Part shown: positions 1 through 58,852 of the stretch, in pieces
Numbering within the stretch: position 1 is the first letter of the stretch
Layout of the letters: every line of letters starts with the position of its first letter
IMG/VR virus record: IMGVR_UViG_3300020463_000023
Coordinates: 1 to 58,852 of that record
Direction: 5' to 3' (one strand)
DNA: 58,852 bases
From: a virus
Taxonomy: Duplodnaviria > Caudoviricetes
Made by a program: the position numbers and the translations under genes
Notes under the pieces: model-generated
Told to the model about the DNA's origin: nothing
Database searches by the model: none
Seen by the model: the letters and a program-made list of their open reading frames with translations, nothing else

Positions 1-281
1 CCATAGAATTCACATACTTCCCATTTGGTACTCCAATTGGTTGTTCTCCAATCGTACCAGTTAGACGCACCATATTCTACCTGCAACCTTGCTCTCTCCA
101 ACTTCTCTTTCTTTGTCTTTGCTGGAGGACCTGCTTCTGTTCCTTCTAATTGTTTAGGCATTGGATGGAAAAAATTAAGAAGACCGTTTGTATCTTTCTC
201 TTCTTTTACAATCTTCTCTATCTTGTCTATCACGGAATTCGGACCCGTGATAGATAGTTGATTATCGCACCAATTAGGCAT
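1..281 (-). CDS. DUF1281/YubB-like phage protein (partial, runs off window)
   Basis: Hand translation of the minus strand from ATG 281: MPNWCDNQLSITG...NWYDWRTTNWSTKW, the MPNWC and WYDWRxxNWxTKW signatures; not in the ORF track. Confidence 0.8.
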   Translation of the reverse strand, partial: MPNWCDNQLSITGPNSVIDKIEKIVKEEKDTNGLLNFFHPMPKQLEGTEAGPPAKTKKEKLERARLQVEYGASNWYDWRTTNWSTKWEVCEFY

Positions 282-570
282 CAACCGCCTCCTTAGATTT
301 AATTAAATTAAGATGAGATCCTGGAACATTCCATCTCTGACCTGCATCAGTTTTTACCAACACATATTTGATCTTAACTTTTTCAACGGTACCAGTTTCT
401 GTTCTACCGTGTCTGCCTTGGAACGAAACTCTGTCTCTGAATTTCAAACTGTGAGCATCTTGGAAGTGTAATTGATTTCTTCTCAACTTCACTGCCTCTA
501 CAACTTTGTTCAATTCATCGTTGTTCAACACACCGATGTCTGTGATCAACTTGTTCAACTTCATATACAT
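274..570 (-). CDS. small early protein with SH3/KOW-like C-terminal half
   Basis: AAGGAG upstream of ATG 570; DRVSFQGRHG..TGTVEKVKIKYVLV..W.VP beta-barrel pattern. Confidence 0.6.
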   Translation of the reverse strand: MYMKLNKLITDIGVLNNDELNKVVEAVKLRRNQLHFQDAHSLKFRDRVSFQGRHGRTETGTVEKVKIKYVLVKTDAGQRWNVPGSHLNLIKSKEAVDA

Positions 571-604
571 TTTTTTCAACTCCTTATTTGGTTAATGTAA
601 TTTC

Positions 605-632
605 AGTATATAATGGATTGGTAATACGTCAA
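605..632 (-). promoter_or_regulatory. sigma70-type early promoter
   Basis: minus strand TTGACG-N16-TATACT. Confidence 0.65.
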
Positions 633-675
633 CCTACCCTAGAAAGTCGCATAGAATGGAAGTTTTTAAGCCATA

Positions 676-723
676 ACACAAGATCTAGTAGTTGGTCTTG
701 CCGGATGGCACAAGAGATGTTCG
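676..723. promoter_or_regulatory. NrdR-box-like site with a weak partner 32 bp away, between divergent early promoters
   Basis: ACACAAGATCTAGTAG (676-691) fits acaCwAtATaTwGtgt; half-match GCACAAGAGATG starts at 708. Confidence 0.45.
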
Positions 724-750
724 GCATTATATTATATATATACCACCCGG

Positions 751-778
751 TTGACGGTAATAGGATCCATGTTAAAAT
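751..778 (+). promoter_or_regulatory. sigma70-type early promoter
   Basis: TTGACG-N16-TAAAAT with TG extension. Confidence 0.65.
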
Positions 779-887
779 GAATTATGATTACAAGGTTGCA
801 GATGCTGAAGATCTCATATCAGTCCTCGTCAGAGGCATTGAAGAAGGCGTCTGCGGTAATCATTAACAACCAAAGGGAGGATATATA

Positions 888-1130
888 ATGTCAGACACAT
901 TAAACAAAAAAGAAATAGATCAACTATTAGATCTTTTCAATAAAATTAAGTTAGACCTACAGGATTCAAGTTTTCCAACAAGGACTAACAGACTCGAGGC
1001 TGTGGAGAACATGAAGAAGGTCCTTAACATACATGGATATGAAGTCAAAAACGCACCCACGATTGAACCTACAAAGTTCGCAGACGCATTGGATCATCAC
1101 GAGATAATGCAGAAAGGCATAGTGAGATGA
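888..1130 (+). CDS. hypothetical early protein
   Basis: GGAGG SD; first of a coupled run of small ORFs. Confidence 0.7.
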   Translation: MSDTLNKKEIDQLLDLFNKIKLDLQDSSFPTRTNRLEAVENMKKVLNIHGYEVKNAPTIEPTKFADALDHHEIMQKGIVR

Positions 1131-1384
1131 TAGAAGGATTGCAGGTCAAGAGCATAGATCAAATATTTGAAGACATGATAGACTCATACACCAAAGGCCA
1201 GTACCTGGATGGATACACCCAGGATGGTGACGATGCCCTCATGGGTCCGAAGAAGTTTGGAGAAAGATTCCATAACATCTGCCTAGGGTTCGGATACAGA
1301 GAAGCGGAGATCATACCTGCAAAGATGGAGATACAGGAATGGTGCCAGGAACACCTTTCTCACCTGGAGAGCAAGTTCAGATGA
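1127..1384 (+). CDS. hypothetical protein
   Basis: ATGA overlaps with both neighbours. Confidence 0.7.
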   Translation: MIEGLQVKSIDQIFEDMIDSYTKGQYLDGYTQDGDDALMGPKKFGERFHNICLGFGYREAEIIPAKMEIQEWCQEHLSHLESKFR

Positions 1385-1575
1385 TCCTAGAAGCGATTGC
1401 AGGCATTGTGATGAATGTCATGGTGGCGGATAGTGCCACAGGACAGCATATCGTCAAAGGTATCTTCACCTACAATAAAATTGAACAGATGAAAAAAGAT
1501 GATAAGTGGAAGGCGAGCCTACACGAGGAGTCATATCAGATTTTGAAAGACGCAATAAGAGAGGCAGGAAAATAA
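1381..1575 (+). CDS. hypothetical protein
   Basis: start reassigned to ATG 1381 (ATGA overlap), MILEAIAG. Confidence 0.6.
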   Translation: MILEAIAGIVMNVMVADSATGQHIVKGIFTYNKIEQMKKDDKWKASLHEESYQILKDAIREAGK

Positions 1576-1808
1576 TGACAACAGAAACACATAAACATCA
1601 TTTCCAGGTTGCCGACATAGGTGACTGGGATTTGGACCAAGACAGAAGCATCGTACCAAGCATCCATTCTGCCCTAAAGCGACAGGGCATAGAGGGAGTG
1701 GTAGACGGAGACGAGATGAACAACAGTTCATTTACCGTCTGGACCTACTCACCGAGAGAGGTCGTAGAACAGGCCCTCAAGGACGATGGTATAGACCTAG
1801 AAGATTAA
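1575..1808 (+). CDS. hypothetical protein
   Basis: start reassigned to ATG 1575 (TAATG overlap), MTTETHK. Confidence 0.65.
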   Translation: MTTETHKHHFQVADIGDWDLDQDRSIVPSIHSALKRQGIEGVVDGDEMNNSSFTVWTYSPREVVEQALKDDGIDLED

Positions 1809-2330
1809 TTACTTCTTAGGCTTAACAATTTTTGATTTCACTGGTGCTCTGGCACCTATTCTTTTGGCTACCGACTTGCCTTTGCTACCGGCCCTTTTGA
1901 TTTGAGCACCCTTCAATCTCAAAGATCCTGCTCCTGACCTTTTCGTCTGTGCTGTCTTCTTGCCAATGATCCCGGCCTTCTGTTTTCTCTTCATCCTTAT
2001 CTTTGCACCTTTGGCAGGATCTAATTTCTGGAAACAGGTGCTGGGTTTGGCAACGATACGGCCTTTCCTTGGTCCAGACGAGCATCTGAAACCTGATTTG
2101 ACCACGCCTTTCTTGGCTCGCCTCAGGATCTGGCTCACACCCTCCGCGATCGCAGAATGGTCAGGATGTTCCTCGATGTTGTCAACCTCCAGTGCCAATA
2201 TATCTTCTGGCACTATATCTTGTGACACTATATCTTGTGTCTGACCGCCTTTGATGACACTAGATGTTGTGGCACTAGATGTTGTGTTTTCTGATTGCGA
2301 TGGCACTAGGGTGATTTCTGTGATCTTCAT
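1809..2330 (-). CDS. late basic protein, probable internal head protein
   Basis: TATAAATA-N5-ATG; MKITEI N-terminus, acidic first half, K/R-rich C-half (FRCSSGPRKGRIV..C). Confidence 0.7.
   Translation of the reverse strand: MKITEITLVPSQSENTTSSATTSSVIKGGQTQDIVSQDIVPEDILALEVDNIEEHPDHSAIAEGVSQILRRAKKGVVKSGFRCSSGPRKGRIVAKPSTCFQKLDPAKGAKIRMKRKQKAGIIGKKTAQTKRSGAGSLRLKGAQIKRAGSKGKSVAKRIGARAPVKSKIVKPKK
2210..2287. promoter_or_regulatory. array of four NrdR-box-like 16-bp palindromes inside a CDS
   Basis: GCACTATATCTTGTGA 2210, ACACTATATCTTGTGT 2225, ACACTAGATGTTGTGG 2257, GCACTAGATGTTGTGT 2272; spacing 15/32/15; degenerate copy at 2195. Confidence 0.65.
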
Positions 2331-2371
2331 ACGAGTATTTATAGACCTTACACCTAACTGAACTAACCTTA

Positions 2372-2424
2372 CTGATGCTTAAACTAATGCTTAAACTAAT
2401 GCTTTACCTAATGCTTAACCTAAT
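2372..2424. repeat. 12-bp tandem repeat CTAATGCTTAAA, about 4.4 copies
   Basis: ctgatgcttaaa ctaatgcttaaa ctaatgctttac ctaatgcttaac ctaat. Confidence 0.9.
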
Positions 2425-2497
2425 AACATTTTGTTACAGGTGCTACGTTCTAAACAAGATCAACTTCGCACGGATGGATGTGTTAAATACTGTTGCG

Positions 2498-2734
2498 ATG
2501 AAGATATTTGAAATCTACAACACAGATGAGAACATAGGGCCTGCTCCCGCAGATGCCTGTTCGAAGCCAGCAAAAGACCTGCCAGCATCGTGGATAGCGT
2601 CTTGTAAATCACAAGGAAAGAGAAAACGCACAGGCAACAGGAACGAGAAGGTTGGTGGGAAGACCATGAAGGTATCCGGCAAGAGGATCAAGGGCAAGAA
2701 GTATGGTGGCCCTTTACCGGATTATTCAAAATAA
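2498..2734 (+). CDS. small basic late protein
   Basis: TAAATA at 2484 then MKIFEI start; ends KKYGGPLPDYSK. Confidence 0.65.
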   Translation: MKIFEIYNTDENIGPAPADACSKPAKDLPASWIASCKSQGKRKRTGNRNEKVGGKTMKVSGKRIKGKKYGGPLPDYSK

Positions 2735-2753
2735 ATTAAAAATTACAGAACCT

Positions 2754-2775
2754 AATAGCGAGCCAATAGCGAGCC
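2754..2775. repeat. 11-bp direct tandem repeat AATAGCGAGCC x2
   Basis: seen directly between convergent genes. Confidence 0.85.
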
Positions 2776-2782
2776 GAGTGTG

Positions 2783-3370
2783 TTATTGTATGTCTATATT
2801 ACTAAGGTCGGAGTATGGTTTGTAGTCGTGTTCGAACTTGCCTGTGTTGATGTATACATCAAGTAATTTGGAGGCACTTTCACACTCCTCATATCTCATC
2901 ATGTAATGATATCCTTGTTTAAAGACTTTTTGGTCTTTTATGTCATTATAAGAATCATCCCTGCCGTCGTAACTCATACTCTTCAATTGTTCGTAGTGCT
3001 CTTTGTTGTCCAATAGTATGGCACCACCCCTTACATTGTCGAGTGGTTTTGTGTGACCAAAACTTAGGCATTGATATTGTCTGCTCCTGTACATGTCCGG
3101 TTTTAGACATCTTGCACTGTCCCACACAGGAGTGCCCAAGAACTGATACTCATCACGCCAGGGACTCATGGAGAACTCGTAATCTACGCCTAATAATTTC
3201 ATCGTCATGGGCACACTGATGTAGGTGTGTGCCGAGAACCTACAGGTCTTGATTTGCAATAACCTGAAGCAGAGTTCTATGGCATGGGTACAACAGTCTG
3301 TGGTCACCACGTAAGGTGCGCCAGTGAAGTTGGCCAACTGCTGTTTAAACTTCCTAACGGATTCTGTCAT
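2783..3370 (-). CDS. short DegT/DnrJ/EryC1/StrS-family PLP aminotransferase
   Basis: TDCCTHAIELC, WDSA, LSFGHTKP (Schiff-base Lys position), GGAIL; only 195 aa. Confidence 0.8.
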   Translation of the reverse strand: MTESVRKFKQQLANFTGAPYVVTTDCCTHAIELCFRLLQIKTCRFSAHTYISVPMTMKLLGVDYEFSMSPWRDEYQFLGTPVWDSARCLKPDMYRSRQYQCLSFGHTKPLDNVRGGAILLDNKEHYEQLKSMSYDGRDDSYNDIKDQKVFKQGYHYMMRYEECESASKLLDVYINTGKFEHDYKPYSDLSNIDIQ

Positions 3371-3965
3371 ACACCTTATCCGCCCACTGTTGGTTCTGCT
3401 CCGCTGTCATGTGGTTGATTGCGCCAGCACTCCATCCAGAATTCACTTTCCAACCACCACTGAATGCATATAAACTTTCATCTATGAATGTTCCTGTTTG
3501 TAATTGGATGCCTGCATCCTTGTTGTCATTACATTCGAAAGGTCTGAAACTCCACATCTGTACAATTTCACTTCGTGCCTGTGATAAAATGTTCTGATCA
3601 TAATGCTTCAATGCATATTCATAGGCCATCTCATCCTTGTCATAGTTGTGCAGGTGCTTCCAATAATCGTCCAACGCTTTGTAAACATTTGGATCGGCGT
3701 CACTCAACGGTTGGGTGTTTGCACTTAATACTAAACTGGGATGATACAACCTGTATGGTTCAGTCCAACAGAATATAGATATATCTGGCACCTTGTCCTG
3801 TGCTATCAATCTGTTGTACTGAAAGAACACACTCCAGATGCTCCTGCCTGGGTGTCCAAACCATCTTATTCTGTCTGCTCCTAGTTTCTGTTGTAGTATG
3901 TTGCACCAACTCTCTGGTTGATTACTTGCACAGAAACTGTCTCCGAAAAATCCTATTGTCTTCAT
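3354..3965 (-). CDS. SGNH/GDSL-like protein
   Basis: start reassigned to MKTIGFFGDSF; GDS block, GxS block, C-terminal NH. Confidence 0.55.
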   Translation of the reverse strand: MKTIGFFGDSFCASNQPESWCNILQQKLGADRIRWFGHPGRSIWSVFFQYNRLIAQDKVPDISIFCWTEPYRLYHPSLVLSANTQPLSDADPNVYKALDDYWKHLHNYDKDEMAYEYALKHYDQNILSQARSEIVQMWSFRPFECNDNKDAGIQLQTGTFIDESLYAFSGGWKVNSGWSAGAINHMTAEQNQQWADKVYDRIR

Positions 3966-3990
3966 ATACTGATAATTATCTACATACATT

Positions 3991-4542
3991 ATGAAATACA
4001 CCTACTCTGATTGGAATCACAAACAAGGCACAGTGCCAGTGCAATGGCAACCAAAGGACTATGAAAGTTTGCCATGGTATGAGAATCCTGATAAGCGGCA
4101 AGGCTTCACAACCGCAGAAGAAAACTACAACATATACAAGGAGAGGGTAGGATGCCTGATACCCAAGTTCGAGCAGGTAGGCAAAGGTGTTTTCATTCCT
4201 GATGATGTTGATAAAGTGTTTGGATATGTGGTTAATTTTTTCAATCTTACAGACACGGTGTACGCCTTCGCAAAGTACACACCTGGACTGATACTGCCTT
4301 GGCACAAGGATAACTATCCGACATACGCCCGAAACAAGAAGGCCAAGGTTGAAGAAATTGTCAGAATAATGATATTCCTACATGACCCTGCTCCTGGACA
4401 CCAGTTATGGATCGAGGATCAGTACTGCACAGGACCAGCAGGTGCATGGTTCAGTTGGCAAGGGGCAACCAAGCACATGGCCGCCAATCTCGGAGAGACC
4501 AACAGGTACATGATACAAATTACAGGAAAAATTAGTAATTAG
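3991..4542 (+). CDS. 2OG-Fe(II) oxygenase (Asp/Asn beta-hydroxylase-like)
   Basis: PGLILPWHKD (HxD), HMAANLG..R.MIQITG. Confidence 0.75.
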   Translation: MKYTYSDWNHKQGTVPVQWQPKDYESLPWYENPDKRQGFTTAEENYNIYKERVGCLIPKFEQVGKGVFIPDDVDKVFGYVVNFFNLTDTVYAFAKYTPGLILPWHKDNYPTYARNKKAKVEEIVRIMIFLHDPAPGHQLWIEDQYCTGPAGAWFSWQGATKHMAANLGETNRYMIQITGKISN

Positions 4543-5701
4543 GTTTCAATATTGTGTGACATTGCCAACTCTGGCCCTCTGGAGAACGCGACATGCCACT
4601 TTTGCGTTTCAGCGTGCCTTGATACCATGCCGCTTGTAATTCTCGATTCCATAAATGATTGTAAAAGTGATTGTGATTATGCTCCAGTATCGGTTCCAAC
4701 TTTTCATAAACCTGTTTGGGATCCTCCTGTGACAACTTATACATAGAGTCTAACAACATTTTCATTCTTTTATCTACGTCCGGCTCAGCGTCATAAGACT
4801 CATCTATTACAGGTGAAAAAGTTTTGAAACCTAAACTTCGGAATGCTTTGAGGTGATGCATGGTGCCCATTATTACAAACGGTCTCTTTGCCACTATAGG
4901 CTTTGCCTCCTTCTCGCTGAACATGGACAAACGGCTGTCGTCGGGTATAACGGTCTCCACTACACAAGAGTAATGGGACTGATTATATATGCTAGGGTCA
5001 ATGAGATCACTGCACCTTAGATTATGATCTTCCGCTATCGACTGTGCTCCAGACTTTCCATCCGTGGGCTTCACAACATCAGGCCCCCAATGTGTCACTC
5101 CTCTGGCATGACAGGTCGAGAAAGTGACCGAGTCTGTCTTATGCTCTTTCAACATGTCGTAAAGTTCTACGTGATGACTGCACATGAGCTCCCAGTGGTA
5201 TTTCTTATCCAGCGAATGCGAAACTTTTTGTAAAAGGGATCTGCAGACCGGAGATGTACGGTAAATTTTATTGCCCTCAAAGAACATGTCATTCAGGTAG
5301 TGCATCGGACGGTTGAGGTGTACATGAGATATTAAATTAGCAAAGAATGTTACAGGATCGTCTTTTGAGAATCTGTTGATGAAATCGTCTGTATAATAAT
5401 AAGGGCCCTCCGCTATGTTGTTTTCATAGTCCCAGCCATGCTTTGCTTCATCTTTCCAGAAAACAAGCGGTTCTCCCAGACCAACATAGACATGATTCGA
5501 CAATGTCATGTGAGTCCTTATCCTGTCTTCCAATGCGGCGAGAGACTGTAATGTTCCATTAAAGTCTTGTAGGTATGAATACTTTAGATCACAAGTAACG
5601 TTTTTAAATTTATCTAGATCTGTGTAGAGTGTATGCTCTACATGGCGATCACGGACACAGTAATGATGCCATTGTTTGTCGATGTATCTTGCTAACTTCA
5701 T
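4532..5701 (-). CDS. glycosyltransferase-like protein (GT10-like C-terminal domain)
   Basis: VVET..FSEK..KPIVAKRPFV..GFKTF..IDESYD motif shared with three other ORFs here. Confidence 0.5.
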   Translation of the reverse strand: MKLARYIDKQWHHYCVRDRHVEHTLYTDLDKFKNVTCDLKYSYLQDFNGTLQSLAALEDRIRTHMTLSNHVYVGLGEPLVFWKDEAKHGWDYENNIAEGPYYYTDDFINRFSKDDPVTFFANLISHVHLNRPMHYLNDMFFEGNKIYRTSPVCRSLLQKVSHSLDKKYHWELMCSHHVELYDMLKEHKTDSVTFSTCHARGVTHWGPDVVKPTDGKSGAQSIAEDHNLRCSDLIDPSIYNQSHYSCVVETVIPDDSRLSMFSEKEAKPIVAKRPFVIMGTMHHLKAFRSLGFKTFSPVIDESYDAEPDVDKRMKMLLDSMYKLSQEDPKQVYEKLEPILEHNHNHFYNHLWNRELQAAWYQGTLKRKSGMSRSPEGQSWQCHTILKPNY

Positions 5702-5739
5702 TTTGTCTACTTATCGTTATAGTAGCACTTAAATACCTT

Positions 5740-6657
5740 GTGCATATATCTACCAAAAATGAATACGGAGAGTTGAAATCGATCATAGTCGGAAGTGTGG
5801 AAAACTTTGAGTGGCCAGCAAATGACAAAGAGTTCGATGAAGGAATTGCTCGATCCACTTATCACCAAACTCTAAACAGAGGCAAACCGCCACAGCATGT
5901 TTTGGATGATACCAGCAGAGACCTGGATCTGCTGTCAGCAATTTTAGAATACAGAGGCATTAAGGTCTACAGACCTGAGATACTTGGGCCTCATTGGGCC
6001 TACTCTGCCAGAGACATATTGTTGACAGTGGGAAACAAAGTCATTCAGTGTCCGACTCCATTTTCCAGTCGTGCTAACGAATTAGACTTGTATCCTTTCC
6101 TGGAAAAAAATACACAATGTGAAATAATCAAGGCCCCTAGACCTAGCAAAAAAACAGATCCAATCTTCGATGCGGCCAACATCTTAAAGATGGATGACAG
6201 GCTGTTGTATTCTCTTTCGCATTCGGCCAACGAAGCAGGAGCAGACTGGTTACAACAACAAGTGGGAAACGAGTTTGAGGTAGTGAAATGGCGTGTGGTT
6301 GATCATGAAATCACACACATCGATTCAACTCTGGCCTCATTGGACAAAAACATTGTATTGGTAAATGCATCGAGAGTGAAGGAAGACCAACTACCTAAGT
6401 TCATGCAGGACTTTACCAAGATATGGGTTGACGACGTCACTGCCGGTACCTTTCATAACTTTCCATACGCCTCCAAATGGATAGGGATGAATGTGCTTTC
6501 ACTTGATCCAGAAACAGTGGTGGTTGATGAGATCCAAACGCAATTAATAGAAAATTTAGAGGCCCATGGATTCAAGATAATTACTACATCAATGACACAA
6601 TCAAGAACACTTGGCGGTGGTTTCCACTGTGTGACATGTGACATGGAAAGAAAATAA
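5740..6657 (+). CDS. amidinotransferase 1 (glycine/inosamine-phosphate amidinotransferase family)
   Basis: NEYGELKSIIVG, RD, FDAAN, HIDST, GGGFHCVTCD catalytic Asp/His/Cys; likely GTG start 5740 after TAAATA. Confidence 0.85.
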   Translation: MHISTKNEYGELKSIIVGSVENFEWPANDKEFDEGIARSTYHQTLNRGKPPQHVLDDTSRDLDLLSAILEYRGIKVYRPEILGPHWAYSARDILLTVGNKVIQCPTPFSSRANELDLYPFLEKNTQCEIIKAPRPSKKTDPIFDAANILKMDDRLLYSLSHSANEAGADWLQQQVGNEFEVVKWRVVDHEITHIDSTLASLDKNIVLVNASRVKEDQLPKFMQDFTKIWVDDVTAGTFHNFPYASKWIGMNVLSLDPETVVVDEIQTQLIENLEAHGFKIITTSMTQSRTLGGGFHCVTCDMERK

Positions 6658-7754
6658 TGTTCAAAGTAACTCACCAATGGAATAAACTTAAAACATGTGT
6701 AGTAGGCAGTGCCTATCCCCCGGAACTGTTTGACTTTATAAAGGATGTTAATTTAAGAAAAACTTTTGAAACATTGGCAATGGAGACGGAAGAGGACATA
6801 AAAAAACTTGTAACGTTTCTCGAAACATCTGGGATCAATGTGATAAGGCCAAAGATGCCAGATAACCTAGAAGAATTCAAGATATCAAACGGATACATTG
6901 CACCACCAATATCCGCTAGAGACTTCATGGCCATGATTGACGATAAACTTTACTATCCTGGATTGCCTAATCTTAATCACGCATGGATGGAGTTCGCAAA
7001 CATGAATGATGTTCAGTCAAAGAATGACCTGCAGAACCAAGAATTGAATCAACAGTGGTTGGAGTTTCAAAAGCAAGACAAATACATATTTGACCAGAAG
7101 ATCAGTTTCTATAAAGACATTTTTACACTTGCACTGCAACAAGGAAATGAGGTTGTTGCCAGTCCAATTGATTACATGAACTCATCATTTATTACCAGAT
7201 TAGGCGATAGAATGATCGTTGGCACCCAAAACTATCATGATGACCATGACAGCATCAAAAACAAATTCTCACATATGTTTCCTGGCAAGCAAATTTTTGT
7301 TGCTTCTAGCGAAGGCCATTCGGATGGATGTTTTACTCCCATATCCGAGAATCTTATCATATCTGCCTACGACACTATAGATTATAACAAGATATTCCCC
7401 AACGCAGAAGTAATCTCTGTTCCAGCGGAGATCACTTTAAAAGACGATAAGTTCAAAAAACAGATGCTTACCGCAGAACACAAATGGTTCCTTGAAGGAA
7501 TGGAGAACAACAAGGATCTCGTGGACATGGTTGATTACTACTTTAACACCTGGATCGGTGATGTGAACGAAACGGCGTTCATGGTCAACATATTAATGCT
7601 TGACGAAAAGAACGCGGTATGTTCAACTGACAACAAGCAGGTCAGAGAAGCCATGCACAGGCACGGAGTTGAATTACACGTCACACCTTTCAGACACAGA
7701 TGGTTCTGGGACACAGGTATACATTGCCTAACACAGGATCTGGACAGAGAATAA
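6657..7754 (+). CDS. amidinotransferase 2 (divergent paralog)
   Basis: WNKLKTCVVG, PPISARD, GHSDG, GIHCLTQDLDRE. Confidence 0.8.
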   Translation: MFKVTHQWNKLKTCVVGSAYPPELFDFIKDVNLRKTFETLAMETEEDIKKLVTFLETSGINVIRPKMPDNLEEFKISNGYIAPPISARDFMAMIDDKLYYPGLPNLNHAWMEFANMNDVQSKNDLQNQELNQQWLEFQKQDKYIFDQKISFYKDIFTLALQQGNEVVASPIDYMNSSFITRLGDRMIVGTQNYHDDHDSIKNKFSHMFPGKQIFVASSEGHSDGCFTPISENLIISAYDTIDYNKIFPNAEVISVPAEITLKDDKFKKQMLTAEHKWFLEGMENNKDLVDMVDYYFNTWIGDVNETAFMVNILMLDEKNAVCSTDNKQVREAMHRHGVELHVTPFRHRWFWDTGIHCLTQDLDRE

Positions 7755-8935
7755 TGTTTGACATTTTTAAAAAAAATAAAATTGTATATGACACAAAGAT
7801 AGGGTTCATAGGTCTGGGCAAACTGGGTATGCCATGTGCAGAGGCCATAGCAAAGAAAGGCTTTGATGTTGCAGGCTACGACATCTTGCCAAAAAAAAGC
7901 AATTTAATTGAGATAAGAGAAGACATAGCGGATGTGTGTAGAGACAGAGATATTGTATTCGTGGCCACACCCACGCCACACGAAGACGGCTATGACGGAA
8001 GGACTCCTACAAGTCACTTGCCTGTGAAAGATTTCAACTATGATGCGGTCAAGAAGGTGTTGTCTAAATGCGACAAACACATGGGACCGAACGATACTCT
8101 GGTTCTTATATCAACCGTATTACCAGGCACGATACGTAGAGAATTACAGCCGCTGGTAACAAAAACCAAACTTATGTATAATCCATATCTCATAGCCATG
8201 GGCACAGTGGCAGACGACATGATCAATCCTGAGATGATAATGATAGGATCCAAGAATGGACTCGCGGGCAGAACCTGTAAGGCCAGATCAGAACTATTGG
8301 AAAGTTTCTACAACCAAGTGTGTGAAAATTTCCCACGCATAGAGTTTGGAACATTTGAAGAAGTCGAGTCAATGAAGATATTTTACAACACGTTTATCAG
8401 CAACAAAGTGGCATTGGTCAATATGATACAGGATGTTGCACATAAACTTGGAAACATGAACGTAGATGTTGTCACACAGGCCTTGGCCAAGAGCACTAAA
8501 CGTATTATAAGTCCTGCCTACATGAAAGCGGGAATGGGTGATGGCGGAGCATGCCATCCAAGAGACAACATAGCTCTGCGTTGGTTGGCCAAAGAACTGT
8601 CATTGGGTTATGACATGTTTGAATCTATTATGACAGCACGTGAAAAACAGGCAGAAACAATGGCTTTGGCAATTCTAAAGTATGGAAAGAACATCGCTTT
8701 CACTTCAGACAGTTACAAACCAGGTACACAGTTGGTCGATGGTTCCAGCTCACTACTCCTGCAACACTATGTGCAAAAACATGGTGGCATAATAGTTGAC
8801 GGCGTGGACGAACCTGTAGAGGTGATAGTGAGGATACACGAGTCTGACCAAGTCACCACAGACAATAACACCATAATTTTTGATCCATGGAGATCATACC
8901 CTGAAGCGGAGAATGTTGTACACTATGGCAAATAA
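7754..8935 (+). CDS. UDP-glucose/GDP-mannose dehydrogenase family protein
   Basis: GLGKLG Rossmann, PTP, ISTVLPGT, NP, K..YNTF, GDGGACHPRD catalytic Cys; TAATG start. Confidence 0.9.
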   Translation: MFDIFKKNKIVYDTKIGFIGLGKLGMPCAEAIAKKGFDVAGYDILPKKSNLIEIREDIADVCRDRDIVFVATPTPHEDGYDGRTPTSHLPVKDFNYDAVKKVLSKCDKHMGPNDTLVLISTVLPGTIRRELQPLVTKTKLMYNPYLIAMGTVADDMINPEMIMIGSKNGLAGRTCKARSELLESFYNQVCENFPRIEFGTFEEVESMKIFYNTFISNKVALVNMIQDVAHKLGNMNVDVVTQALAKSTKRIISPAYMKAGMGDGGACHPRDNIALRWLAKELSLGYDMFESIMTAREKQAETMALAILKYGKNIAFTSDSYKPGTQLVDGSSSLLLQHYVQKHGGIIVDGVDEPVEVIVRIHESDQVTTDNNTIIFDPWRSYPEAENVVHYGK

Positions 8936-9548
8936 AAATATTGGTATGGACACGGTTGAGCAATTCGAAAAAGAAATTGCAAACTTTTATGATGCACCCT
9001 ATGCCGTTGCAACAGACAGTTGCACACACGCAATAGAACTTTGTCTAAGACACAGGCCACCAGCACCGGGCATAGAGTTGTCTGTTCCTTCAAGGACCTA
9101 TATCAGTATTCCTTTCACTTTGATAAAGTTGGATCTCCAATGGAATTTTGTTGATCAGGTGTGGCAAGATTATTATTACATCGGCGGCACAAACATCATA
9201 GACGCCGCAGTGTTTTTCCAAAGAGGCGGATACATCAGAGGAAACTACATGTGTCTAAGTTTCCAATTCAAAAAGGCATTGAGCCTAGGACGCGGTGGTG
9301 CAATACTATGCGATAATCTAGCCGACTACGAGCAATTGAAGATGATGAGTCATGATGGCAGGAAAATTGATGCTCCATGGCGTGAGCAAAACATCGCAAA
9401 AGTTGGATATCACTATTACATGACTCCGGAAACCGCAGATCTAGGGATACAAAAACTTCAACACGCTGTACCTAAACCAACTCAAGGCAGTGAGGATTAT
9501 CCATTCCTTCCAAACATGGATGTGTTCAAGCAACTGGATAAAAATTAA
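8925..9548 (+). CDS. short DegT-family aminotransferase (paralog of 2783-3370)
   Basis: ATDSCTHAIELC, IDAA, LSFQFKK, GRGGAIL, GYHYYM. Confidence 0.8.
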   Translation: MANKNIGMDTVEQFEKEIANFYDAPYAVATDSCTHAIELCLRHRPPAPGIELSVPSRTYISIPFTLIKLDLQWNFVDQVWQDYYYIGGTNIIDAAVFFQRGGYIRGNYMCLSFQFKKALSLGRGGAILCDNLADYEQLKMMSHDGRKIDAPWREQNIAKVGYHYYMTPETADLGIQKLQHAVPKPTQGSEDYPFLPNMDVFKQLDKN

Positions 9549-10528
9549 TTTGTTCGTTCTACATCAACAGTAATACAATGGAAACATCCGCCTAGAGTAC
9601 GGGCATGTCTCATGGGTAGCATGGCAGAATCTATTTTGTATTTTGCTAATTCTTTTCTAAGATTTTGCTGGTGTTCTTCCAGTACCACTAAATTTTCATT
9701 TATAGATAAAAGATTTACATTGATCCATGGACTAGAATTGCAATGGCCTGGATAATGACCTATGTCAACTGGTTCCGGGGCATTGATTACGTCCCAACTA
9801 CGCAATGGCAAAGGTAACTGTGACTTGTCTTTGATCCTCGAGGGGTTCACTAACAAGAGTCCTTCCCTTAGTAAGGCGATGGTGCTGTCCAAGTGCATGT
9901 AGGAATAAACGTCCTCGATAGTATGCACTTTCGCAGACTGTCCGACTATCTCCTGTAAAGTATCAGCACCTTTACGATTACCACTGTTACTCACAAGGTA
10001 ATACAGATTGTCATTGTGTTTCAGAATGTTGGCCGCATCAAAGCAAGGCTCCGTTTCGTTCAAGGCCAGCACGTTGGGGTCGCCCACGCAACCTAGATTA
10101 TACAAACTATCTTCACGTTCTATAGTGATGTGATGTCTGACAGTATCAAATTTATCAAATAGTTTGTCATATGCTCGGTGCTCACTGGCCCTCGCTCTCA
10201 AGGACATTGGTGTATAGATAACATTGTGGCCATGCACCAACACCGTGTCTCTTGGACAATAGGTGTAGTATTCTGGATCATGTTCTGGGTCCGGCCTCAA
10301 AACATTGATTTTTTCGCCTTTCAAAAAATCAATAAAGATAGCGATGTCTTCATTGGTTTCATCAATCACCTGCTGTGGATACAGGCCTTGCCCAGGAAGG
10401 TCGCTGTCTTTTGTTTTATCAGCGTAATTCACACACCTCATGCTGATGTCATTGATTGGTATCTTGGCCCCTGTGGCATCTCCGACGATCACTGTTTTCA
10501 GTTGGCTGTATTCGTTCCTGCTTAACAT
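9545..10528 (-). CDS. amidinotransferase 3
   Basis: NEYSQLKTVIVG, YCPRD, FDAAN, HLDST, GGCFHCITVD. Confidence 0.88.
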   Translation of the reverse strand: MLSRNEYSQLKTVIVGDATGAKIPINDISMRCVNYADKTKDSDLPGQGLYPQQVIDETNEDIAIFIDFLKGEKINVLRPDPEHDPEYYTYCPRDTVLVHGHNVIYTPMSLRARASEHRAYDKLFDKFDTVRHHITIEREDSLYNLGCVGDPNVLALNETEPCFDAANILKHNDNLYYLVSNSGNRKGADTLQEIVGQSAKVHTIEDVYSYMHLDSTIALLREGLLLVNPSRIKDKSQLPLPLRSWDVINAPEPVDIGHYPGHCNSSPWINVNLLSINENLVVLEEHQQNLRKELAKYKIDSAMLPMRHARTLGGCFHCITVDVERTN

Positions 10529-11013
10529 TTTAATCCAGTGACTTGTAAAATATATCGATCTTCATTTCCTAGGTTTGCGGCCATGTGTTCCACACCATAC
10601 CCCCACCCAAAGTAACTTCCGGCCGAGCCTGTGCATATTTGATCCCGTATCCAGAGCTGATGTCCGGCCTTTTGATCATGCAGAAAGACAATGAATCTTT
10701 GTATATCTTGAACTTGCTCTTTTTTGATCTGATTCCTTGTGATGTAGGAAGTATACTTGTCGGTATGGTAGGGTAAAACTTTTCCAGGTGCCAGTTTATT
10801 GACAGCAACAACTTTTTTTGTGAGTGGTAAATCTTTAACAGCATCATAGAACACACCCAATAACTGTTCTTGGAAGCACATGGATACTCCAACGTTATAA
10901 TTGGTTGTGTCGACTACCGCATTGAATTTTTCTTCATGCCGATCGTTCTCGAACCATGGTAGGCCTGTGTAATTTTGTTCTGCCCATGTCACTGGAATTT
11001 TTCCTTTAATCAT
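10522..11013 (-). CDS. 2OG-Fe(II) oxygenase (paralog of 3991-4542)
   Basis: PGKVLPYHTD, GHQLWI, HMAANLG..RYILQVTG. Confidence 0.75.
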   Translation of the reverse strand: MIKGKIPVTWAEQNYTGLPWFENDRHEEKFNAVVDTTNYNVGVSMCFQEQLLGVFYDAVKDLPLTKKVVAVNKLAPGKVLPYHTDKYTSYITRNQIKKEQVQDIQRFIVFLHDQKAGHQLWIRDQICTGSAGSYFGWGYGVEHMAANLGNEDRYILQVTGLKC

Positions 11014-12041
11014 TTGCCACTTATTCCTGTATCGTAATTGTTAGTCAATCTCGGATTCCAGTCTGAGGTGTCGACGTGACGTTGTATGCTGATGCGATCT
11101 GCACCCATGAACCATCCAGAAGAGACCGATAATGGTATCTGTATTGGGATAGATTGCTTGGCAAAGAAAGTGTTTCTGTTGTGTTGCCTCACTTCAGCAG
11201 TTTGATCATAGAAGTCTTTAGTGTCCACCTCGATGAAGTCTTGACAGCATTGGACTATTTTTTCTATCCTTTTATGGTTGTCTATTTCTTGGTCGTAGCT
11301 CTCGTCTATCCATTTGTCAAATGTACGGTAGCCCTGGCCTCGCATGTATTTTAGATACCCAGGTGGTCCGAACACCACAAAAGGATGCTCTGCCATCAAT
11401 GGTTTATAAATCTTCTCGCTCAACTGGTATGACTTATCATTTGAATTTGTTTCCAGCACCACGCTTAACTTAGAATGCCTGTAGTGCGGTTCATGGGCTA
11501 TCAAGCACAATTCACGTGGATTATCCTCGTATCCATTCATGTCATCTTCTATGTGATATACACAATCATTATCAGGTGACTTCGCACTGACATAACTATT
11601 TTTCAATAAATTCTTTTTCTCCATTCCTTTAATGAGATCTATCCTGTCAATATGATCACGACCTAGGTATATCAGGAAGTCTTTGTTCTTCACAGAATGA
11701 TCAATCCTTTGAAGATCTTTATTGACCATCTGGATCTCGATGCAGTAGTTGTTGTGCTGGCTGTATGGAAAAGGAAATTTGTCATCCTCCCCCTCGGCCA
11801 ATACCATTATCTTTTCTTGGTTATCTTTGACTATCTTGATGAAATCTTTGTTGAACTCTTTGTGGAACGTCATGTTTTCATTATGGACGACAAAGATTAA
11901 TTCTTTTTTTTGCAGTGCCTTTGTCAACCTGGCCAGACTGTCTTGCATCTGGGAGGGGGTGTTCATGATGTCCATGTATTGCTCAGTCTGGAACACCCTG
12001 AGGTCTTTTGGTTTGAAAGTGTTGACAAGATTGTTGAACAT
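11010..12041 (-). CDS. glycosyltransferase-like protein (GT10-like C-terminal domain)
   Basis: VVLET..LSEKIYKPL.AEHPFVV.G..GYRTF..IDESYD. Confidence 0.5.
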   Translation of the reverse strand: MFNNLVNTFKPKDLRVFQTEQYMDIMNTPSQMQDSLARLTKALQKKELIFVVHNENMTFHKEFNKDFIKIVKDNQEKIMVLAEGEDDKFPFPYSQHNNYCIEIQMVNKDLQRIDHSVKNKDFLIYLGRDHIDRIDLIKGMEKKNLLKNSYVSAKSPDNDCVYHIEDDMNGYEDNPRELCLIAHEPHYRHSKLSVVLETNSNDKSYQLSEKIYKPLMAEHPFVVFGPPGYLKYMRGQGYRTFDKWIDESYDQEIDNHKRIEKIVQCCQDFIEVDTKDFYDQTAEVRQHNRNTFFAKQSIPIQIPLSVSSGWFMGADRISIQRHVDTSDWNPRLTNNYDTGISGK

Positions 12042-12062
12042 AAATATACATACTTAATTCAA

Positions 12063-12422
12063 ATGGCAATAGAATTCACACATCATGAACGTTTCAAGAG
12101 GATACTGGCAGACGGATCAATGTACAAGTTTACCAGTATATCAGATGCCCAGGCCAAGTGTGCATTCCACGATACTTTCCTAACCAGCAATGACCCCTCA
12201 GTGACCTACGCATTGGAAGATTCATCCGAAACATTCAAAGTAACACTGGAGTTCGACAGCAGTGACGCCCAACAGGCATGGTGGCTGGCCGTGTCAGATC
12301 TACACAAAAATGGCATCAGATACTGTCCCAGCGACATCAAATGGCAAGGAGCAGAAAAGCCAGATACGCTACAACAATTTGTGAGAGATCACATACCCGG
12401 AGACGGCGGCTTTTTTGCATAA
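12063..12422 (+). CDS. late protein, triad A member 1
   Basis: start reassigned to MAIEFTH; TAAATA at 12041; similar to the next two ORFs. Confidence 0.7.
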   Translation: MAIEFTHHERFKRILADGSMYKFTSISDAQAKCAFHDTFLTSNDPSVTYALEDSSETFKVTLEFDSSDAQQAWWLAVSDLHKNGIRYCPSDIKWQGAEKPDTLQQFVRDHIPGDGGFFA

Positions 12423-12451
12423 ATATACACTGTAAAAAGGAGAACCAATAA

Positions 12452-12832
12452 ATGGCCGCAGAATTTAAACACACCGAGTACTTCAGAAGAAGATTTGGCA
12501 ACGCAAGTGAGGATAGCTCAATCCATTGGCAGTTGGACACCTTCACCAATGTGGAAGACGCTAAGACAAAGATGGGATTTCATAGCACATATCTCACAAC
12601 CAGCAGTCCAACAATAACCTATGCACTAGCAGATTCTGATAAGACTCTCAAAGTCACTTTTGAGTTCGCATCAGGCGATGATCAAGACGCATGGAAGACA
12701 GCAGTAACCAACCTGGCAGATAGTTCAACGGCATGGTACAACAGTGACATAGAGTGGTTCAAAATTGAATGGTTGGCGGCAGACGGTTCTGTTGAAAACA
12801 CACACGAGTTTGATCCTTTTCCGGGTGATTAG
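12452..12832 (+). CDS. late protein, triad A member 2
   Basis: AGGAG SD, TAAATA upstream; TSSPT..ALADSDKTL motif. Confidence 0.75.
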   Translation: MAAEFKHTEYFRRRFGNASEDSSIHWQLDTFTNVEDAKTKMGFHSTYLTTSSPTITYALADSDKTLKVTFEFASGDDQDAWKTAVTNLADSSTAWYNSDIEWFKIEWLAADGSVENTHEFDPFPGD

Positions 12833-12851
12833 TAATGGCCGCTGAGTAGTA

Positions 12852-13205
12852 ATGGCCGCAGAATACAAACACAAAAGATATTTCAGAGTAAGAAGAGACG
12901 ATGGCAATATCTATACGTTCAGCTCAACGGCAGATGCCAACACTAAGATAGGTTTTACATCTGTATACAGCACTTCATCACCAACAAAAGTCGAAGCACT
13001 GGCAGACAGTGACAAAACACTTGTGGTTTGTTATGAATTCAATGATAAAAATGAACAGATGACATTCAAGAATGCTATAGACGTAGCCTGGGCCGAGAGT
13101 CCTCATTCACCGTTCAATCCCGCAGACGCAACTGACACGGTGGAACACTTCAAGACTGAGTGGTTAGACAAAGATGGGTCTGTAGGTAACACATCAAATT
13201 TATAG
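12852..13205 (+). CDS. late protein, triad A member 3
   Basis: MAAEYKH, TSSPT..ALADSDKTL, FK.EWL..DGSV. Confidence 0.75.
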   Translation: MAAEYKHKRYFRVRRDDGNIYTFSSTADANTKIGFTSVYSTSSPTKVEALADSDKTLVVCYEFNDKNEQMTFKNAIDVAWAESPHSPFNPADATDTVEHFKTEWLDKDGSVGNTSNL

Positions 13206-13212
13206 CAGTCAC

Positions 13213-13247
13213 AAAAAAAGGGCGACACATTTCTGCACCGCCCTTTT
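13213..13247. terminator. bidirectional intrinsic terminator
   Basis: AAAAAAAGGGCG...CGCCCTTTT between convergent genes. Confidence 0.8.
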
Positions 13248-13259
13248 AGAATTAATTAA

Positions 13260-13631
13260 TTACGCAGAGTAATTAATAACTTTTCTGCCTGATTTCTTTA
13301 ATAAAGAAATGATGTTTGACTTCATAGTCAAAGCAGAGTTTTTAGGTGCTGTACCTAATACTTCTACTGTAAAGTCTAAACCTTTTGATAACAACTTGTT
13401 AGTCGCTGTTTTTCTTGCAGTGTTTTTTACTGCTAGGTTTTTGAACTTGATTTTACCACCGTGTACTTCACCATTCACTTTGTATGAAGATGCCGGCTCC
13501 GCAAATACACCAATTTGCTTCGCTCTTGATTTGAAGTTTCTTGTGTATACAACGTATTGTGTTGAGTTTGCCATGGTTTTTGTTTCCTTCTTAGTAGATG
13601 GAAAAAGTGTATTGAACATACTTGTTAGCAT
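13260..13631 (-). CDS. small basic early protein
   Basis: TTGACA-N17-TATAAT upstream on the minus strand; AAGGA SD; second in-frame start MANST also preceded by AAGGAAACAA. Confidence 0.7.
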   Translation of the reverse strand: MLTSMFNTLFPSTKKETKTMANSTQYVVYTRNFKSRAKQIGVFAEPASSYKVNGEVHGGKIKFKNLAVKNTARKTATNKLLSKGLDFTVEVLGTAPKNSALTMKSNIISLLKKSGRKVINYSA

Positions 13632-13753
13632 ATTGTTTCCTTTTCCTTTATTATTGTTATATGGTTACGTAACTCTGGAGTTTCAATCTCTGTTATCCTA
13701 CGTTCCATGTTTACAATTATATACTAAAACGTGTGAAATGTCAACCAGGAGCA

Positions 13754-14281
13754 TTAACGTGTTTGAAAATAGGAATAACTTGTTAATCTCAGCACGTCTT
13801 TTGGAACTTTTTGTTCCATACCGTGCATTTGTTGACCGTTGTTAAACATTATGTATCCAGAGTTTTTGGTAAAATTAAATGCTTTCCTTAGACTGTCATT
13901 ATTATAAAACACTGTACCCAAGTTGGCAGGTGCTTCTGACAGAAAAACCTGCATGACATAATTTACACCATCGTTGTCTACATGTTTGCCACAATCAAAA
14001 CCTTCAAAGTCTAGCCAGAATCTTGTGTCAATACTTGTGATATCTAGTCCTACTGCTTCCCCAATTAAATCTCTTTTGGTATTGTATTCGTTGTGTATAG
14101 ATTCAAGAACTGATCCAGGTAATATTACTAGTCTTTTTCTTTTCCAGTCCGTTTGCCATTCTTGAGTTGTATATGGTAACGATTCTAATGCCTCACGTGA
14201 CAGATTCTCAATGGTAGAGATGTCTAGTACATCCGTGATCTGGAAAAGATCTACTCTTTCATCAACTGGGTTGATGTGCAT
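13754..14281 (-). CDS. 2OG-Fe(II) oxygenase
   Basis: HVD, LGTVFY, N.GYIM.N, HGM, RLT. Confidence 0.65.
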   Translation of the reverse strand: MHINPVDERVDLFQITDVLDISTIENLSREALESLPYTTQEWQTDWKRKRLVILPGSVLESIHNEYNTKRDLIGEAVGLDITSIDTRFWLDFEGFDCGKHVDNDGVNYVMQVFLSEAPANLGTVFYNNDSLRKAFNFTKNSGYIMFNNGQQMHGMEQKVPKDVLRLTSYSYFQTR

Positions 14282-14694
14282 TAGTTGTCCTTGTAGTCAG
14301 GCACTGCGAACAGGTCTATGCCCTCGTCTAACAATTTGTTGGTCTCTTCCTTGGTGGGCTTGCCATAGAACTTCTGATCACGTTTTCCCTTGGCCGCTTT
14401 CCTGGCCTCCTTGGCAAAGTTCTTGCCAACATCTTGGAAGTCTTTCTTTATCTTCTTGTTGAGTCTGCGAAGTAACTGTTCAGCACTTTCTCCCATTACC
14501 ATGTAGTCGTCTGGAATCTGCTTTTTTTTGGTGGTCTTTACATTAGGTGCCATGATGGCCTTGTCAACATTTGTGCTATCACACATGGGACACTGGATCA
14601 TCGCTTTTTTCTTTTGCCTGGTGTACTCTTTACTGCTAGGGAACCAGCCTTCAAACTCATGATTACAAGTACATCTTAATTGATATTTGATCAT
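14281..14694 (-). CDS. DUF1178 family zinc-ribbon protein
   Basis: MIKYQLRC..NHEFEGWF.SS, CPMC, KAIMAPNV, DVG.NFA.EARK; start 14694 after TAAATA-N5. Confidence 0.85.
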   Translation of the reverse strand: MIKYQLRCTCNHEFEGWFPSSKEYTRQKKKAMIQCPMCDSTNVDKAIMAPNVKTTKKKQIPDDYMVMGESAEQLLRRLNKKIKKDFQDVGKNFAKEARKAAKGKRDQKFYGKPTKEETNKLLDEGIDLFAVPDYKDN

Positions 14695-14750
14695 ATTATT
14701 ATTTACATTATACACTTGACAAACAAAACTGTCTACTATAATATAACAAT

Positions 14751-14891
14751 ATGGCAATTAACGTTTCAGGATATACAAAAGGCAAACCTAAGAAAACTTC
14801 GCAGGGTAAGAACAAGAGCAGGATCAAGATGAGCTCAATGAACAAGCACAAGAAGAGATCTTACAAGTCGTATGCAGGACAAGGCAAATAA
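14751..14891 (+). CDS. 46-aa basic protein ending YxGQGK
   Basis: hand translation MAINVSGYTKGKPKKTSQGKNKSRIKMSSMNKHKKRSYKSYAGQGK; below ORF-track cutoff. Confidence 0.7.
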   Translation: MAINVSGYTKGKPKKTSQGKNKSRIKMSSMNKHKKRSYKSYAGQGK

Positions 14892-15045
14892 CGTCACCTT
14901 ATTAAAAGCACAGATAGGGAACTTAGAAGTGCAGGTGAAAGACTATCAACAGATAGTTCAAGAACTTACAGACAAACTAAAGTTGTACGAGCAAAAGCAC
15001 GGCACAGTGTTTAGGCAATCTAGAAATATCTCAAACCAAAAATAA
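14872..15045 (+). CDS. 57-aa coiled-coil protein
   Basis: hand translation MQDKANNVTLLKAQIGNLEVQVKDYQQIVQELTDKLK. Confidence 0.55.
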   Translation: MQDKANNVTLLKAQIGNLEVQVKDYQQIVQELTDKLKLYEQKHGTVFRQSRNISNQK

Positions 15046-15457
15046 CAGCATCTTTCTTTCTACGGAACTTGATGTGCTCGTAGTCGATGATATGTACGTT
15101 GATCGGACCACCATGCTGGTGCATTATTCTTTCAACATCCAAGGGTCGGATTGTGATCCTGTCATCTTCGGGCAACTTTGCATTGTAACCCCAAAACATT
15201 GGCCACCAGTGTAATGGATTCAGCGAATCGTAATTCTCCTTCATTATTAGCAAGAACACAAGTGGTGCTATTGTGAATGGTTCTACCCACCATGGGATTA
15301 CGTCCAGCGTGGCCGAGTCTATCATATGCACGATGCCGGTCCACACTCCAATAATGGCAAACAAGATACCCATTATGGGCCAAAATTCTTCCTCAGCATC
15401 CAAATCATGATCATGATGCGAATACATTCTTATCTTGTGTTGCCCTTTAAACGTCAT
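15020..15457 (-). CDS. membrane protein
   Basis: two hydrophobic segments; HHDHD near the N-terminus. Confidence 0.65.
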   Translation of the reverse strand: MTFKGQHKIRMYSHHDHDLDAEEEFWPIMGILFAIIGVWTGIVHMIDSATLDVIPWWVEPFTIAPLVFLLIMKENYDSLNPLHWWPMFWGYNAKLPEDDRITIRPLDVERIMHQHGGPINVHIIDYEHIKFRRKKDAVIFGLRYF

Positions 15458-15529
15458 ACTAAAGTATATATGTTCTTATCCAGTAGACTTTAACTATTAT
15501 TGTGCTATAATAAGACTTAAATACCTACA

Positions 15530-15829
15530 ATGCAAAAACGTACAAAAAGTCTATTAGAAGAATTGAGCTCGATGCCCCTCAAAAGAGACAAGGAAGAGGT
15601 GGTAGAAAGCAGAGCCTCACATATACTGGAATCAACTATAAGGTTGATCACGTACATCAGAGAGAACTTCGATCAGGACACCGCATTCAAACTCGAGAAG
15701 AAGTTCAACTCAGCGATCAAAAACATGGACGCATCCAAGTTCAGCAAAGGTGTTGCTCGTATCAAAGAGAACAGAGACGTTAAAGAAAATCTATTGAAAA
15801 TCAAAGACGGCGAATACAAAGAGGACTAA
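15530..15829 (+). CDS. hypothetical late protein
   Basis: TAAATA-N6-ATG. Confidence 0.7.
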   Translation: MQKRTKSLLEELSSMPLKRDKEEVVESRASHILESTIRLITYIRENFDQDTAFKLEKKFNSAIKNMDASKFSKGVARIKENRDVKENLLKIKDGEYKED

Positions 15830-15831
15830 TC

Positions 15832-17049
15832 ATGCTGATAGAAGATGTCCTAACAGAATTTAAAAGGACACACCTTGAACACATTGAGGACATTGTGATC
15901 ACTGATGGCTACGAGGGTGGCAAGGCTGTCCTGGAATACTTCAGAGGATTGTTACTTACTCTCAAAGGCACAAGCTCAGAAGCAATGAGTGTGTCGGTCA
16001 AGTGGGATGGTGCACCTGCCGTGGTGTGTGGGACCAACCCAGATAACGGCAAGTGGTTCGTGGGCACAAAATCAGTTTTCAATCCAGGCACTCCGAAGAT
16101 CAATTACACAAAGAAAGACATAGCAAACAATCACGGCACGGACGATCTAGGACAGAAACTTTTAAAGTGTCTTGTGCATCTTAAGAAACTGAATATACAA
16201 GGTGTTGTGCAAGGAGACTTGTTGTACACAGATGAGGACATCACAAGGAAGAACATCGATGGCAAGCCTCACTTGACGTTCACTCCAAACACAATAACAT
16301 ACGCCGTACCAGAAGGTGGCGAGTTGGCAAAACAGATAGACAGAGCCAAGGTAGGAATCATATTCCATACAACATACAACGGTGACACACTGGCGGACAT
16401 GACAGCATCGGGTGGAGCGGATGCAAGTTCGTTCTCCAAAAGCAATGATGTGTTCTTTGACAATGCAACATACAAGGACGTGTCAGGCAGTGCCAAGTTC
16501 ACTGACGATGAAACAAAAAATTTCTACAATGGTATTGAGAAACTAGAAACACTGTTGGATGCTGTTCCTAGAGACCTAGCAAGTGTGTTGGGACAGAATG
16601 CAGACTTCGTACCCACTTTCATGATCTACATAAACGCAATGGTCAAGCAAGGCCAACTGCCAAGTAACGTCAATCAGTTCCTGCAAGGATTCAAGAAGTT
16701 CTACGCAGACAGAATGCAACAGCAGATGTCAGGCCTGAAGGCACAGAAGGCGTTGGCGTTAAGACAGGACAAGATCAAACAGATGCCAGTGTTCCTCAAC
16801 AGGGCCAAGAAACCATTACAGGCAATGTTGACTTTCTACAAAGCGGTACAGACCATGAAGGCATTTGTGTTGAAGAAAATGAATCAAGCACAAGCGATAG
16901 GATCATTTCAGCAAACAGATGGTGGACTACAAGTGACAGAACCAGAGGGATTCGTTGCTGTTGACAAGTCAGGAAGTGCTGTGAAGTTGGTAGATAGGCT
17001 TGGATTCTCAAGAAGAAACTTGACTGGTATCAGCAAATTCAAGAAATAG
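15832..17049 (+). CDS. DUF6267-like protein with ligase-type nucleotidyltransferase motifs
   Basis: HLEHIED, VKWDGAPA (KxDG), QGD, EGFVAV, KLVDR.GFS..N. Confidence 0.65.
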   Translation: MLIEDVLTEFKRTHLEHIEDIVITDGYEGGKAVLEYFRGLLLTLKGTSSEAMSVSVKWDGAPAVVCGTNPDNGKWFVGTKSVFNPGTPKINYTKKDIANNHGTDDLGQKLLKCLVHLKKLNIQGVVQGDLLYTDEDITRKNIDGKPHLTFTPNTITYAVPEGGELAKQIDRAKVGIIFHTTYNGDTLADMTASGGADASSFSKSNDVFFDNATYKDVSGSAKFTDDETKNFYNGIEKLETLLDAVPRDLASVLGQNADFVPTFMIYINAMVKQGQLPSNVNQFLQGFKKFYADRMQQQMSGLKAQKALALRQDKIKQMPVFLNRAKKPLQAMLTFYKAVQTMKAFVLKKMNQAQAIGSFQQTDGGLQVTEPEGFVAVDKSGSAVKLVDRLGFSRRNLTGISKFKK

Positions 17050-18051
17050 GTCTAAGTGCTTATTAATTTCTAAACTTAATTTTTCTTTATTGAACATGGT
17101 GTCGTGGTTGTGTTTTCTCAACGCTTTGGTCAAGGAGTATATGTCTTGCCACGGTGCGTCACGTAACCTGTCACACACATCAACAATGGTGTTGATCCGC
17201 ATATTAGGATCTCTGTCTAGGTCATATGCTTCTTCAAAATAGTTGTTGAAAGTCCTGAAACCCATCTCTCTAAGTTTTTGTAGATATAAATGATTGCCGT
17301 GAACCACAAAAACGTGCTGTGCAAGTATTGGTTTCCAAATTTTTTCTGTCATAAAAATTTCGTTGTTGTTGTCATTGGTTTCGGACACTATGCTACAAGC
17401 AGTATCATTGTAAGGCTTCTCATATATGTCTTGGTCCATACCATACTGTGGATAGTCTTGTGCCCATGGCAGTTCATAATCTGCAGGCAGTTTCCTGTCC
17501 GGCCAATTGGTGTACAAACTATTTTCTAATATGCCTTTGTTTGACAATTCAGTGTAAAGTTTTTCTCTGTGGTCCCTTTGCGTCTTGTTGAGATATAGGA
17601 AATCGTATTTTTTGTAAGAGTGATCAAAGTTAAAAGTTTTACCATTGTGTCGGTTGTACATGTGATGCCAAAACCAAGTGGTACCGCCTGTCCACTTGAT
17701 GTGATCCACATCAATTTTGGGCCACATGTATTCTGGATGTTCATTGATGTTTTGTAATGACTCCCATGGGTTTGCTTTAATGAAAACAAATCCCTGGCTT
17801 TTGAGCAGATCTACTCGCCTGTGCAGTTCGGTCATGAATTCTGCGTTGTCCTTCAATCGATCATTGTCAGAACGTGTATCGATCATGGCAAACCTCCTGT
17901 CATAGGAGTCAAGATCGTATTCGTGCAGGGTATAATACTCTCCTGTCATATCGAATGACTGTCCTGCCATCGAGTGCATTGAAATGTAACTCTCCAACTC
18001 CTGATGATTTCCGGTCTTCATGACATCGGTAAGAATAAAGTTTCGTTGCAT
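17008..18051 (-). CDS. glycosyltransferase-like protein (GT10-like C-terminal domain)
   Basis: SIVSET..FMTEKIWKPI.AQH.FVV.G..GFRTF..E.YD. Confidence 0.5.
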   Translation of the reverse strand: MQRNFILTDVMKTGNHQELESYISMHSMAGQSFDMTGEYYTLHEYDLDSYDRRFAMIDTRSDNDRLKDNAEFMTELHRRVDLLKSQGFVFIKANPWESLQNINEHPEYMWPKIDVDHIKWTGGTTWFWHHMYNRHNGKTFNFDHSYKKYDFLYLNKTQRDHREKLYTELSNKGILENSLYTNWPDRKLPADYELPWAQDYPQYGMDQDIYEKPYNDTACSIVSETNDNNNEIFMTEKIWKPILAQHVFVVHGNHLYLQKLREMGFRTFNNYFEEAYDLDRDPNMRINTIVDVCDRLRDAPWQDIYSLTKALRKHNHDTMFNKEKLSLEINKHLDLFLEFADTSQVSS

Positions 18052-18070
18052 ATAGCCTATAAATACCTGT

Positions 18071-18631
18071 ATGTTAACACCATTTTTAAAGTATGTATCA
18101 GAGGCAAAGGTGATAAGGCGACATAGTGATTTGCAACGATTTTCATTCCCAGAGATATCAGAAAGAATCTATCTAAGTTTCCTAGCACTGGCGCTGATGA
18201 GCCAGAACAAGGACACACAATCTTTCGTTAAATCATATGCCAACCAGACCATGGCAAAGGGCACATTCGACCAGGTGAGAATGATCAACAATGACCTAGC
18301 AAACATGCTGGCCATAGTGGCTGGAGATCCTGAGATAACCAAGAAGCTCAAGAACAAGAATCAAGCACAGGCCATGAGGCAGAGACAACCAGTGCCTGTG
18401 ATGGCGCTAAGGAGGTACCTGAGAACATGGGAAAATCATTACCGCAATCTCACACAATTGGAGAGATCACTCAACATACAAGATGGCAATCTCAGGAACA
18501 TTAGAAGAGCTGTGGCCGATTACGACAATTTAAGTTTGAGACTGAAATTGCAGACACTTAACAGACTAAAACAGCAGTTGCAATCTAAACTGCCCAATAC
18601 TGACATACTAAGAAAATTCAAGGAACTGTAA
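18071..18631 (+). CDS. hypothetical late protein
   Basis: TATAAATA-N5-ATG. Confidence 0.75.
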   Translation: MLTPFLKYVSEAKVIRRHSDLQRFSFPEISERIYLSFLALALMSQNKDTQSFVKSYANQTMAKGTFDQVRMINNDLANMLAIVAGDPEITKKLKNKNQAQAMRQRQPVPVMALRRYLRTWENHYRNLTQLERSLNIQDGNLRNIRRAVADYDNLSLRLKLQTLNRLKQQLQSKLPNTDILRKFKEL

Positions 18632-18670
18632 TATGATAAAATTTATTAGCGAATATTCAGGAGTTTGTGA

Positions 18671-19246
18671 ATGATACTCAACCGGGCCGGTGAGAGCGAT
18701 TTATCAGAAGTCTTTGTCAAGGCAATACAAAAAAAATTTAACATAATCGCACTACTTGACATTAACTACATGGATCATGATTGGGATATCCTAAAAGACA
18801 TATTAGTTGCTACAAGAAAATCAGTGTACGAACCAAAAGACCGTTATGTTATTGTGCATACTGACACTGACTACTATCTGCCAGGTTGTCCTTATGGATT
18901 CAGTATTTTTAATTTAGTACGGACATTTTTACATAACAATATACCATTGTATACAATGCTATTGGTAACTGATCACAAGGGCATAAAGAAAGAATTTAAA
19001 ATACTGATACCTAAAGAAATGCACGAGCACAATTTTCCCACCATTGTTGATGATTGTCTTACTTCTATAGTGAACACTCGAATTGGAATGAATCAAGAAG
19101 AAACACATTTTAAAGAATCAGAAATTGTAAAACACGGAGTTTCAATGATGGGTGTTCCGCGTGTGCATCGTAACATGTTATACAACCAGTTACGTGAAAA
19201 AAATTTACTCGATGCTTATGCAGTTGCTTACAAAGGTGAGGATTAA
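18671..19246 (+). CDS. hypothetical protein, possibly N-terminal half of a split GT-like gene
   Basis: AT-rich; TAATG-coupled to the next ORF; ends with R.HR..L motif similar to the middle of full-length paralogs. Confidence 0.55.
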   Translation: MILNRAGESDLSEVFVKAIQKKFNIIALLDINYMDHDWDILKDILVATRKSVYEPKDRYVIVHTDTDYYLPGCPYGFSIFNLVRTFLHNNIPLYTMLLVTDHKGIKKEFKILIPKEMHEHNFPTIVDDCLTSIVNTRIGMNQEETHFKESEIVKHGVSMMGVPRVHRNMLYNQLREKNLLDAYAVAYKGED

Positions 19247-19779
19247 TGTTTCATAGAATTACAGTAACACCTTGGGCTAGGATCAACGAATCATGGAACT
19301 ACCATGCCCAATTTGATGCTAGGCCAAAAGAGTCGTATAGAGATCCACTAGTGGAAGGGCGATCTATGATACCTACATTTGATAAAAGTATATATTGCGA
19401 GTTTTACAAAAATTTTGCAATCGATGTAGTCACTGAAACTGTTTATAACTATCCATACACGAGGATTACAGAAAAAACTATTCGTCCGATTGTGCATAAA
19501 AGGATGTTCATACTTGTGGGGCCACCCGGGTTGCTATCATCATTACAAAACAAAGGATTCAAAACTTTTTCACCTTTTATCAACGAGGAATACGACACTA
19601 TATTAGATCCACATAAACGTATGGAATGTATCGTTGAGGAACTTACTCGAATTAGCAAGTTTTCAATCGACGAAATACGTCGAACTATGTTGCAATACAA
19701 AGATATTTTAACACATAACCATGATCATTATCATTGGTTATGCCATAACGAAATCGAACAGATTGTTAACAAACTATGA
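19246..19779 (+). CDS. glycosyltransferase-like C-terminal domain protein
   Basis: VVTET..ITEKT.RPI..FILVG..GFKTF..INEEYD. Confidence 0.55.
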   Translation: MFHRITVTPWARINESWNYHAQFDARPKESYRDPLVEGRSMIPTFDKSIYCEFYKNFAIDVVTETVYNYPYTRITEKTIRPIVHKRMFILVGPPGLLSSLQNKGFKTFSPFINEEYDTILDPHKRMECIVEELTRISKFSIDEIRRTMLQYKDILTHNHDHYHWLCHNEIEQIVNKL

Positions 19780-19803
19780 TTCAAAAAAAAAAAAGGAGTT
19801 GCA

Positions 19804-19935
19804 ATGAAAAAAGAAAAAAGTAAATGTCATAGATGTGCCTGCATGGCTCACTGCAATAAGAAATGTGCTAACTGTGAAAACTGCGATACCTGTGACTGTA
19901 ACAAGTGCTTACAAAGATTTGCAGTAGATGGCTAA
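19804..19935 (+). CDS. 43-aa Cys-rich metallothionein-like protein
   Basis: AAGGAG SD; MKKEKSKCHRCACMAHCNKKCANCENCDTCDCNKCLQRFAVDG (10 Cys, 2 His). Confidence 0.7.
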   Translation: MKKEKSKCHRCACMAHCNKKCANCENCDTCDCNKCLQRFAVDG

Positions 19936-20548
19936 TAAAAATAGTTTTTGGGTGCTTTACGGTCAGCACACAGAACCAACATACTTAGAAGACGCAGGCA
20001 ACGGACAGCAGGCCCAGAGAGACAATGGCCTTCGATATGTCAAGGGTTGGAGGAATGCCATAGACGTCGGAGCCAATGTGGGAGAATGGGCACGGCCTCT
20101 CGCCAAAAGATTTGACAAGGTCATCTGTTTCGAACCCAATCCCAACTTCAGACAATGTTTCAACATGAACATCAATGAGCCCAATGTGGTGTTGCATCCT
20201 TATGCGTTGAGTAATCATGAACACACAGCAACACAGGGAACCAATGCAACACATCTCAATGGCAAGATGGGAGATACACAACCACGTGATGGAGACATAG
20301 AATGTAAAACGTTGGACAGTTTCGGTTTGACAGATGTTGACTACGTAAAGATTGATGTGGATGGATTCGAGATACCTGTGCTGAAAGGTGCGGGACGGAC
20401 GTTACAGAGAAATTCGCCCGTGATAAACATTGAGATGAAAAAGACTAAAAGACCCAAGATAGTTGCGGAGGCCCAGTATATTCTTGCGAGATGGGGTTAT
20501 AAGTTTGTTTCACGAGTCAGAAGTGACGAGATCTGGCTGAAATCTTAA
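19928..20548 (+). CDS. FkbM-family SAM methyltransferase
   Basis: IDVGANVG, CFEP, YVKIDVDGFE..VL.GA. Confidence 0.85.
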   Translation: MANKNSFWVLYGQHTEPTYLEDAGNGQQAQRDNGLRYVKGWRNAIDVGANVGEWARPLAKRFDKVICFEPNPNFRQCFNMNINEPNVVLHPYALSNHEHTATQGTNATHLNGKMGDTQPRDGDIECKTLDSFGLTDVDYVKIDVDGFEIPVLKGAGRTLQRNSPVINIEMKKTKRPKIVAEAQYILARWGYKFVSRVRSDEIWLKS

Positions 20549-20576
20549 TATTACAGCATAATTTACCAAAATAACC

Positions 20577-20613
20577 TATAAATACTTACAACTTGATTCC
20601 TGAGCGGAATCAA
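20577..20613 (+). promoter_or_regulatory. T4-type late promoter and 5' hairpin
   Basis: TATAAATA followed by TTGATTCC-TGAGC-GGAATCAA. Confidence 0.7.
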
Positions 20614-20645
20614 AGTCATTTAATCAGAAAAAAGGAGGATTAAAA

Positions 20646-21050
20646 ATGGCAATTAGTGAAAACAACACTACATTCGTGGCGGGAAACGAAGAGTTTATGG
20701 GTAAGCAACTCGAGTTCATCACGATTGATGCAGGTGAGGAGTTAGCGAATCACTTGTTAAAAAACGAAACATTAAACACGATCGAAAACACAGTCAGAGT
20801 ATACGGTAACATCGTAGGCGCTGGCCCATTATTCGATACGAATGCTTCAAAAACATATATCGTAGAAGGTACAGACATGTTCGTTGGTGCACCAGCATCA
20901 GCAGGCGGAGCCTTTACTTTTACTGAATCAGGTGCAGACGGTTCGTCAGTAGGAACACTACTTGCGGCACTTAAAGCATTAGGTACTGTAGACGGTATTG
21001 ACTTAAACGATTCAGGCACAACTGCCAAAATCGAAAACTTAGAAATATAA
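20646..21050 (+). CDS. probable virion protein, triad B member 1
   Basis: AGGAGG SD, late promoter, Ala/Gly/Thr-rich. Confidence 0.7.
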   Translation: MAISENNTTFVAGNEEFMGKQLEFITIDAGEELANHLLKNETLNTIENTVRVYGNIVGAGPLFDTNASKTYIVEGTDMFVGAPASAGGAFTFTESGADGSSVGTLLAALKALGTVDGIDLNDSGTTAKIENLEI

Positions 21051-21070
21051 CAGGATAGGAGAATAAAATT

Positions 21071-21475
21071 ATGCCAATTTCAAGAAATAACTTTACATCT
21101 TTGCCTGTTGCGGCAGAGCAAGAAGGAGTTGATGTATCATTCTTTACAGTAGACTTCATCAATGCAATGAACTCAGAGACAGGTGATCCACAAGCGGATT
21201 CAACTGCGGCGGGTTTAGCACTAGTAGAACAGGCCATCGCGAACCAAGGAATCAACATCTTGGCTACTGGTCCGTTAGGAAACTCAAACACAGAACTTAC
21301 TTACATGGTGAGAGCTGACAGTTTGGATGTTGCTAACCACATCACAGCGAACGGTCTTAGAGATGCAATCAGAGCGGTTGACACGGCGGGAAGAGCGGCA
21401 AGTGCCACTCCAAGAAACACTGCCAACTTCTCAGCGGCGACAGTAACGGCTAAAGATTTAGCAATCGCTGTTTAA
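21071..21475 (+). CDS. probable virion protein, triad B member 2
   Basis: MPISRNNFT, VDF.NAMN.ETGD, INILA.GPL shared with member 3. Confidence 0.72.
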   Translation: MPISRNNFTSLPVAAEQEGVDVSFFTVDFINAMNSETGDPQADSTAAGLALVEQAIANQGINILATGPLGNSNTELTYMVRADSLDVANHITANGLRDAIRAVDTAGRAASATPRNTANFSAATVTAKDLAIAV

Positions 21476-21500
21476 TAGTATAGCATAGGAGGAAAAGCAA

Positions 21501-21884
21501 ATGCCAATAACTAAGAACAACTTCACTCATGTGACAAACACAGAACTAGAAGGTGTAGAAACATCTACTTTTATTGTGGACTTCGTCAATGCGATGAACG
21601 CCGAGACAGGCGACTTATCATCTGGATCTGCAACAGCAGGTTTAGAGGCGACAAGAGCAGTGATCTCACAGTTCATCAACATCCTTGCAGAAGGACCGTT
21701 GCATGAAAGTAACAAACAAAAAACTTACGTTGTAAGAACAGACAGCCTAGGCACTTTAATCTCAGGTGGTACATTACAGACTGCCATCAGAGCATTGAAC
21801 GGTGCAGGAAATGTAACAGCCACTATTTCAAGTGCGACAGTTACAGCGACTGACCTTGCTATCGATACTGCTAACGCAGTGTAG
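21501..21884 (+). CDS. probable virion protein, triad B member 3
   Basis: MPITKNNFT, AIRA, ATVTA.DLAI. Confidence 0.72.
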   Translation: MPITKNNFTHVTNTELEGVETSTFIVDFVNAMNAETGDLSSGSATAGLEATRAVISQFINILAEGPLHESNKQKTYVVRTDSLGTLISGGTLQTAIRALNGAGNVTATISSATVTATDLAIDTANAV

Positions 21885-21907
21885 TAACTGACAGTAAGTA
21901 AATTACC

Positions 21908-21944
21908 AAAGGGCGGATCTATATTTTAGGTTCGCCCTTTTTTT
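21908..21944 (+). terminator. intrinsic terminator
   Basis: AAAGGGCGGATCTA-tatt-TTAGGTTCGCCCTTT then a T run. Confidence 0.85.
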
Positions 21945-21960
21945 ATGAGTAAATAATCGC

Positions 21961-22644
21961 ATGCCCACACATCTAGACGAAGCAATAAAAGTTATACTCA
22001 GTGCTGACTCCAAGTTGCGAGACAAGACGCCTCGTATCTATGCAATGCCCAAACAAGAACACATGCCAAAGCAGTTCACAAATCTTAAACGTATGAGATT
22101 TTTGAACCATGATGTCAGTGCAGGCAGGAACATTAAGAGATGGTTGTGGAGGGATTACAACCCAGAGATAATATTACAGGAACCACCATTTGACAAGCAC
22201 GAAGACCAGAGTGAGATTTTTACTTTTATCAGGAAGCCAGATGAACGTTGGTGGTCCGGTATCAAGGACATGTTCTATTTCATGCCATGGTACACTTGGT
22301 GGACCAATGAACAGATAATGCAACAGTGGCCACACTTCACGAGAAGCACTCTAAGGTTACATGATGTGATGGAAGAAGTCAAACCTCAACACCTGATCAA
22401 GTGTGATGACGGCCTAAATGACAGGGTGATCAAATTCGCAAAGGAACATGGACTACTTTGTTATGGGAACATTCCACACGAGAAGGCACTAAGGCACACC
22501 AAACCCGACATCAAGAAGTTAGAGGACAACGGAGTGCGAGAACTTAAGGCATGGATCAGGCAAAATCCTGACAGGCAAAAACAGTTGGATGAGTACCTCG
22601 AGCCTGACTGGCAGTATTGGGAACAGGTCGAGTACCAAGACTGA
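21961..22644 (+). CDS. sulfotransferase-family-2-like protein
   Basis: FTFIRKPDERWWSG resembles the 3'-PB motif, C-terminal Y..D; 5'-PSB loop not evident. Confidence 0.45.
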   Translation: MPTHLDEAIKVILSADSKLRDKTPRIYAMPKQEHMPKQFTNLKRMRFLNHDVSAGRNIKRWLWRDYNPEIILQEPPFDKHEDQSEIFTFIRKPDERWWSGIKDMFYFMPWYTWWTNEQIMQQWPHFTRSTLRLHDVMEEVKPQHLIKCDDGLNDRVIKFAKEHGLLCYGNIPHEKALRHTKPDIKKLEDNGVRELKAWIRQNPDRQKQLDEYLEPDWQYWEQVEYQD

Positions 22645-23159
22645 TGCACGAATACAGATTACACACCCTAGTGGACATCACGGACAACGGCAATCTAAAA
22701 CAGCAGTTCCCATTCAAGACCCTGGCAGGCAATGAAGTCACCGACAAACACACCTTGGCCATCGCTAGGAATCAAAACAGTAATTTTTCAACGATGTTGC
22801 AACTGCTACAGATGAGGGGTAACATCACGTGGGAACAGCCACCGCAGAGGATAGAACTGCCTAGCCTGGGCAACCATGTGTTCGGATCGTACTACGAAGG
22901 GCAACACTCAACATGGCACTTCCAGTTCTTCACAGAGCAGTCGGGGGTGTATGGTGACGTGATGGATCCCACAGAAAACCTAGTAGAGGACTTCAGCCTG
23001 GTGCCCGTAATTGCGGAATGCACGAACACAGCACATCTGCCAGTACACACTTTCGTAACAAAGGAAATGCAGGGCACTGACAGACAGAAGATAATAGGTG
23101 CACTGGCCGGTGGGATCATAAACACGTACTTTTCATACGCCGGTCCTATCGATAAATAA
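22644..23159 (+). CDS. hypothetical late protein
   Basis: TGATG overlap start MHEYRLHTLVDIT. Confidence 0.7.
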   Translation: MHEYRLHTLVDITDNGNLKQQFPFKTLAGNEVTDKHTLAIARNQNSNFSTMLQLLQMRGNITWEQPPQRIELPSLGNHVFGSYYEGQHSTWHFQFFTEQSGVYGDVMDPTENLVEDFSLVPVIAECTNTAHLPVHTFVTKEMQGTDRQKIIGALAGGIINTYFSYAGPIDK

Positions 23160-23276
23160 TAGTACATTAAGGCACAAACTTTCTAATATTAAAGGCACAC
23201 ACAGGCGATGCGACAGGCTCATTTACAGGCTCTACTAACGGAGGTGAGAATCCTCAAAAGAGATTTACAAAGATAT

Positions 23277-23513
23277 ATGAGTACAACAGAATTAGAAAAA
23301 CAGAACCTAGAAGCACACGTGGACCTTTGCTCAGAAAGATACAAAGGATTACACGACAGGTTGAGTGCAATCGAACTTCGTCTAGGCAAAATGAACGAAG
23401 AGATGACACAAGGACATAAAAGCAGTCAGAAGACAATCATAGCAACAGCAGGCACAGTGGTCGCAGGCTTACTATCAACAGTGGTAGTGATCCTGATGAA
23501 GATGCCAGGTTAA
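23277..23513 (+). CDS. coiled-coil protein with C-terminal TM helix (XhlA/holin-like architecture)
   Basis: LEAHVDLC.ERY..L..RL then TIIATAGTVVAGLLSTVVVIL; start 23277 or 23208. Confidence 0.65.
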   Translation: MSTTELEKQNLEAHVDLCSERYKGLHDRLSAIELRLGKMNEEMTQGHKSSQKTIIATAGTVVAGLLSTVVVILMKMPG

Positions 23514-23525
23514 AACTACCAATAC

Positions 23526-23759
23526 ATGTTCATACAGATAGCACCTAAGGCACGAGTCTATGTCACAGACACAGATGTTGAATTCATAAAAGCACACGCA
23601 CTGGAATCATTCAGGAGTGATCGACTGTCTCCTGAGGATGCAGACAGAGCCAAAAAGTTGGCAGACAAAGCCGTGTTCGTTCGTAAGAAACTTGACACCC
23701 ATATGCAATATGCTTTAAATAGAAAGATAAAGTTCGTTGCTAATGACAGGAAAAAATAA
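23526..23759 (+). CDS. hypothetical protein
   Basis: ORF in late run. Confidence 0.65.
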   Translation: MFIQIAPKARVYVTDTDVEFIKAHALESFRSDRLSPEDADRAKKLADKAVFVRKKLDTHMQYALNRKIKFVANDRKK

Positions 23760-24246
23760 ATCAGAACTGGTAAAACAGATAGAGGCCTACGGGCTGAAGA
23801 GCAAACTTGCGGATCTGGCGCACAAGGAACAGGCACGCAGGCCATTCCGTCACCTGCCAAAGCAGTTCTCGAAAGGCATCCTGATAGGCAACATAGCCAT
23901 TGTACCCAAGAAACACACCGGCACCAGATACGTCTATGTCATAGCGGACATGCTGGAGGCACAGGTACTGCATGACGACATTAACTTGAAACAGACTGCT
24001 ATACTGGTCGCACACTACCTTGCGGATGGTAAGAATATTCCCGCCGACATTCTGGACTTGGACATGAAACACGCATCACAACTGTTCGACATTCAGAGTG
24101 CCAAACGTATGATACGTGAAGCACACAAAGGCAAGGACGAACTTATGGAAGACGTCTATTGGGACAGGCTGGATGTCGCTAACCGTCTAGCGGACCAACA
24201 CAAAAGCAAGATACAACAGATCTTTAATGACACGTTCGGAGCATAG
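23743..24246 (+). CDS. hypothetical protein
   Basis: ORF in late run. Confidence 0.7.
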   Translation: MTGKNKSELVKQIEAYGLKSKLADLAHKEQARRPFRHLPKQFSKGILIGNIAIVPKKHTGTRYVYVIADMLEAQVLHDDINLKQTAILVAHYLADGKNIPADILDLDMKHASQLFDIQSAKRMIREAHKGKDELMEDVYWDRLDVANRLADQHKSKIQQIFNDTFGA

Positions 24247-24264
24247 ATAATAAATAAACACAGT

Positions 24265-25128
24265 ATGAAGAGCTTAGACCTTACAAAACCCATTACTACT
24301 GAATCTCTATTGAAAGAATTTGAATCAAGGTTCAACATGACCATGGATCTATCGCAGTTCACTGAAGAAGAACTGCAGGACTACGCAAATCACGTGAGAA
24401 CAAAGATACACGAAATCACACAGAACACACACTTCGGACAAGAATTAAAAGACGACAGTTATCAAAAGAGCCAGATGATGTTGGACATAATCAACCAAGC
24501 AATCTCAGAAAGGAAACTTGCTGAGTATGGTGGTGGGATGGCAAATGATCCTGAAACTAGAGGCGGTGCAACAGCCATTTCAGCAAAAACAAAATTAGAT
24601 AAAGGTCAATCTCTTAGCCAGGATGAGAAAAAGGTTGTTAGCAAACTAATACAAAAAGAAGGTGTTGAAGAACAATCAGAATTAATTTTAGCCGCAAAAG
24701 ACATGATGGACAAAGTCACATCATTCTTGGAAGATCTAGCATCAATGAAGACAGAAGGCATGTTAGAACTGGCAGACAGAATCAGAGACGAGATGGGTGC
24801 TGAGAAATCAGACGCATTCCTACAAAAAATCCAACCAGCGATTGAACAGGCGGAAGCCACTTTAACGACAACTAGACAAGAGCTAGACAACGGTGTAAGA
24901 ATATTGACCGGAGAAGAAGTAGCATCAGACCCAATGGGCGCCGATGACACGATGGACATGGACACAGATCTAGACTCACTGGACTCAGAAGGTGGAGAAG
25001 AGACAGATGAGTTTGGAGCCTCTGATGCCGAAGCAGGTGGCACAGAACCAGAAGGCAGAGAACAAAGAGAATCCAAAGAAGTGTTTGAAGCATCAAACAG
25101 ATTGTTCAGTAAACTAGCAGGGAAGTAG
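24265..25128 (+). CDS. acidic helical late protein, possible prohead core/scaffold
   Basis: TAAATA upstream; helical, D/E-rich low-complexity C-terminus. Confidence 0.55.
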   Translation: MKSLDLTKPITTESLLKEFESRFNMTMDLSQFTEEELQDYANHVRTKIHEITQNTHFGQELKDDSYQKSQMMLDIINQAISERKLAEYGGGMANDPETRGGATAISAKTKLDKGQSLSQDEKKVVSKLIQKEGVEEQSELILAAKDMMDKVTSFLEDLASMKTEGMLELADRIRDEMGAEKSDAFLQKIQPAIEQAEATLTTTRQELDNGVRILTGEEVASDPMGADDTMDMDTDLDSLDSEGGEETDEFGASDAEAGGTEPEGREQRESKEVFEASNRLFSKLAGK

Positions 25129-25132
25129 TCCT

Positions 25133-25489
25133 GTGAGATTTTTCGAATTCAACAAAAGCGACACAGACCTAGAGTCAGCACTCATCAACATCCTGTTGAA
25201 CATGAAGGGCGACGCTGACGAGAAGGAACAAGCATCAGACATCAGCATGGACGCAGTCAAACAGATCATGAGCAACACAGGTTATCCAGCATTCAACTAC
25301 GACGTGTTCAAGAGAATCTATGACCAGGACGGTGACCTAAAGAATGTTGTGGCAGACTTTGACAATGAAAAGATTGTTGTTAAGACAGACCAAGAAGCAG
25401 AAAAAGATCCTAGCATGGACTATGACGATCAGGGTAGCACGGACACAGTCAAACGGATGGCCAAGTCCGCGATGAAACGTAGACAATAA
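25133..25489 (+). CDS. hypothetical late protein
   Basis: MRFFEF N-terminus, ends MAKSAMKRR. Confidence 0.7.
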   Translation: MRFFEFNKSDTDLESALINILLNMKGDADEKEQASDISMDAVKQIMSNTGYPAFNYDVFKRIYDQDGDLKNVVADFDNEKIVVKTDQEAEKDPSMDYDDQGSTDTVKRMAKSAMKRRQ

Positions 25490-25503
25490 AACTAATTACT
25501 AAA

Positions 25504-27162
25504 ATGCACTATGATAGCAAGATTTACCAGTTGAACTCTTTGCGACTGGGCCTGATACACGAGGACAACATCCAAAACAAACCTAGTATTTTTGTTGCAG
25601 TTGGATCTCAGGCCGTAGAAACCAAGAGCAGAATCAAAAAATACATAGACCTCGACCAGGCAGGCACACACAACATCATCATCATTCCCCACGACTTCGA
25701 TGGAACCGAGCCGGGAGACAACCACGAAATTTACACCTACTATGAAACACAATTGGGTGTTGAATTCTATCTCACTGAAAAAATCCCCCTCGACCATGTT
25801 TTCTTCAAGGACTTCGGCAAGCCCATGGAGAACTTCACCGAATACCATTTTGACGAAAGTGCAAGATTCAAAAAGCGGAAATGTGAATCAGGATTTGGCA
25901 AGAGCAAGGTCTTCTGCGACAAGCCCTTCGATCACAACTACGTCCACCCGGACGGCAGAATAAGATTGTGTTGCACTACCAAACAAAACCTACCTACCAA
26001 CAACGGGTACAATCTGTTCAACGCTGGCACACACAGCGTCGACGACTATTGGAACAGTGCTAGGATGAAAGAAGTACGCAGGAAGATGATTGCGGGCGAG
26101 AAGATAAAGGACTGCGAACGATGTTATCAGCAAGAGCAACAGGGTGTAAAAAGTATGAGAAGCACACAGTTCATGGAAGATTACATCAGGGACACCCTGC
26201 CCGATGGCACGTATCTCAAATCAGCAAACACAATGCAAATGCAACTGGGGAACATCTGTAATCTCAAGTGCAAGATGTGTAGTCAGGAGTACAGCCACAT
26301 GCACGGACTGGAGACGCTAGCCATAGGTGAACAGGATCCAGAATGGTTCCATTGGGTCAAGGAGCAAGGAGCAAACGTCAACAACTGGACCAACGATCTA
26401 GGACGCAAGGAGGAATGGTACAAAAATCCTGACACAAAACAAAAGATGTTTGATCACATCAGTAAAAACATTGAACAACTTGTGGTGATCGGAGGTGAGC
26501 CCACCCTTATCCCGGAGTTCTATGAACTGTTCGAACACTGTGATCAGCAAGGGACAATAGGAGACAAGGGTGTAACCATAGTAACAAATTTAACAAACAC
26601 AAACGAAAGACTCACAAAGTGGTTGCCAAAGTTAAAAAACTGGACTATATGGGCCAGTGTGGATGGGGTAGGTGACAGGACAGAGTACATACGGTACCCA
26701 AGTAAGTGGCAAAAGATTCTCGAGAGCCTTAAGTTCTATAGACAGAACCTAGGCACCAATGGTAACATAACTTTAAGCCCTGCGGTTCAGTTGCTGAACA
26801 TAGACCAATTGGACGACATCATAAAATGGTGGAAGGACTGGTGCGGGGGTGAACTGAATGACCAGTTTGGATGGACATGGTTGGCCACTGTTTGGTATCC
26901 TTTGATATGCAATCCAAGTATAGCACCGCGTGAATGGAGACTGAAAGTGGCAGACAAACTTTCCAATTACCAGTTTGACAATTTCTATGAAAACATAGTA
27001 GAGTCTCTCCGCGAAGACAAACACACCGAGGAGCAGTACAGAGAGCTACAAAAATCATTCATCAAGTACAATGATCGACAGGACCAGTTCCGGCATGTCT
27101 CACACACTTGGCGACAACTGTTGCCCGATCTGGATCAGTCTTTGACAAAATCATTAGGATAA
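25504..27162 (+). CDS. radical SAM protein with N-terminal twitch/SPASM-like domain
   Basis: C..PF..H.DG.IRLCC, C.RC, CNLKCKMC (CxxxCxxC), GGEP, TN, SVDG. Confidence 0.88.
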   Translation: MHYDSKIYQLNSLRLGLIHEDNIQNKPSIFVAVGSQAVETKSRIKKYIDLDQAGTHNIIIIPHDFDGTEPGDNHEIYTYYETQLGVEFYLTEKIPLDHVFFKDFGKPMENFTEYHFDESARFKKRKCESGFGKSKVFCDKPFDHNYVHPDGRIRLCCTTKQNLPTNNGYNLFNAGTHSVDDYWNSARMKEVRRKMIAGEKIKDCERCYQQEQQGVKSMRSTQFMEDYIRDTLPDGTYLKSANTMQMQLGNICNLKCKMCSQEYSHMHGLETLAIGEQDPEWFHWVKEQGANVNNWTNDLGRKEEWYKNPDTKQKMFDHISKNIEQLVVIGGEPTLIPEFYELFEHCDQQGTIGDKGVTIVTNLTNTNERLTKWLPKLKNWTIWASVDGVGDRTEYIRYPSKWQKILESLKFYRQNLGTNGNITLSPAVQLLNIDQLDDIIKWWKDWCGGELNDQFGWTWLATVWYPLICNPSIAPREWRLKVADKLSNYQFDNFYENIVESLREDKHTEEQYRELQKSFIKYNDRQDQFRHVSHTWRQLLPDLDQSLTKSLG

Positions 27163-27176
27163 TATATAATATGAGT

Positions 27177-27881
27177 ATGAAGATACCAAAAGATGTCCTA
27201 GACGACAAGGGCATTGTATACAATCAGAAATACCCGTACAGAGAACTATCCAGGGTAACTAAGAATCACAAGAGACACTACGCCACCCCAGATGGCAGAC
27301 AGGTACCATCAGTGACCACCGTGCTGAGTGCCACCAAAGATATGACACATTTACACGCATGGCGTAAAAGGATTGGTGTGGAGAAGGCACAGCAGATCAC
27401 CACAGAGAGTGCAAATATAGGAACGGTGATGCACCGTAGCCTGGAGAAGCATGTTAAAGGTGAGGACAGAACTCCCGGCTCAAATCTTATACAGCAGAAA
27501 GCACACCGGATGGCCAACGTTATTATTGACAATGGTCTGAATAATGTAAGTGAAGTATGGGGATCAGAGGTATCACTGTACTACCCGGAACTGTATGCAG
27601 GCACAACTGACCTGGTTGGTGTGTACAAGGGCGAACCAGCCATAATGGATTTCAAACAAGCTCGTAGACTGAAGAAGAAAGAGTGGGTGGAAGATTACTA
27701 TCTGCAACTGGTGGCATACGCAGAAGCACACAACAAACAATATGATACACAGATCAAGACAGGCCGTATTTTCATATGCACACAGGCCAACGAGTATCAA
27801 ACATTTGACATAGACAACTACGACCAGTGGGTAGGCAAGTGGTACGCAAAATTGGAGCAATACTACAAGTTAATACTGTAA
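27177..27881 (+). CDS. PD-(D/E)xK (Cas4/RecB-like) exonuclease
   Basis: PSVTTVL, GT.MH, E, YAGTTD, DFK, QL.AYA; TTGACA-N17-TATAAT at 27142-27170 suggests start 27177 rather than 27171. Confidence 0.85.
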   Translation: MKIPKDVLDDKGIVYNQKYPYRELSRVTKNHKRHYATPDGRQVPSVTTVLSATKDMTHLHAWRKRIGVEKAQQITTESANIGTVMHRSLEKHVKGEDRTPGSNLIQQKAHRMANVIIDNGLNNVSEVWGSEVSLYYPELYAGTTDLVGVYKGEPAIMDFKQARRLKKKEWVEDYYLQLVAYAEAHNKQYDTQIKTGRIFICTQANEYQTFDIDNYDQWVGKWYAKLEQYYKLIL

Positions 27882-27894
27882 TAAATAACTGTAT

Positions 27895-29490
27895 ATGCCG
27901 ATAGTACAGATATCTAGAATACAACACAGACGTGGAAAACGAACAGATCTGCCTCAATTGGCCGCGGGTGAACTGGGTTGGGTAGTTGACGAACAGAGAT
28001 TATTCATTGGAAACGGTACCGTGGCAGACGGTGCACCAGCGGTGGGAAACACGGAAATCGTTACTGAAGGCAGTTCAGCATTCACAACGGCATTGAGCCA
28101 CACCTACAAAGGCTACCTCGGTGACAGCACACCAGTTGGCACAGCACAACAGAGAACACTACAACAGAGATTAGATGACTATGTGTCTGTGAAAGACTTT
28201 GGTGCAACAGGTGATGACAGCACAGCAGACGTGACAGCGATACAGAATGCAATAGATGAAATTTACAAAGACACAGACAAGAATGACACAAGATCAAGGA
28301 GAGTGCTTTTCTTTCCGGCAGGCACATACAAGATAAACACCGCACTCAAAATCCCACCATTCGCACACTTGGTAGGTGAAGGACCAGACAAGACCATAAT
28401 TAAGAATTCAGGCAACAACGCTGTGATGGTTACACAGGACGACGATGGTAACGTTGGCGCTGACATAGGTAACTCAGGCGCTACAATCCCACAGCAAATA
28501 CAAATCTCAAACATGACGTTAAGGAACACGGTTGCCTATGGTGGCATATCTCTTGATAGGGCTACAAGTGTTTACATAAACAATGTTAAATTTCGTGGAT
28601 CATACGCCACTGGGGCAGATGCCTCAACATCAAAAGGTGTCACAGTAAATCATTCTAACGCAACATTAGAGACAAATCGTGTGACATTTAATCAATGCCA
28701 ATTCACAAGTTTTGCTAGATTGGTAGACATCAGTTTCAACGCAACAAACATTAGATTCCAAGCATGTGATTTTTCAACTGCATTTCATGGAGCTCTACTT
28801 GGTGCAGAGATGGACGGTAGTACGGCAGGATTGAATGAGGGACCAAGGGACGTGCAATTTGTAAGTTCAAGTTGGAGCAATATAGGACAGCAGGCCATAT
28901 TGGTAGCACCAGCGACAGGTGCCACAGACGGCGCAGGTCCAAGACACATAGTTTCACACGCTAACTTCTATTCAAAGGATGTAGGAAACAACTTCCAAGG
29001 AACAGGCACATTCGGTGAAGTTCCAGTAATACAGTTTGACAACGACGAATGCACATCTGTACAAGACTTCTTTGAAAGAACAGACCTAAGACAATCAGAT
29101 GGCAGTTCAAACTTGAATGCCGCACCAGAGGTCCAGGGAATAGGTGTATCATCTAAGTTGATTAAATCACAGACTTTACCTGACAACACATCGTCGGCCA
29201 CTACGATAAACGAATATCCAGCACTTACAAGTAAAGGAATATCAATAAAGTATAAAATTACTAGAGGGACTCTTGATAGGACAGGTGAATTTATTATCAG
29301 TGCATCTACGACAGCAGTAGGTTTCGATGATACATTCACAGAAAGCGGTGCTGATGTTGGTGTCACACTGTCAGCGGTACTAGACGACAAAGATTCCACG
29401 GCTGGTAATGAGACAGTTGCATTTAAATTCGTAACTACAAGCACAGGTACTGCCGCAACAATAGATTACCAGACAACAATCATAGCATAA
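27895..29490 (+). CDS. tail fibre/baseplate protein with pectate-lyase-like beta helix
   Basis: IQHRRG..LPQLAAGELGW..RLFIG N-domain; VSVKDFGATGD..AIQ.AID..FFPAGTY. Confidence 0.8.
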   Translation: MPIVQISRIQHRRGKRTDLPQLAAGELGWVVDEQRLFIGNGTVADGAPAVGNTEIVTEGSSAFTTALSHTYKGYLGDSTPVGTAQQRTLQQRLDDYVSVKDFGATGDDSTADVTAIQNAIDEIYKDTDKNDTRSRRVLFFPAGTYKINTALKIPPFAHLVGEGPDKTIIKNSGNNAVMVTQDDDGNVGADIGNSGATIPQQIQISNMTLRNTVAYGGISLDRATSVYINNVKFRGSYATGADASTSKGVTVNHSNATLETNRVTFNQCQFTSFARLVDISFNATNIRFQACDFSTAFHGALLGAEMDGSTAGLNEGPRDVQFVSSSWSNIGQQAILVAPATGATDGAGPRHIVSHANFYSKDVGNNFQGTGTFGEVPVIQFDNDECTSVQDFFERTDLRQSDGSSNLNAAPEVQGIGVSSKLIKSQTLPDNTSSATTINEYPALTSKGISIKYKITRGTLDRTGEFIISASTTAVGFDDTFTESGADVGVTLSAVLDDKDSTAGNETVAFKFVTTSTGTAATIDYQTTIIA

Positions 29491-29632
29491 TTTTTCACAA
29501 ACAGATAGACAGAAAACTTTTTTTGTCGTAATATTAGTACATTATAAAATTACATAACGACGCTGTAATTTTATTCGTACGAAGGGTAAGCAGAAAACTA
29601 AAAAAAAATTAAACACACGGATTTAGATAAAT

Positions 29633-32035
29633 ATGGATACAACAAAAACAAAAATCAAAAATAAAAATTACAAATACTTAATGCCGAACAACAACTCTAG
29701 TACGATCAAAGTCCAAAAAAGAGATGGCCGGCTGGAGAACCTTGACATCAATAAAATCCATTTCGTCGTTGAAGAGGCGTGTGAAGGACTTACTGGAGTA
29801 TCTTCTTCTCAGATAGAGATGAATGCCAACATACAGTTCTATGACGGCATGACCACAAAAGATATACAGAATGTTTTAGTTCGTTCGGCAAATGATCTTA
29901 TCAGTTTGGAGTCGCCAAACTATCAGTACGCCGCGGCTAGACTTCTTTCCTATGACGTGAGAAAGGAAGCACATGGTCAGTACGAATACATTCCTCTACT
30001 TAAACTTATTTTAAGAAATATCAGATCAGGTGTGTATGACAAAGGCATACTGGACAAGTATTCCAAGACTGAAATCAAGAAGTTCAACACATGGATCAAA
30101 CGAGAAAGAGATCTTAAATTCACTTACGCAGGTCTTAGGCAGATATGTGACAAGTATCTGGTACAGGACAGAAGCACTGGCCAACTTTACGAGACACCGC
30201 AGGACATGTACATGATGATCGCGGCCACACTGTTCGCGGAGTACCCAACGAAAACGAGGATGAGTTATGTTAAAAAATATTATGACGCAATCAGTCTACA
30301 CAAAATCAATATACCAACTCCTGTTATGGCTGGTGTTAGGACTCCTATTCGTCAGTTTGCTAGTTGTGTCCTCGTGGATTCAGACGATACTCTCCCTAGT
30401 ATATTTTCTAGTGATATGGCTATCGGACTTTATGTTGCACGTAGGGCCGGTATTGGAATCAATGCAGGGCGTATCAGAGGCATAAACTCTAAGATAAGGG
30501 GAGGGGAGGTCCAACACACAGGAGTCATTCCGTTCCTAAAGAAATTCGAATCCACTGTGAGATGTTGCACACAGAATGGTGTGCGTGGTGGAAACGCAAC
30601 TGTACACTTCCCAATATGGCATCCTGAAATAGAAGACATCCTTGTGCTTAAGAACAACAAAGGCACAGAAGACAACAGAGTGAGAAGAATGGATTACTCG
30701 ATACAAATCAGCAAAATGTTCTATGAGAGATTCATGAACGAAGAGGACATAACACTTATCTCTCCACATCAGGCTCCAGGACTCTACGAAGCGTTTGGCA
30801 CTGATGAGTTTGACGACTTGTACTTGAAGTATGAGGCAGACAAAACAATTCCAAAGAAAACAGTGCCAGCACAGGACCTGTTCTTTGATCTTTTAAAAGA
30901 GAGAGCAGAAACAGGCAGGATCTACATAATGAACTTGGATCACTGTAACTCTCACAGTTCATTCAAAGACAAAGTTTCAATGAGTAACCTGTGTCAAGAA
31001 ATAACACTGCCAACCACACCCATACAGGACATACACGACGAGCAGGGAGAGATTGCACTCTGTATACTGTCAGCGGTCAATGTAGGTGGACTCAATGATT
31101 TGAGTGAATTAGAAAACATCTGTGACCTAAGTGTTAGAGCACTGGAACAAATCATAGACTATCAAGACTATCCAGTTAAGGCGGCAGAGGTAAGCACAAA
31201 GAAAAGAAGAAGTTTAGGAATTGGATATATTGGACTGGCACACTACATCGCAAAACATGGCGTCAAGTATTCAGATCCAAAGGCTTGGGAGTTGGTAGAC
31301 AGACTTTCTGAAGCATTCCAATACAACCTATTGAGAGCAAGTTGCAACATAGCAATGGAGAAAGGCAAGTGTGAAGGATTTGAAAGAACAAAATATGCAG
31401 ACGGACTACTACCGATTGATCACTATAAAAAAGAAGTGGATGAGATTGTACCACACAAACAGAGAATGGCATGGGAAAGTCTAAGGAAAGACATTGCCAA
31501 GTATGGACTAAGACATAGTACACTGTCAGCACAGATGCCAAGTGAAAGTAGTTCTGTGGTTTCAAATGAGACAAATGGCATAGAACCACCAAGAGCATTG
31601 TTGGCAATCAAGAAAAGCAAGAAAGGTCCACTGAAGCAGATAGCACCAGGGTTCCCTAAACTTAAAAATGATTACACACTGTTATGGGATATGCCAAACA
31701 ATACAGGTTACATCAATGTTGTAGCAATGATGCAGAAATATTTTGACCAGGCCATATCAGGCAACTGGAGTTATAACCCATTACAGCATGAAAACAACGA
31801 AGTGCCTCTTTCGGCCATGGCACAGGACATGCTTACAGCATACAAGTATGGGTGGAAGACGAGTTATTATCAGAACACATACGATTTCAAAGGGGAGGAA
31901 GAGGATGTACAACCAGCGGGCATAGCCGCACAATTAGAAGACGACGGAGAGGATGTTATTCTCGAACCTGAAAATCCAATTGAGCAGATAAGTAGTACCG
32001 CAGACGACGGTGAGTGCGACGCCTGTACAATCTAA
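29633..32035 (+). CDS. nrdA: class Ia ribonucleotide reductase alpha subunit
   Basis: ATP cone (VQKRDG), PTPVMAG, ASC, SNLCQEI, QMPSESSS, KTSYY, C-terminal CDAC; true start may be 29681. Confidence 0.97.
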   Translation: MDTTKTKIKNKNYKYLMPNNNSSTIKVQKRDGRLENLDINKIHFVVEEACEGLTGVSSSQIEMNANIQFYDGMTTKDIQNVLVRSANDLISLESPNYQYAAARLLSYDVRKEAHGQYEYIPLLKLILRNIRSGVYDKGILDKYSKTEIKKFNTWIKRERDLKFTYAGLRQICDKYLVQDRSTGQLYETPQDMYMMIAATLFAEYPTKTRMSYVKKYYDAISLHKINIPTPVMAGVRTPIRQFASCVLVDSDDTLPSIFSSDMAIGLYVARRAGIGINAGRIRGINSKIRGGEVQHTGVIPFLKKFESTVRCCTQNGVRGGNATVHFPIWHPEIEDILVLKNNKGTEDNRVRRMDYSIQISKMFYERFMNEEDITLISPHQAPGLYEAFGTDEFDDLYLKYEADKTIPKKTVPAQDLFFDLLKERAETGRIYIMNLDHCNSHSSFKDKVSMSNLCQEITLPTTPIQDIHDEQGEIALCILSAVNVGGLNDLSELENICDLSVRALEQIIDYQDYPVKAAEVSTKKRRSLGIGYIGLAHYIAKHGVKYSDPKAWELVDRLSEAFQYNLLRASCNIAMEKGKCEGFERTKYADGLLPIDHYKKEVDEIVPHKQRMAWESLRKDIAKYGLRHSTLSAQMPSESSSVVSNETNGIEPPRALLAIKKSKKGPLKQIAPGFPKLKNDYTLLWDMPNNTGYINVVAMMQKYFDQAISGNWSYNPLQHENNEVPLSAMAQDMLTAYKYGWKTSYYQNTYDFKGEEEDVQPAGIAAQLEDDGEDVILEPENPIEQISSTADDGECDACTI

Positions 32036-32047
32036 CATTATAAAATT

Positions 32048-33151
32048 ATGACGACAAAAACAGTTTTTAACCAGGAGAAAGTTGACTTTACTAAACAGCC
32101 TATGTTCTTTGGCGAGGACGGTGGCATACAGAGATATGACGAGTTCAAGTATCCACAGTTCGACAAACTGAATCAAACAATGATAGGTTACTTTTGGAGG
32201 CCTGAGGAAGTTAGTTTGCAGAAAGACAGAGCAGACTTCATGAACTTCAGACCAGAACAGAAACACATATTCACATCAAACTTGAAATACCAAACACTGT
32301 TGGATTCTGTACAGGGCAGAGGACCAAGTCTTATGTTCTTGCCATATGTTAGCAATCCAGAACTGGAAGGTTGCATAGTGACCTGGGATTTCTTTGAAAC
32401 AATACACTCACGTTCATACACACACATCATGAAGAATGTTTACAGTGATCCCTCAGAAGTTTTTGACACTATCTTACAAGACAAAGAGATTCTAAAGAGA
32501 GCAAAGAGTGTCACAGGTGAGTATGACAAGTTTGGTAGCATGGCATTGGATTATGCTGTGGGCAAGAAAGTGGACATGTTGGCTCTCAAGAAACAACTTT
32601 ACCTAGCAATGAACACAGTTAACCTACTAGAAGGTCTGAGATTCTACATATCGTTTGCCTGCACATTCGCATTTGGTGAACTGAAACTCATGGAAGGTTC
32701 AGCAAAGATACTTTCATTGATAGCAAGGGACGAAGCAACACACTTGAACCTTTCCACACACGTGATCAAGGCATGGCAAAAAGGTGATGATCCGGAAATG
32801 ACCAAGGCCATGAAAGGCACAGAGAAGACAGTGATACAGATGTTCAAGGACTGTGTCGAAGAAGAGAAAGCATGGGCCAAGTACCTTTTCAAAGATGGTT
32901 CTATAATAGGACTCAATGAGAAACTGTTGGGCAACTACGTTGAATGGATTGCCAACAAGAGACTGAGAGCACTGGGATATGATCCACTATACGACATATC
33001 AGCATCAGCAAACCCACTTCCATGGACGCAACACTGGCTATCATCAAAAGGTATGCAGGTGGCACCACAGGAAACAGAAGTAGAGTCATACATAGTTGGC
33101 GGCATCAAACAGGATGTCAAGAAAGGTCAATTCAGCAAGTTCAAACTTTAG
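32048..33151 (+). CDS. nrdB: class Ia ribonucleotide reductase beta subunit
   Basis: FWRPEE, LDSVQGR, ETIHSRSY, LEGLRFY, RDEATH, VAPQETE..SY. Confidence 0.97.
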   Translation: MTTKTVFNQEKVDFTKQPMFFGEDGGIQRYDEFKYPQFDKLNQTMIGYFWRPEEVSLQKDRADFMNFRPEQKHIFTSNLKYQTLLDSVQGRGPSLMFLPYVSNPELEGCIVTWDFFETIHSRSYTHIMKNVYSDPSEVFDTILQDKEILKRAKSVTGEYDKFGSMALDYAVGKKVDMLALKKQLYLAMNTVNLLEGLRFYISFACTFAFGELKLMEGSAKILSLIARDEATHLNLSTHVIKAWQKGDDPEMTKAMKGTEKTVIQMFKDCVEEEKAWAKYLFKDGSIIGLNEKLLGNYVEWIANKRLRALGYDPLYDISASANPLPWTQHWLSSKGMQVAPQETEVESYIVGGIKQDVKKGQFSKFKL

Positions 33152-33162
33152 AATTTATACAC

Positions 33163-34416
33163 ATGGATAGTAAAGATTACAAACCGGTCAACACGAACAA
33201 GGTTAAAGAGAATTCTTCTCCATTCAAAGGTCCATTGGGATGGTTGGACAACAGACTCCCTATATTCAGAATGTTCAAACATGAGTACTTGGACTTCCAG
33301 GTACCAAAGAATCTAAATTACTTTTGGAGTTTTGGGGCGATACTAACATTTACTTTGCTCGGTTTGATAGCCACAGGCCTGGTGTTAGGAATGCATTACA
33401 AACCTAGTGTCGCAGAAGCATTTGATAGTGTTGAGAAGATAATGAGAGATGTAAATGGTGGTTGGTTGTTGCGATACGCACACATGAATTTGGCATCATT
33501 CTTTTTTATTGCGGTCTATATCCATATGTTCCGCGGATTATACTTTGGTTCGTACAAAGAACCAAGGCAGTTGATGTGGATATTTGGAATCATTATATAT
33601 TTTTTAATGATGGCCACTGCTTTCCTTGGATATGTTTTACCATGGGGACAGATGAGTTATTGGGGAGCAACCGTAATCACAAGTCTATTCGGAGCCATAC
33701 CTCTAGTTGGAGACTCGATAGTTACATTATTGTGGGGCGATTACTCTGTCGGCGATGCCTTCCTTAATAGGGCATTTATACTGCATTGGCTGATTGCTTT
33801 CATTATAGTTTTGGTTGTTGTATTTCATGTCATTGCTTTGCACATGACTGGATCAAACAATCCCACAGGTGTTGAACCAAAGGACACTAGGGACACGGTA
33901 TCATTCCACCCGTACGTCACTATGAAAGACATGTACGCCTTCTTGGTTTTCCTATTGGTGTTCATGGCATTTTTGTTGTACATGCCAAACATACTGGGAC
34001 ATCCTGACAACTACATAGAAGCCAATCCAATGGTAACACCAGCACACATTGTACCAGAATGGTATTTCTTACCATGGTATGCAGTGCTTAGAGCGATTCC
34101 TGACAAACTGGGAGGTGTAATTGCTATGGTATCTGCCATAGGTGTAATGGCCTTGTTACCTTGGCTTGACACCAGCAAAATTAGATCTTCGATTTACAGG
34201 CCAATATGGAAACAGTTTACTTGGTTCGTGGTAGGCGATTTTTTCTTGTTGATGTACTGTGGAGCCATGCCAGCGGAAGGCCTATGGATTTTGTTGAGCA
34301 GAATAGGTACTGGTTATTGGTTCCTTTATTTCCTAGTGCTGGCCCCCGTCGTGGGATGGCTTGAAAAACCCCAATTGATACCAGACGCTATACACCTTGC
34401 AGATAAGAAAAAATAG
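33163..34416 (+). CDS. petB: cytochrome b of the bc1 complex
   Basis: RYAHMN..YIH and ILHW..VFH heme His pairs, PWGQMSYWGATVIT, TPAHIVPEWYF, PDKLGGV; start reassigned to ATG 33163. Confidence 0.95.
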   Translation: MDSKDYKPVNTNKVKENSSPFKGPLGWLDNRLPIFRMFKHEYLDFQVPKNLNYFWSFGAILTFTLLGLIATGLVLGMHYKPSVAEAFDSVEKIMRDVNGGWLLRYAHMNLASFFFIAVYIHMFRGLYFGSYKEPRQLMWIFGIIIYFLMMATAFLGYVLPWGQMSYWGATVITSLFGAIPLVGDSIVTLLWGDYSVGDAFLNRAFILHWLIAFIIVLVVVFHVIALHMTGSNNPTGVEPKDTRDTVSFHPYVTMKDMYAFLVFLLVFMAFLLYMPNILGHPDNYIEANPMVTPAHIVPEWYFLPWYAVLRAIPDKLGGVIAMVSAIGVMALLPWLDTSKIRSSIYRPIWKQFTWFVVGDFFLLMYCGAMPAEGLWILLSRIGTGYWFLYFLVLAPVVGWLEKPQLIPDAIHLADKKK

Positions 34417-34443
34417 CAATTTTTGGCATCCATAAATACTTGT

Positions 34444-34749
34444 ATGCCAGCAATATCAAGAGACATAAGAGATTTAGCCAAGACAGGACATGCCTGTACA
34501 AAGTTCATAGGTTGTAAAGCCACAGCAAGGTCGGTGTTCGCCAATGGTTCAAAAGTGTTAAGGCCCGGTGACCCATTGCTACCCCACACCATTCTTGTGT
34601 GTTGTCCACTGAGATGTGAAGGACATCCTGCCGTGATCAACGCAGGATCACGAACAGTTTTCGCAGAGGGCATTCCGGTGGCCAGATTGGGAGACTCCGC
34701 AGACTTTGGAGCATTGATACAAGGTTCGGATAACGTATTCGCAGGATAG
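34444..34749 (+). CDS. PAAR spike-tip protein
   Basis: MPAISR..D..TGH, GS..VF..G.PVARLGD, GS.NVFAG; TAAATA-N5-ATG. Confidence 0.85.
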   Translation: MPAISRDIRDLAKTGHACTKFIGCKATARSVFANGSKVLRPGDPLLPHTILVCCPLRCEGHPAVINAGSRTVFAEGIPVARLGDSADFGALIQGSDNVFAG

Positions 34750-34752
34750 CCC

Positions 34753-35994
34753 ATGACAGTAAACAAAGGATTAGCATCACTGGCGGACAATCAACCAAAC
34801 TTCTCCAACCAGGCATTGGAGAACGCAATCGGCACACTGAAAGTTGGGTGGGTAACAAAAAGTTTTGAATTGGACTCTGTGATAGCCAGTAATGGAGTTC
34901 TCACAACATCGCAGAAGAATGATTTGAAAGATGACATCAACAATGTCACACACCTGAACTTGGGAAGGACTTTGGGAGATCTGATTAGGCACACTGCAAC
35001 GATCATTGACGGCTCGATAATTCCAGGCAACCCTGACATATCATCTGGCCCTAACGGACAGGGCACTTTTATAGAAATCCTAGGATCTGTGCAGGGACTT
35101 CAGATAACAATCCCATCACTCTACGGCGTGCCAGCATCAGACAAATCGAGGTCAGTAAATGATCACCTTGGCATATTGAATAACATCTTCCTCGAGACCG
35201 AAGATAGTTCAGTCCCTGTGTTCACATCGCTGTTAGAATCTATAAATTTTATCGTTACAGCGGATTTGGCCACGGAGACGGCATTGGAGACGGCATACGA
35301 CAATCTCAAAGCATTTATTAACAGCGTGGAAGCGGACTCCACAGACTTCCAACAAACGCTCGACGGATTTGCCACAGCAGTGGCAACGGCACACACTAAT
35401 TTTAACAATGCACTGGCGGCAGAGCCTTTGCTAACACACAAGAACAATCTCATAGCACAGAGAGAAAAGATCAATGTCCAGTTGTCTTTAGAGAACAGCA
35501 ACATTACAGGACTAAGGACGTATCTTGAGTCATTGTCTAACAACCTAGCATTTACGTCCATGGCGTCTGACCCAACGTTGAGAAGACTGATGACCAAGGT
35601 TGCTCAGAACAAGCAATGGCAGACCTACTTTGAGAACTATGAGAACGAACAGGCCAACATGAATCCCCTTTACACGACAAGCACAGACTTAGACAAGAGT
35701 GCTCTGATTGATCAAATTTACGCCAACTCGGGACTACCCGATGTTTTGGAGTCAGTGGATCTTGTGGCTGTGGCGGAAAAGGCACAGAGAGATAACCGGA
35801 TCGACACAGCAGGGTTCGACAGTCTGACCGAATCACAGATCATAACCAAGGCCTGTGATCAGTTGGGTATAACAACTGCCAACCGAGACATCTTTGGTTT
35901 GAGTGAATCGTTACTGAACAGCATGAATCAACATGATAAAGATGAGATAGCAAGGCAATTGGACGCTAACGAATCAGCAAACACCATAAGTTAA
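34753..35994 (+). CDS. probable baseplate/tail protein
   Basis: follows PAAR in a late unit; S/T/N/A-rich helical. Confidence 0.5.
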   Translation: MTVNKGLASLADNQPNFSNQALENAIGTLKVGWVTKSFELDSVIASNGVLTTSQKNDLKDDINNVTHLNLGRTLGDLIRHTATIIDGSIIPGNPDISSGPNGQGTFIEILGSVQGLQITIPSLYGVPASDKSRSVNDHLGILNNIFLETEDSSVPVFTSLLESINFIVTADLATETALETAYDNLKAFINSVEADSTDFQQTLDGFATAVATAHTNFNNALAAEPLLTHKNNLIAQREKINVQLSLENSNITGLRTYLESLSNNLAFTSMASDPTLRRLMTKVAQNKQWQTYFENYENEQANMNPLYTTSTDLDKSALIDQIYANSGLPDVLESVDLVAVAEKAQRDNRIDTAGFDSLTESQIITKACDQLGITTANRDIFGLSESLLNSMNQHDKDEIARQLDANESANTIS

Positions 35995-36704
35995 TGTTTA
36001 AAGAAGTAATAGGCGACTGGCCCTTGTATGACAAATTCATACTGACTTCGTGTGATGAGTCCTATCTCAACAGATACTTTCCAAGATTCTATAAATCCTT
36101 TACACAAAAATGGCAACTACCCATACATGTACATGTAGTAGATCCATCTGCCCTTTCATTGCAAAGGCTACAAAAACTTCAAGTGTCTCACACATACTGT
36201 GAAACGAACGACAGCATACTGAAATGGCCATACTCATACGTGACCTACTGTCAAGCACAACGTTTCATAGTATTGGGACACAAAGTACAGGCCAAACAGC
36301 ACGTGATAGTAGCCGATGTAGATTCGTATGCATTGAAACAACCAAGTGAATCTCAGCGTCATCACCTCTTGAAAGACATGGCATTCACTACGTACAACGA
36401 CAGACTGATGGCCACGTTCTGTCATTTCCATCCAAGCAGAAGAAGTGAAGCACTGCGGGCCGCCGAACAAATGACTGAAAGCATCAAGCACACAGACATG
36501 ATAGGAGTTGATCAAAAAGTCATTAAGAAGTTTTTTGGTAATCTGCCTTACACGGAACTCAAAAATAGCCTATGGATCAGGCACAGAGATATCAAGACAG
36601 AGCAGGACAGGCTGGAGCATCTGGATTGCCTTGTGTATCATGAGAAAGGGACTAGAGGCAAGAACAGAACAGTGGAGACAACATGGACAGATATAGGGTT
36701 ATAG
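35994..36704 (+). CDS. GT-A-like (DxD) protein
   Basis: TSCD..Y, YCQ..RF, VADVD, DQ motif. Confidence 0.5.
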   Translation: MFKEVIGDWPLYDKFILTSCDESYLNRYFPRFYKSFTQKWQLPIHVHVVDPSALSLQRLQKLQVSHTYCETNDSILKWPYSYVTYCQAQRFIVLGHKVQAKQHVIVADVDSYALKQPSESQRHHLLKDMAFTTYNDRLMATFCHFHPSRRSEALRAAEQMTESIKHTDMIGVDQKVIKKFFGNLPYTELKNSLWIRHRDIKTEQDRLEHLDCLVYHEKGTRGKNRTVETTWTDIGL

Positions 36705-37252
36705 AAAAATTTGCAAGGCAAAACAACTGGACACAAGGCCTAGAACTGGGTGTATGGGTCGGGGTGACCACGTTCTGGTTAATGAAGAACACAAACGTGA
36801 ACATGACCTGTGTGGACGCCTGGGAGGTGCAGGACGACAACCCCGAGTACGACTGGCAGTACAACAAGAAGCCTGTGTTCAAAGGCGGGAAACTATTACG
36901 CCTAGAGGAATTCAAACACCAAGGACAGATATGGAATCATAATGCTAATGAACAGAGATTCCGTGCAGATGCTGAACAGTGGAGAGACAGGATCAAAATT
37001 ATCAAGGGAAGATCATTAAATGTACTAGATCAGATACCAGATGACAGCATGGACTTCATATTCCATGATTCTGATCATTCATATCCCTTTGTTAAGAACG
37101 AGATCCAGGCATTCCTGCCTAAACTTAAATCAGGAGGTTACTCCATGGGAGATGATCATAACTGGACACCTGTGGCACAGTCTGTAGACGAAGCATTCAA
37201 AGGAAAGTACAAGGTTACCGGCAAGGATGTTTGGTACGCTGTGAAGGATTAA
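36683..37252 (+). CDS. class I SAM methyltransferase (Methyltransf_24-like)
   Basis: LELGVWVG, VDAW, DFIFHDSDHSY, LK.GG...GDD. Confidence 0.85.
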   Translation: MDRYRVIEKFARQNNWTQGLELGVWVGVTTFWLMKNTNVNMTCVDAWEVQDDNPEYDWQYNKKPVFKGGKLLRLEEFKHQGQIWNHNANEQRFRADAEQWRDRIKIIKGRSLNVLDQIPDDSMDFIFHDSDHSYPFVKNEIQAFLPKLKSGGYSMGDDHNWTPVAQSVDEAFKGKYKVTGKDVWYAVKD

Positions 37253-37458
37253 TCCTCTGTCTTTTTGCAACCTATCTCAATACTTTCATAGGGTTCATTA
37301 TACATTGAGAATATGTCAGTCATTCCATAGAAACGGAACTCAGCATCTCGTTCACATTCATTTAATGTCTGGTATGTGACATTATCGCTATCATCGAAGT
37401 TAGTGCATTGGACTTCGCCGTTGACGAGAATACACATCACCATGAAAAGTTTATACAT
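37249..37458 (-). CDS. small four-Cys exported protein (family member 1)
   Basis: MYKLFMVMC..C..T..EC..C; TAACTA-N5-ATG. Confidence 0.65.
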   Translation of the reverse strand: MYKLFMVMCILVNGEVQCTNFDDSDNVTYQTLNECERDAEFRFYGMTDIFSMYNEPYESIEIGCKKTED

Positions 37459-37467
37459 AATAATAGT

Positions 37468-37740
37468 TATGGCCCGTTCTGTTGCAAGGTGGGCCAAACC
37501 CCTGAAATTATTGGTTATTACGCCGCTAATCTCAATTCAGGCATACTGACTGTTAAATCAGCAAACCCTAATGCTTTTTTGTTTGCATTTAAAAACTGGA
37601 CGTAACCTCGTGCCTACTGGAAGTTCTCGTAAAAAGTTTCAACGTGAATCGATCCTAATTCCACCCCTCAAGTTTCATTGCTTAAATGGTGGAGTGGCTG
37701 GGAATTGCACCCAGGTCTTCACCGTCTATTGATTTTTAGT
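37468..37740 (-). ncRNA. ssrA: permuted two-piece tmRNA (alphaproteobacterial arrangement)
   Basis: acceptor piece first: T-arm CTGGG-TGCAATT-CCCAG then CCACTCCACCA (3' end 37687); 19-nt spacer; coding piece starts GGGGTGG..GGATCGA at 37667, giving a G3:U70 stem; tag 37586-37518 ANKKALGFADLTVSMPELRLAA then TAA TAA; 3' hairpin GGCCC..GGGCC; outer ends approximate. Confidence 0.92.
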
Positions 37741-37807
37741 CAACAAACTCAATTATAATTATAGCCTAAGGTTGACGTCTTGTCAACTTTGTGCTAAATT
37801 AGTTTAT

Positions 37808-38011
37808 ATGCCAAAAAATAGAATATTCAAGATCACAGACGGAACAGAGACCAAAGAGGTCGAGGCCATGTCTTTTAAGAAAGCAGTCAAGTCATTTCAG
37901 GGCAGTTCTAAAGCCAAGATGATAACTATCGAATGGATGACCAAGGGCGGAGAGCTCTTTGTCAAAGACCAGAAATTACCACTTGGTAGAAAGAAAAAGA
38001 TAGGACGTTAG
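37808..38011 (+). CDS. small basic early protein
   Basis: TTGACG-N17-TAAATT upstream; MPKNRIFK. Confidence 0.7.
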   Translation: MPKNRIFKITDGTETKEVEAMSFKKAVKSFQGSSKAKMITIEWMTKGGELFVKDQKLPLGRKKKIGR

Positions 38012-38024
38012 ACAAGAAGTGAGA

Positions 38025-38183
38025 GTGAGCCATAACCCATTAGTAAGATTGCTGGTAAAAGCCAGAATGGCCTATGCCGATCTGAGAGGACATCACGGCC
38101 ACAAGTGGGACTACGAGCCAGGCGAAAACTACATGGGCATGAAAAAAAGCAAGTACTGGCAGAAGAATCACAAAGTCAAATGA
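38025..38183 (+). CDS. 52-aa hypothetical protein
   Basis: hand translation SHNPLVRLLVKARMAYADLRGHHGHKWDYEPGENYMG; GTG start at 38025 or 38019. Confidence 0.55.
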   Translation: MSHNPLVRLLVKARMAYADLRGHHGHKWDYEPGENYMGMKKSKYWQKNHKVK

Positions 38184-38254
38184 CCAAGACGATGTGGACT
38201 ATATTACTGGTTTACACATCAATTTTTGTATACGGTTGCATTGTTCTAATCTAA
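38180..38254 (+). CDS. 24-aa single-TM peptide
   Basis: ATGA overlap; MTKTMWTILLVYTSIFVYGCIVLI. Confidence 0.45.
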   Translation: MTKTMWTILLVYTSIFVYGCIVLI

Positions 38255-38297
38255 ACACTAGCACTTTACTTTACACATCTTAAACCTAAATATTAGT

Positions 38298-38573
38298 GTG
38301 AAGCGACCAAAAACGAAGACCGCTTATTGGTCAATGATCCGTAAGAAGGCCCCAAAAGTGCCTGACATCACTTGCCCTGCTATTGACCAAATACTCAATA
38401 GATTGGAGAAACAAGTTGATAGGACTCTCACACTGAGACAATTCAAAACAATAGAACGCAGGATGGAGAAATTGCGTACTGCCAACGAGAAACTGCGAGA
38501 GTCTGGCATATACTGGCACGATGCCTGCAAAGACACAGTGAGGGACCTCCTCGGCAAGAAGAAAATGAGATAA
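38298..38573 (+). CDS. hypothetical protein
   Basis: TAAATA-N5-GTG; APKVPDITCP.ID..EKLR.AN..LR. Confidence 0.7.
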   Translation: MKRPKTKTAYWSMIRKKAPKVPDITCPAIDQILNRLEKQVDRTLTLRQFKTIERRMEKLRTANEKLRESGIYWHDACKDTVRDLLGKKKMR

Positions 38574-38581
38574 TTAAGTGT

Positions 38582-38794
38582 ATGTGGAAAGTACTCATCG
38601 TAATATGCACCCTAGGGAATCCGTGTCTCATGTTCGATGAAGACCCTGTCAAATGGTACAAGACCGAAACAGAATGCATGAAGGCGGCCGAAATAAAAGC
38701 GAGTGAAATGACAAATACATTCATAACTTTTGGATATTATGTTGAGAGCGAAGCACATTCTTGCATGTATGTCGTACAAAAAAACGAAGCCTAG
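38582..38794 (+). CDS. small four-Cys exported protein (family member 2)
   Basis: MWKVLIVIC..C..EDP..T..EC..C; TAATTA-N5-ATG. Confidence 0.7.
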   Translation: MWKVLIVICTLGNPCLMFDEDPVKWYKTETECMKAAEIKASEMTNTFITFGYYVESEAHSCMYVVQKNEA

Positions 38795-38795
38795 G

Positions 38796-38823
38796 TTGAC
38801 TGATCTCAGAAATATGCTATAAT
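38796..38823 (+). promoter_or_regulatory. sigma70-type early promoter
   Basis: TTGACT-N16-TATAAT with TG extension. Confidence 0.7.
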
Positions 38824-38897
38824 AATGATGTAATTTAGGGTTTATCCTATTGTAGGAATTCTGCCCTCGATTGCACTCATTAACTATAGGAGATCAT

Positions 38898-39977
38898 ATG
38901 AGCAAAGTAAAAATGCTTCTGGACGTTGTAAACGAAGTCAAGAAAGAAGCACCAGAAGATGTTCCAAACTGGAACAGCAAATTGGCAGAAGCCAAAGTTA
39001 ATTTACAGAATCAAATAGCCAAAGGCAGATTGTTGCCTAGAGGTGTTGAAGACCATCCCTTAGAACACTTCGCATTCAATTATTCAGTACAGAGAGATGT
39101 AAGGGCAGGACACGTGATGAACATCATGAAGAAGTTTGACCCTAGGGTCTGTTGCCCTGTGTCTGCAGTCAAACGTTCAGACGGAGAGACACTGTACATA
39201 TTCGACGGACAACACAGAGCAGTTGCCCTAGCACTGCTAGGTTGGAAGAAGATTCCAGTAACAATAGTAGAGACAGATGAACCGGCCTTTGATGCCGAAG
39301 CATTTGAAATAGTCAATGACTCGGGCATACTGAGGGCAGGCACAGAAGAGATACACAGATGCCTACTACACAGATACAAGATGGGCGAAACTGAAACTGA
39401 GAGGGTGGCCACAGCACACGCAGTACAAAAGATTTTTGATGAGTGTGGCATAGACCTAGAGCCCAAAAGAGTTAGGAAGAGTCCAGGTAAGTGTGGACCA
39501 AACAAGCATTACTTCTCACATTTTGATTACGCATACAAAGGCATCAAGATGTCAGGTGAAGAAGGATTACGTGATGCACTCAAGGCAATCAAAGAAGTGT
39601 ATGGTGACGAAGAGGGTGGAGAGATCAATCAGGGTCTGTTTATTGGATTGATGAAGCAGTACCAGATGGGTGCAGAGGCAAAGAGGTTGAGCAGACTGCC
39701 TGAGGATTGGATGTTGAAGATACTGTCCACAACCAAGGAAGTTTGTCCAAGTGCCACATTGATACACACGGCAACAAAGAAACAGTGGCAACACGCAAAC
39801 GGTGTTGGCTGGGACGCTCCGGTGGCGATGGGCCACATGCTGAAAGAAGTTTATCAGATAGAGCAACCCGAAGGCTTTGAACCGAGCTACATGCCAAACG
39901 TAGCACTGAAACTGGACGAGGGCGATATAGCATCAGATTCAGAGGCACAGACGGCGTTCAACAAGTATGTCAAATAA
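38898..39977 (+). CDS. ParB/Srx-fold DGQHR protein
   Basis: SVQR, FDP, YIFDGQHR; AGGAG SD before ATG 38898. Confidence 0.75.
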   Translation: MSKVKMLLDVVNEVKKEAPEDVPNWNSKLAEAKVNLQNQIAKGRLLPRGVEDHPLEHFAFNYSVQRDVRAGHVMNIMKKFDPRVCCPVSAVKRSDGETLYIFDGQHRAVALALLGWKKIPVTIVETDEPAFDAEAFEIVNDSGILRAGTEEIHRCLLHRYKMGETETERVATAHAVQKIFDECGIDLEPKRVRKSPGKCGPNKHYFSHFDYAYKGIKMSGEEGLRDALKAIKEVYGDEEGGEINQGLFIGLMKQYQMGAEAKRLSRLPEDWMLKILSTTKEVCPSATLIHTATKKQWQHANGVGWDAPVAMGHMLKEVYQIEQPEGFEPSYMPNVALKLDEGDIASDSEAQTAFNKYVK

Positions 39978-40182
39978 ACTCTGCTATTACATATGCAAGG
40001 TGACCAAAGCCGTGCCGGACTCGGTAAACTTCTTCGAAGATGAAGAGGAATATGGTTATGGTTTGCCTTGGAAAGATGTCCTTGCAGAAGTTGAAAAACA
40101 TTATCGTGATGGTGCAGATGCAGTGGAATTAGAAATGATAACGGAGGAACAGTTCAATGATAGACTACCAAAGCCTTGCTAA
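39967..40182 (+). CDS. small acidic protein
   Basis: overlaps both neighbours. Confidence 0.65.
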   Translation: MSNKLCYYICKVTKAVPDSVNFFEDEEEYGYGLPWKDVLAEVEKHYRDGADAVELEMITEEQFNDRLPKPC

Positions 40183-40687
40183 CCTACCAGAGATTAACTT
40201 CAAGGGCAAAGGCAGACCTGAGCTCAAGGAACTTGCAGAGTACATAGATCACATGAAAGCGGATCTCTTCAATGAACGTTGGAGCCAAGCCACCAAGAAG
40301 CACATCAAAACTTCATTGGTTCTTTACATAAGATCCATGCAGAAGCAGTTGGCACCCATGGGATACCATTACAAAGCACACAACGTCATTGGCAAACAAC
40401 ATCTTGAACACGTGATACCACAGAATAAAATCATCACTGCCTATCTACACGACAAGATATCATCTGAACTAGTTCTTCAGATGCCTTTGTGCTTGATCGA
40501 TGACGCTGACAAACACATACTGGAAGGAGACTGGCAACAGGCAGGCAATTGGGAGTACCCATTCCGTAGATACAAGTTGGCAGGATACACCAAGGTGATC
40601 AAAGATGTCCGTGGCAATATAGTAAATCTGGATACCTACACCTTACATGATCACTTCCGGATGTTGGGCGTGGTTGACTTATCTTAA
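40157..40687 (+). CDS. hypothetical protein with EHVIP motif (possible His-Me/HNH-like)
   Basis: HLEHVIP..LCLI..D..L..RY..AG. Confidence 0.55.
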   Translation: MIDYQSLANLPEINFKGKGRPELKELAEYIDHMKADLFNERWSQATKKHIKTSLVLYIRSMQKQLAPMGYHYKAHNVIGKQHLEHVIPQNKIITAYLHDKISSELVLQMPLCLIDDADKHILEGDWQQAGNWEYPFRRYKLAGYTKVIKDVRGNIVNLDTYTLHDHFRMLGVVDLS

Positions 40688-40708
40688 TATTTGTGTATAA
40701 TTAGAAAA

Positions 40709-40835
40709 GCAAATCCACCAGAGCTGGTAAGGTACCAATTCTCATTTGCAAACTACACATAGGAGACGCTCTACGTCGATGATGGATAGATAGCCGTAAG
40801 GCGAGGTTGGAGTCGATGACAGACTGGTGGAGAGC
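40709..40835 (+). ncRNA. candidate structured RNA or leader
   Basis: own promoter TTGACT-N16-TATAAT; TCCACCAG 40714 pairs with CTGGTGGA 40824; GCC-GTAA-GGC and TGGTA-AGG-TACCA hairpins. Confidence 0.4.
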
Positions 40836-40844
40836 TGAATCATT

Positions 40845-41354
40845 ATGCCAAGCGAGAAAACAAAGAAATTACTGGAGGGACTGGGCAAGATAACAGACTC
40901 TGCTCCCAGCAAGTTCGAACAACAGAAATTCCATTCCTACACTAACAGGTACTATCCCAACCTGTTACACCAACTGCCGGCATCCTACGACAAGGCCAAG
41001 AAGAAGAAGGACGAAGACGGCGACGAGTACATTATGATAGACAGGGTGTATGGATCACTTTATGAAAGTACACTGCACCAGAAAGATGGTACAATCTACA
41101 CAGGCAAGCTCTACAATAAACGTAGACTGGTTACCCGGAAGGATGCAATGACCAATGAGAAGAACAACTTTTACAGTGCCTGCGTGAGCACGGCAGATGG
41201 TAGATGGTTCGACAACTGTGGATTTCCAATAGAAGCACCCACTAAACTGGAACCAGAGAAACAGCCAGATCCAGAAGAACTAGAACTAGAGCGACAAAGG
41301 AAACTGGAAAACGCCAAGGCCAAAGAAGCGGCCATTTTGGCCAATCTTAAATAA
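40845..41354 (+). CDS. hypothetical protein
   Basis: 169-aa ORF, TADGRWFD. Confidence 0.7.
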   Translation: MPSEKTKKLLEGLGKITDSAPSKFEQQKFHSYTNRYYPNLLHQLPASYDKAKKKKDEDGDEYIMIDRVYGSLYESTLHQKDGTIYTGKLYNKRRLVTRKDAMTNEKNNFYSACVSTADGRWFDNCGFPIEAPTKLEPEKQPDPEELELERQRKLENAKAKEAAILANLK

Positions 41355-41520
41355 ATATTTCTGTAACGCCATCATTCCGATGACGTCGGCAAAAAAAACG
41401 ACATCTGTGCTTCAATGCACGTGCCGTGCCGTGTGCGACACCGCTAACACAATCAACATAGGTATAACACAGTGGTCTTTATTGACTCCTATTGCCTACT
41501 GTGTTATACTAAAAGGTAAT

Positions 41521-42432
41521 ATGGCAAATTTAAGAATCAGTGCTGAACAAATAGATAAATCACAAAATCGTTACGACAATAATAAATTTTTGCACGTCCA
41601 CCCTTATGACCCTAAAATATTAGAACAGGTAAGGCAAGATATGTTTAAACCACGTACCTGCAAAGAATTTATAGAATGGGTTGATACTCATCCGCACTAT
41701 GATGTAATTGCTGAGGCATCTAGCCAATACATTAGAGGCACTGAAAGGTCTGAAGTGTTTTGGAAATGTGCTCAGGTCAACACAGACTGGAAAGCGATCA
41801 TGGAAAAAATTTCTAATTATGCAAGGCAAAATAAAGTTGATGAAGAATTTAACACAGATTACACAAAGGAATGGCGTATACATGATATGAAAGCACAAGA
41901 CACTTTCGTACCTTTTAGGCATAACAGTGAGCTCGACAATCAAAGAAAGCATGGCTTCAAGAAACAGTATCAGCTCATAGAAGTTACCCTTACAGACATA
42001 TTTCCTGAATTAAAGGAAATCGAATCCGTTTTTGAAATGGAATGGGTGAAAACTGATATTAACTATCAACCAACTAGTGGTGCCTTCCCTAGACATGTAG
42101 ATTTTCTTTCCACAACTTTTAAAAGAGCAATAGAATACGATCCTGAGATTGCAAATACAATGTATGACCCAATGACAAAAAATCCGCAAGGATGGAGACT
42201 TAAAAGAATTTTGTTGGCCATGGACAATTGGTATCCTGGCCAACTTTTTGGATTCGAAGAACACAATTGGACAAATTGGGTAGCAGGTGAAACAATAGAT
42301 TTTAATTGGCCGCACTGTAGACATGCCACTGCTAATAGTGGATATAATGCGAGACCATTGCTTAAAATTACAGGTCTAGTGCGAGATGATCACTGGCTGG
42401 CCAAGAATGAATTTAGGGAGTTCAACATATGA
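41521..42432 (+). CDS. 2OG-Fe(II) oxygenase
   Basis: PRHVD, W.PGQ, W..G, HATANSG..RPLLKITG; TTGACT-N17-TATACT at 41482 sets start 41521. Confidence 0.75.
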   Translation: MANLRISAEQIDKSQNRYDNNKFLHVHPYDPKILEQVRQDMFKPRTCKEFIEWVDTHPHYDVIAEASSQYIRGTERSEVFWKCAQVNTDWKAIMEKISNYARQNKVDEEFNTDYTKEWRIHDMKAQDTFVPFRHNSELDNQRKHGFKKQYQLIEVTLTDIFPELKEIESVFEMEWVKTDINYQPTSGAFPRHVDFLSTTFKRAIEYDPEIANTMYDPMTKNPQGWRLKRILLAMDNWYPGQLFGFEEHNWTNWVAGETIDFNWPHCRHATANSGYNARPLLKITGLVRDDHWLAKNEFREFNI

Positions 42433-42665
42433 AATTTTTAGAACTGAGAAAAGAATTAGTTGATAACATAGATGCAATAACTGAATCAGATGTACTTCTT
42501 TTGGAAGGCAAATTGATATTTGAAAAGCAAAGCAAGGCTGATTTGGTTAAAAAATATTTACAAAACAAATTTAGTTCAACACATAAGATAATTGACTCCA
42601 AGCCTCTAGAATGGAAACATTGGTCAACCAAGTATGAAAGTGAATTACAATTAAGGAAAATTTAA
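42429..42665 (+). CDS. hypothetical protein
   Basis: ATGA and TAATG coupling. Confidence 0.6.
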   Translation: MKFLELRKELVDNIDAITESDVLLLEGKLIFEKQSKADLVKKYLQNKFSSTHKIIDSKPLEWKHWSTKYESELQLRKI

Positions 42666-43387
42666 TGCTTACTGAAAAAGAAAAATGGGAACAAATTGCA
42701 ACGGTAAATGATTATATCGATTTTTTGGAAGACAAGACTATCGATTGGAAAACCTTAAATGAAAGTTTTATTGATAAGGAAAGAAGCGGATTTTGGGTTC
42801 CAGCCAATATAAAAAATTTACCTAGTGCAAGTGAATTGATAGATAGGCAACCTGCAATCAAAGCCAACGAACTTAACCGAACTACCATGACACAAAGTGA
42901 ACTAGAGTTACACGAAAAACACAATTATGGTAACGGTTATGACAGACACGAAGCAGACGAAAGATTTTTAAAGATAGCGTCTTTACTTGGTTTTAATGAC
43001 ACTAGTGTTTGGATTAATAATCAACCTCCAGGAGCAATGATGGCAAGACACGTTGACACCATAAGTTGTCTTGTGCATGAAAAAATTGATGAAATCAAAA
43101 ATGATCCATTTGATACTGAACTAAGACAACCGGCGAACTCCAAACCCATTTATAGATGTTTTGTTGCTTTGGATGACTGGTACCCCGGGCAGATACTTAA
43201 TTTTGAACCTCAGTTCTGGACGGAGTGGAAAAAAGGTGACGTGTGTTTCTTTCATTGGCGTACGACTGCCCATAGCACTGCAAATACTGGTTGGCATCAT
43301 AGGCCTTTACTGAAAATAACCGGGACATTGAAGGATCCAAGTTGGGTTCATAGTGGCAAAATTAGGAGTTTTGATTATAATGATTAA
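42665..43387 (+). CDS. 2OG-Fe(II) oxygenase
   Basis: QPPG..RHVD, HSTANTG..RPLLKITG. Confidence 0.78.
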   Translation: MLTEKEKWEQIATVNDYIDFLEDKTIDWKTLNESFIDKERSGFWVPANIKNLPSASELIDRQPAIKANELNRTTMTQSELELHEKHNYGNGYDRHEADERFLKIASLLGFNDTSVWINNQPPGAMMARHVDTISCLVHEKIDEIKNDPFDTELRQPANSKPIYRCFVALDDWYPGQILNFEPQFWTEWKKGDVCFFHWRTTAHSTANTGWHHRPLLKITGTLKDPSWVHSGKIRSFDYND

Positions 43388-44438
43388 GTTTGTAGATCTT
43401 AATAGATGCTGGCAGGAACTTAAATCCGATCTTTTACCTGCCTATGACGGGATCCATACAAGTGGTATGGTGTCGAACGGAAAGTATAGGACATTGGTTG
43501 AAGACCAGTTAAAAGATATGACTGGAAGAAAACATTGTAGGTTAACGACATCAGGAACTACGGCCATACAAGGGTCTCTGATTGCATGGAATATTTTGCA
43601 AAAGAAGGTTGCCTGTACAAATTACAGTTATGTCGCAAGTACTAATCAGGCGGCACTGTTCAACGATGTAATTTTATTTGATGTAAATGAAAATGGAAAT
43701 ATTGTAATTGACTCGGATGTTAATGTCGATGCAATTATTCCTGTTAGCCTATTCGGTAATCCAGTTGACTATGATACAATAACATCACACGTAGGAAATG
43801 CAAAAATAATAGCCGACTGTGCCCAAAGTTTAGGATCCAAATACAAAGGCGCTCCAGATGGCAGTCTAGGCGATTGTTCTATTTTAAGTTTTGCAACAAA
43901 TAAGCCTGTACCGACTGCTGGAACACAAGGAGCAGTTTTGTTTGACGACGACAATATGGTAGAAAAAGTAGGTAGGGCTCTTAATAATGGCAAACTTTCG
44001 AGAAATTCAAGGATAGAGTCTCATGGAATAAATGGCAACTCCTATGAATTACAGGCGGCGCAAATACATTTTGGATTGAAGCGCCTAGAACAATGGCAAA
44101 GCAAAAGGAAACAGATATCAGAGTATTACATGTCTGAATTCAAAGATCTTCCCATCTGTATAATCAAAGCAGAAAAAAATTGTGATTCGAATTGGCATAA
44201 GTTTGTAATCAAAACTGACAAGAGAGATAGTCTTTGTGAATTCTTGAAACAAAAAGGCATAGATTCGCAAAAGCACTACACAGATAACTTCGCTGAATTT
44301 TTTGGATCTGGTAATGACGTTATGCCTACTACAGAAAAACTTTGTGCAACAGTTTTATCTATCCCTAACAATCAATGGCTGACTGATCAAGAAGTGAAAC
44401 ACATCAGCAATAATATCAAAAATTTTTTCAATGCTTGA
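43380..44438 (+). CDS. full-length DegT/DnrJ/EryC1/StrS aminotransferase
   Basis: MIKFVDL, SGTTA, PV.LFG, DCAQS, SFATNK, ELQAA, LSIP. Confidence 0.9.
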   Translation: MIKFVDLNRCWQELKSDLLPAYDGIHTSGMVSNGKYRTLVEDQLKDMTGRKHCRLTTSGTTAIQGSLIAWNILQKKVACTNYSYVASTNQAALFNDVILFDVNENGNIVIDSDVNVDAIIPVSLFGNPVDYDTITSHVGNAKIIADCAQSLGSKYKGAPDGSLGDCSILSFATNKPVPTAGTQGAVLFDDDNMVEKVGRALNNGKLSRNSRIESHGINGNSYELQAAQIHFGLKRLEQWQSKRKQISEYYMSEFKDLPICIIKAEKNCDSNWHKFVIKTDKRDSLCEFLKQKGIDSQKHYTDNFAEFFGSGNDVMPTTEKLCATVLSIPNNQWLTDQEVKHISNNIKNFFNA

Positions 44439-45720
44439 ATTGATTAACCCTGCTTTGGTCGGGATAGTTGCCGGACTGATAAGCGGATGTATTCCTGGAA
44501 TTGGCAACTTTGCAAGTCTTATTATTTTATTTCCATATCTAATTAACCTTGACCCATTACAAATATTAATTCTATATGTTGCATTGACAACTATATCGCA
44601 ATATATAGGCAGTATTCCTGCAATTACTTTTGGAATACCTGGAGAGTCTTCGTCTGTCCCTGCTGTGATAGAGTCACGTAATCTTAAAACACCTGAACAA
44701 ATATACCAAGCGATTGTGGGCAGTGCAATAGGCTCTACATTTGGTGGCTTAATTGTACTGGCAATCACTTGGGTAATGTTAGATTGGCTTATACACAGTG
44801 TACATTTCTTTAACACTATAATACAATTTTCTCTTTACTGCATAATGCTGATAGGAATAATTTTTGTTTTTAAAGAGAATAGATATTGGGTCAATGTATT
44901 AATGATTGCACTTGGATTATTGCTAGGGCTAATTGGATTTAATAAATGGACACAAACAACCTATCTCACATTCAATAATGATTTTTTATTTCAAGGTTTG
45001 CCTATGATAGTTATCGTCATTATCTTATTAGGCATTCCCGAGATACTTAAAAATTATAAGACAAAGTTGCAATATAAAGATATAAGTTATCAACGTTGCA
45101 AAATAAAATTTAAATGGATTCAGTCTAGTTGGTATAGCCTGCTAGGTTTTGTAGGTGGTTTAACACCTGGACTCACAACGACCATGTCAAGCCAATTAGC
45201 ATGGATGGATGCCAAGTTTCGGAAAAAAGATCCGGTCGATAGAATTATTGCATCAGAAACTGCCAATAACGCTGGTGCTTTCAGCCAATTACTGCCTCTT
45301 ATACTTCTAGGTATTCCATTGGTGGGCAGTGAAGCATTGGTGTTAGGTTTGTTAGAAGGCAAGGGTTTTAGACTTGACATGACAACTTTTAACGACATTT
45401 TTATTGTGGTTGGAATATCACTGTTGTTTATTAATATCATTGGATTATGTCTTGCATGGCCATTGGCAAAAACCATTGTCAAATTGTTTCGGTTTAACAT
45501 AAAAAAAATATACATGATAATCTTTTTATTATTCATAATGATTATTTTATATATTGGTTACATAAATTATCAAACTTATTACTATCTAATGGTTTCGATC
45601 TGCTTATTGCCACTTGCGTACATGCTTAGAAGAGTTGACACCATGCCCCTTATCTTTGCTTTCTTAATACATGACAGACTAATTGACACCGGATATAGAG
45701 TCATCAGTCTTTATTGGTAA
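44431..45720 (+). CDS. tctA: tripartite tricarboxylate transporter large permease (TctA family)
   Basis: G.IPGIG, Y.GSIPAI..GIPG..SS, GLTPG, ETANNA..PL..LGIP; many TM segments. Confidence 0.82.
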   Translation: MLELINPALVGIVAGLISGCIPGIGNFASLIILFPYLINLDPLQILILYVALTTISQYIGSIPAITFGIPGESSSVPAVIESRNLKTPEQIYQAIVGSAIGSTFGGLIVLAITWVMLDWLIHSVHFFNTIIQFSLYCIMLIGIIFVFKENRYWVNVLMIALGLLLGLIGFNKWTQTTYLTFNNDFLFQGLPMIVIVIILLGIPEILKNYKTKLQYKDISYQRCKIKFKWIQSSWYSLLGFVGGLTPGLTTTMSSQLAWMDAKFRKKDPVDRIIASETANNAGAFSQLLPLILLGIPLVGSEALVLGLLEGKGFRLDMTTFNDIFIVVGISLLFINIIGLCLAWPLAKTIVKLFRFNIKKIYMIIFLLFIMIILYIGYINYQTYYYLMVSICLLPLAYMLRRVDTMPLIFAFLIHDRLIDTGYRVISLYW

Positions 45721-45816
45721 TAAATATAATTGGAGTCAAGTAAAATTATATGTTTATTCTGTGGCTTGACTTTAATCTCCACATATATTACTATAATTTA
45801 AAAAATAAAAAAAGGA

Positions 45817-46692
45817 ATGAAAATGAATAAATTTATAGTAACTCTTATTGGCCTGATGCTATTCAGTAATGCAACCTTTGCCAAAGATAAACTTACAGTG
45901 TTAAATGCAGGCTCAAAAACGGGCTACTTCGCGATGCAGATGACTGCCATATCAAAAGATCTTTCACCACACTATGATGTTGATTTAAAGATACCTGGTG
46001 ATTATTGCACAGCAATTAAAATGTTGGAAAATATAAAAGGACCAGTCCTGATGCCATGGGCCAACGATTTCGAAGCGATTGGAAGAGATGGTACAGGATG
46101 TGCCACCCATGTTGTAAATCCTACACAGGTTGTTAGATATGATATATCTGTAATGTGCCTGTGTTCAATGAAATACGATGCCGAGTCAATGATGAAAAAT
46201 ATACACAACGTAGGACACACGGTGCCGGCCAAACCATTTGATAGGGCAATTACGGCTGTGAATGAATCCTTTGGGACAAAGTTAAAGCCTATCGCATACG
46301 ATGGTTCTGGGGCAACTAAAACAGGACTGTACAATGGAGAAGTTGATTTTGCCATGCTTTCATTTAAACATGGAAAAGATATCATTAAAAATGGTGGATC
46401 GTGTTTTTATGAATTCAGTGCTGACCCAAAAGGGAATTTCGAAGCACTCGGAATATTAGATCCTTCTAATAAATTACTGATCGCTGGGTATGATGCTGTC
46501 TGGTTGGCATTGAACATGACAGATGATCAAATTGCGGTGTTGAAAGATAGGATATTTACGGCTCACCAAAATCCAAATAGTTCAATCTACGGATACACAG
46601 ATGGGGGCAAAGCAATAAAAATATATTGGAACATGACAGCAGAACAAACAACGCAAATGTGGGAGACAAGTGTACAAAATTTAAGAGATTAA
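45817..46692 (+). CDS. TctC/Bug-like substrate-binding protein
   Basis: signal peptide (..ATFA); IAYDGSGATKTGLYNGEVDFA resembles Bug-family vpYkGg..a..l.GevD; adjacent to tctA. Confidence 0.62.
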   Translation: MKMNKFIVTLIGLMLFSNATFAKDKLTVLNAGSKTGYFAMQMTAISKDLSPHYDVDLKIPGDYCTAIKMLENIKGPVLMPWANDFEAIGRDGTGCATHVVNPTQVVRYDISVMCLCSMKYDAESMMKNIHNVGHTVPAKPFDRAITAVNESFGTKLKPIAYDGSGATKTGLYNGEVDFAMLSFKHGKDIIKNGGSCFYEFSADPKGNFEALGILDPSNKLLIAGYDAVWLALNMTDDQIAVLKDRIFTAHQNPNSSIYGYTDGGKAIKIYWNMTAEQTTQMWETSVQNLRD

Positions 46693-46710
46693 TTTTTACA
46701 CTACAATATT

Positions 46711-47433
46711 ATGAAACTAGATCATAATATACCAGGGCACAGACTTGATCCAAAACAGGCTGTGCCTGAATCTATATTAGAACAACATCCATGGCATTGG
46801 GATCCAATGAAGACAGACCATGATGATGCTTCCTGTTTTATGAAACAAATTGATTTCGACTGGGCAGGTCTTGAAAAATTTGCTATTCAAAAATGTAATC
46901 AACATCGAACTCCACAAAAATATTGGTGGTATGATTATGATAATCAGGCAGTGATGCACGGGCAAGACAATGTTAACAACATGCCTATCCGGAAACAAGC
47001 AGAAATGGCCTTAAAAGATAATACGCATACAATTCACAACAGTCAATACTTTAAGATAGCCAATGCGGAATTGGAACATTGGTACGAACCTCTATCACAG
47101 ATGTTTCCTAAACTAAAAAAAGAAAAAATGGGAATCAGTCTATTTGTGCAAATGCCGGGGCATACTATATGGAGCCATGTTGATACCTATAGTAGTTTCA
47201 TAAGGAGAACAGGTGATTCCAAAGCCGATTATTCAATACTTCGTAGATATATGGTTTTCGTAAAAGATTGGGATTGGGGACATTTCTTCCATTACGGTAA
47301 TCACTGTTTCAACCAATGGAAGGCAGGAGACTGCTGGGACCTAAAACCAGGAATATATCATGGCAGTGCCAATGCAGGTGTTAACCCAAAAATTACAATA
47401 CACTGGAGTGGTGAAATAAATGAAGAGGATTAA
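46711..47433 (+). CDS. 2OG-Fe(II) oxygenase
   Basis: QMPG..SHVD, W.WGH, WKAGD, HGSANAG..K. Confidence 0.75.
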   Translation: MKLDHNIPGHRLDPKQAVPESILEQHPWHWDPMKTDHDDASCFMKQIDFDWAGLEKFAIQKCNQHRTPQKYWWYDYDNQAVMHGQDNVNNMPIRKQAEMALKDNTHTIHNSQYFKIANAELEHWYEPLSQMFPKLKKEKMGISLFVQMPGHTIWSHVDTYSSFIRRTGDSKADYSILRRYMVFVKDWDWGHFFHYGNHCFNQWKAGDCWDLKPGIYHGSANAGVNPKITIHWSGEINEED

Positions 47434-48094
47434 TATTAAAGATGAATTCAACAAACATTTTCCATGGCATTATGATCCTTTTAAAAAAGATGCCAACGAC
47501 TGCCCATCTTTAGGAAATCTTAATTTCGATTATTCCTCACTTGTGGATAGTGTCTTAGCATTATGTGAGTCTCAGGATCCAAAAAATAGTGGGCGAGGTT
47601 GGTCACACTATTTTGCAAACGATAAAATTAAAACAGACATCGTCGAATCAAGACCAGAATCTTTTCAGAAGATGTTTGCAGTCTGGCGTGATTGCGGCTG
47701 GACAAAGGAAAACAGTTGCTTCTATGAGTTCCAAGACGAAGAATTGGGCCACCTGTACAGGCCTATCATTGATGCTTACGAACAAAAATTTGGCCAGCTC
47801 GAGAACAAACAATTACGTGTTTTTGTGAAGCCTCCAATGACGGCTTTAGGCCTACATTGTGATACCTACAACTCTTATTCAAGAAAGTACAATGTTGAGC
47901 AATCTAAAATTTTTAGAGTGTTTACATTGGTCGAAAACTGGCAATGGGGACACTATAACTTACTTGGCAATGCAGATCTTCATCAGCATAGAGCAGGTGA
48001 CTGTTATCAAATAAAGCCAAATGTGTTTCACCTATCTGGGAATCTTGGGTTGAATCCCATGATCACTATGAACATTACTGGCGTAAAAAAATGA
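47420..48094 (+). CDS. 2OG-Fe(II) oxygenase-like protein
   Basis: LHCD, WQWGH, HLSGNLG..M.T.NITG. Confidence 0.7.
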   Translation: MKRINIKDEFNKHFPWHYDPFKKDANDCPSLGNLNFDYSSLVDSVLALCESQDPKNSGRGWSHYFANDKIKTDIVESRPESFQKMFAVWRDCGWTKENSCFYEFQDEELGHLYRPIIDAYEQKFGQLENKQLRVFVKPPMTALGLHCDTYNSYSRKYNVEQSKIFRVFTLVENWQWGHYNLLGNADLHQHRAGDCYQIKPNVFHLSGNLGLNPMITMNITGVKK

Positions 48095-49182
48095 CCTTTG
48101 GGTACACTGTTGGCAATTTAAAGTTTGCAGATAAATTGAAAGCAATTGAAGTGTCACTGGAAAGCAACGATCCATTATCATTCCACACACCTACTGCATA
48201 CGAAAACTTCGATTTTTCTCATGAACCAGTAGAAGATCTCAAAACTTTATTGAAGCATGAAGCAGTCAAGATTAGAAGCAAATATGACAATGTCAGGCTG
48301 TATTATTCTGGAGGTTCTGACAGCAAATTGATGCTGGACACTTTTATCGATAATAATATTCCCATCGACGAAATTGTTTGTCTTAAATCTGGCATTACAG
48401 ATGCTGATGCAGAAATTGATCACTTTGCTCTGCCCTATCTTGCAACACGCGATCTAGGTAATTCTAAAGTAAATATATCTTGTCCCTCTAAAAAAGACTA
48501 CATTGATTTCTATAAGAAAGGAATAGCAGAAAAAATTAACAAAGGAATGTTGACTTGGGATCCAAACTTTAGAATTGGAGTCAAACATGAATACTATAAT
48601 GAAAAAAATTTTCGCAATAACACAGTGAATCTACATGGTTATGATAAGCCTAAGGTAATGAATGTCAATGGAAAATGGTATGCATACTTTCTAGACGTTG
48701 ATATCGAACCAACGGCACATACATATCATTTTTTCTCACGAAATCCAAAATTACACAGTAAACAGGCACACCTTTGTATGCAGTTTATGAAAAATAGGAT
48801 TATAAGAGAGTCCGACATATGGAAATATCAAAAAGAATGGAATAACAGTATTGGTAGAGAATCAGTATCACTTCCAACCAAAAAATTATTTTTTGGAGCA
48901 AAGGATAACTTTGTTCCTTACAACGGACACAAATTGTATTACTCTAATGAAAAAGAAAAAATTGCTTTAGGTGTTGCAATCGGATCTATGCCTGAAGCAA
49001 TAGATGGCTGGATCGATACATTGAATGAACTTAAGAGTTACACTACTGGTACCTGGTGGAGTGATGGACAACCTGAACTAGGCACCGTTGGGGTCTTTTC
49101 AAAATTTTATTGCCTAAGCCAAAAAGAAACAAAAACAGTCGATCAACTGTTTCCTGATGGTTTCAAAAACCTAGCAAAATAG
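48091..49182 (+). CDS. PP-loop (adenine nucleotide alpha-hydrolase / asparagine synthase-like) protein
   Basis: LYYSGGSDS..ML..F, G.DKP. Confidence 0.6.
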   Translation: MTFGYTVGNLKFADKLKAIEVSLESNDPLSFHTPTAYENFDFSHEPVEDLKTLLKHEAVKIRSKYDNVRLYYSGGSDSKLMLDTFIDNNIPIDEIVCLKSGITDADAEIDHFALPYLATRDLGNSKVNISCPSKKDYIDFYKKGIAEKINKGMLTWDPNFRIGVKHEYYNEKNFRNNTVNLHGYDKPKVMNVNGKWYAYFLDVDIEPTAHTYHFFSRNPKLHSKQAHLCMQFMKNRIIRESDIWKYQKEWNNSIGRESVSLPTKKLFFGAKDNFVPYNGHKLYYSNEKEKIALGVAIGSMPEAIDGWIDTLNELKSYTTGTWWSDGQPELGTVGVFSKFYCLSQKETKTVDQLFPDGFKNLAK

Positions 49183-49197
49183 CGACTTCTACACCAG

Positions 49198-49226
49198 TTG
49201 ACGGTTATACCATTACCATGTATAAT
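49198..49226 (+). promoter_or_regulatory. sigma70-type early promoter
   Basis: TTGACG-N17-TATAAT. Confidence 0.75.
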
Positions 49227-49251
49227 AGTGGTAACAAAGGAGAGAAAGACA

Positions 49252-49605
49252 ATGTATAAATGTTCAGCAAAAGCAAGTTTGGTAGTAGATCAGATTAGAT
49301 CTAGATGCCAAGAGGACACGCAGACCAACAACAAATGGAGAGGTAGATCAGGAAACTACATGTACATCATGGGCAGAGAGAACGCCGATGGTAAGGCTAC
49401 AGGTGTGGTACACAAGATCGCTGACGACGGATCACACAAGTTGTGTGGATCATTCAAGATCATGAGTGATGGTATCATAACAAGGTTCACAGGTTTGTCA
49501 AAAGCAGACTGGAACAATGCTATGAGAAATGCGGAAGCCGAGTACAAAGTGAAGTACGAAGCGGAAACAACAGAACCAGCAACAGAACAAAAAGTTGCAG
49601 TGTAA
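49252..49605 (+). CDS. hypothetical early protein
   Basis: AGGAG SD, MYKCSAKA..GREN.DG..TG.V.K..GSFKI..DG.I.RF. Confidence 0.75.
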   Translation: MYKCSAKASLVVDQIRSRCQEDTQTNNKWRGRSGNYMYIMGRENADGKATGVVHKIADDGSHKLCGSFKIMSDGIITRFTGLSKADWNNAMRNAEAEYKVKYEAETTEPATEQKVAV

Positions 49606-49701
49606 ATTGACGATGCGTCCAAAAGCAAGTGGGCTCGAGTACCCCCATAGTGCCAACAAGGCCATATGCATAAAAATCTCGGCCCACACGCATCTTTGAT
49701 T

Positions 49702-50346
49702 ATGTCCAAAAAAAAGATTAAATCCACGATCTACGTCACACTAGGTGTCATCGTTGTTATTACGTTGACCTATGTGTACGGCACATTCAATCCAAACCAA
49801 CACGTCATAACAAAGATCGAAGATCAGTTTCACAAGCATGAAATGAAGATCATAGAAGAGTTAGGCTTGAAAGAACCAGAGTTTGAATTCACAGACAAGC
49901 CTTCATTTATAAATGCTACATCAAATTGCGTGGCCTATCTAAATTGGACCACTGACAAAGAAAAAAGGATTCCTATCAGTATAGTAATAGCAATGGCAGG
50001 CATAGAGAGTGCATGGGGACAAAGCAGATTCGCCCGTGAAGGAAATGCCCTCTTTGGCGTAAGGACTTGGGATTTGGAAAACACTCCACACATGAAAGCA
50101 CTTGGTAATCCAGATGCCAGTTGGGGAGTAAAGAAATACAAGACCAAATGCCAAAGTGTAAAAGACATGATACGAATACTGAACACGCACCCGGCCTATG
50201 ATAAGTTCCGTCAATACAGGACAGCACAATTGGACGCAGGTGAATGGAATTACAGTGAACTTCTATCAGGTATGACTGCTTGGAGCACCAATCCAAATTA
50301 CCAGAAAATAATACTTTCAACCATAGTTGACAATAAACTACCTTAA
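49702..50346 (+). CDS. GH73/Bax-like glucosaminidase with N-terminal TM anchor
   Basis: A.A.IESAWGQSRFA.EGNALFG, LN.HPAY, WST.P.Y. Confidence 0.82.
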   Translation: MSKKKIKSTIYVTLGVIVVITLTYVYGTFNPNQHVITKIEDQFHKHEMKIIEELGLKEPEFEFTDKPSFINATSNCVAYLNWTTDKEKRIPISIVIAMAGIESAWGQSRFAREGNALFGVRTWDLENTPHMKALGNPDASWGVKKYKTKCQSVKDMIRILNTHPAYDKFRQYRTAQLDAGEWNYSELLSGMTAWSTNPNYQKIILSTIVDNKLP

Positions 50347-50360
50347 CAGTATAATTTAGA

Positions 50361-50723
50361 ATGGGATTCATACAAATGAAACTGCCGAAACGTATTCGAC
50401 ACAAGATCGAGAACTCCCGAAGGAACAGAGAGGCACAGGCCAATCATGAGGAATGGTTAGCATCGCAGGGCCTAGACACATACACACTCAAGCAGAAGGC
50501 AAAAGGATTTAAGGGTTACGACATACCTGAGTACAAGTCAGATCCCAACCAACCCAAGTGTGGTGACAAGATACCAGTAAACGGTGGCAGAAAGGCACAC
50601 CCACAGGCCTACTCCGGAGAACGTAAGTTGTTAGGCATAGGCCTAATGCACAAGAGTAATCTTGTTCCTGTGTGGGACGAAGAAGGTGCCAAGGAGATCA
50701 CCCTTATGAAAGGTAACAAGTGA
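50361..50723 (+). CDS. hypothetical protein
   Basis: TTGACA-N17-TATAAT-N5-ATG; YSG..LLGIG.MHKSNLVPV. Confidence 0.75.
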   Translation: MGFIQMKLPKRIRHKIENSRRNREAQANHEEWLASQGLDTYTLKQKAKGFKGYDIPEYKSDPNQPKCGDKIPVNGGRKAHPQAYSGERKLLGIGLMHKSNLVPVWDEEGAKEITLMKGNK

Positions 50724-50956
50724 TGCAGAATCATTTAAGGAATGTAAGGGCATTGATGGAAAATGCCAAAAATTTTGATGTCACTCGAAAGATCGACACT
50801 TACGAATATGAGTCTCTGGAAAAACTGATACTGGACGACGACGTGAGGTACAGTGAGATAATGGAGATTTTCACTGACAAGGACTACCGAGATTGGTTCC
50901 ATGAAAGGAACTTCAAAGGTAAGGAATACAACATAACCAAATTCCACGAGTTATGA
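50720..50956 (+). CDS. hypothetical protein
   Basis: overlap-coupled. Confidence 0.7.
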   Translation: MMQNHLRNVRALMENAKNFDVTRKIDTYEYESLEKLILDDDVRYSEIMEIFTDKDYRDWFHERNFKGKEYNITKFHEL

Positions 50957-51198
50957 AAATACGTTACTACAAGAAGATAGACGGCTGGCGATGGCTTGGC
51001 TTCATATTGGCCATGTTGAGTGCTTTCACATTGAGTGGCGGTAATCCAGATGTGCAATGGTTAGGATGGTCGGTTGCTTTGATATCTTGTAGCATATGGA
51101 TATGGATGGGTGTCAAAGACAAAGATACACCAAGGGCACTCATGGAACTGATGTATCTTCTACTCGCAATCAGGGGTGTGTACAACTGGCTTGCCTAA
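50953..51198 (+). CDS. small three-TM membrane protein (PnuC/SemiSWEET-like size)
   Basis: three hydrophobic segments, ends G.YNW. Confidence 0.55.
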   Translation: MKIRYYKKIDGWRWLGFILAMLSAFTLSGGNPDVQWLGWSVALISCSIWIWMGVKDKDTPRALMELMYLLLAIRGVYNWLA

Positions 51199-51272
51199 AA
51201 ACCTAGTAAAATCAACACTTCTAACAAGATCAACTTTGGTTGACGTATTTGGAAAACATGCTATAATTTAAT

Positions 51273-51419
51273 ATGATTAGACTAATAATACTATTTGCAA
51301 TCTTCCTAGCGGTATATCCGATGATAGGTGATGGTTGGGCACAGTTCAGCAATGACTTTCCTGTTATTGCAGATGTTCCTAACTGGATATCAGAGCAGAT
51401 TGCAAAATTTAACAAGTAA
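51273..51419 (+). CDS. 48-aa membrane/exported peptide
   Basis: TTGACG-N16-TATAAT-N5-ATG; MIRLIILFAIFLAVYPMIGDGWAQF. Confidence 0.6.
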   Translation: MIRLIILFAIFLAVYPMIGDGWAQFSNDFPVIADVPNWISEQIAKFNK

Positions 51420-51427
51420 GGAAACAA

Positions 51428-51979
51428 ATGAAGAACATGACAAAAGTGATCTTGATATTGGTAGCAGGCCTGATGTTGGCACAGTGTTCTACCTACAAGA
51501 TCAAACCAGACATGAATAAAAGTGGAGTGGTGAACAAAACGCCTAAATGGTATGTTGAGTACAAACACGAAACTATGTTCAAGTACCAAGAGGCGGCCAC
51601 TGCAATAAGTCCAGACATGGAATTAGCGGTGAAAAAAGCCACACTGTTGGCCAAAGCCAAACTAGTTGATCGTATCAACGGTGAGATGAATAACAGAACA
51701 ACAATCACTAAGAACGAAGCAGGCACTAACGAGGATCTTAATGTCACTGCAGGTTCGCAGGATGTTGTTGTAAATGTTATAGAGGACACTCTTGCAAGAG
51801 GTTACGAAGTTACCAAACAGGAAATGTATATCACTAAGGCAAAGTCTTACAGAGTGTACGTGATGATAGAAGTCAGCAAGAAGGAAGTTGAAGAGATCAT
51901 CAATCAAGTTAACAAAAGAAGATTGGCTTTAATTGACACCAAAGGTATCAATGACCAGGCTAAAGAGATATTGAACTAG
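51428..51979 (+). CDS. LPP20-like lipoprotein
   Basis: signal ending LAQC; PKWY, S.D..A..KA..AK..L. Confidence 0.65.
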   Translation: MKNMTKVILILVAGLMLAQCSTYKIKPDMNKSGVVNKTPKWYVEYKHETMFKYQEAATAISPDMELAVKKATLLAKAKLVDRINGEMNNRTTITKNEAGTNEDLNVTAGSQDVVVNVIEDTLARGYEVTKQEMYITKAKSYRVYVMIEVSKKEVEEIINQVNKRRLALIDTKGINDQAKEILN

Positions 51980-51982
51980 GCT

Positions 51983-52339
51983 ATGAGAAATATATATTAC
52001 ATCATTGGCCTGGCGTTCTTAACTTTAGCCTTAATCATATTCTCAACCACTGCGGATGCTGGCGGACCATGGAACGATCAATATTGTGACGTCGAGGTTA
52101 CAAAGGTAAAAGTTGTGAACGAAAAAGGTGAAACAATAAAAAATTTAACAGAAGAGAAAGTCACCTGTAATGATGGAGCATCAGATTTCCTATTCGATTC
52201 AGGCATAGCAGAAAACTGTGAAATGTACACATGGGAGATGCCAATTAAGAACCAATTAGTGACACAGAGGCAAATTGCCTGCCAAAAAATAAATGGGGGT
52301 GGATATGAAATTGTTCAAGGTTATCACGGTATCGATTAG
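51983..52339 (+). CDS. exported Cys-containing protein
   Basis: signal peptide ..ADA; four Cys. Confidence 0.65.
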   Translation: MRNIYYIIGLAFLTLALIIFSTTADAGGPWNDQYCDVEVTKVKVVNEKGETIKNLTEEKVTCNDGASDFLFDSGIAENCEMYTWEMPIKNQLVTQRQIACQKINGGGYEIVQGYHGID

Positions 52340-52736
52340 CCTTTTGCTGTCCAACATAGCATTGGCAGACACAAAAGGTCAGATAGGAAAGATGCCAACA
52401 CCCGATTGGTGGGGGGAACAACTCAAATACAGCACAGTCAATTTCAAGTTCAGACGAACACAGTATCTTGGATTCTGGCTCAAACGAGAAGAGAAGAGTA
52501 TGCACCAATCAGCAGTATATTTCGCACTGAATAATGCACATAACGGCGAGATTGTAAGTTGGTACAGCAAGAAGCGTTTGGCGGGCGGCAAGGTGCGTGT
52601 GATACATTCGTACCCTATATCAGGAGGATACTGCCGTACATACCAAGCATTCATACAGGTTAAAGGCAAATCACGTCACAGTACCAACAACGCCTGCAAA
52701 TATATAAACGGCTGGCCTTGGTGGTTTTATAAATAG
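52305..52736 (+). CDS. RT0821/17-kDa surface-antigen-like exported protein
   Basis: AL....G..SW..G.V..YCR.Y..AC pattern; signal peptide from ATG 52305. Confidence 0.6.
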   Translation: MKLFKVITVSISLLLSNIALADTKGQIGKMPTPDWWGEQLKYSTVNFKFRRTQYLGFWLKREEKSMHQSAVYFALNNAHNGEIVSWYSKKRLAGGKVRVIHSYPISGGYCRTYQAFIQVKGKSRHSTNNACKYINGWPWWFYK

Positions 52737-52776
52737 TTGTTATAAATAAGTACATAAGACAAAGGATTAAAAAACT

Positions 52777-53436
52777 ATGGCAACAGTAATACCAAAATAT
52801 AATAGAATTGTACAGGACCAGCCACAACAGGCGTTCTACATGGTCTCTATAAACACATCGGGTTTCTTAGACACAGAAACAAACAATGGTGGAAGAATAT
52901 CACCATGTGTTGCTGAGGACTTCGCAACAGCACCAACAACTCTTGCACAGTCTAGATTAGTATCAAGAGGTGCATTAAGATTCAAAAAGATGTTGGAATT
53001 ACTACAAGTTAGATCAAACGTGAGTGTTAGAAACTTACTAACAACTTATGGCAGTGATGCAGGTGATCAGCCAATTACTAAATTACAGTTCGGTCTAGTG
53101 TACGACAACGACAACTTCTTACCTACAACAGGTACTGCAGGTGACGGTTCAACAGCGACGACTACAAAAGTAGGTTTCATCAAAGACAAAATCACAGAAG
53201 CACTTTACGGCACATTCACAGAGAGAATGCAAGTGTTCAATCCAACAGCAGGAGCAGGCTTGATCCTGAACGAGGAGATCACTGCCGGACCTGTGTTATT
53301 GGTTTCACAAGATGATATCCTGGATGCGGTCACTGTGACAGAAGCGTTAGACACAGCAACAATGGTATCTGGTTTCAGACCAACGTTGGCAAGTGAGTTA
53401 CCAACTGACAACGCTGACAACGACACAGCAGAGTAA
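52777..53436 (+). CDS. probable virion protein
   Basis: TATAAATA at 52741, AAGGA SD, Thr/Gly-rich. Confidence 0.65.
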   Translation: MATVIPKYNRIVQDQPQQAFYMVSINTSGFLDTETNNGGRISPCVAEDFATAPTTLAQSRLVSRGALRFKKMLELLQVRSNVSVRNLLTTYGSDAGDQPITKLQFGLVYDNDNFLPTTGTAGDGSTATTTKVGFIKDKITEALYGTFTERMQVFNPTAGAGLILNEEITAGPVLLVSQDDILDAVTVTEALDTATMVSGFRPTLASELPTDNADNDTAE

Positions 53437-53449
53437 TAATCAATAATTT

Positions 53450-53659
53450 TTAATCGTAAGCGTGAGTGCAACCTAGTTCTAGGTGTGCAACAGTCAAGTA
53501 ACCGTCTTCGTCAGTGAACATTTCAAGGGTTTGTTGTTTTTTAAGGACTAATGCTTTTTCGCATTCGGCTTTGGTATCGAAAAATCTTGGTGGATCTTCA
53601 TGCATGGTATTGCATTCTAAAACCGTGACAGCACAGATCACTGCAAACATCTTGAACAT
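53450..53659 (-). CDS. small four-Cys exported protein (family member 3)
   Basis: MFKMFAVIC..C..EDP..T..EC..C; TAACTA-N5-ATG. Confidence 0.7.
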   Translation of the reverse strand: MFKMFAVICAVTVLECNTMHEDPPRFFDTKAECEKALVLKKQQTLEMFTDEDGYLTVAHLELGCTHAYD

Positions 53660-53670
53660 ACTATTAGTTA

Positions 53671-53916
53671 TTAATCGTCTGCGTAGGTTATTCCAGATCC
53701 TGCAGTTGTAAATTCTGTGGAGTGATCACCTGACGCTCTGTAGGTTGCTTTCCAAGCCGCTGACCATATGGCATACTTGGCCTTCGTCGTGGCCCTGTCT
53801 GCCTTGGTATTGGCAGGTGTGCCTGTGTTGGTTGCATGAGCAATGCCGTTGGGTTCGAAAGGCCTAGTGGGCCTGTTCAATGTGTTTTGATATCCTGCTA
53901 ATAGTGTCAGTGCCAT
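53671..53916 (-). CDS. small late protein
   Basis: TAAATA-N5-ATG at 53916. Confidence 0.65.
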   Translation of the reverse strand: MALTLLAGYQNTLNRPTRPFEPNGIAHATNTGTPANTKADRATTKAKYAIWSAAWKATYRASGDHSTEFTTAGSGITYADD

Positions 53917-53984
53917 GCTAATATTTACCAAACTATTCAGTAGCATAAATGCAGGCTTAATGTTATAGTAAATACACTTTATAA

Positions 53985-56042
53985 ATGTTTATCGCGATAC
54001 TCACATTACTATCGGCACTGTCCATTTCAGGGGTGGCAATCTTCTATTCCGTTATTGGACTTGCGACCATCTTCCCAGGTGCATTCGTACCTGTTGTGAT
54101 CATGGGTGGAGTATTGGAAGTGGGCAAACTGATAACGGCCTCATGGCTGTACAGGAACTGGAAGTTCACTCCGTTCATGCTGAAAACCTATCTTACGACT
54201 GCTGTTATCATATTGAGTTTGATCACGAGTATGGGTATCTTTGGATTCCTATCAAAGGCACATCTGGAACAGAACCTAGCATCAGACACACTGATACAAC
54301 GTATACAGATACTTGAGGACAAGATAGAAAGTGAGAAGATGTCTATCGAAAGACAGACTCTCATAATCAACAGGGCAGAGAAAGCCATCAGCAGAGACAC
54401 AGGCACAGCATCAGGTGATATCGAAGTTCAACAATCAATCATTGCAGATGCTAATGAAAAATTGAAAACACTACTTGCGGTCGAGACCAACACGATACGA
54501 GATCTCAACGACAGGCTGAATACAACGGTCAAAGATCTCAACGACAGGCTTAAAACATTAGACAAAAACGTCAGTGATGTGTTGACATCAAACAAATCAT
54601 TCTTCAATGAAGAGAAAGCGGCCGCGGACCTTAAAGCGTCACAGAAAGTGGAGCGTGAACAGATAGCGAACAAAATAGAAGAAGCACAGGAAACGATCGC
54701 GATCAAGATAACAGAGGCAGAGAAAAGGATAGCAGAACTAAAAACAGACCACAAGACAGAGATAGCCAAAGCACAGGAGATCATAGCAAACATGAGGACA
54801 GGATCCCAGGACAACAAGGGACAGTTCACCAAAGAGATTGAGACAGCAGAGAAGAAGATATTTGACTCACAGGGCAACATAGACCTATACATTGTGGAGA
54901 AGCAACCGCTCGAGAAGGACATGCTGACGCTGGAAGCAGAAATAGGACCTGTGAAGTACATAGCGGCATTGGCCGTGGATTGGGGTATAACGGACCAGGT
55001 AGAAACTAGCAAGGCTGTAAGGTGGGTTATATTGCTGTTGATCGTGGTGTTTGATCCACTTGCTGTGTTACTATTGATTGCGGCCAACCAGAGTTTGATG
55101 AGGAGATTCCCACCCGAACCACCCAAGCCACAGGAGATAGTGGATCTGGAGAAGCCAGACGAGGAGGGCATTGATCTCAAATGGAATGCAATGATGGATA
55201 AGTCTGATGCGGCGGCCAAGATGGAACAGGCCACTCAACAACTACAGGAATGGAAGGACAAACTAGAGTCGTTCAACAGCAAGGTAGAGAAACCTGAAGC
55301 GAAACCTGTTGAGATCATACAAGAAGACGACGATGTGATCCCACACATAGATCTCGTAGGCCAAAAAAAAACTGAAGACAAAGAAATAGTAGCAGATAAC
55401 ATAGATGGATTTGATCCAGATGAAGTTGCATATGATTGGGCCACAGAACCAAAAGTTGGCAAAGACAAGCAGTTAGAAGAATTCCAGAAACGTGAGCAAG
55501 AAGAACTTGCCGCACTCCAAGAGTATGCACGTAAGGCCATGGAAGAAAATGCAACAACAGTAACGGTTGAAGAGGCATTGAAAATGTCTGAAGCAGAAAG
55601 TGTTGAGACACCTATACAAGAAGAACGTATCAAACCTGACCTAACGGAAGTTATTGAACCAGAAGCCGAAATAGAAAAACCAAAGGATGTCGTCAAAAAT
55701 TCAAAACCCAGAGTGATGAGGACAATACGACCAACCGAGGTCAGGCCCCCAAAGCCGATTCTGAGTAATTGGCAAAGAGCTGAATTACTCGACAACTTCC
55801 ACAGAGAACATGGCAACTTCGAAGACGTCCAAGGATACGTGCAGAACGAAGAGCAGGGCGATACCACTACCTGGAAAAAAATAAAGAATAAAACCACGAC
55901 AGAAGAAGACTACCACTCAAGAATGGAACAGAGGATTGAGGATTTACTGGCAAAAGTTGAAAACAAAGAAATACAACTTTCAGACTTGTCCGATGCAGAT
56001 CAAAAAGTTATACTAGAGATTATAAATCAAAAGAATGGATAA
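53985..56042 (+). CDS. membrane protein with long coiled coil and acidic tail
   Basis: three N-terminal TMs (LEVGKL), coiled coil, EAEIGP.KYIA..VFDPLA TM. Confidence 0.8.
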   Translation: MFIAILTLLSALSISGVAIFYSVIGLATIFPGAFVPVVIMGGVLEVGKLITASWLYRNWKFTPFMLKTYLTTAVIILSLITSMGIFGFLSKAHLEQNLASDTLIQRIQILEDKIESEKMSIERQTLIINRAEKAISRDTGTASGDIEVQQSIIADANEKLKTLLAVETNTIRDLNDRLNTTVKDLNDRLKTLDKNVSDVLTSNKSFFNEEKAAADLKASQKVEREQIANKIEEAQETIAIKITEAEKRIAELKTDHKTEIAKAQEIIANMRTGSQDNKGQFTKEIETAEKKIFDSQGNIDLYIVEKQPLEKDMLTLEAEIGPVKYIAALAVDWGITDQVETSKAVRWVILLLIVVFDPLAVLLLIAANQSLMRRFPPEPPKPQEIVDLEKPDEEGIDLKWNAMMDKSDAAAKMEQATQQLQEWKDKLESFNSKVEKPEAKPVEIIQEDDDVIPHIDLVGQKKTEDKEIVADNIDGFDPDEVAYDWATEPKVGKDKQLEEFQKREQEELAALQEYARKAMEENATTVTVEEALKMSEAESVETPIQEERIKPDLTEVIEPEAEIEKPKDVVKNSKPRVMRTIRPTEVRPPKPILSNWQRAELLDNFHREHGNFEDVQGYVQNEEQGDTTTWKKIKNKTTTEEDYHSRMEQRIEDLLAKVENKEIQLSDLSDADQKVILEIINQKNG

Positions 56043-56346
56043 TATAAAAAACAAGATAGGAAATGTAACTTTGGTTACCCCTCCGTCGATGGTAGACCCA
56101 AATGGAGTCAGTTTCACCATTGTCGACCTAGATGAGGAGCAGAAGAAAATTTTTTCCAGTAAATTGGACGAACACTTTCTTAGTAGTGAAATCACAGTTT
56201 TTGTGTGGGATGGTAACAGTAGTAACGAGAAGTGGCTCGAAGAAGCAAATTTAAAAAGTGATTACGTGATTCAAGGAACACAAGATATTATTAAACAAGT
56301 GGAAACAATAAAGGTAGAGCATGACAGAAGAAAGTTTGATCTGTAA
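56035..56346 (+). CDS. hypothetical protein
   Basis: overlaps both neighbours; TLVTPP. Confidence 0.65.
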   Translation: MDNIKNKIGNVTLVTPPSMVDPNGVSFTIVDLDEEQKKIFSSKLDEHFLSSEITVFVWDGNSSNEKWLEEANLKSDYVIQGTQDIIKQVETIKVEHDRRKFDL

Positions 56347-57571
56347 TTTTTGCAGTAAATCAAGAAAAGACGTCACAAAGATGATAGTCGGTGCCAAGAA
56401 GACATCCATCTGCAATGAGTGTGTCACTCTTTGTGTAGAAATACTGGAAGAAGACGTGATAAAAGCACGTAAAGAGAAACTGTACGCAGGAGACAAGAAC
56501 ATTCTCAATCCTGTGGCAATCAAAGAACACCTTGATCAATATGTAATAGGACAGGACGCCGCAAAGACAGTGTTGAGTGTCGCTGTGGCAAATCATTACA
56601 AAAGAATAGTACAACCACCCATTGATTTTGACCTAGACAAATCTAATGTTATGGTGTTGGGAGCCACAGGAGCAGGGAAGACGCTGATGGCAAGGACAAT
56701 AGCAAAATATCTTGATGTACCATTTGCAATCGCGGATGCGACAACTCTCACAGAGTCAGGTTACGTAGGAGAAGACGTTGAGAATGTTGTGCAAAAACTC
56801 TACGCCAATGCAGATGGCGATATTGAAAAGGCACAGAAAGGCATCATCTTTATAGACGAAATCGACAAGATATGCAGGAAAGGTGAAAACACATCGCTGA
56901 CCAGGGACGTATCTGGCGAGGGTGTGCAACAAGGATTGTTAAAAATTGTTGAAGGAACTGAATGTAGAGTGCCGCCCCATGGTGGACGTAAACATCCTGA
57001 CCAACAGACCGTGACCATAGACACGTCAAACATACTCTTCATCGTGGGTGGTGCGTTTACTGAACTGGAGAAACAGATAAGAAGGAAGAAGGCATCAGGG
57101 GGTATAGGATTTGGAACTAAACTGCAGGAACAAGACGACAGGAATTACCTGTCTGAAGCACAGCCTGAAGACCTGATCAAGTACGGACTGATACCAGAGT
57201 TTGTTGGTAGGTTCTCCATGATCACCAACATAGATCCGTTGAGTGAAGCACAACTGATAAGAATACTGACAGAACCAAAAAATGCTATCCTCAAACAGAC
57301 TCACTATCTCTTTGGACTGGACAACATAGACATTGAGTTTACCAAAGAGGCCAAGCAGTGCATCGCACGTAAGGCCAAAGAGTTAGGGACCAACGCAAGG
57401 GGGCTGAAAAACGTAGTAGACACAGTGGTTCTGCCTTATCAGTTCGACGCAGAGGAGATGAGAAACAGAGGAGTGTCCAAGATTCAGATAACTAATCAGG
57501 TGGTTGACAACGGAGCAGACCCTGTGTTAGTATTTAGAAAAACGAATGGAATATCAAAAAAACAAAGTTAG
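56321..57571 (+). CDS. clpX: ATP-dependent Clp protease ATPase ClpX
   Basis: CxxC..CxxC zinc domain, GATGAGKT, GYVG, IDEIDK, RDVSGEGVQ, RKH, IGF, PEFVGR, ARGL. Confidence 0.96.
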   Translation: MTEESLICNFCSKSRKDVTKMIVGAKKTSICNECVTLCVEILEEDVIKARKEKLYAGDKNILNPVAIKEHLDQYVIGQDAAKTVLSVAVANHYKRIVQPPIDFDLDKSNVMVLGATGAGKTLMARTIAKYLDVPFAIADATTLTESGYVGEDVENVVQKLYANADGDIEKAQKGIIFIDEIDKICRKGENTSLTRDVSGEGVQQGLLKIVEGTECRVPPHGGRKHPDQQTVTIDTSNILFIVGGAFTELEKQIRRKKASGGIGFGTKLQEQDDRNYLSEAQPEDLIKYGLIPEFVGRFSMITNIDPLSEAQLIRILTEPKNAILKQTHYLFGLDNIDIEFTKEAKQCIARKAKELGTNARGLKNVVDTVVLPYQFDAEEMRNRGVSKIQITNQVVDNGADPVLVFRKTNGISKKQS

Positions 57572-57839
57572 ACCCAAGTTCAAGAAAACAGAAAGACCTC
57601 TGGGTTTCCAAGGTTACTACGTGGAAGTACGTGAAGGTGAGGATGCCGTTAGGGCATATAGAAAAATCAAGAGATGGATCAAGGAAGACAAGTTCATAGA
57701 TCAGATCAGAGCCAACAACACCTATCAGAAACCATCAGAAATCAAGAGAGAAAAAGCCAAAGAAAAGAGAAAAGTCCTACGTAAACTGCGTAGGGAACGT
57801 GACAGTAATCTGTCACTGCGTCCACAGAGAGGCAGATAA
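57546..57839 (+). CDS. rpsU: ribosomal protein bS21
   Basis: VEVRE..A.R.IKR..E....R..YQKPSE.KR.K. Confidence 0.8.
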   Translation: MEYQKNKVRPKFKKTERPLGFQGYYVEVREGEDAVRAYRKIKRWIKEDKFIDQIRANNTYQKPSEIKREKAKEKRKVLRKLRRERDSNLSLRPQRGR

Positions 57840-57860
57840 TTTACCAAACAAGGTCGCAAT

Positions 57861-57893
57861 TTGACATATAGCACATATATGTTATAATAAATA
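57861..57893 (+). promoter_or_regulatory. overlapping sigma70 and late promoters for hsp20
   Basis: TTGACA-N16-TATAAT overlapping TAAATA. Confidence 0.65.
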
Positions 57894-57897
57894 CAAT

Positions 57898-57959
57898 TGA
57901 AGATTGCTATAGATAGGATCTTCATACATTAACCTTGCTAACATAGGAGGACAGCAATG
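57898..57959 (+). promoter_or_regulatory. ROSE-like RNA thermometer
   Basis: 5' hairpin TGAAGAT/ATCTTCA; CCTTGCT (57933) pairs with AGGAGG (57945) with a bulged G. Confidence 0.7.
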
Positions 57960-58406
57960 ACAAAACATCTATCTATTTTTAATAATCTAAGACCATACAC
58001 CGTGGGGTTCGATGACTGGTTCGACCACTTTGAACACATGATGGACGACAGTTTCTTTAGAGGAAACAGTAATTTTCCACCATACAACATAGTGAAGACT
58101 GGTGATAATACCTACGATGTTGAACTTGCTCTAGCAGGATTTGGCAAGGATGACATCATAGTTGAGTACAAGGAAAATCAACTGACTGTGAAATCTAAAC
58201 CAAACAAAGAGCCAGCAGACGAAGTCGAGAAATACGACGACGGAGTACAACACAGAGGCATATCAAAAAGAATGTTCACAAGAACTTTTACCATTGCCAA
58301 TGATGTTGAGGTCAAAGGTGCAGAACTTAAAGATGGTTTGCTTAAAGTGAGCATGGAGAGAATCATTCCAGAGCACAAGAAAGCAAAAACTATCGAAATC
58401 AAGTAA
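57957..58406 (+). CDS. small heat shock protein Hsp20 (IbpA-like)
   Basis: GFD..F, FPPYNI, E.ALAGF, HRGIS.R.F.R.F, A.LKDGLL, IEI. Confidence 0.95.
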   Translation: MTKHLSIFNNLRPYTVGFDDWFDHFEHMMDDSFFRGNSNFPPYNIVKTGDNTYDVELALAGFGKDDIIVEYKENQLTVKSKPNKEPADEVEKYDDGVQHRGISKRMFTRTFTIANDVEVKGAELKDGLLKVSMERIIPEHKKAKTIEIK

Positions 58407-58420
58407 AGCAAAACAAATAG

Positions 58421-58445
58421 ATAGGGTGGTAAAACACCCTATCCA
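58421..58445 (+). terminator. hairpin, probable terminator
   Basis: ATAGGGTG-GTAAAA-CACCCTAT; weak U tract. Confidence 0.55.
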
Positions 58446-58492
58446 AATTGACAATTACAACAGATGTGCTATAATAATGCATTATACAAGTT

Positions 58493-58789
58493 ATGACAGA
58501 TATACAAACACTTACTAAAGAAAAAATTAAATTGGACGAGCCTGGACTTTATGATGTGGTATTCCTTAACGACAACATCACCTCAATGGAATTTGTTGTT
58601 CGAGTACTAAAACAAATTTACAACAAGACCCAGGACGAAGCAAACTCGATTACCAAGAGGATCCACGAGCACGGACAGGGTGTCGTTGGATCATATGTTC
58701 ACGAAGTTGCCGAACAAAAAGGAATCGAAACTACACTGGCCGCACGCCAAGAAAATTTTCCTCTTCAAGTTAAAGTAAAGAAGCAGTAG
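58493..58789 (+). CDS. clpS: Clp protease adaptor ClpS
   Basis: Y.V.FLND..T.MEFVV.VL..A..I..IH..G.GV.G.Y..EVAE.K..FPL. Confidence 0.92.
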   Translation: MTDIQTLTKEKIKLDEPGLYDVVFLNDNITSMEFVVRVLKQIYNKTQDEANSITKRIHEHGQGVVGSYVHEVAEQKGIETTLAARQENFPLQVKVKKQ

Positions 58790-58810
58790 CCAGTCGCTTA
58801 AATATTACTG

Positions 58811-58852
58811 ATGGAATCTTACAAAATAATAGATCATGAGTATGATGCGTTG
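58811..58852 (+). CDS. start of next gene (partial)
   Basis: TAAATA-N6-ATG, open to window end. Confidence 0.45.
   Translation, partial: MESYKIIDHEYDAL

Follow-up and report, generated by a model that had tools for sequence, protein, structure and literature searches.

ClpX, ClpS, Hsp20 and S21 are all recorded, in the portions of the two reports drawn on here, for Agrobacterium phage Atu_ph07 and for Sinorhizobium phages AP-J-162 and Phosso, and AP-J-162 is also described as carrying a tmRNA (PMC6102473, PMC11242549). These are T4-like jumbo phages of Alphaproteobacteria, as is the virus studied here, for which the host assignment is only probable. We analysed an entire IMG/VR record of 58,852 bp (the window), with a completeness rating of ~20%. 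In the three described phages the genes are scattered, with IF-3 and topoisomerase genes, and none of ClpS, Hsp20 and S21, as the neighbours of clpX, whereas in the window they form one tight four-gene block, clpX-rpsU-hsp20-clpS. A translation-initiation gene directly follows clpX in both arrangements, namely IF-3 in Atu_ph07 and Phosso and bS21 in the window. The ClpX proteins of the three phages fall on the phage side of our tree, like that of the window, to which they are 47-48% identical. All three phages encode ClpP, ClpA and ClpB, in contrast to the subclade of the window, where no ClpP or ClpA is present in the DNA sampled.

Other phages share parts of this arrangement. In Pelagibacter phage HTVC008M, S21 is followed by one gene and then by Hsp20; this Hsp20 is 65% identical to that of the window, and the S21 is host-like, with 24% identity over 38 residues to the bS21 of the window. 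No Pelagibacter phage appeared among the ClpX matches listed (top ten organism names and 40 of 187 records). Peptides of the HTVC008M bS21 were detected in ribosome fractions by Mizuno et al. 2019 (PMC6375957), and at most 10 genes from bS21 in 900 phage genomes, Chen et al. 2022 recorded Hsp20 127 times and two Clp protease pVOGs 50 and 47 times (PMC9723584); the portions of these two papers used here give counts, without an ordered clpX-rpsU-hsp20-clpS unit. Bacillus phage G combines ClpX, ClpP and tmRNA in one phage and, unlike the window, keeps clpP and clpX in an operon ordered as in cells; in the tree its ClpX falls among those of Bacillota, and S21, Hsp20 and ClpS are not annotated within ~6 kb of its clpX. 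Bacterial ClpXP-SspB-tmRNA and ClpAPS systems contain the same families and motifs as the window, and a tag ending in LAA is common to both. The window is a clear but not new example of phage-borne protein quality-control genes, the gene set having already been described in jumbo phages.

A conserved gene block in marine T4-like jumbo phages

In the ORF list, clpX (56321..57571), rpsU, encoding bS21 (57546..57839), hsp20 (57957..58406) and clpS (58493..58789) are contiguous on the + strand. A sequence-only reading of this DNA had reported the same four neighbours, and we recovered the ORFs where it had placed them, with family profiles above cut-off for all four. Their motifs are intact, and the genes look functional. 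The genes clpX and rpsU overlap by 26 nt and close an overlapping run, orf685-orf103-clpX-rpsU. The first gene of this run, orf685 (53985..56042, + strand), encodes a predicted membrane and coiled-coil protein and shares 8 nt with orf103; it stayed below threshold for every Pfam, NCBIfam and PHROG family, its nearest ESM Atlas clusters contain hypothetical proteins from viruses only, and most of the 80 loci compared below have a relative of it 1-4 kb upstream of clpX. The small orf103 (56035..56346, + strand), which overlaps clpX by 26 nt, matched no family in the Pfam, NCBIfam or PHROG searches; 11 of 14 close relatives have a weakly conserved version (32-57% identity), and the more distant loci yielded none.

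We compared the 80 best of 407 ClpX matches, several of which are near-duplicates, so that the locus counts are not independent events. In 65 of 76 phage loci the gene right after clpX encodes bS21, and in 32 of the 38 loci that extend at least 9 kb downstream, bS21, Hsp20 and ClpS are all present (confirmed by Pfam). Such an arrangement goes far beyond what chance would give, since relatives whose ClpX is only 46% identical still have it. Across a broad clade of aquatic T4-like jumbo phages, clpX-rpsU-hsp20-clpS is the ancestral order. At cellular clpX loci, in a comparison backed by a positive control, clpP lay within 3 kb in 53 of 80 cases and S21 in 0 of 80. The clpX-rpsU pairing is thus phage-specific, and it suggests that proteolysis and translation initiation may be functionally tied. 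Outside the block, genes are arranged with little conservation, and few non-structural gene orders are kept as tightly as that of the block in this widespread group of ocean jumbo phages. As its order is so tightly conserved and bS21 relatives are abundant (more than 1000 among metagenome proteins, the best 120 listed being 91-99% identical), the block is a well-defined and useful subject for studying why large phages pair degradation and ribosome genes.

The closest cellular ClpX proteins are just 40-55% identical to the phage protein and are spread over many phyla, and in the tree a branch with support 99 has all 77 ClpX rows from IMG/VR, including the window, on the same side. PHROG matches in the window include a virion structural protein, a tail spike, PAAR, an endolysin and phrog_455, which is common to T4-like marine phages; the best isolate matches are HTVC008M and cyanophages. 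A relative that shares the block, G016, has the T4 Gp23 capsid protein (E 9e-100). In seawater DNA runs from 4 studies, at least half of the words of the window are present. We therefore favour, with a probability of roughly 0.6, the reading that this is a conserved proteostasis and translation block of an uncultured lineage of marine T4-like jumbo phages whose hosts are probably Alphaproteobacteria, and that the block is inherited vertically, is not a recent capture from a host and acts by the mechanism set out below.

Of the 14 close records, 4 are annotated as 'provirus' in IMG/VR. One could take this label, together with the cell-like genes of the window (ClpX, S21, ClpS, tmRNA and RNR) and the Suf, CsgG and DnaK genes of relatives, as signs of a small alphaproteobacterial genome or of a mis-binned contig. 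A cellular origin is scarcely credible given the PHROG matches above, the Gp23 gene in a relative with the same block, the identity of at most 55% to any cellular ClpX found and the complete lack of the clpX-rpsU pairing at the cellular loci.

Motifs of the four proteins

The clpX gene encodes a full-length AAA+ unfoldase of 416 aa with an N-terminal C4 zinc domain (zf-C4_ClpX, PF06689, residues 7-44, 46.6 bits). It passed the ClpX equivalog cut-offs of NF003745 (532.8 bits, cut-off 359) and TIGR00382 (496.3 bits, cut-off 370.75), and solved ClpX chains align with it end to end (E 1.5e-130). Every motif that had been named for it from the sequence, that is the CxxC...CxxC of the zinc domain, Walker A GATGAGKT, GYVG, RKH and IGF, is present. 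Both CxxC pairs, the Walker B IDEID and the pore-1 GYVG occur in 79 of 79 aligned phage ClpX; GATGAGKT fits the GxxGxGKT pattern and is found in 14 of 15 close-clade proteins; EFVGR (arginine finger) and NARGL (sensor-2) are present in the window. The pore-2 RDVSGEGVQ and the GGRKH stretch, found in 15/15 close-clade ClpX, are identical in the alignment to those of solved ClpX. The ClpP-docking loop reads GIGFG in 10 of these 15 proteins, GMGFG in 4 and GMGFN in 1, and the IGF/MGF tripeptide is mostly kept across the wider clade too. By these alignments, ClpX retains the tag-reading RKH and pore loops and the ClpP-docking IGF loop. It had been described earlier as a specificity part; this undersells ClpX, which is itself an ATPase motor.

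The product of rpsU (97 aa) has a basic and aromatic 25-residue N-terminal extension, in which close relatives keep the NRPLGFQGYYVEV motif, and a bS21 core at residues 26-80. It scored above the cut-offs of PF01165 (34 bits, cut-off 27) and TIGR00030 (34.6, cut-off 28.95), and solved bS21 chains match at E 1.4e-4. Hsp20 (149 aa) is a small heat-shock protein of the alpha-crystallin family (PF00011, 59.4 bits, cut-off 20.8; phrog_432, E 4.4e-45). An assignment as IbpA/IbpB orthologue was rejected on the score of NF008013 (89.8 bits against a cut-off of 212), and we call the protein an sHSP rather than an IbpA equivalog.

ClpS (98 aa) belongs to the family of N-degron adaptors of ClpA/ClpC-type unfoldases, scoring 83 bits against a cut-off of 23 with PF02617, and stayed below every NCBIfam equivalog cut-off (best NF000669, 85.1 bits versus 149). 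By profile score it is a divergent family member and no equivalog of a bacterial ClpS subgroup. Among solved structures it matches Caulobacter ClpS best (E 1e-17), and LNDNITSMEF and a His of the window protein align with that chain. We take the N-degron pocket to consist of Asn, Asp, Thr, the gatekeeper Met and His, as in Caulobacter and E. coli structures. Among 68 phage ClpS the pocket reads N-D-[D/E/N]-x-T-x-M, the third position being D (22 proteins), E (26) or N (20), and the pocket His is kept in 68/68. EVAEQK of the window aligns with EVAETK of Caulobacter and the stretch occurs in nearly all 68 proteins; the E-x-x-E-x-K stretch presumably forms the surface that contacts the ClpA N domain. 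On this alignment, ClpS retains the N-degron pocket and the predicted ClpA-contact residues.

Relatives carry further chaperones in the same slot, DnaK at several loci and GroES-GroEL in one (L049). This would suit a block devoted to virion production only, in which ClpX acts with Hsp20 (and DnaK/GroEL in relatives) as a ClpP-independent unfoldase or remodelling chaperone for a very large particle, ClpS and tmRNA being passengers; in the portion of Iyer et al. 2021 that bears on this, translocase or assembly roles are proposed for jumbo-phage ClpX and ClpA (PMC7824862), which favours the same idea. We consider it improbable, since an IGF/MGF loop, superfluous without ClpP, is found in 15/15 close-clade ClpX and since relatives carry ClpP. 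The presence of ClpS also speaks against it, as we know of no role for ClpS without a ClpA/ClpC protease.

The phage tmRNA

A gene for a two-piece (permuted) alpha-type tmRNA, ssrA, lies on the - strand at 37427..37790 (ARAGORN gene 37427-37779), 18.5 kb upstream of the clpX block and on the opposite strand; across records the distance is 10-22 kb. ARAGORN and two Rfam models above gathering (RF01849, 85.5 bits versus 50; RF04321, 88.6 versus 47) agree on it, in support of the earlier statement that the phage has its own tmRNA. The tag has 22 codons followed by a stop, and the encoded peptide ends in RLAA. Usual cellular tags have ~10-14 residues, so the phage tag is longer. It is conserved in 14/14 sequences; in its core, ALGFADLTV, 6 codons vary synonymously and there is one non-synonymous change. 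In a sample of 401 alphaproteobacterial genomes there was no near match to the phage tmRNA.

The block had been called functionally matched to this tmRNA. The co-occurrence of ssrA and clpX held among close relatives, 13 of 14 of which carry a tmRNA together with the clpX block. Further out, 31 of 36 records that share the block yielded no tmRNA, although these records are fragments. A tag ending in LAA should be readable by any ClpX. Because the RKH and pore loops of ClpX are canonical, there is no sign that its specificity is tuned to the phage tag; with ssrA 18.5 kb off as well, the claim of a functional match has no specific support, and the link between ClpX and tmRNA is one of co-occurrence only.

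Protease partners

As the sequence-only reading had noted, clpP, clpA and smpB are missing from the window: profile searches for ClpP (PF00574), Clp_N and SmpB gave 0/1 each. This carries little weight, because the record represents about one fifth of the genome. SmpB (PF01668) was likewise absent from 50 related records, all fragments (0/51 with the window), with none beside the tmRNA, and SspB was found in 0 of 6 records searched; in both respects the phages differ from the bacterial tmRNA system. Among 50 records of the wider clade that shares the gene order, 33 encode ClpP, often in two copies, and 6 encode a ClpA-like protein of 762-774 aa.

The 14 close records gave 0/14 for both ClpP and Clp_N, each record being at most 39% complete. 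Jointly their contigs span ~70 kb upstream to ~27 kb downstream of clpX, and a further overlapping contig, which added ~10 kb, had no ClpP. In a downstream walk through 36 records searched for ClpP only (at most 39% complete), ClpP appeared in one distant record alone. The majority of distant relatives have ClpP just 4-7 kb downstream of clpX; G016, the nearest large relative, has a DnaJ-ClpA-ClpP cluster ~65 kb from clpX, outside the span sampled in the close clade. None of 80 ClpP-bearing loci contained a stretch with at least 80% nucleotide identity to close-clade DNA.

The phage had been proposed to supply the tag, unfoldase and adaptor and to borrow host catalytic cores. In this form, a subclade without its own ClpP and ClpA would run chimeric proteases, in which phage ClpX is seated on host ClpP and phage ClpS serves host ClpA-ClpP, and a phage-specific tag would reprogram both degron pathways. 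The sampled span and the extra contig, which lack ClpP where distant relatives mostly have it, the IGF loop kept in the subclade, and a tmRNA in 13/14 close relatives with a conserved, unusually long tag are all consistent with this. Against these stand the completeness of at most 39% of every subclade record, the position of the G016 cluster beyond the sampled span in genomes whose order outside the block is poorly conserved, the canonical RKH and pore loops, and an LAA ending legible to any ClpX. We regard chimeric proteases as unlikely. Because the proposal rests on a ~20% fragment with ClpP-bearing relatives and canonical loops, 'borrows host cores' and 'matched to tmRNA' are both unproven; the ClpP and ClpA partners may come from the host, or the phage may encode them, like its relatives, in the ~80% of the genome that the record does not cover. 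Each part is already known from jumbo phages, and a chimeric phage-host protease so far lacks support from a complete genome.

A further version is more doubtful. The subclade would have lost the ClpP and ClpA kept by its relatives and would run hybrid phage-host proteases fed by the phage tmRNA, the 22-residue tag would be under selection as a peptide, with its core ALGFADLTV as a handle for a phage or host adaptor, and the translationally coupled clpX-rpsU genes would tie initiation takeover to the clearing of stalled or host chains.

Promoters, transcripts and proposed mechanism

Six perfect sigma-70 sites were observed in the window against 0.02 expected, and three of the six precede hsp20, clpS and ssrA. 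The hsp20 promoter (57861..57888, + strand) is TTGACA-16-TATAAT with a TG and 12/12 hexamer positions, and is perfect in 12 of 13 close relatives. The clpS promoter (58448..58475, + strand), also 12/12 with TG, leaves only a short leader before clpS and is perfect in 6 of the 12 close relatives that hold the site. A third perfect site (37758-37786) lies at the 5' end of ssrA on the - strand.

In the reading that we favour, a vertically inherited proteostasis and translation block, host RNA polymerase would transcribe hsp20, clpS and ssrA strongly. A ClpX hexamer would dock through its IGF loops on a ClpP barrel and degrade proteins with C-terminal degrons, including chains tagged by the phage tmRNA, for which host SmpB would be needed, and ClpS would deliver N-degron proteins to a ClpA-ClpP protease. 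With its basic N-terminal extension, bS21 may enter host ribosomes and bias initiation, and Hsp20 would hold unfolded proteins. Proteolytic and ribosome-rescue capacity would thereby rise during takeover.

Lon or Clp turnover underlies many toxin-antitoxin and abortive-infection systems, and the action of ClpA on some substrates is inhibited by ClpS. On such grounds the block could serve counter-defence, with phage ClpX and ClpS competing with or redirecting host Clp proteases so that labile host antitoxins or other defence triggers are spared, or defence proteins destroyed; the consensus promoters of hsp20 and clpS would fit early expression, if the host sigma-70 holoenzyme reads them. However, the survey of PHROG matches and neighbours showed no defence or anti-defence gene beside the block, and a housekeeping role better explains why the whole block is conserved so deeply among phages of varied hosts, which makes counter-defence very improbable.

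RNA-library contigs from 4 studies cover the 3' end of clpX, rpsU, hsp20 and clpS, a signal that could be DNA carry-over; many of these contigs come from relatives, since they are 90-99% alike. Between hsp20 and clpS, a terminator scan on the minus strand picked up a G+C-rich hairpin (58418..58445, no strand assigned) with an 11-pair stem, which is possibly a transcript end or a stabiliser.

The window carries a contiguous clpX-rpsU-hsp20-clpS block

The sequence-only reading had described clpX, rpsU (encoding bS21), hsp20 and clpS as one contiguous block at 56321..58789, in a window lacking clpP, clpA and smpB, and the ORFs, profile scores and motifs bear this out. The four ORFs were recovered there head to tail on the plus strand, and ClpP, Clp_N (ClpA-like) and SmpB were not found in the window (0/1 for each). 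More specifically, clpX (56321-57571, +; 416 aa) scores 532.8 bits with NF003745 (cut-off 359) and has a zinc finger at residues 7-44; rpsU (57546-57839, +; 97 aa) passes both PF01165 (34 bits, cut-off 27) and TIGR00030 (34.6, cut-off 28.95); hsp20 (57957-58406, +; 149 aa) reaches 59.4 bits with PF00011 (cut-off 20.8), and clpS (58493-58789, +; 98 aa) 83 bits with PF02617 (cut-off 23). Hsp20 falls under the IbpA equivalog cut-off (89.8 vs 212 bits) and ClpS under all NCBIfam ClpS equivalog cut-offs (best 85.1 vs 149), so both are divergent members of their families.

ClpX can be aligned over its full length to solved ClpX chains (E 1.5e-130), with Walker B, GYVG, the pore-2 stretch, GGRKH, GIGFG, the arginine finger and sensor-2 all present. 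The sole motif difference is in Walker A, which reads GATGAGKT vs GPTGSGKT in the solved proteins and still fits the P-loop pattern. The best solved match of ClpS is Caulobacter ClpS (E 1e-17), compared with which it retains the pocket Asn, first Asp, Thr, Met and His together with the E-x-x-E-x-K stretch; these pocket residues and this stretch would have the roles described for them in the literature. The start codon of rpsU lies within the 3' end of clpX, and bS21 has a 25-residue N-terminal extension (57546-57620) whose motif NRPLGFQGYYVEV is kept in close relatives. This extension matches the basic, aromatic N-terminal extensions of phage S21 described, along with phage tmRNAs, in the available text of Al-Shayeb et al. 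2020 (PMC7162821). A contig of 108,836 bp is on record with a protein cluster at 94% bS21 identity.

Just 5' of clpX lie orf685 and orf103, and the overlaps between consecutive genes (8 nt for orf685/orf103, 26 nt for orf103/clpX and 26 nt for clpX/rpsU) suggest that the four form a single transcription unit with coupled translation. The clusters found for orf685 in the ESM Atlas are virus-only hypothetical proteins. Contigs from RNA libraries cover parts of the block, a coverage that says nothing on transcription, strand or level, and the uncovered parts are uninformative.

The pairing of clpX with rpsU extends across a deep phage clade

A ClpX query against IMG/VR yielded 407 related stretches, the best 80 of which were retained. 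Fourteen close relatives, with 65-94% ClpX identity, group with the window in a clade of support 100. In a FastTree phylogeny of 157 rows, 77 ClpX, all from IMG/VR and including the window, fall on one side of a branch with support 99, adjoined by the ClpX of phages Atu_ph07 and Phosso, while 75 cellular ClpX rows and phage G fall on the opposite side. Among the matches listed, the cellular ClpX nearest to the window come from many phyla, at 40-55% identity.

S21 was counted with an HMM built from the S21 sequences downstream of ClpX, which gave 58.9 bits for a host-like phage S21 as positive control. S21 was detected in 66 of the 76 loci having at least 400 nt after ClpX, directly after ClpX in 65, and among the 38 loci whose downstream sequence is 9 kb or longer, Hsp20 and ClpS were each present in 37 and S21, Hsp20 and ClpS together in 32; the loci were picked by similarity to the query and include several duplicates, and these counts describe the sample and not independent events. 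The HMM did not find S21 in ten loci (L025, L027, L028, L029, L031, L032, L056, L067, L073 and L079). Around 80 cellular clpX loci, S21 was within 3 kb in none and clpP in 53. A tblastn pass had made bS21 appear restricted to the close clade, an artefact of sequence divergence; this restriction was rejected by the custom HMM and by Pfam scans, which also place S21 on a small ORF after ClpX in the majority of distant loci, so that S21 follows ClpX clade-wide.

In some relatives the interval between ClpX and ClpS also holds DnaK, GroES-GroEL, IF3, peptide deformylase and Fe-S assembly genes (DnaK, GroES-GroEL, IF3 and peptide deformylase insertions at L011:5636-7528, L012:12216-14105, L049:11627-13555, L048:11223-11780 and L024:12927-13421), and the block seems to accumulate folding and translation genes. 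An ORF following clpS is conserved in close relatives, where it encodes 113-126 aa with no Pfam family (L009:12549-12929, L006:12448-12789, L012:14465-14809); in the window it runs off the end (58821-58852, +), and in L006, L009, L011 and L012 it overlaps the clpS stop. Its product could be a partner of ClpS.

Several components of this block have precedents in the available portions of published accounts. Iyer et al. 2021 report that jumbo phages encode ClpP, ClpS, ClpA and ClpX, with phage ClpS proposed to feed the ClpAP of the host (PMC7824862); Atu_ph07 and AP-J-162 encode Hsp20 and S21 besides six or seven Clp genes (PMC6102473, PMC11242549), AP-J-162 having a tmRNA too (PMC11242549); in the counts of Chen et al. 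2022, Hsp20 and Clp protease families occur up to ten genes away from bS21 (PMC9723584), and phage G has clpP-clpX and a tmRNA (PMC12484599). In the genome records of Atu_ph07 and Phosso, clpX instead adjoins IF-3. That clpX and rpsU are strictly paired throughout a deep phage clade was not found stated in the available text of the cited jumbo-phage and bS21 accounts.

Lineage and host

The window is linear and rated ~20% complete at 58,852 bp, which implies a genome near 300 kb. A 230-kb relative with the same block (G016, 55% ClpX identity) encodes a T4-type Gp23 capsid protein (E 9e-100), and the best isolate matches of the window's phrog_455 protein and Hsp20 are in Pelagibacter phage HTVC008M and cyanomyoviruses. 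Terminase_6C was not found in 5 records. At least half of the window's sampled words are present in seawater DNA runs from four studies. We read the block as a probably old phage gene block of marine T4-like jumbo phages. 'Moraphage' (PMC12619734) was considered as the lineage of the window and rejected, being in the available text of its description another lineage, with Bacteroidota hosts and ClpA as a core gene.

The tmRNA type and the ClpS match point to a probably alphaproteobacterial host. No near match to the tmRNA was found in 401 sampled alphaproteobacterial genomes, the only matches being three short ones of 34-51 nt with uninformative tags.

hsp20, clpS and the tmRNA gene have consensus promoters

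Both hsp20 and clpS are preceded by a perfect TTGACA-16-TATAAT promoter with an extended -10 TG (57861-57888, + and 58448-58475, +, respectively). Perfect TTGACA-N16-18-TATAAT sites occur six times in the window vs 0.02 expected from shuffles; a third is found at the 5' end of ssrA, the tmRNA gene (37758-37786, -), and the others at 13716-13744 (-), 27142-27170 (+) and 50327-50355 (+). Among close relatives the perfect promoter is kept 12/13 times for hsp20, 6/12 for clpS and 6/13 for the tmRNA. The six sites resemble a set of strong promoters of host type, probably used by the host polymerase, of which three would serve ssrA, hsp20 and clpS.

The tmRNA encodes a long, conserved tag

The two-piece alpha-type tmRNA gene (37427-37779, -) always lies 10-22 kb upstream of clpX in the records that have it, mostly on the opposite strand, and is a genomic neighbour of the clpX block, outside the unit. 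No standard one-piece tmRNA (RF00023) was above the gathering score in 37 records, the matches being tRNA-like. The encoded tag is 22 residues long in 14/14 sequences. Across these, six codons of its core ALGFADLTV vary synonymously and a single change there is non-synonymous, the five positions after the core are variable and the terminal RLAA is invariant; the mostly synonymous change in the core fits selection of the tag as a peptide, with RNA structure as a possible additional constraint. Within loci L090-L106, ARAGORN shortened the tags of L103 and L106; both retain all 22 codons of the frame, so the discrepancy lies in the resume codon call and not in the gene. Neither this peptide-level conservation of a long tag nor the consensus promoters of hsp20, clpS and ssrA were found stated in the available text of the cited jumbo-phage and bS21 accounts. 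A more distant locus with the same block (L095, G019:83200-83900) has an alpha-type tmRNA with the short tag ADENLALAA, in a record that also holds two ClpP genes and one ClpA-like gene.

The block had been proposed to be matched to its own tmRNA. In favor of this, the alpha-type tmRNA co-occurs with clpX in 13/14 close relatives and has the same promoter type, making a ClpX-tmRNA link plausible; however, it was found in 5/36 other records, which are fragments, and the ClpX sequence shows no sign of altered tag specificity. SmpB was not found in 50 related records, which are fragments, and the SspB adaptor was not found in 6 records.

ClpP and ClpA partners

The sequence-only reading had further held that the phage borrows the catalytic cores of its host. 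ClpP and Clp_N were indeed not found in the window (0/1 for each) or in the records of its 14 close relatives (0/14 for each), but these records are all at most 39% complete, and more distant relatives encode both proteins. ClpP is found in 33/50 more distant records, often in two copies and usually 4-7 kb downstream of clpX, both ClpP types retaining the Ser, His and Asp positions. Clp_N is found in 6/36 more distant records, in ORFs of 762-774 aa, none of them on a contig shorter than 109 kb. In the 230-kb relative, ~65 kb from clpX, lies another proteostasis cluster, DnaJ-ClpA-x-x-ClpP (L111, G016:78000-90000; ORFs 1621-2463, 2467-4767 and 5713-6321), with DHFR and thymidylate synthase after it.

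The contigs of the close relatives jointly span from ~70 kb upstream to ~27 kb downstream of clpX. A downstream walk, using as query a 429-aa protein ~24 kb downstream of clpX in the close relative G009, gave 36 records in which ClpP was found only in the distant G075 (53% identity); an 81%-identical contig from the walk adds ~10 kb with no ClpP. A search starting instead from ClpP, with four phage sequences aligned, led to 80 loci, none with a stretch of at least 80% nucleotide identity to close-clade DNA, the best being 65-75% in conserved genes. ORFs matching the 230-kb relative (19/143 in G012, 19/88 in the window) are scattered in order, so the position of its ClpA-ClpP genes cannot be projected onto the subclade. 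The IGF or MGF tripeptide is retained in all 15 subclade ClpX, which argues for a ClpP partner, of phage or host origin. Taken as a whole, the earlier interpretation is supported in part: each gene-level observation holds, and host borrowing and tmRNA matching do not gain the same support.

Little of the gene order outside the block is conserved. In close relatives (L006, L009, L010, L012 and L108-L113), a long run of cell-like auxiliary genes lies 10-27 kb downstream of clpS, including Suf, IscA and NifU-type Fe-S assembly, glutaredoxin, ferredoxin and peroxiredoxin genes, ThyX, CsgF/CsgG curli secretion parts, a TonB-receptor plug, a PstS-like protein, KDO8P synthase, a DegP-like protease with PDZ and a CHASE2 adenylate cyclase. 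Elsewhere in the window, three paralogues of the phage family phrog_25854 (5629-6657, 6657-7754 and 9545-10528) surround a UDP-glucose dehydrogenase and an aminotransferase-like gene.
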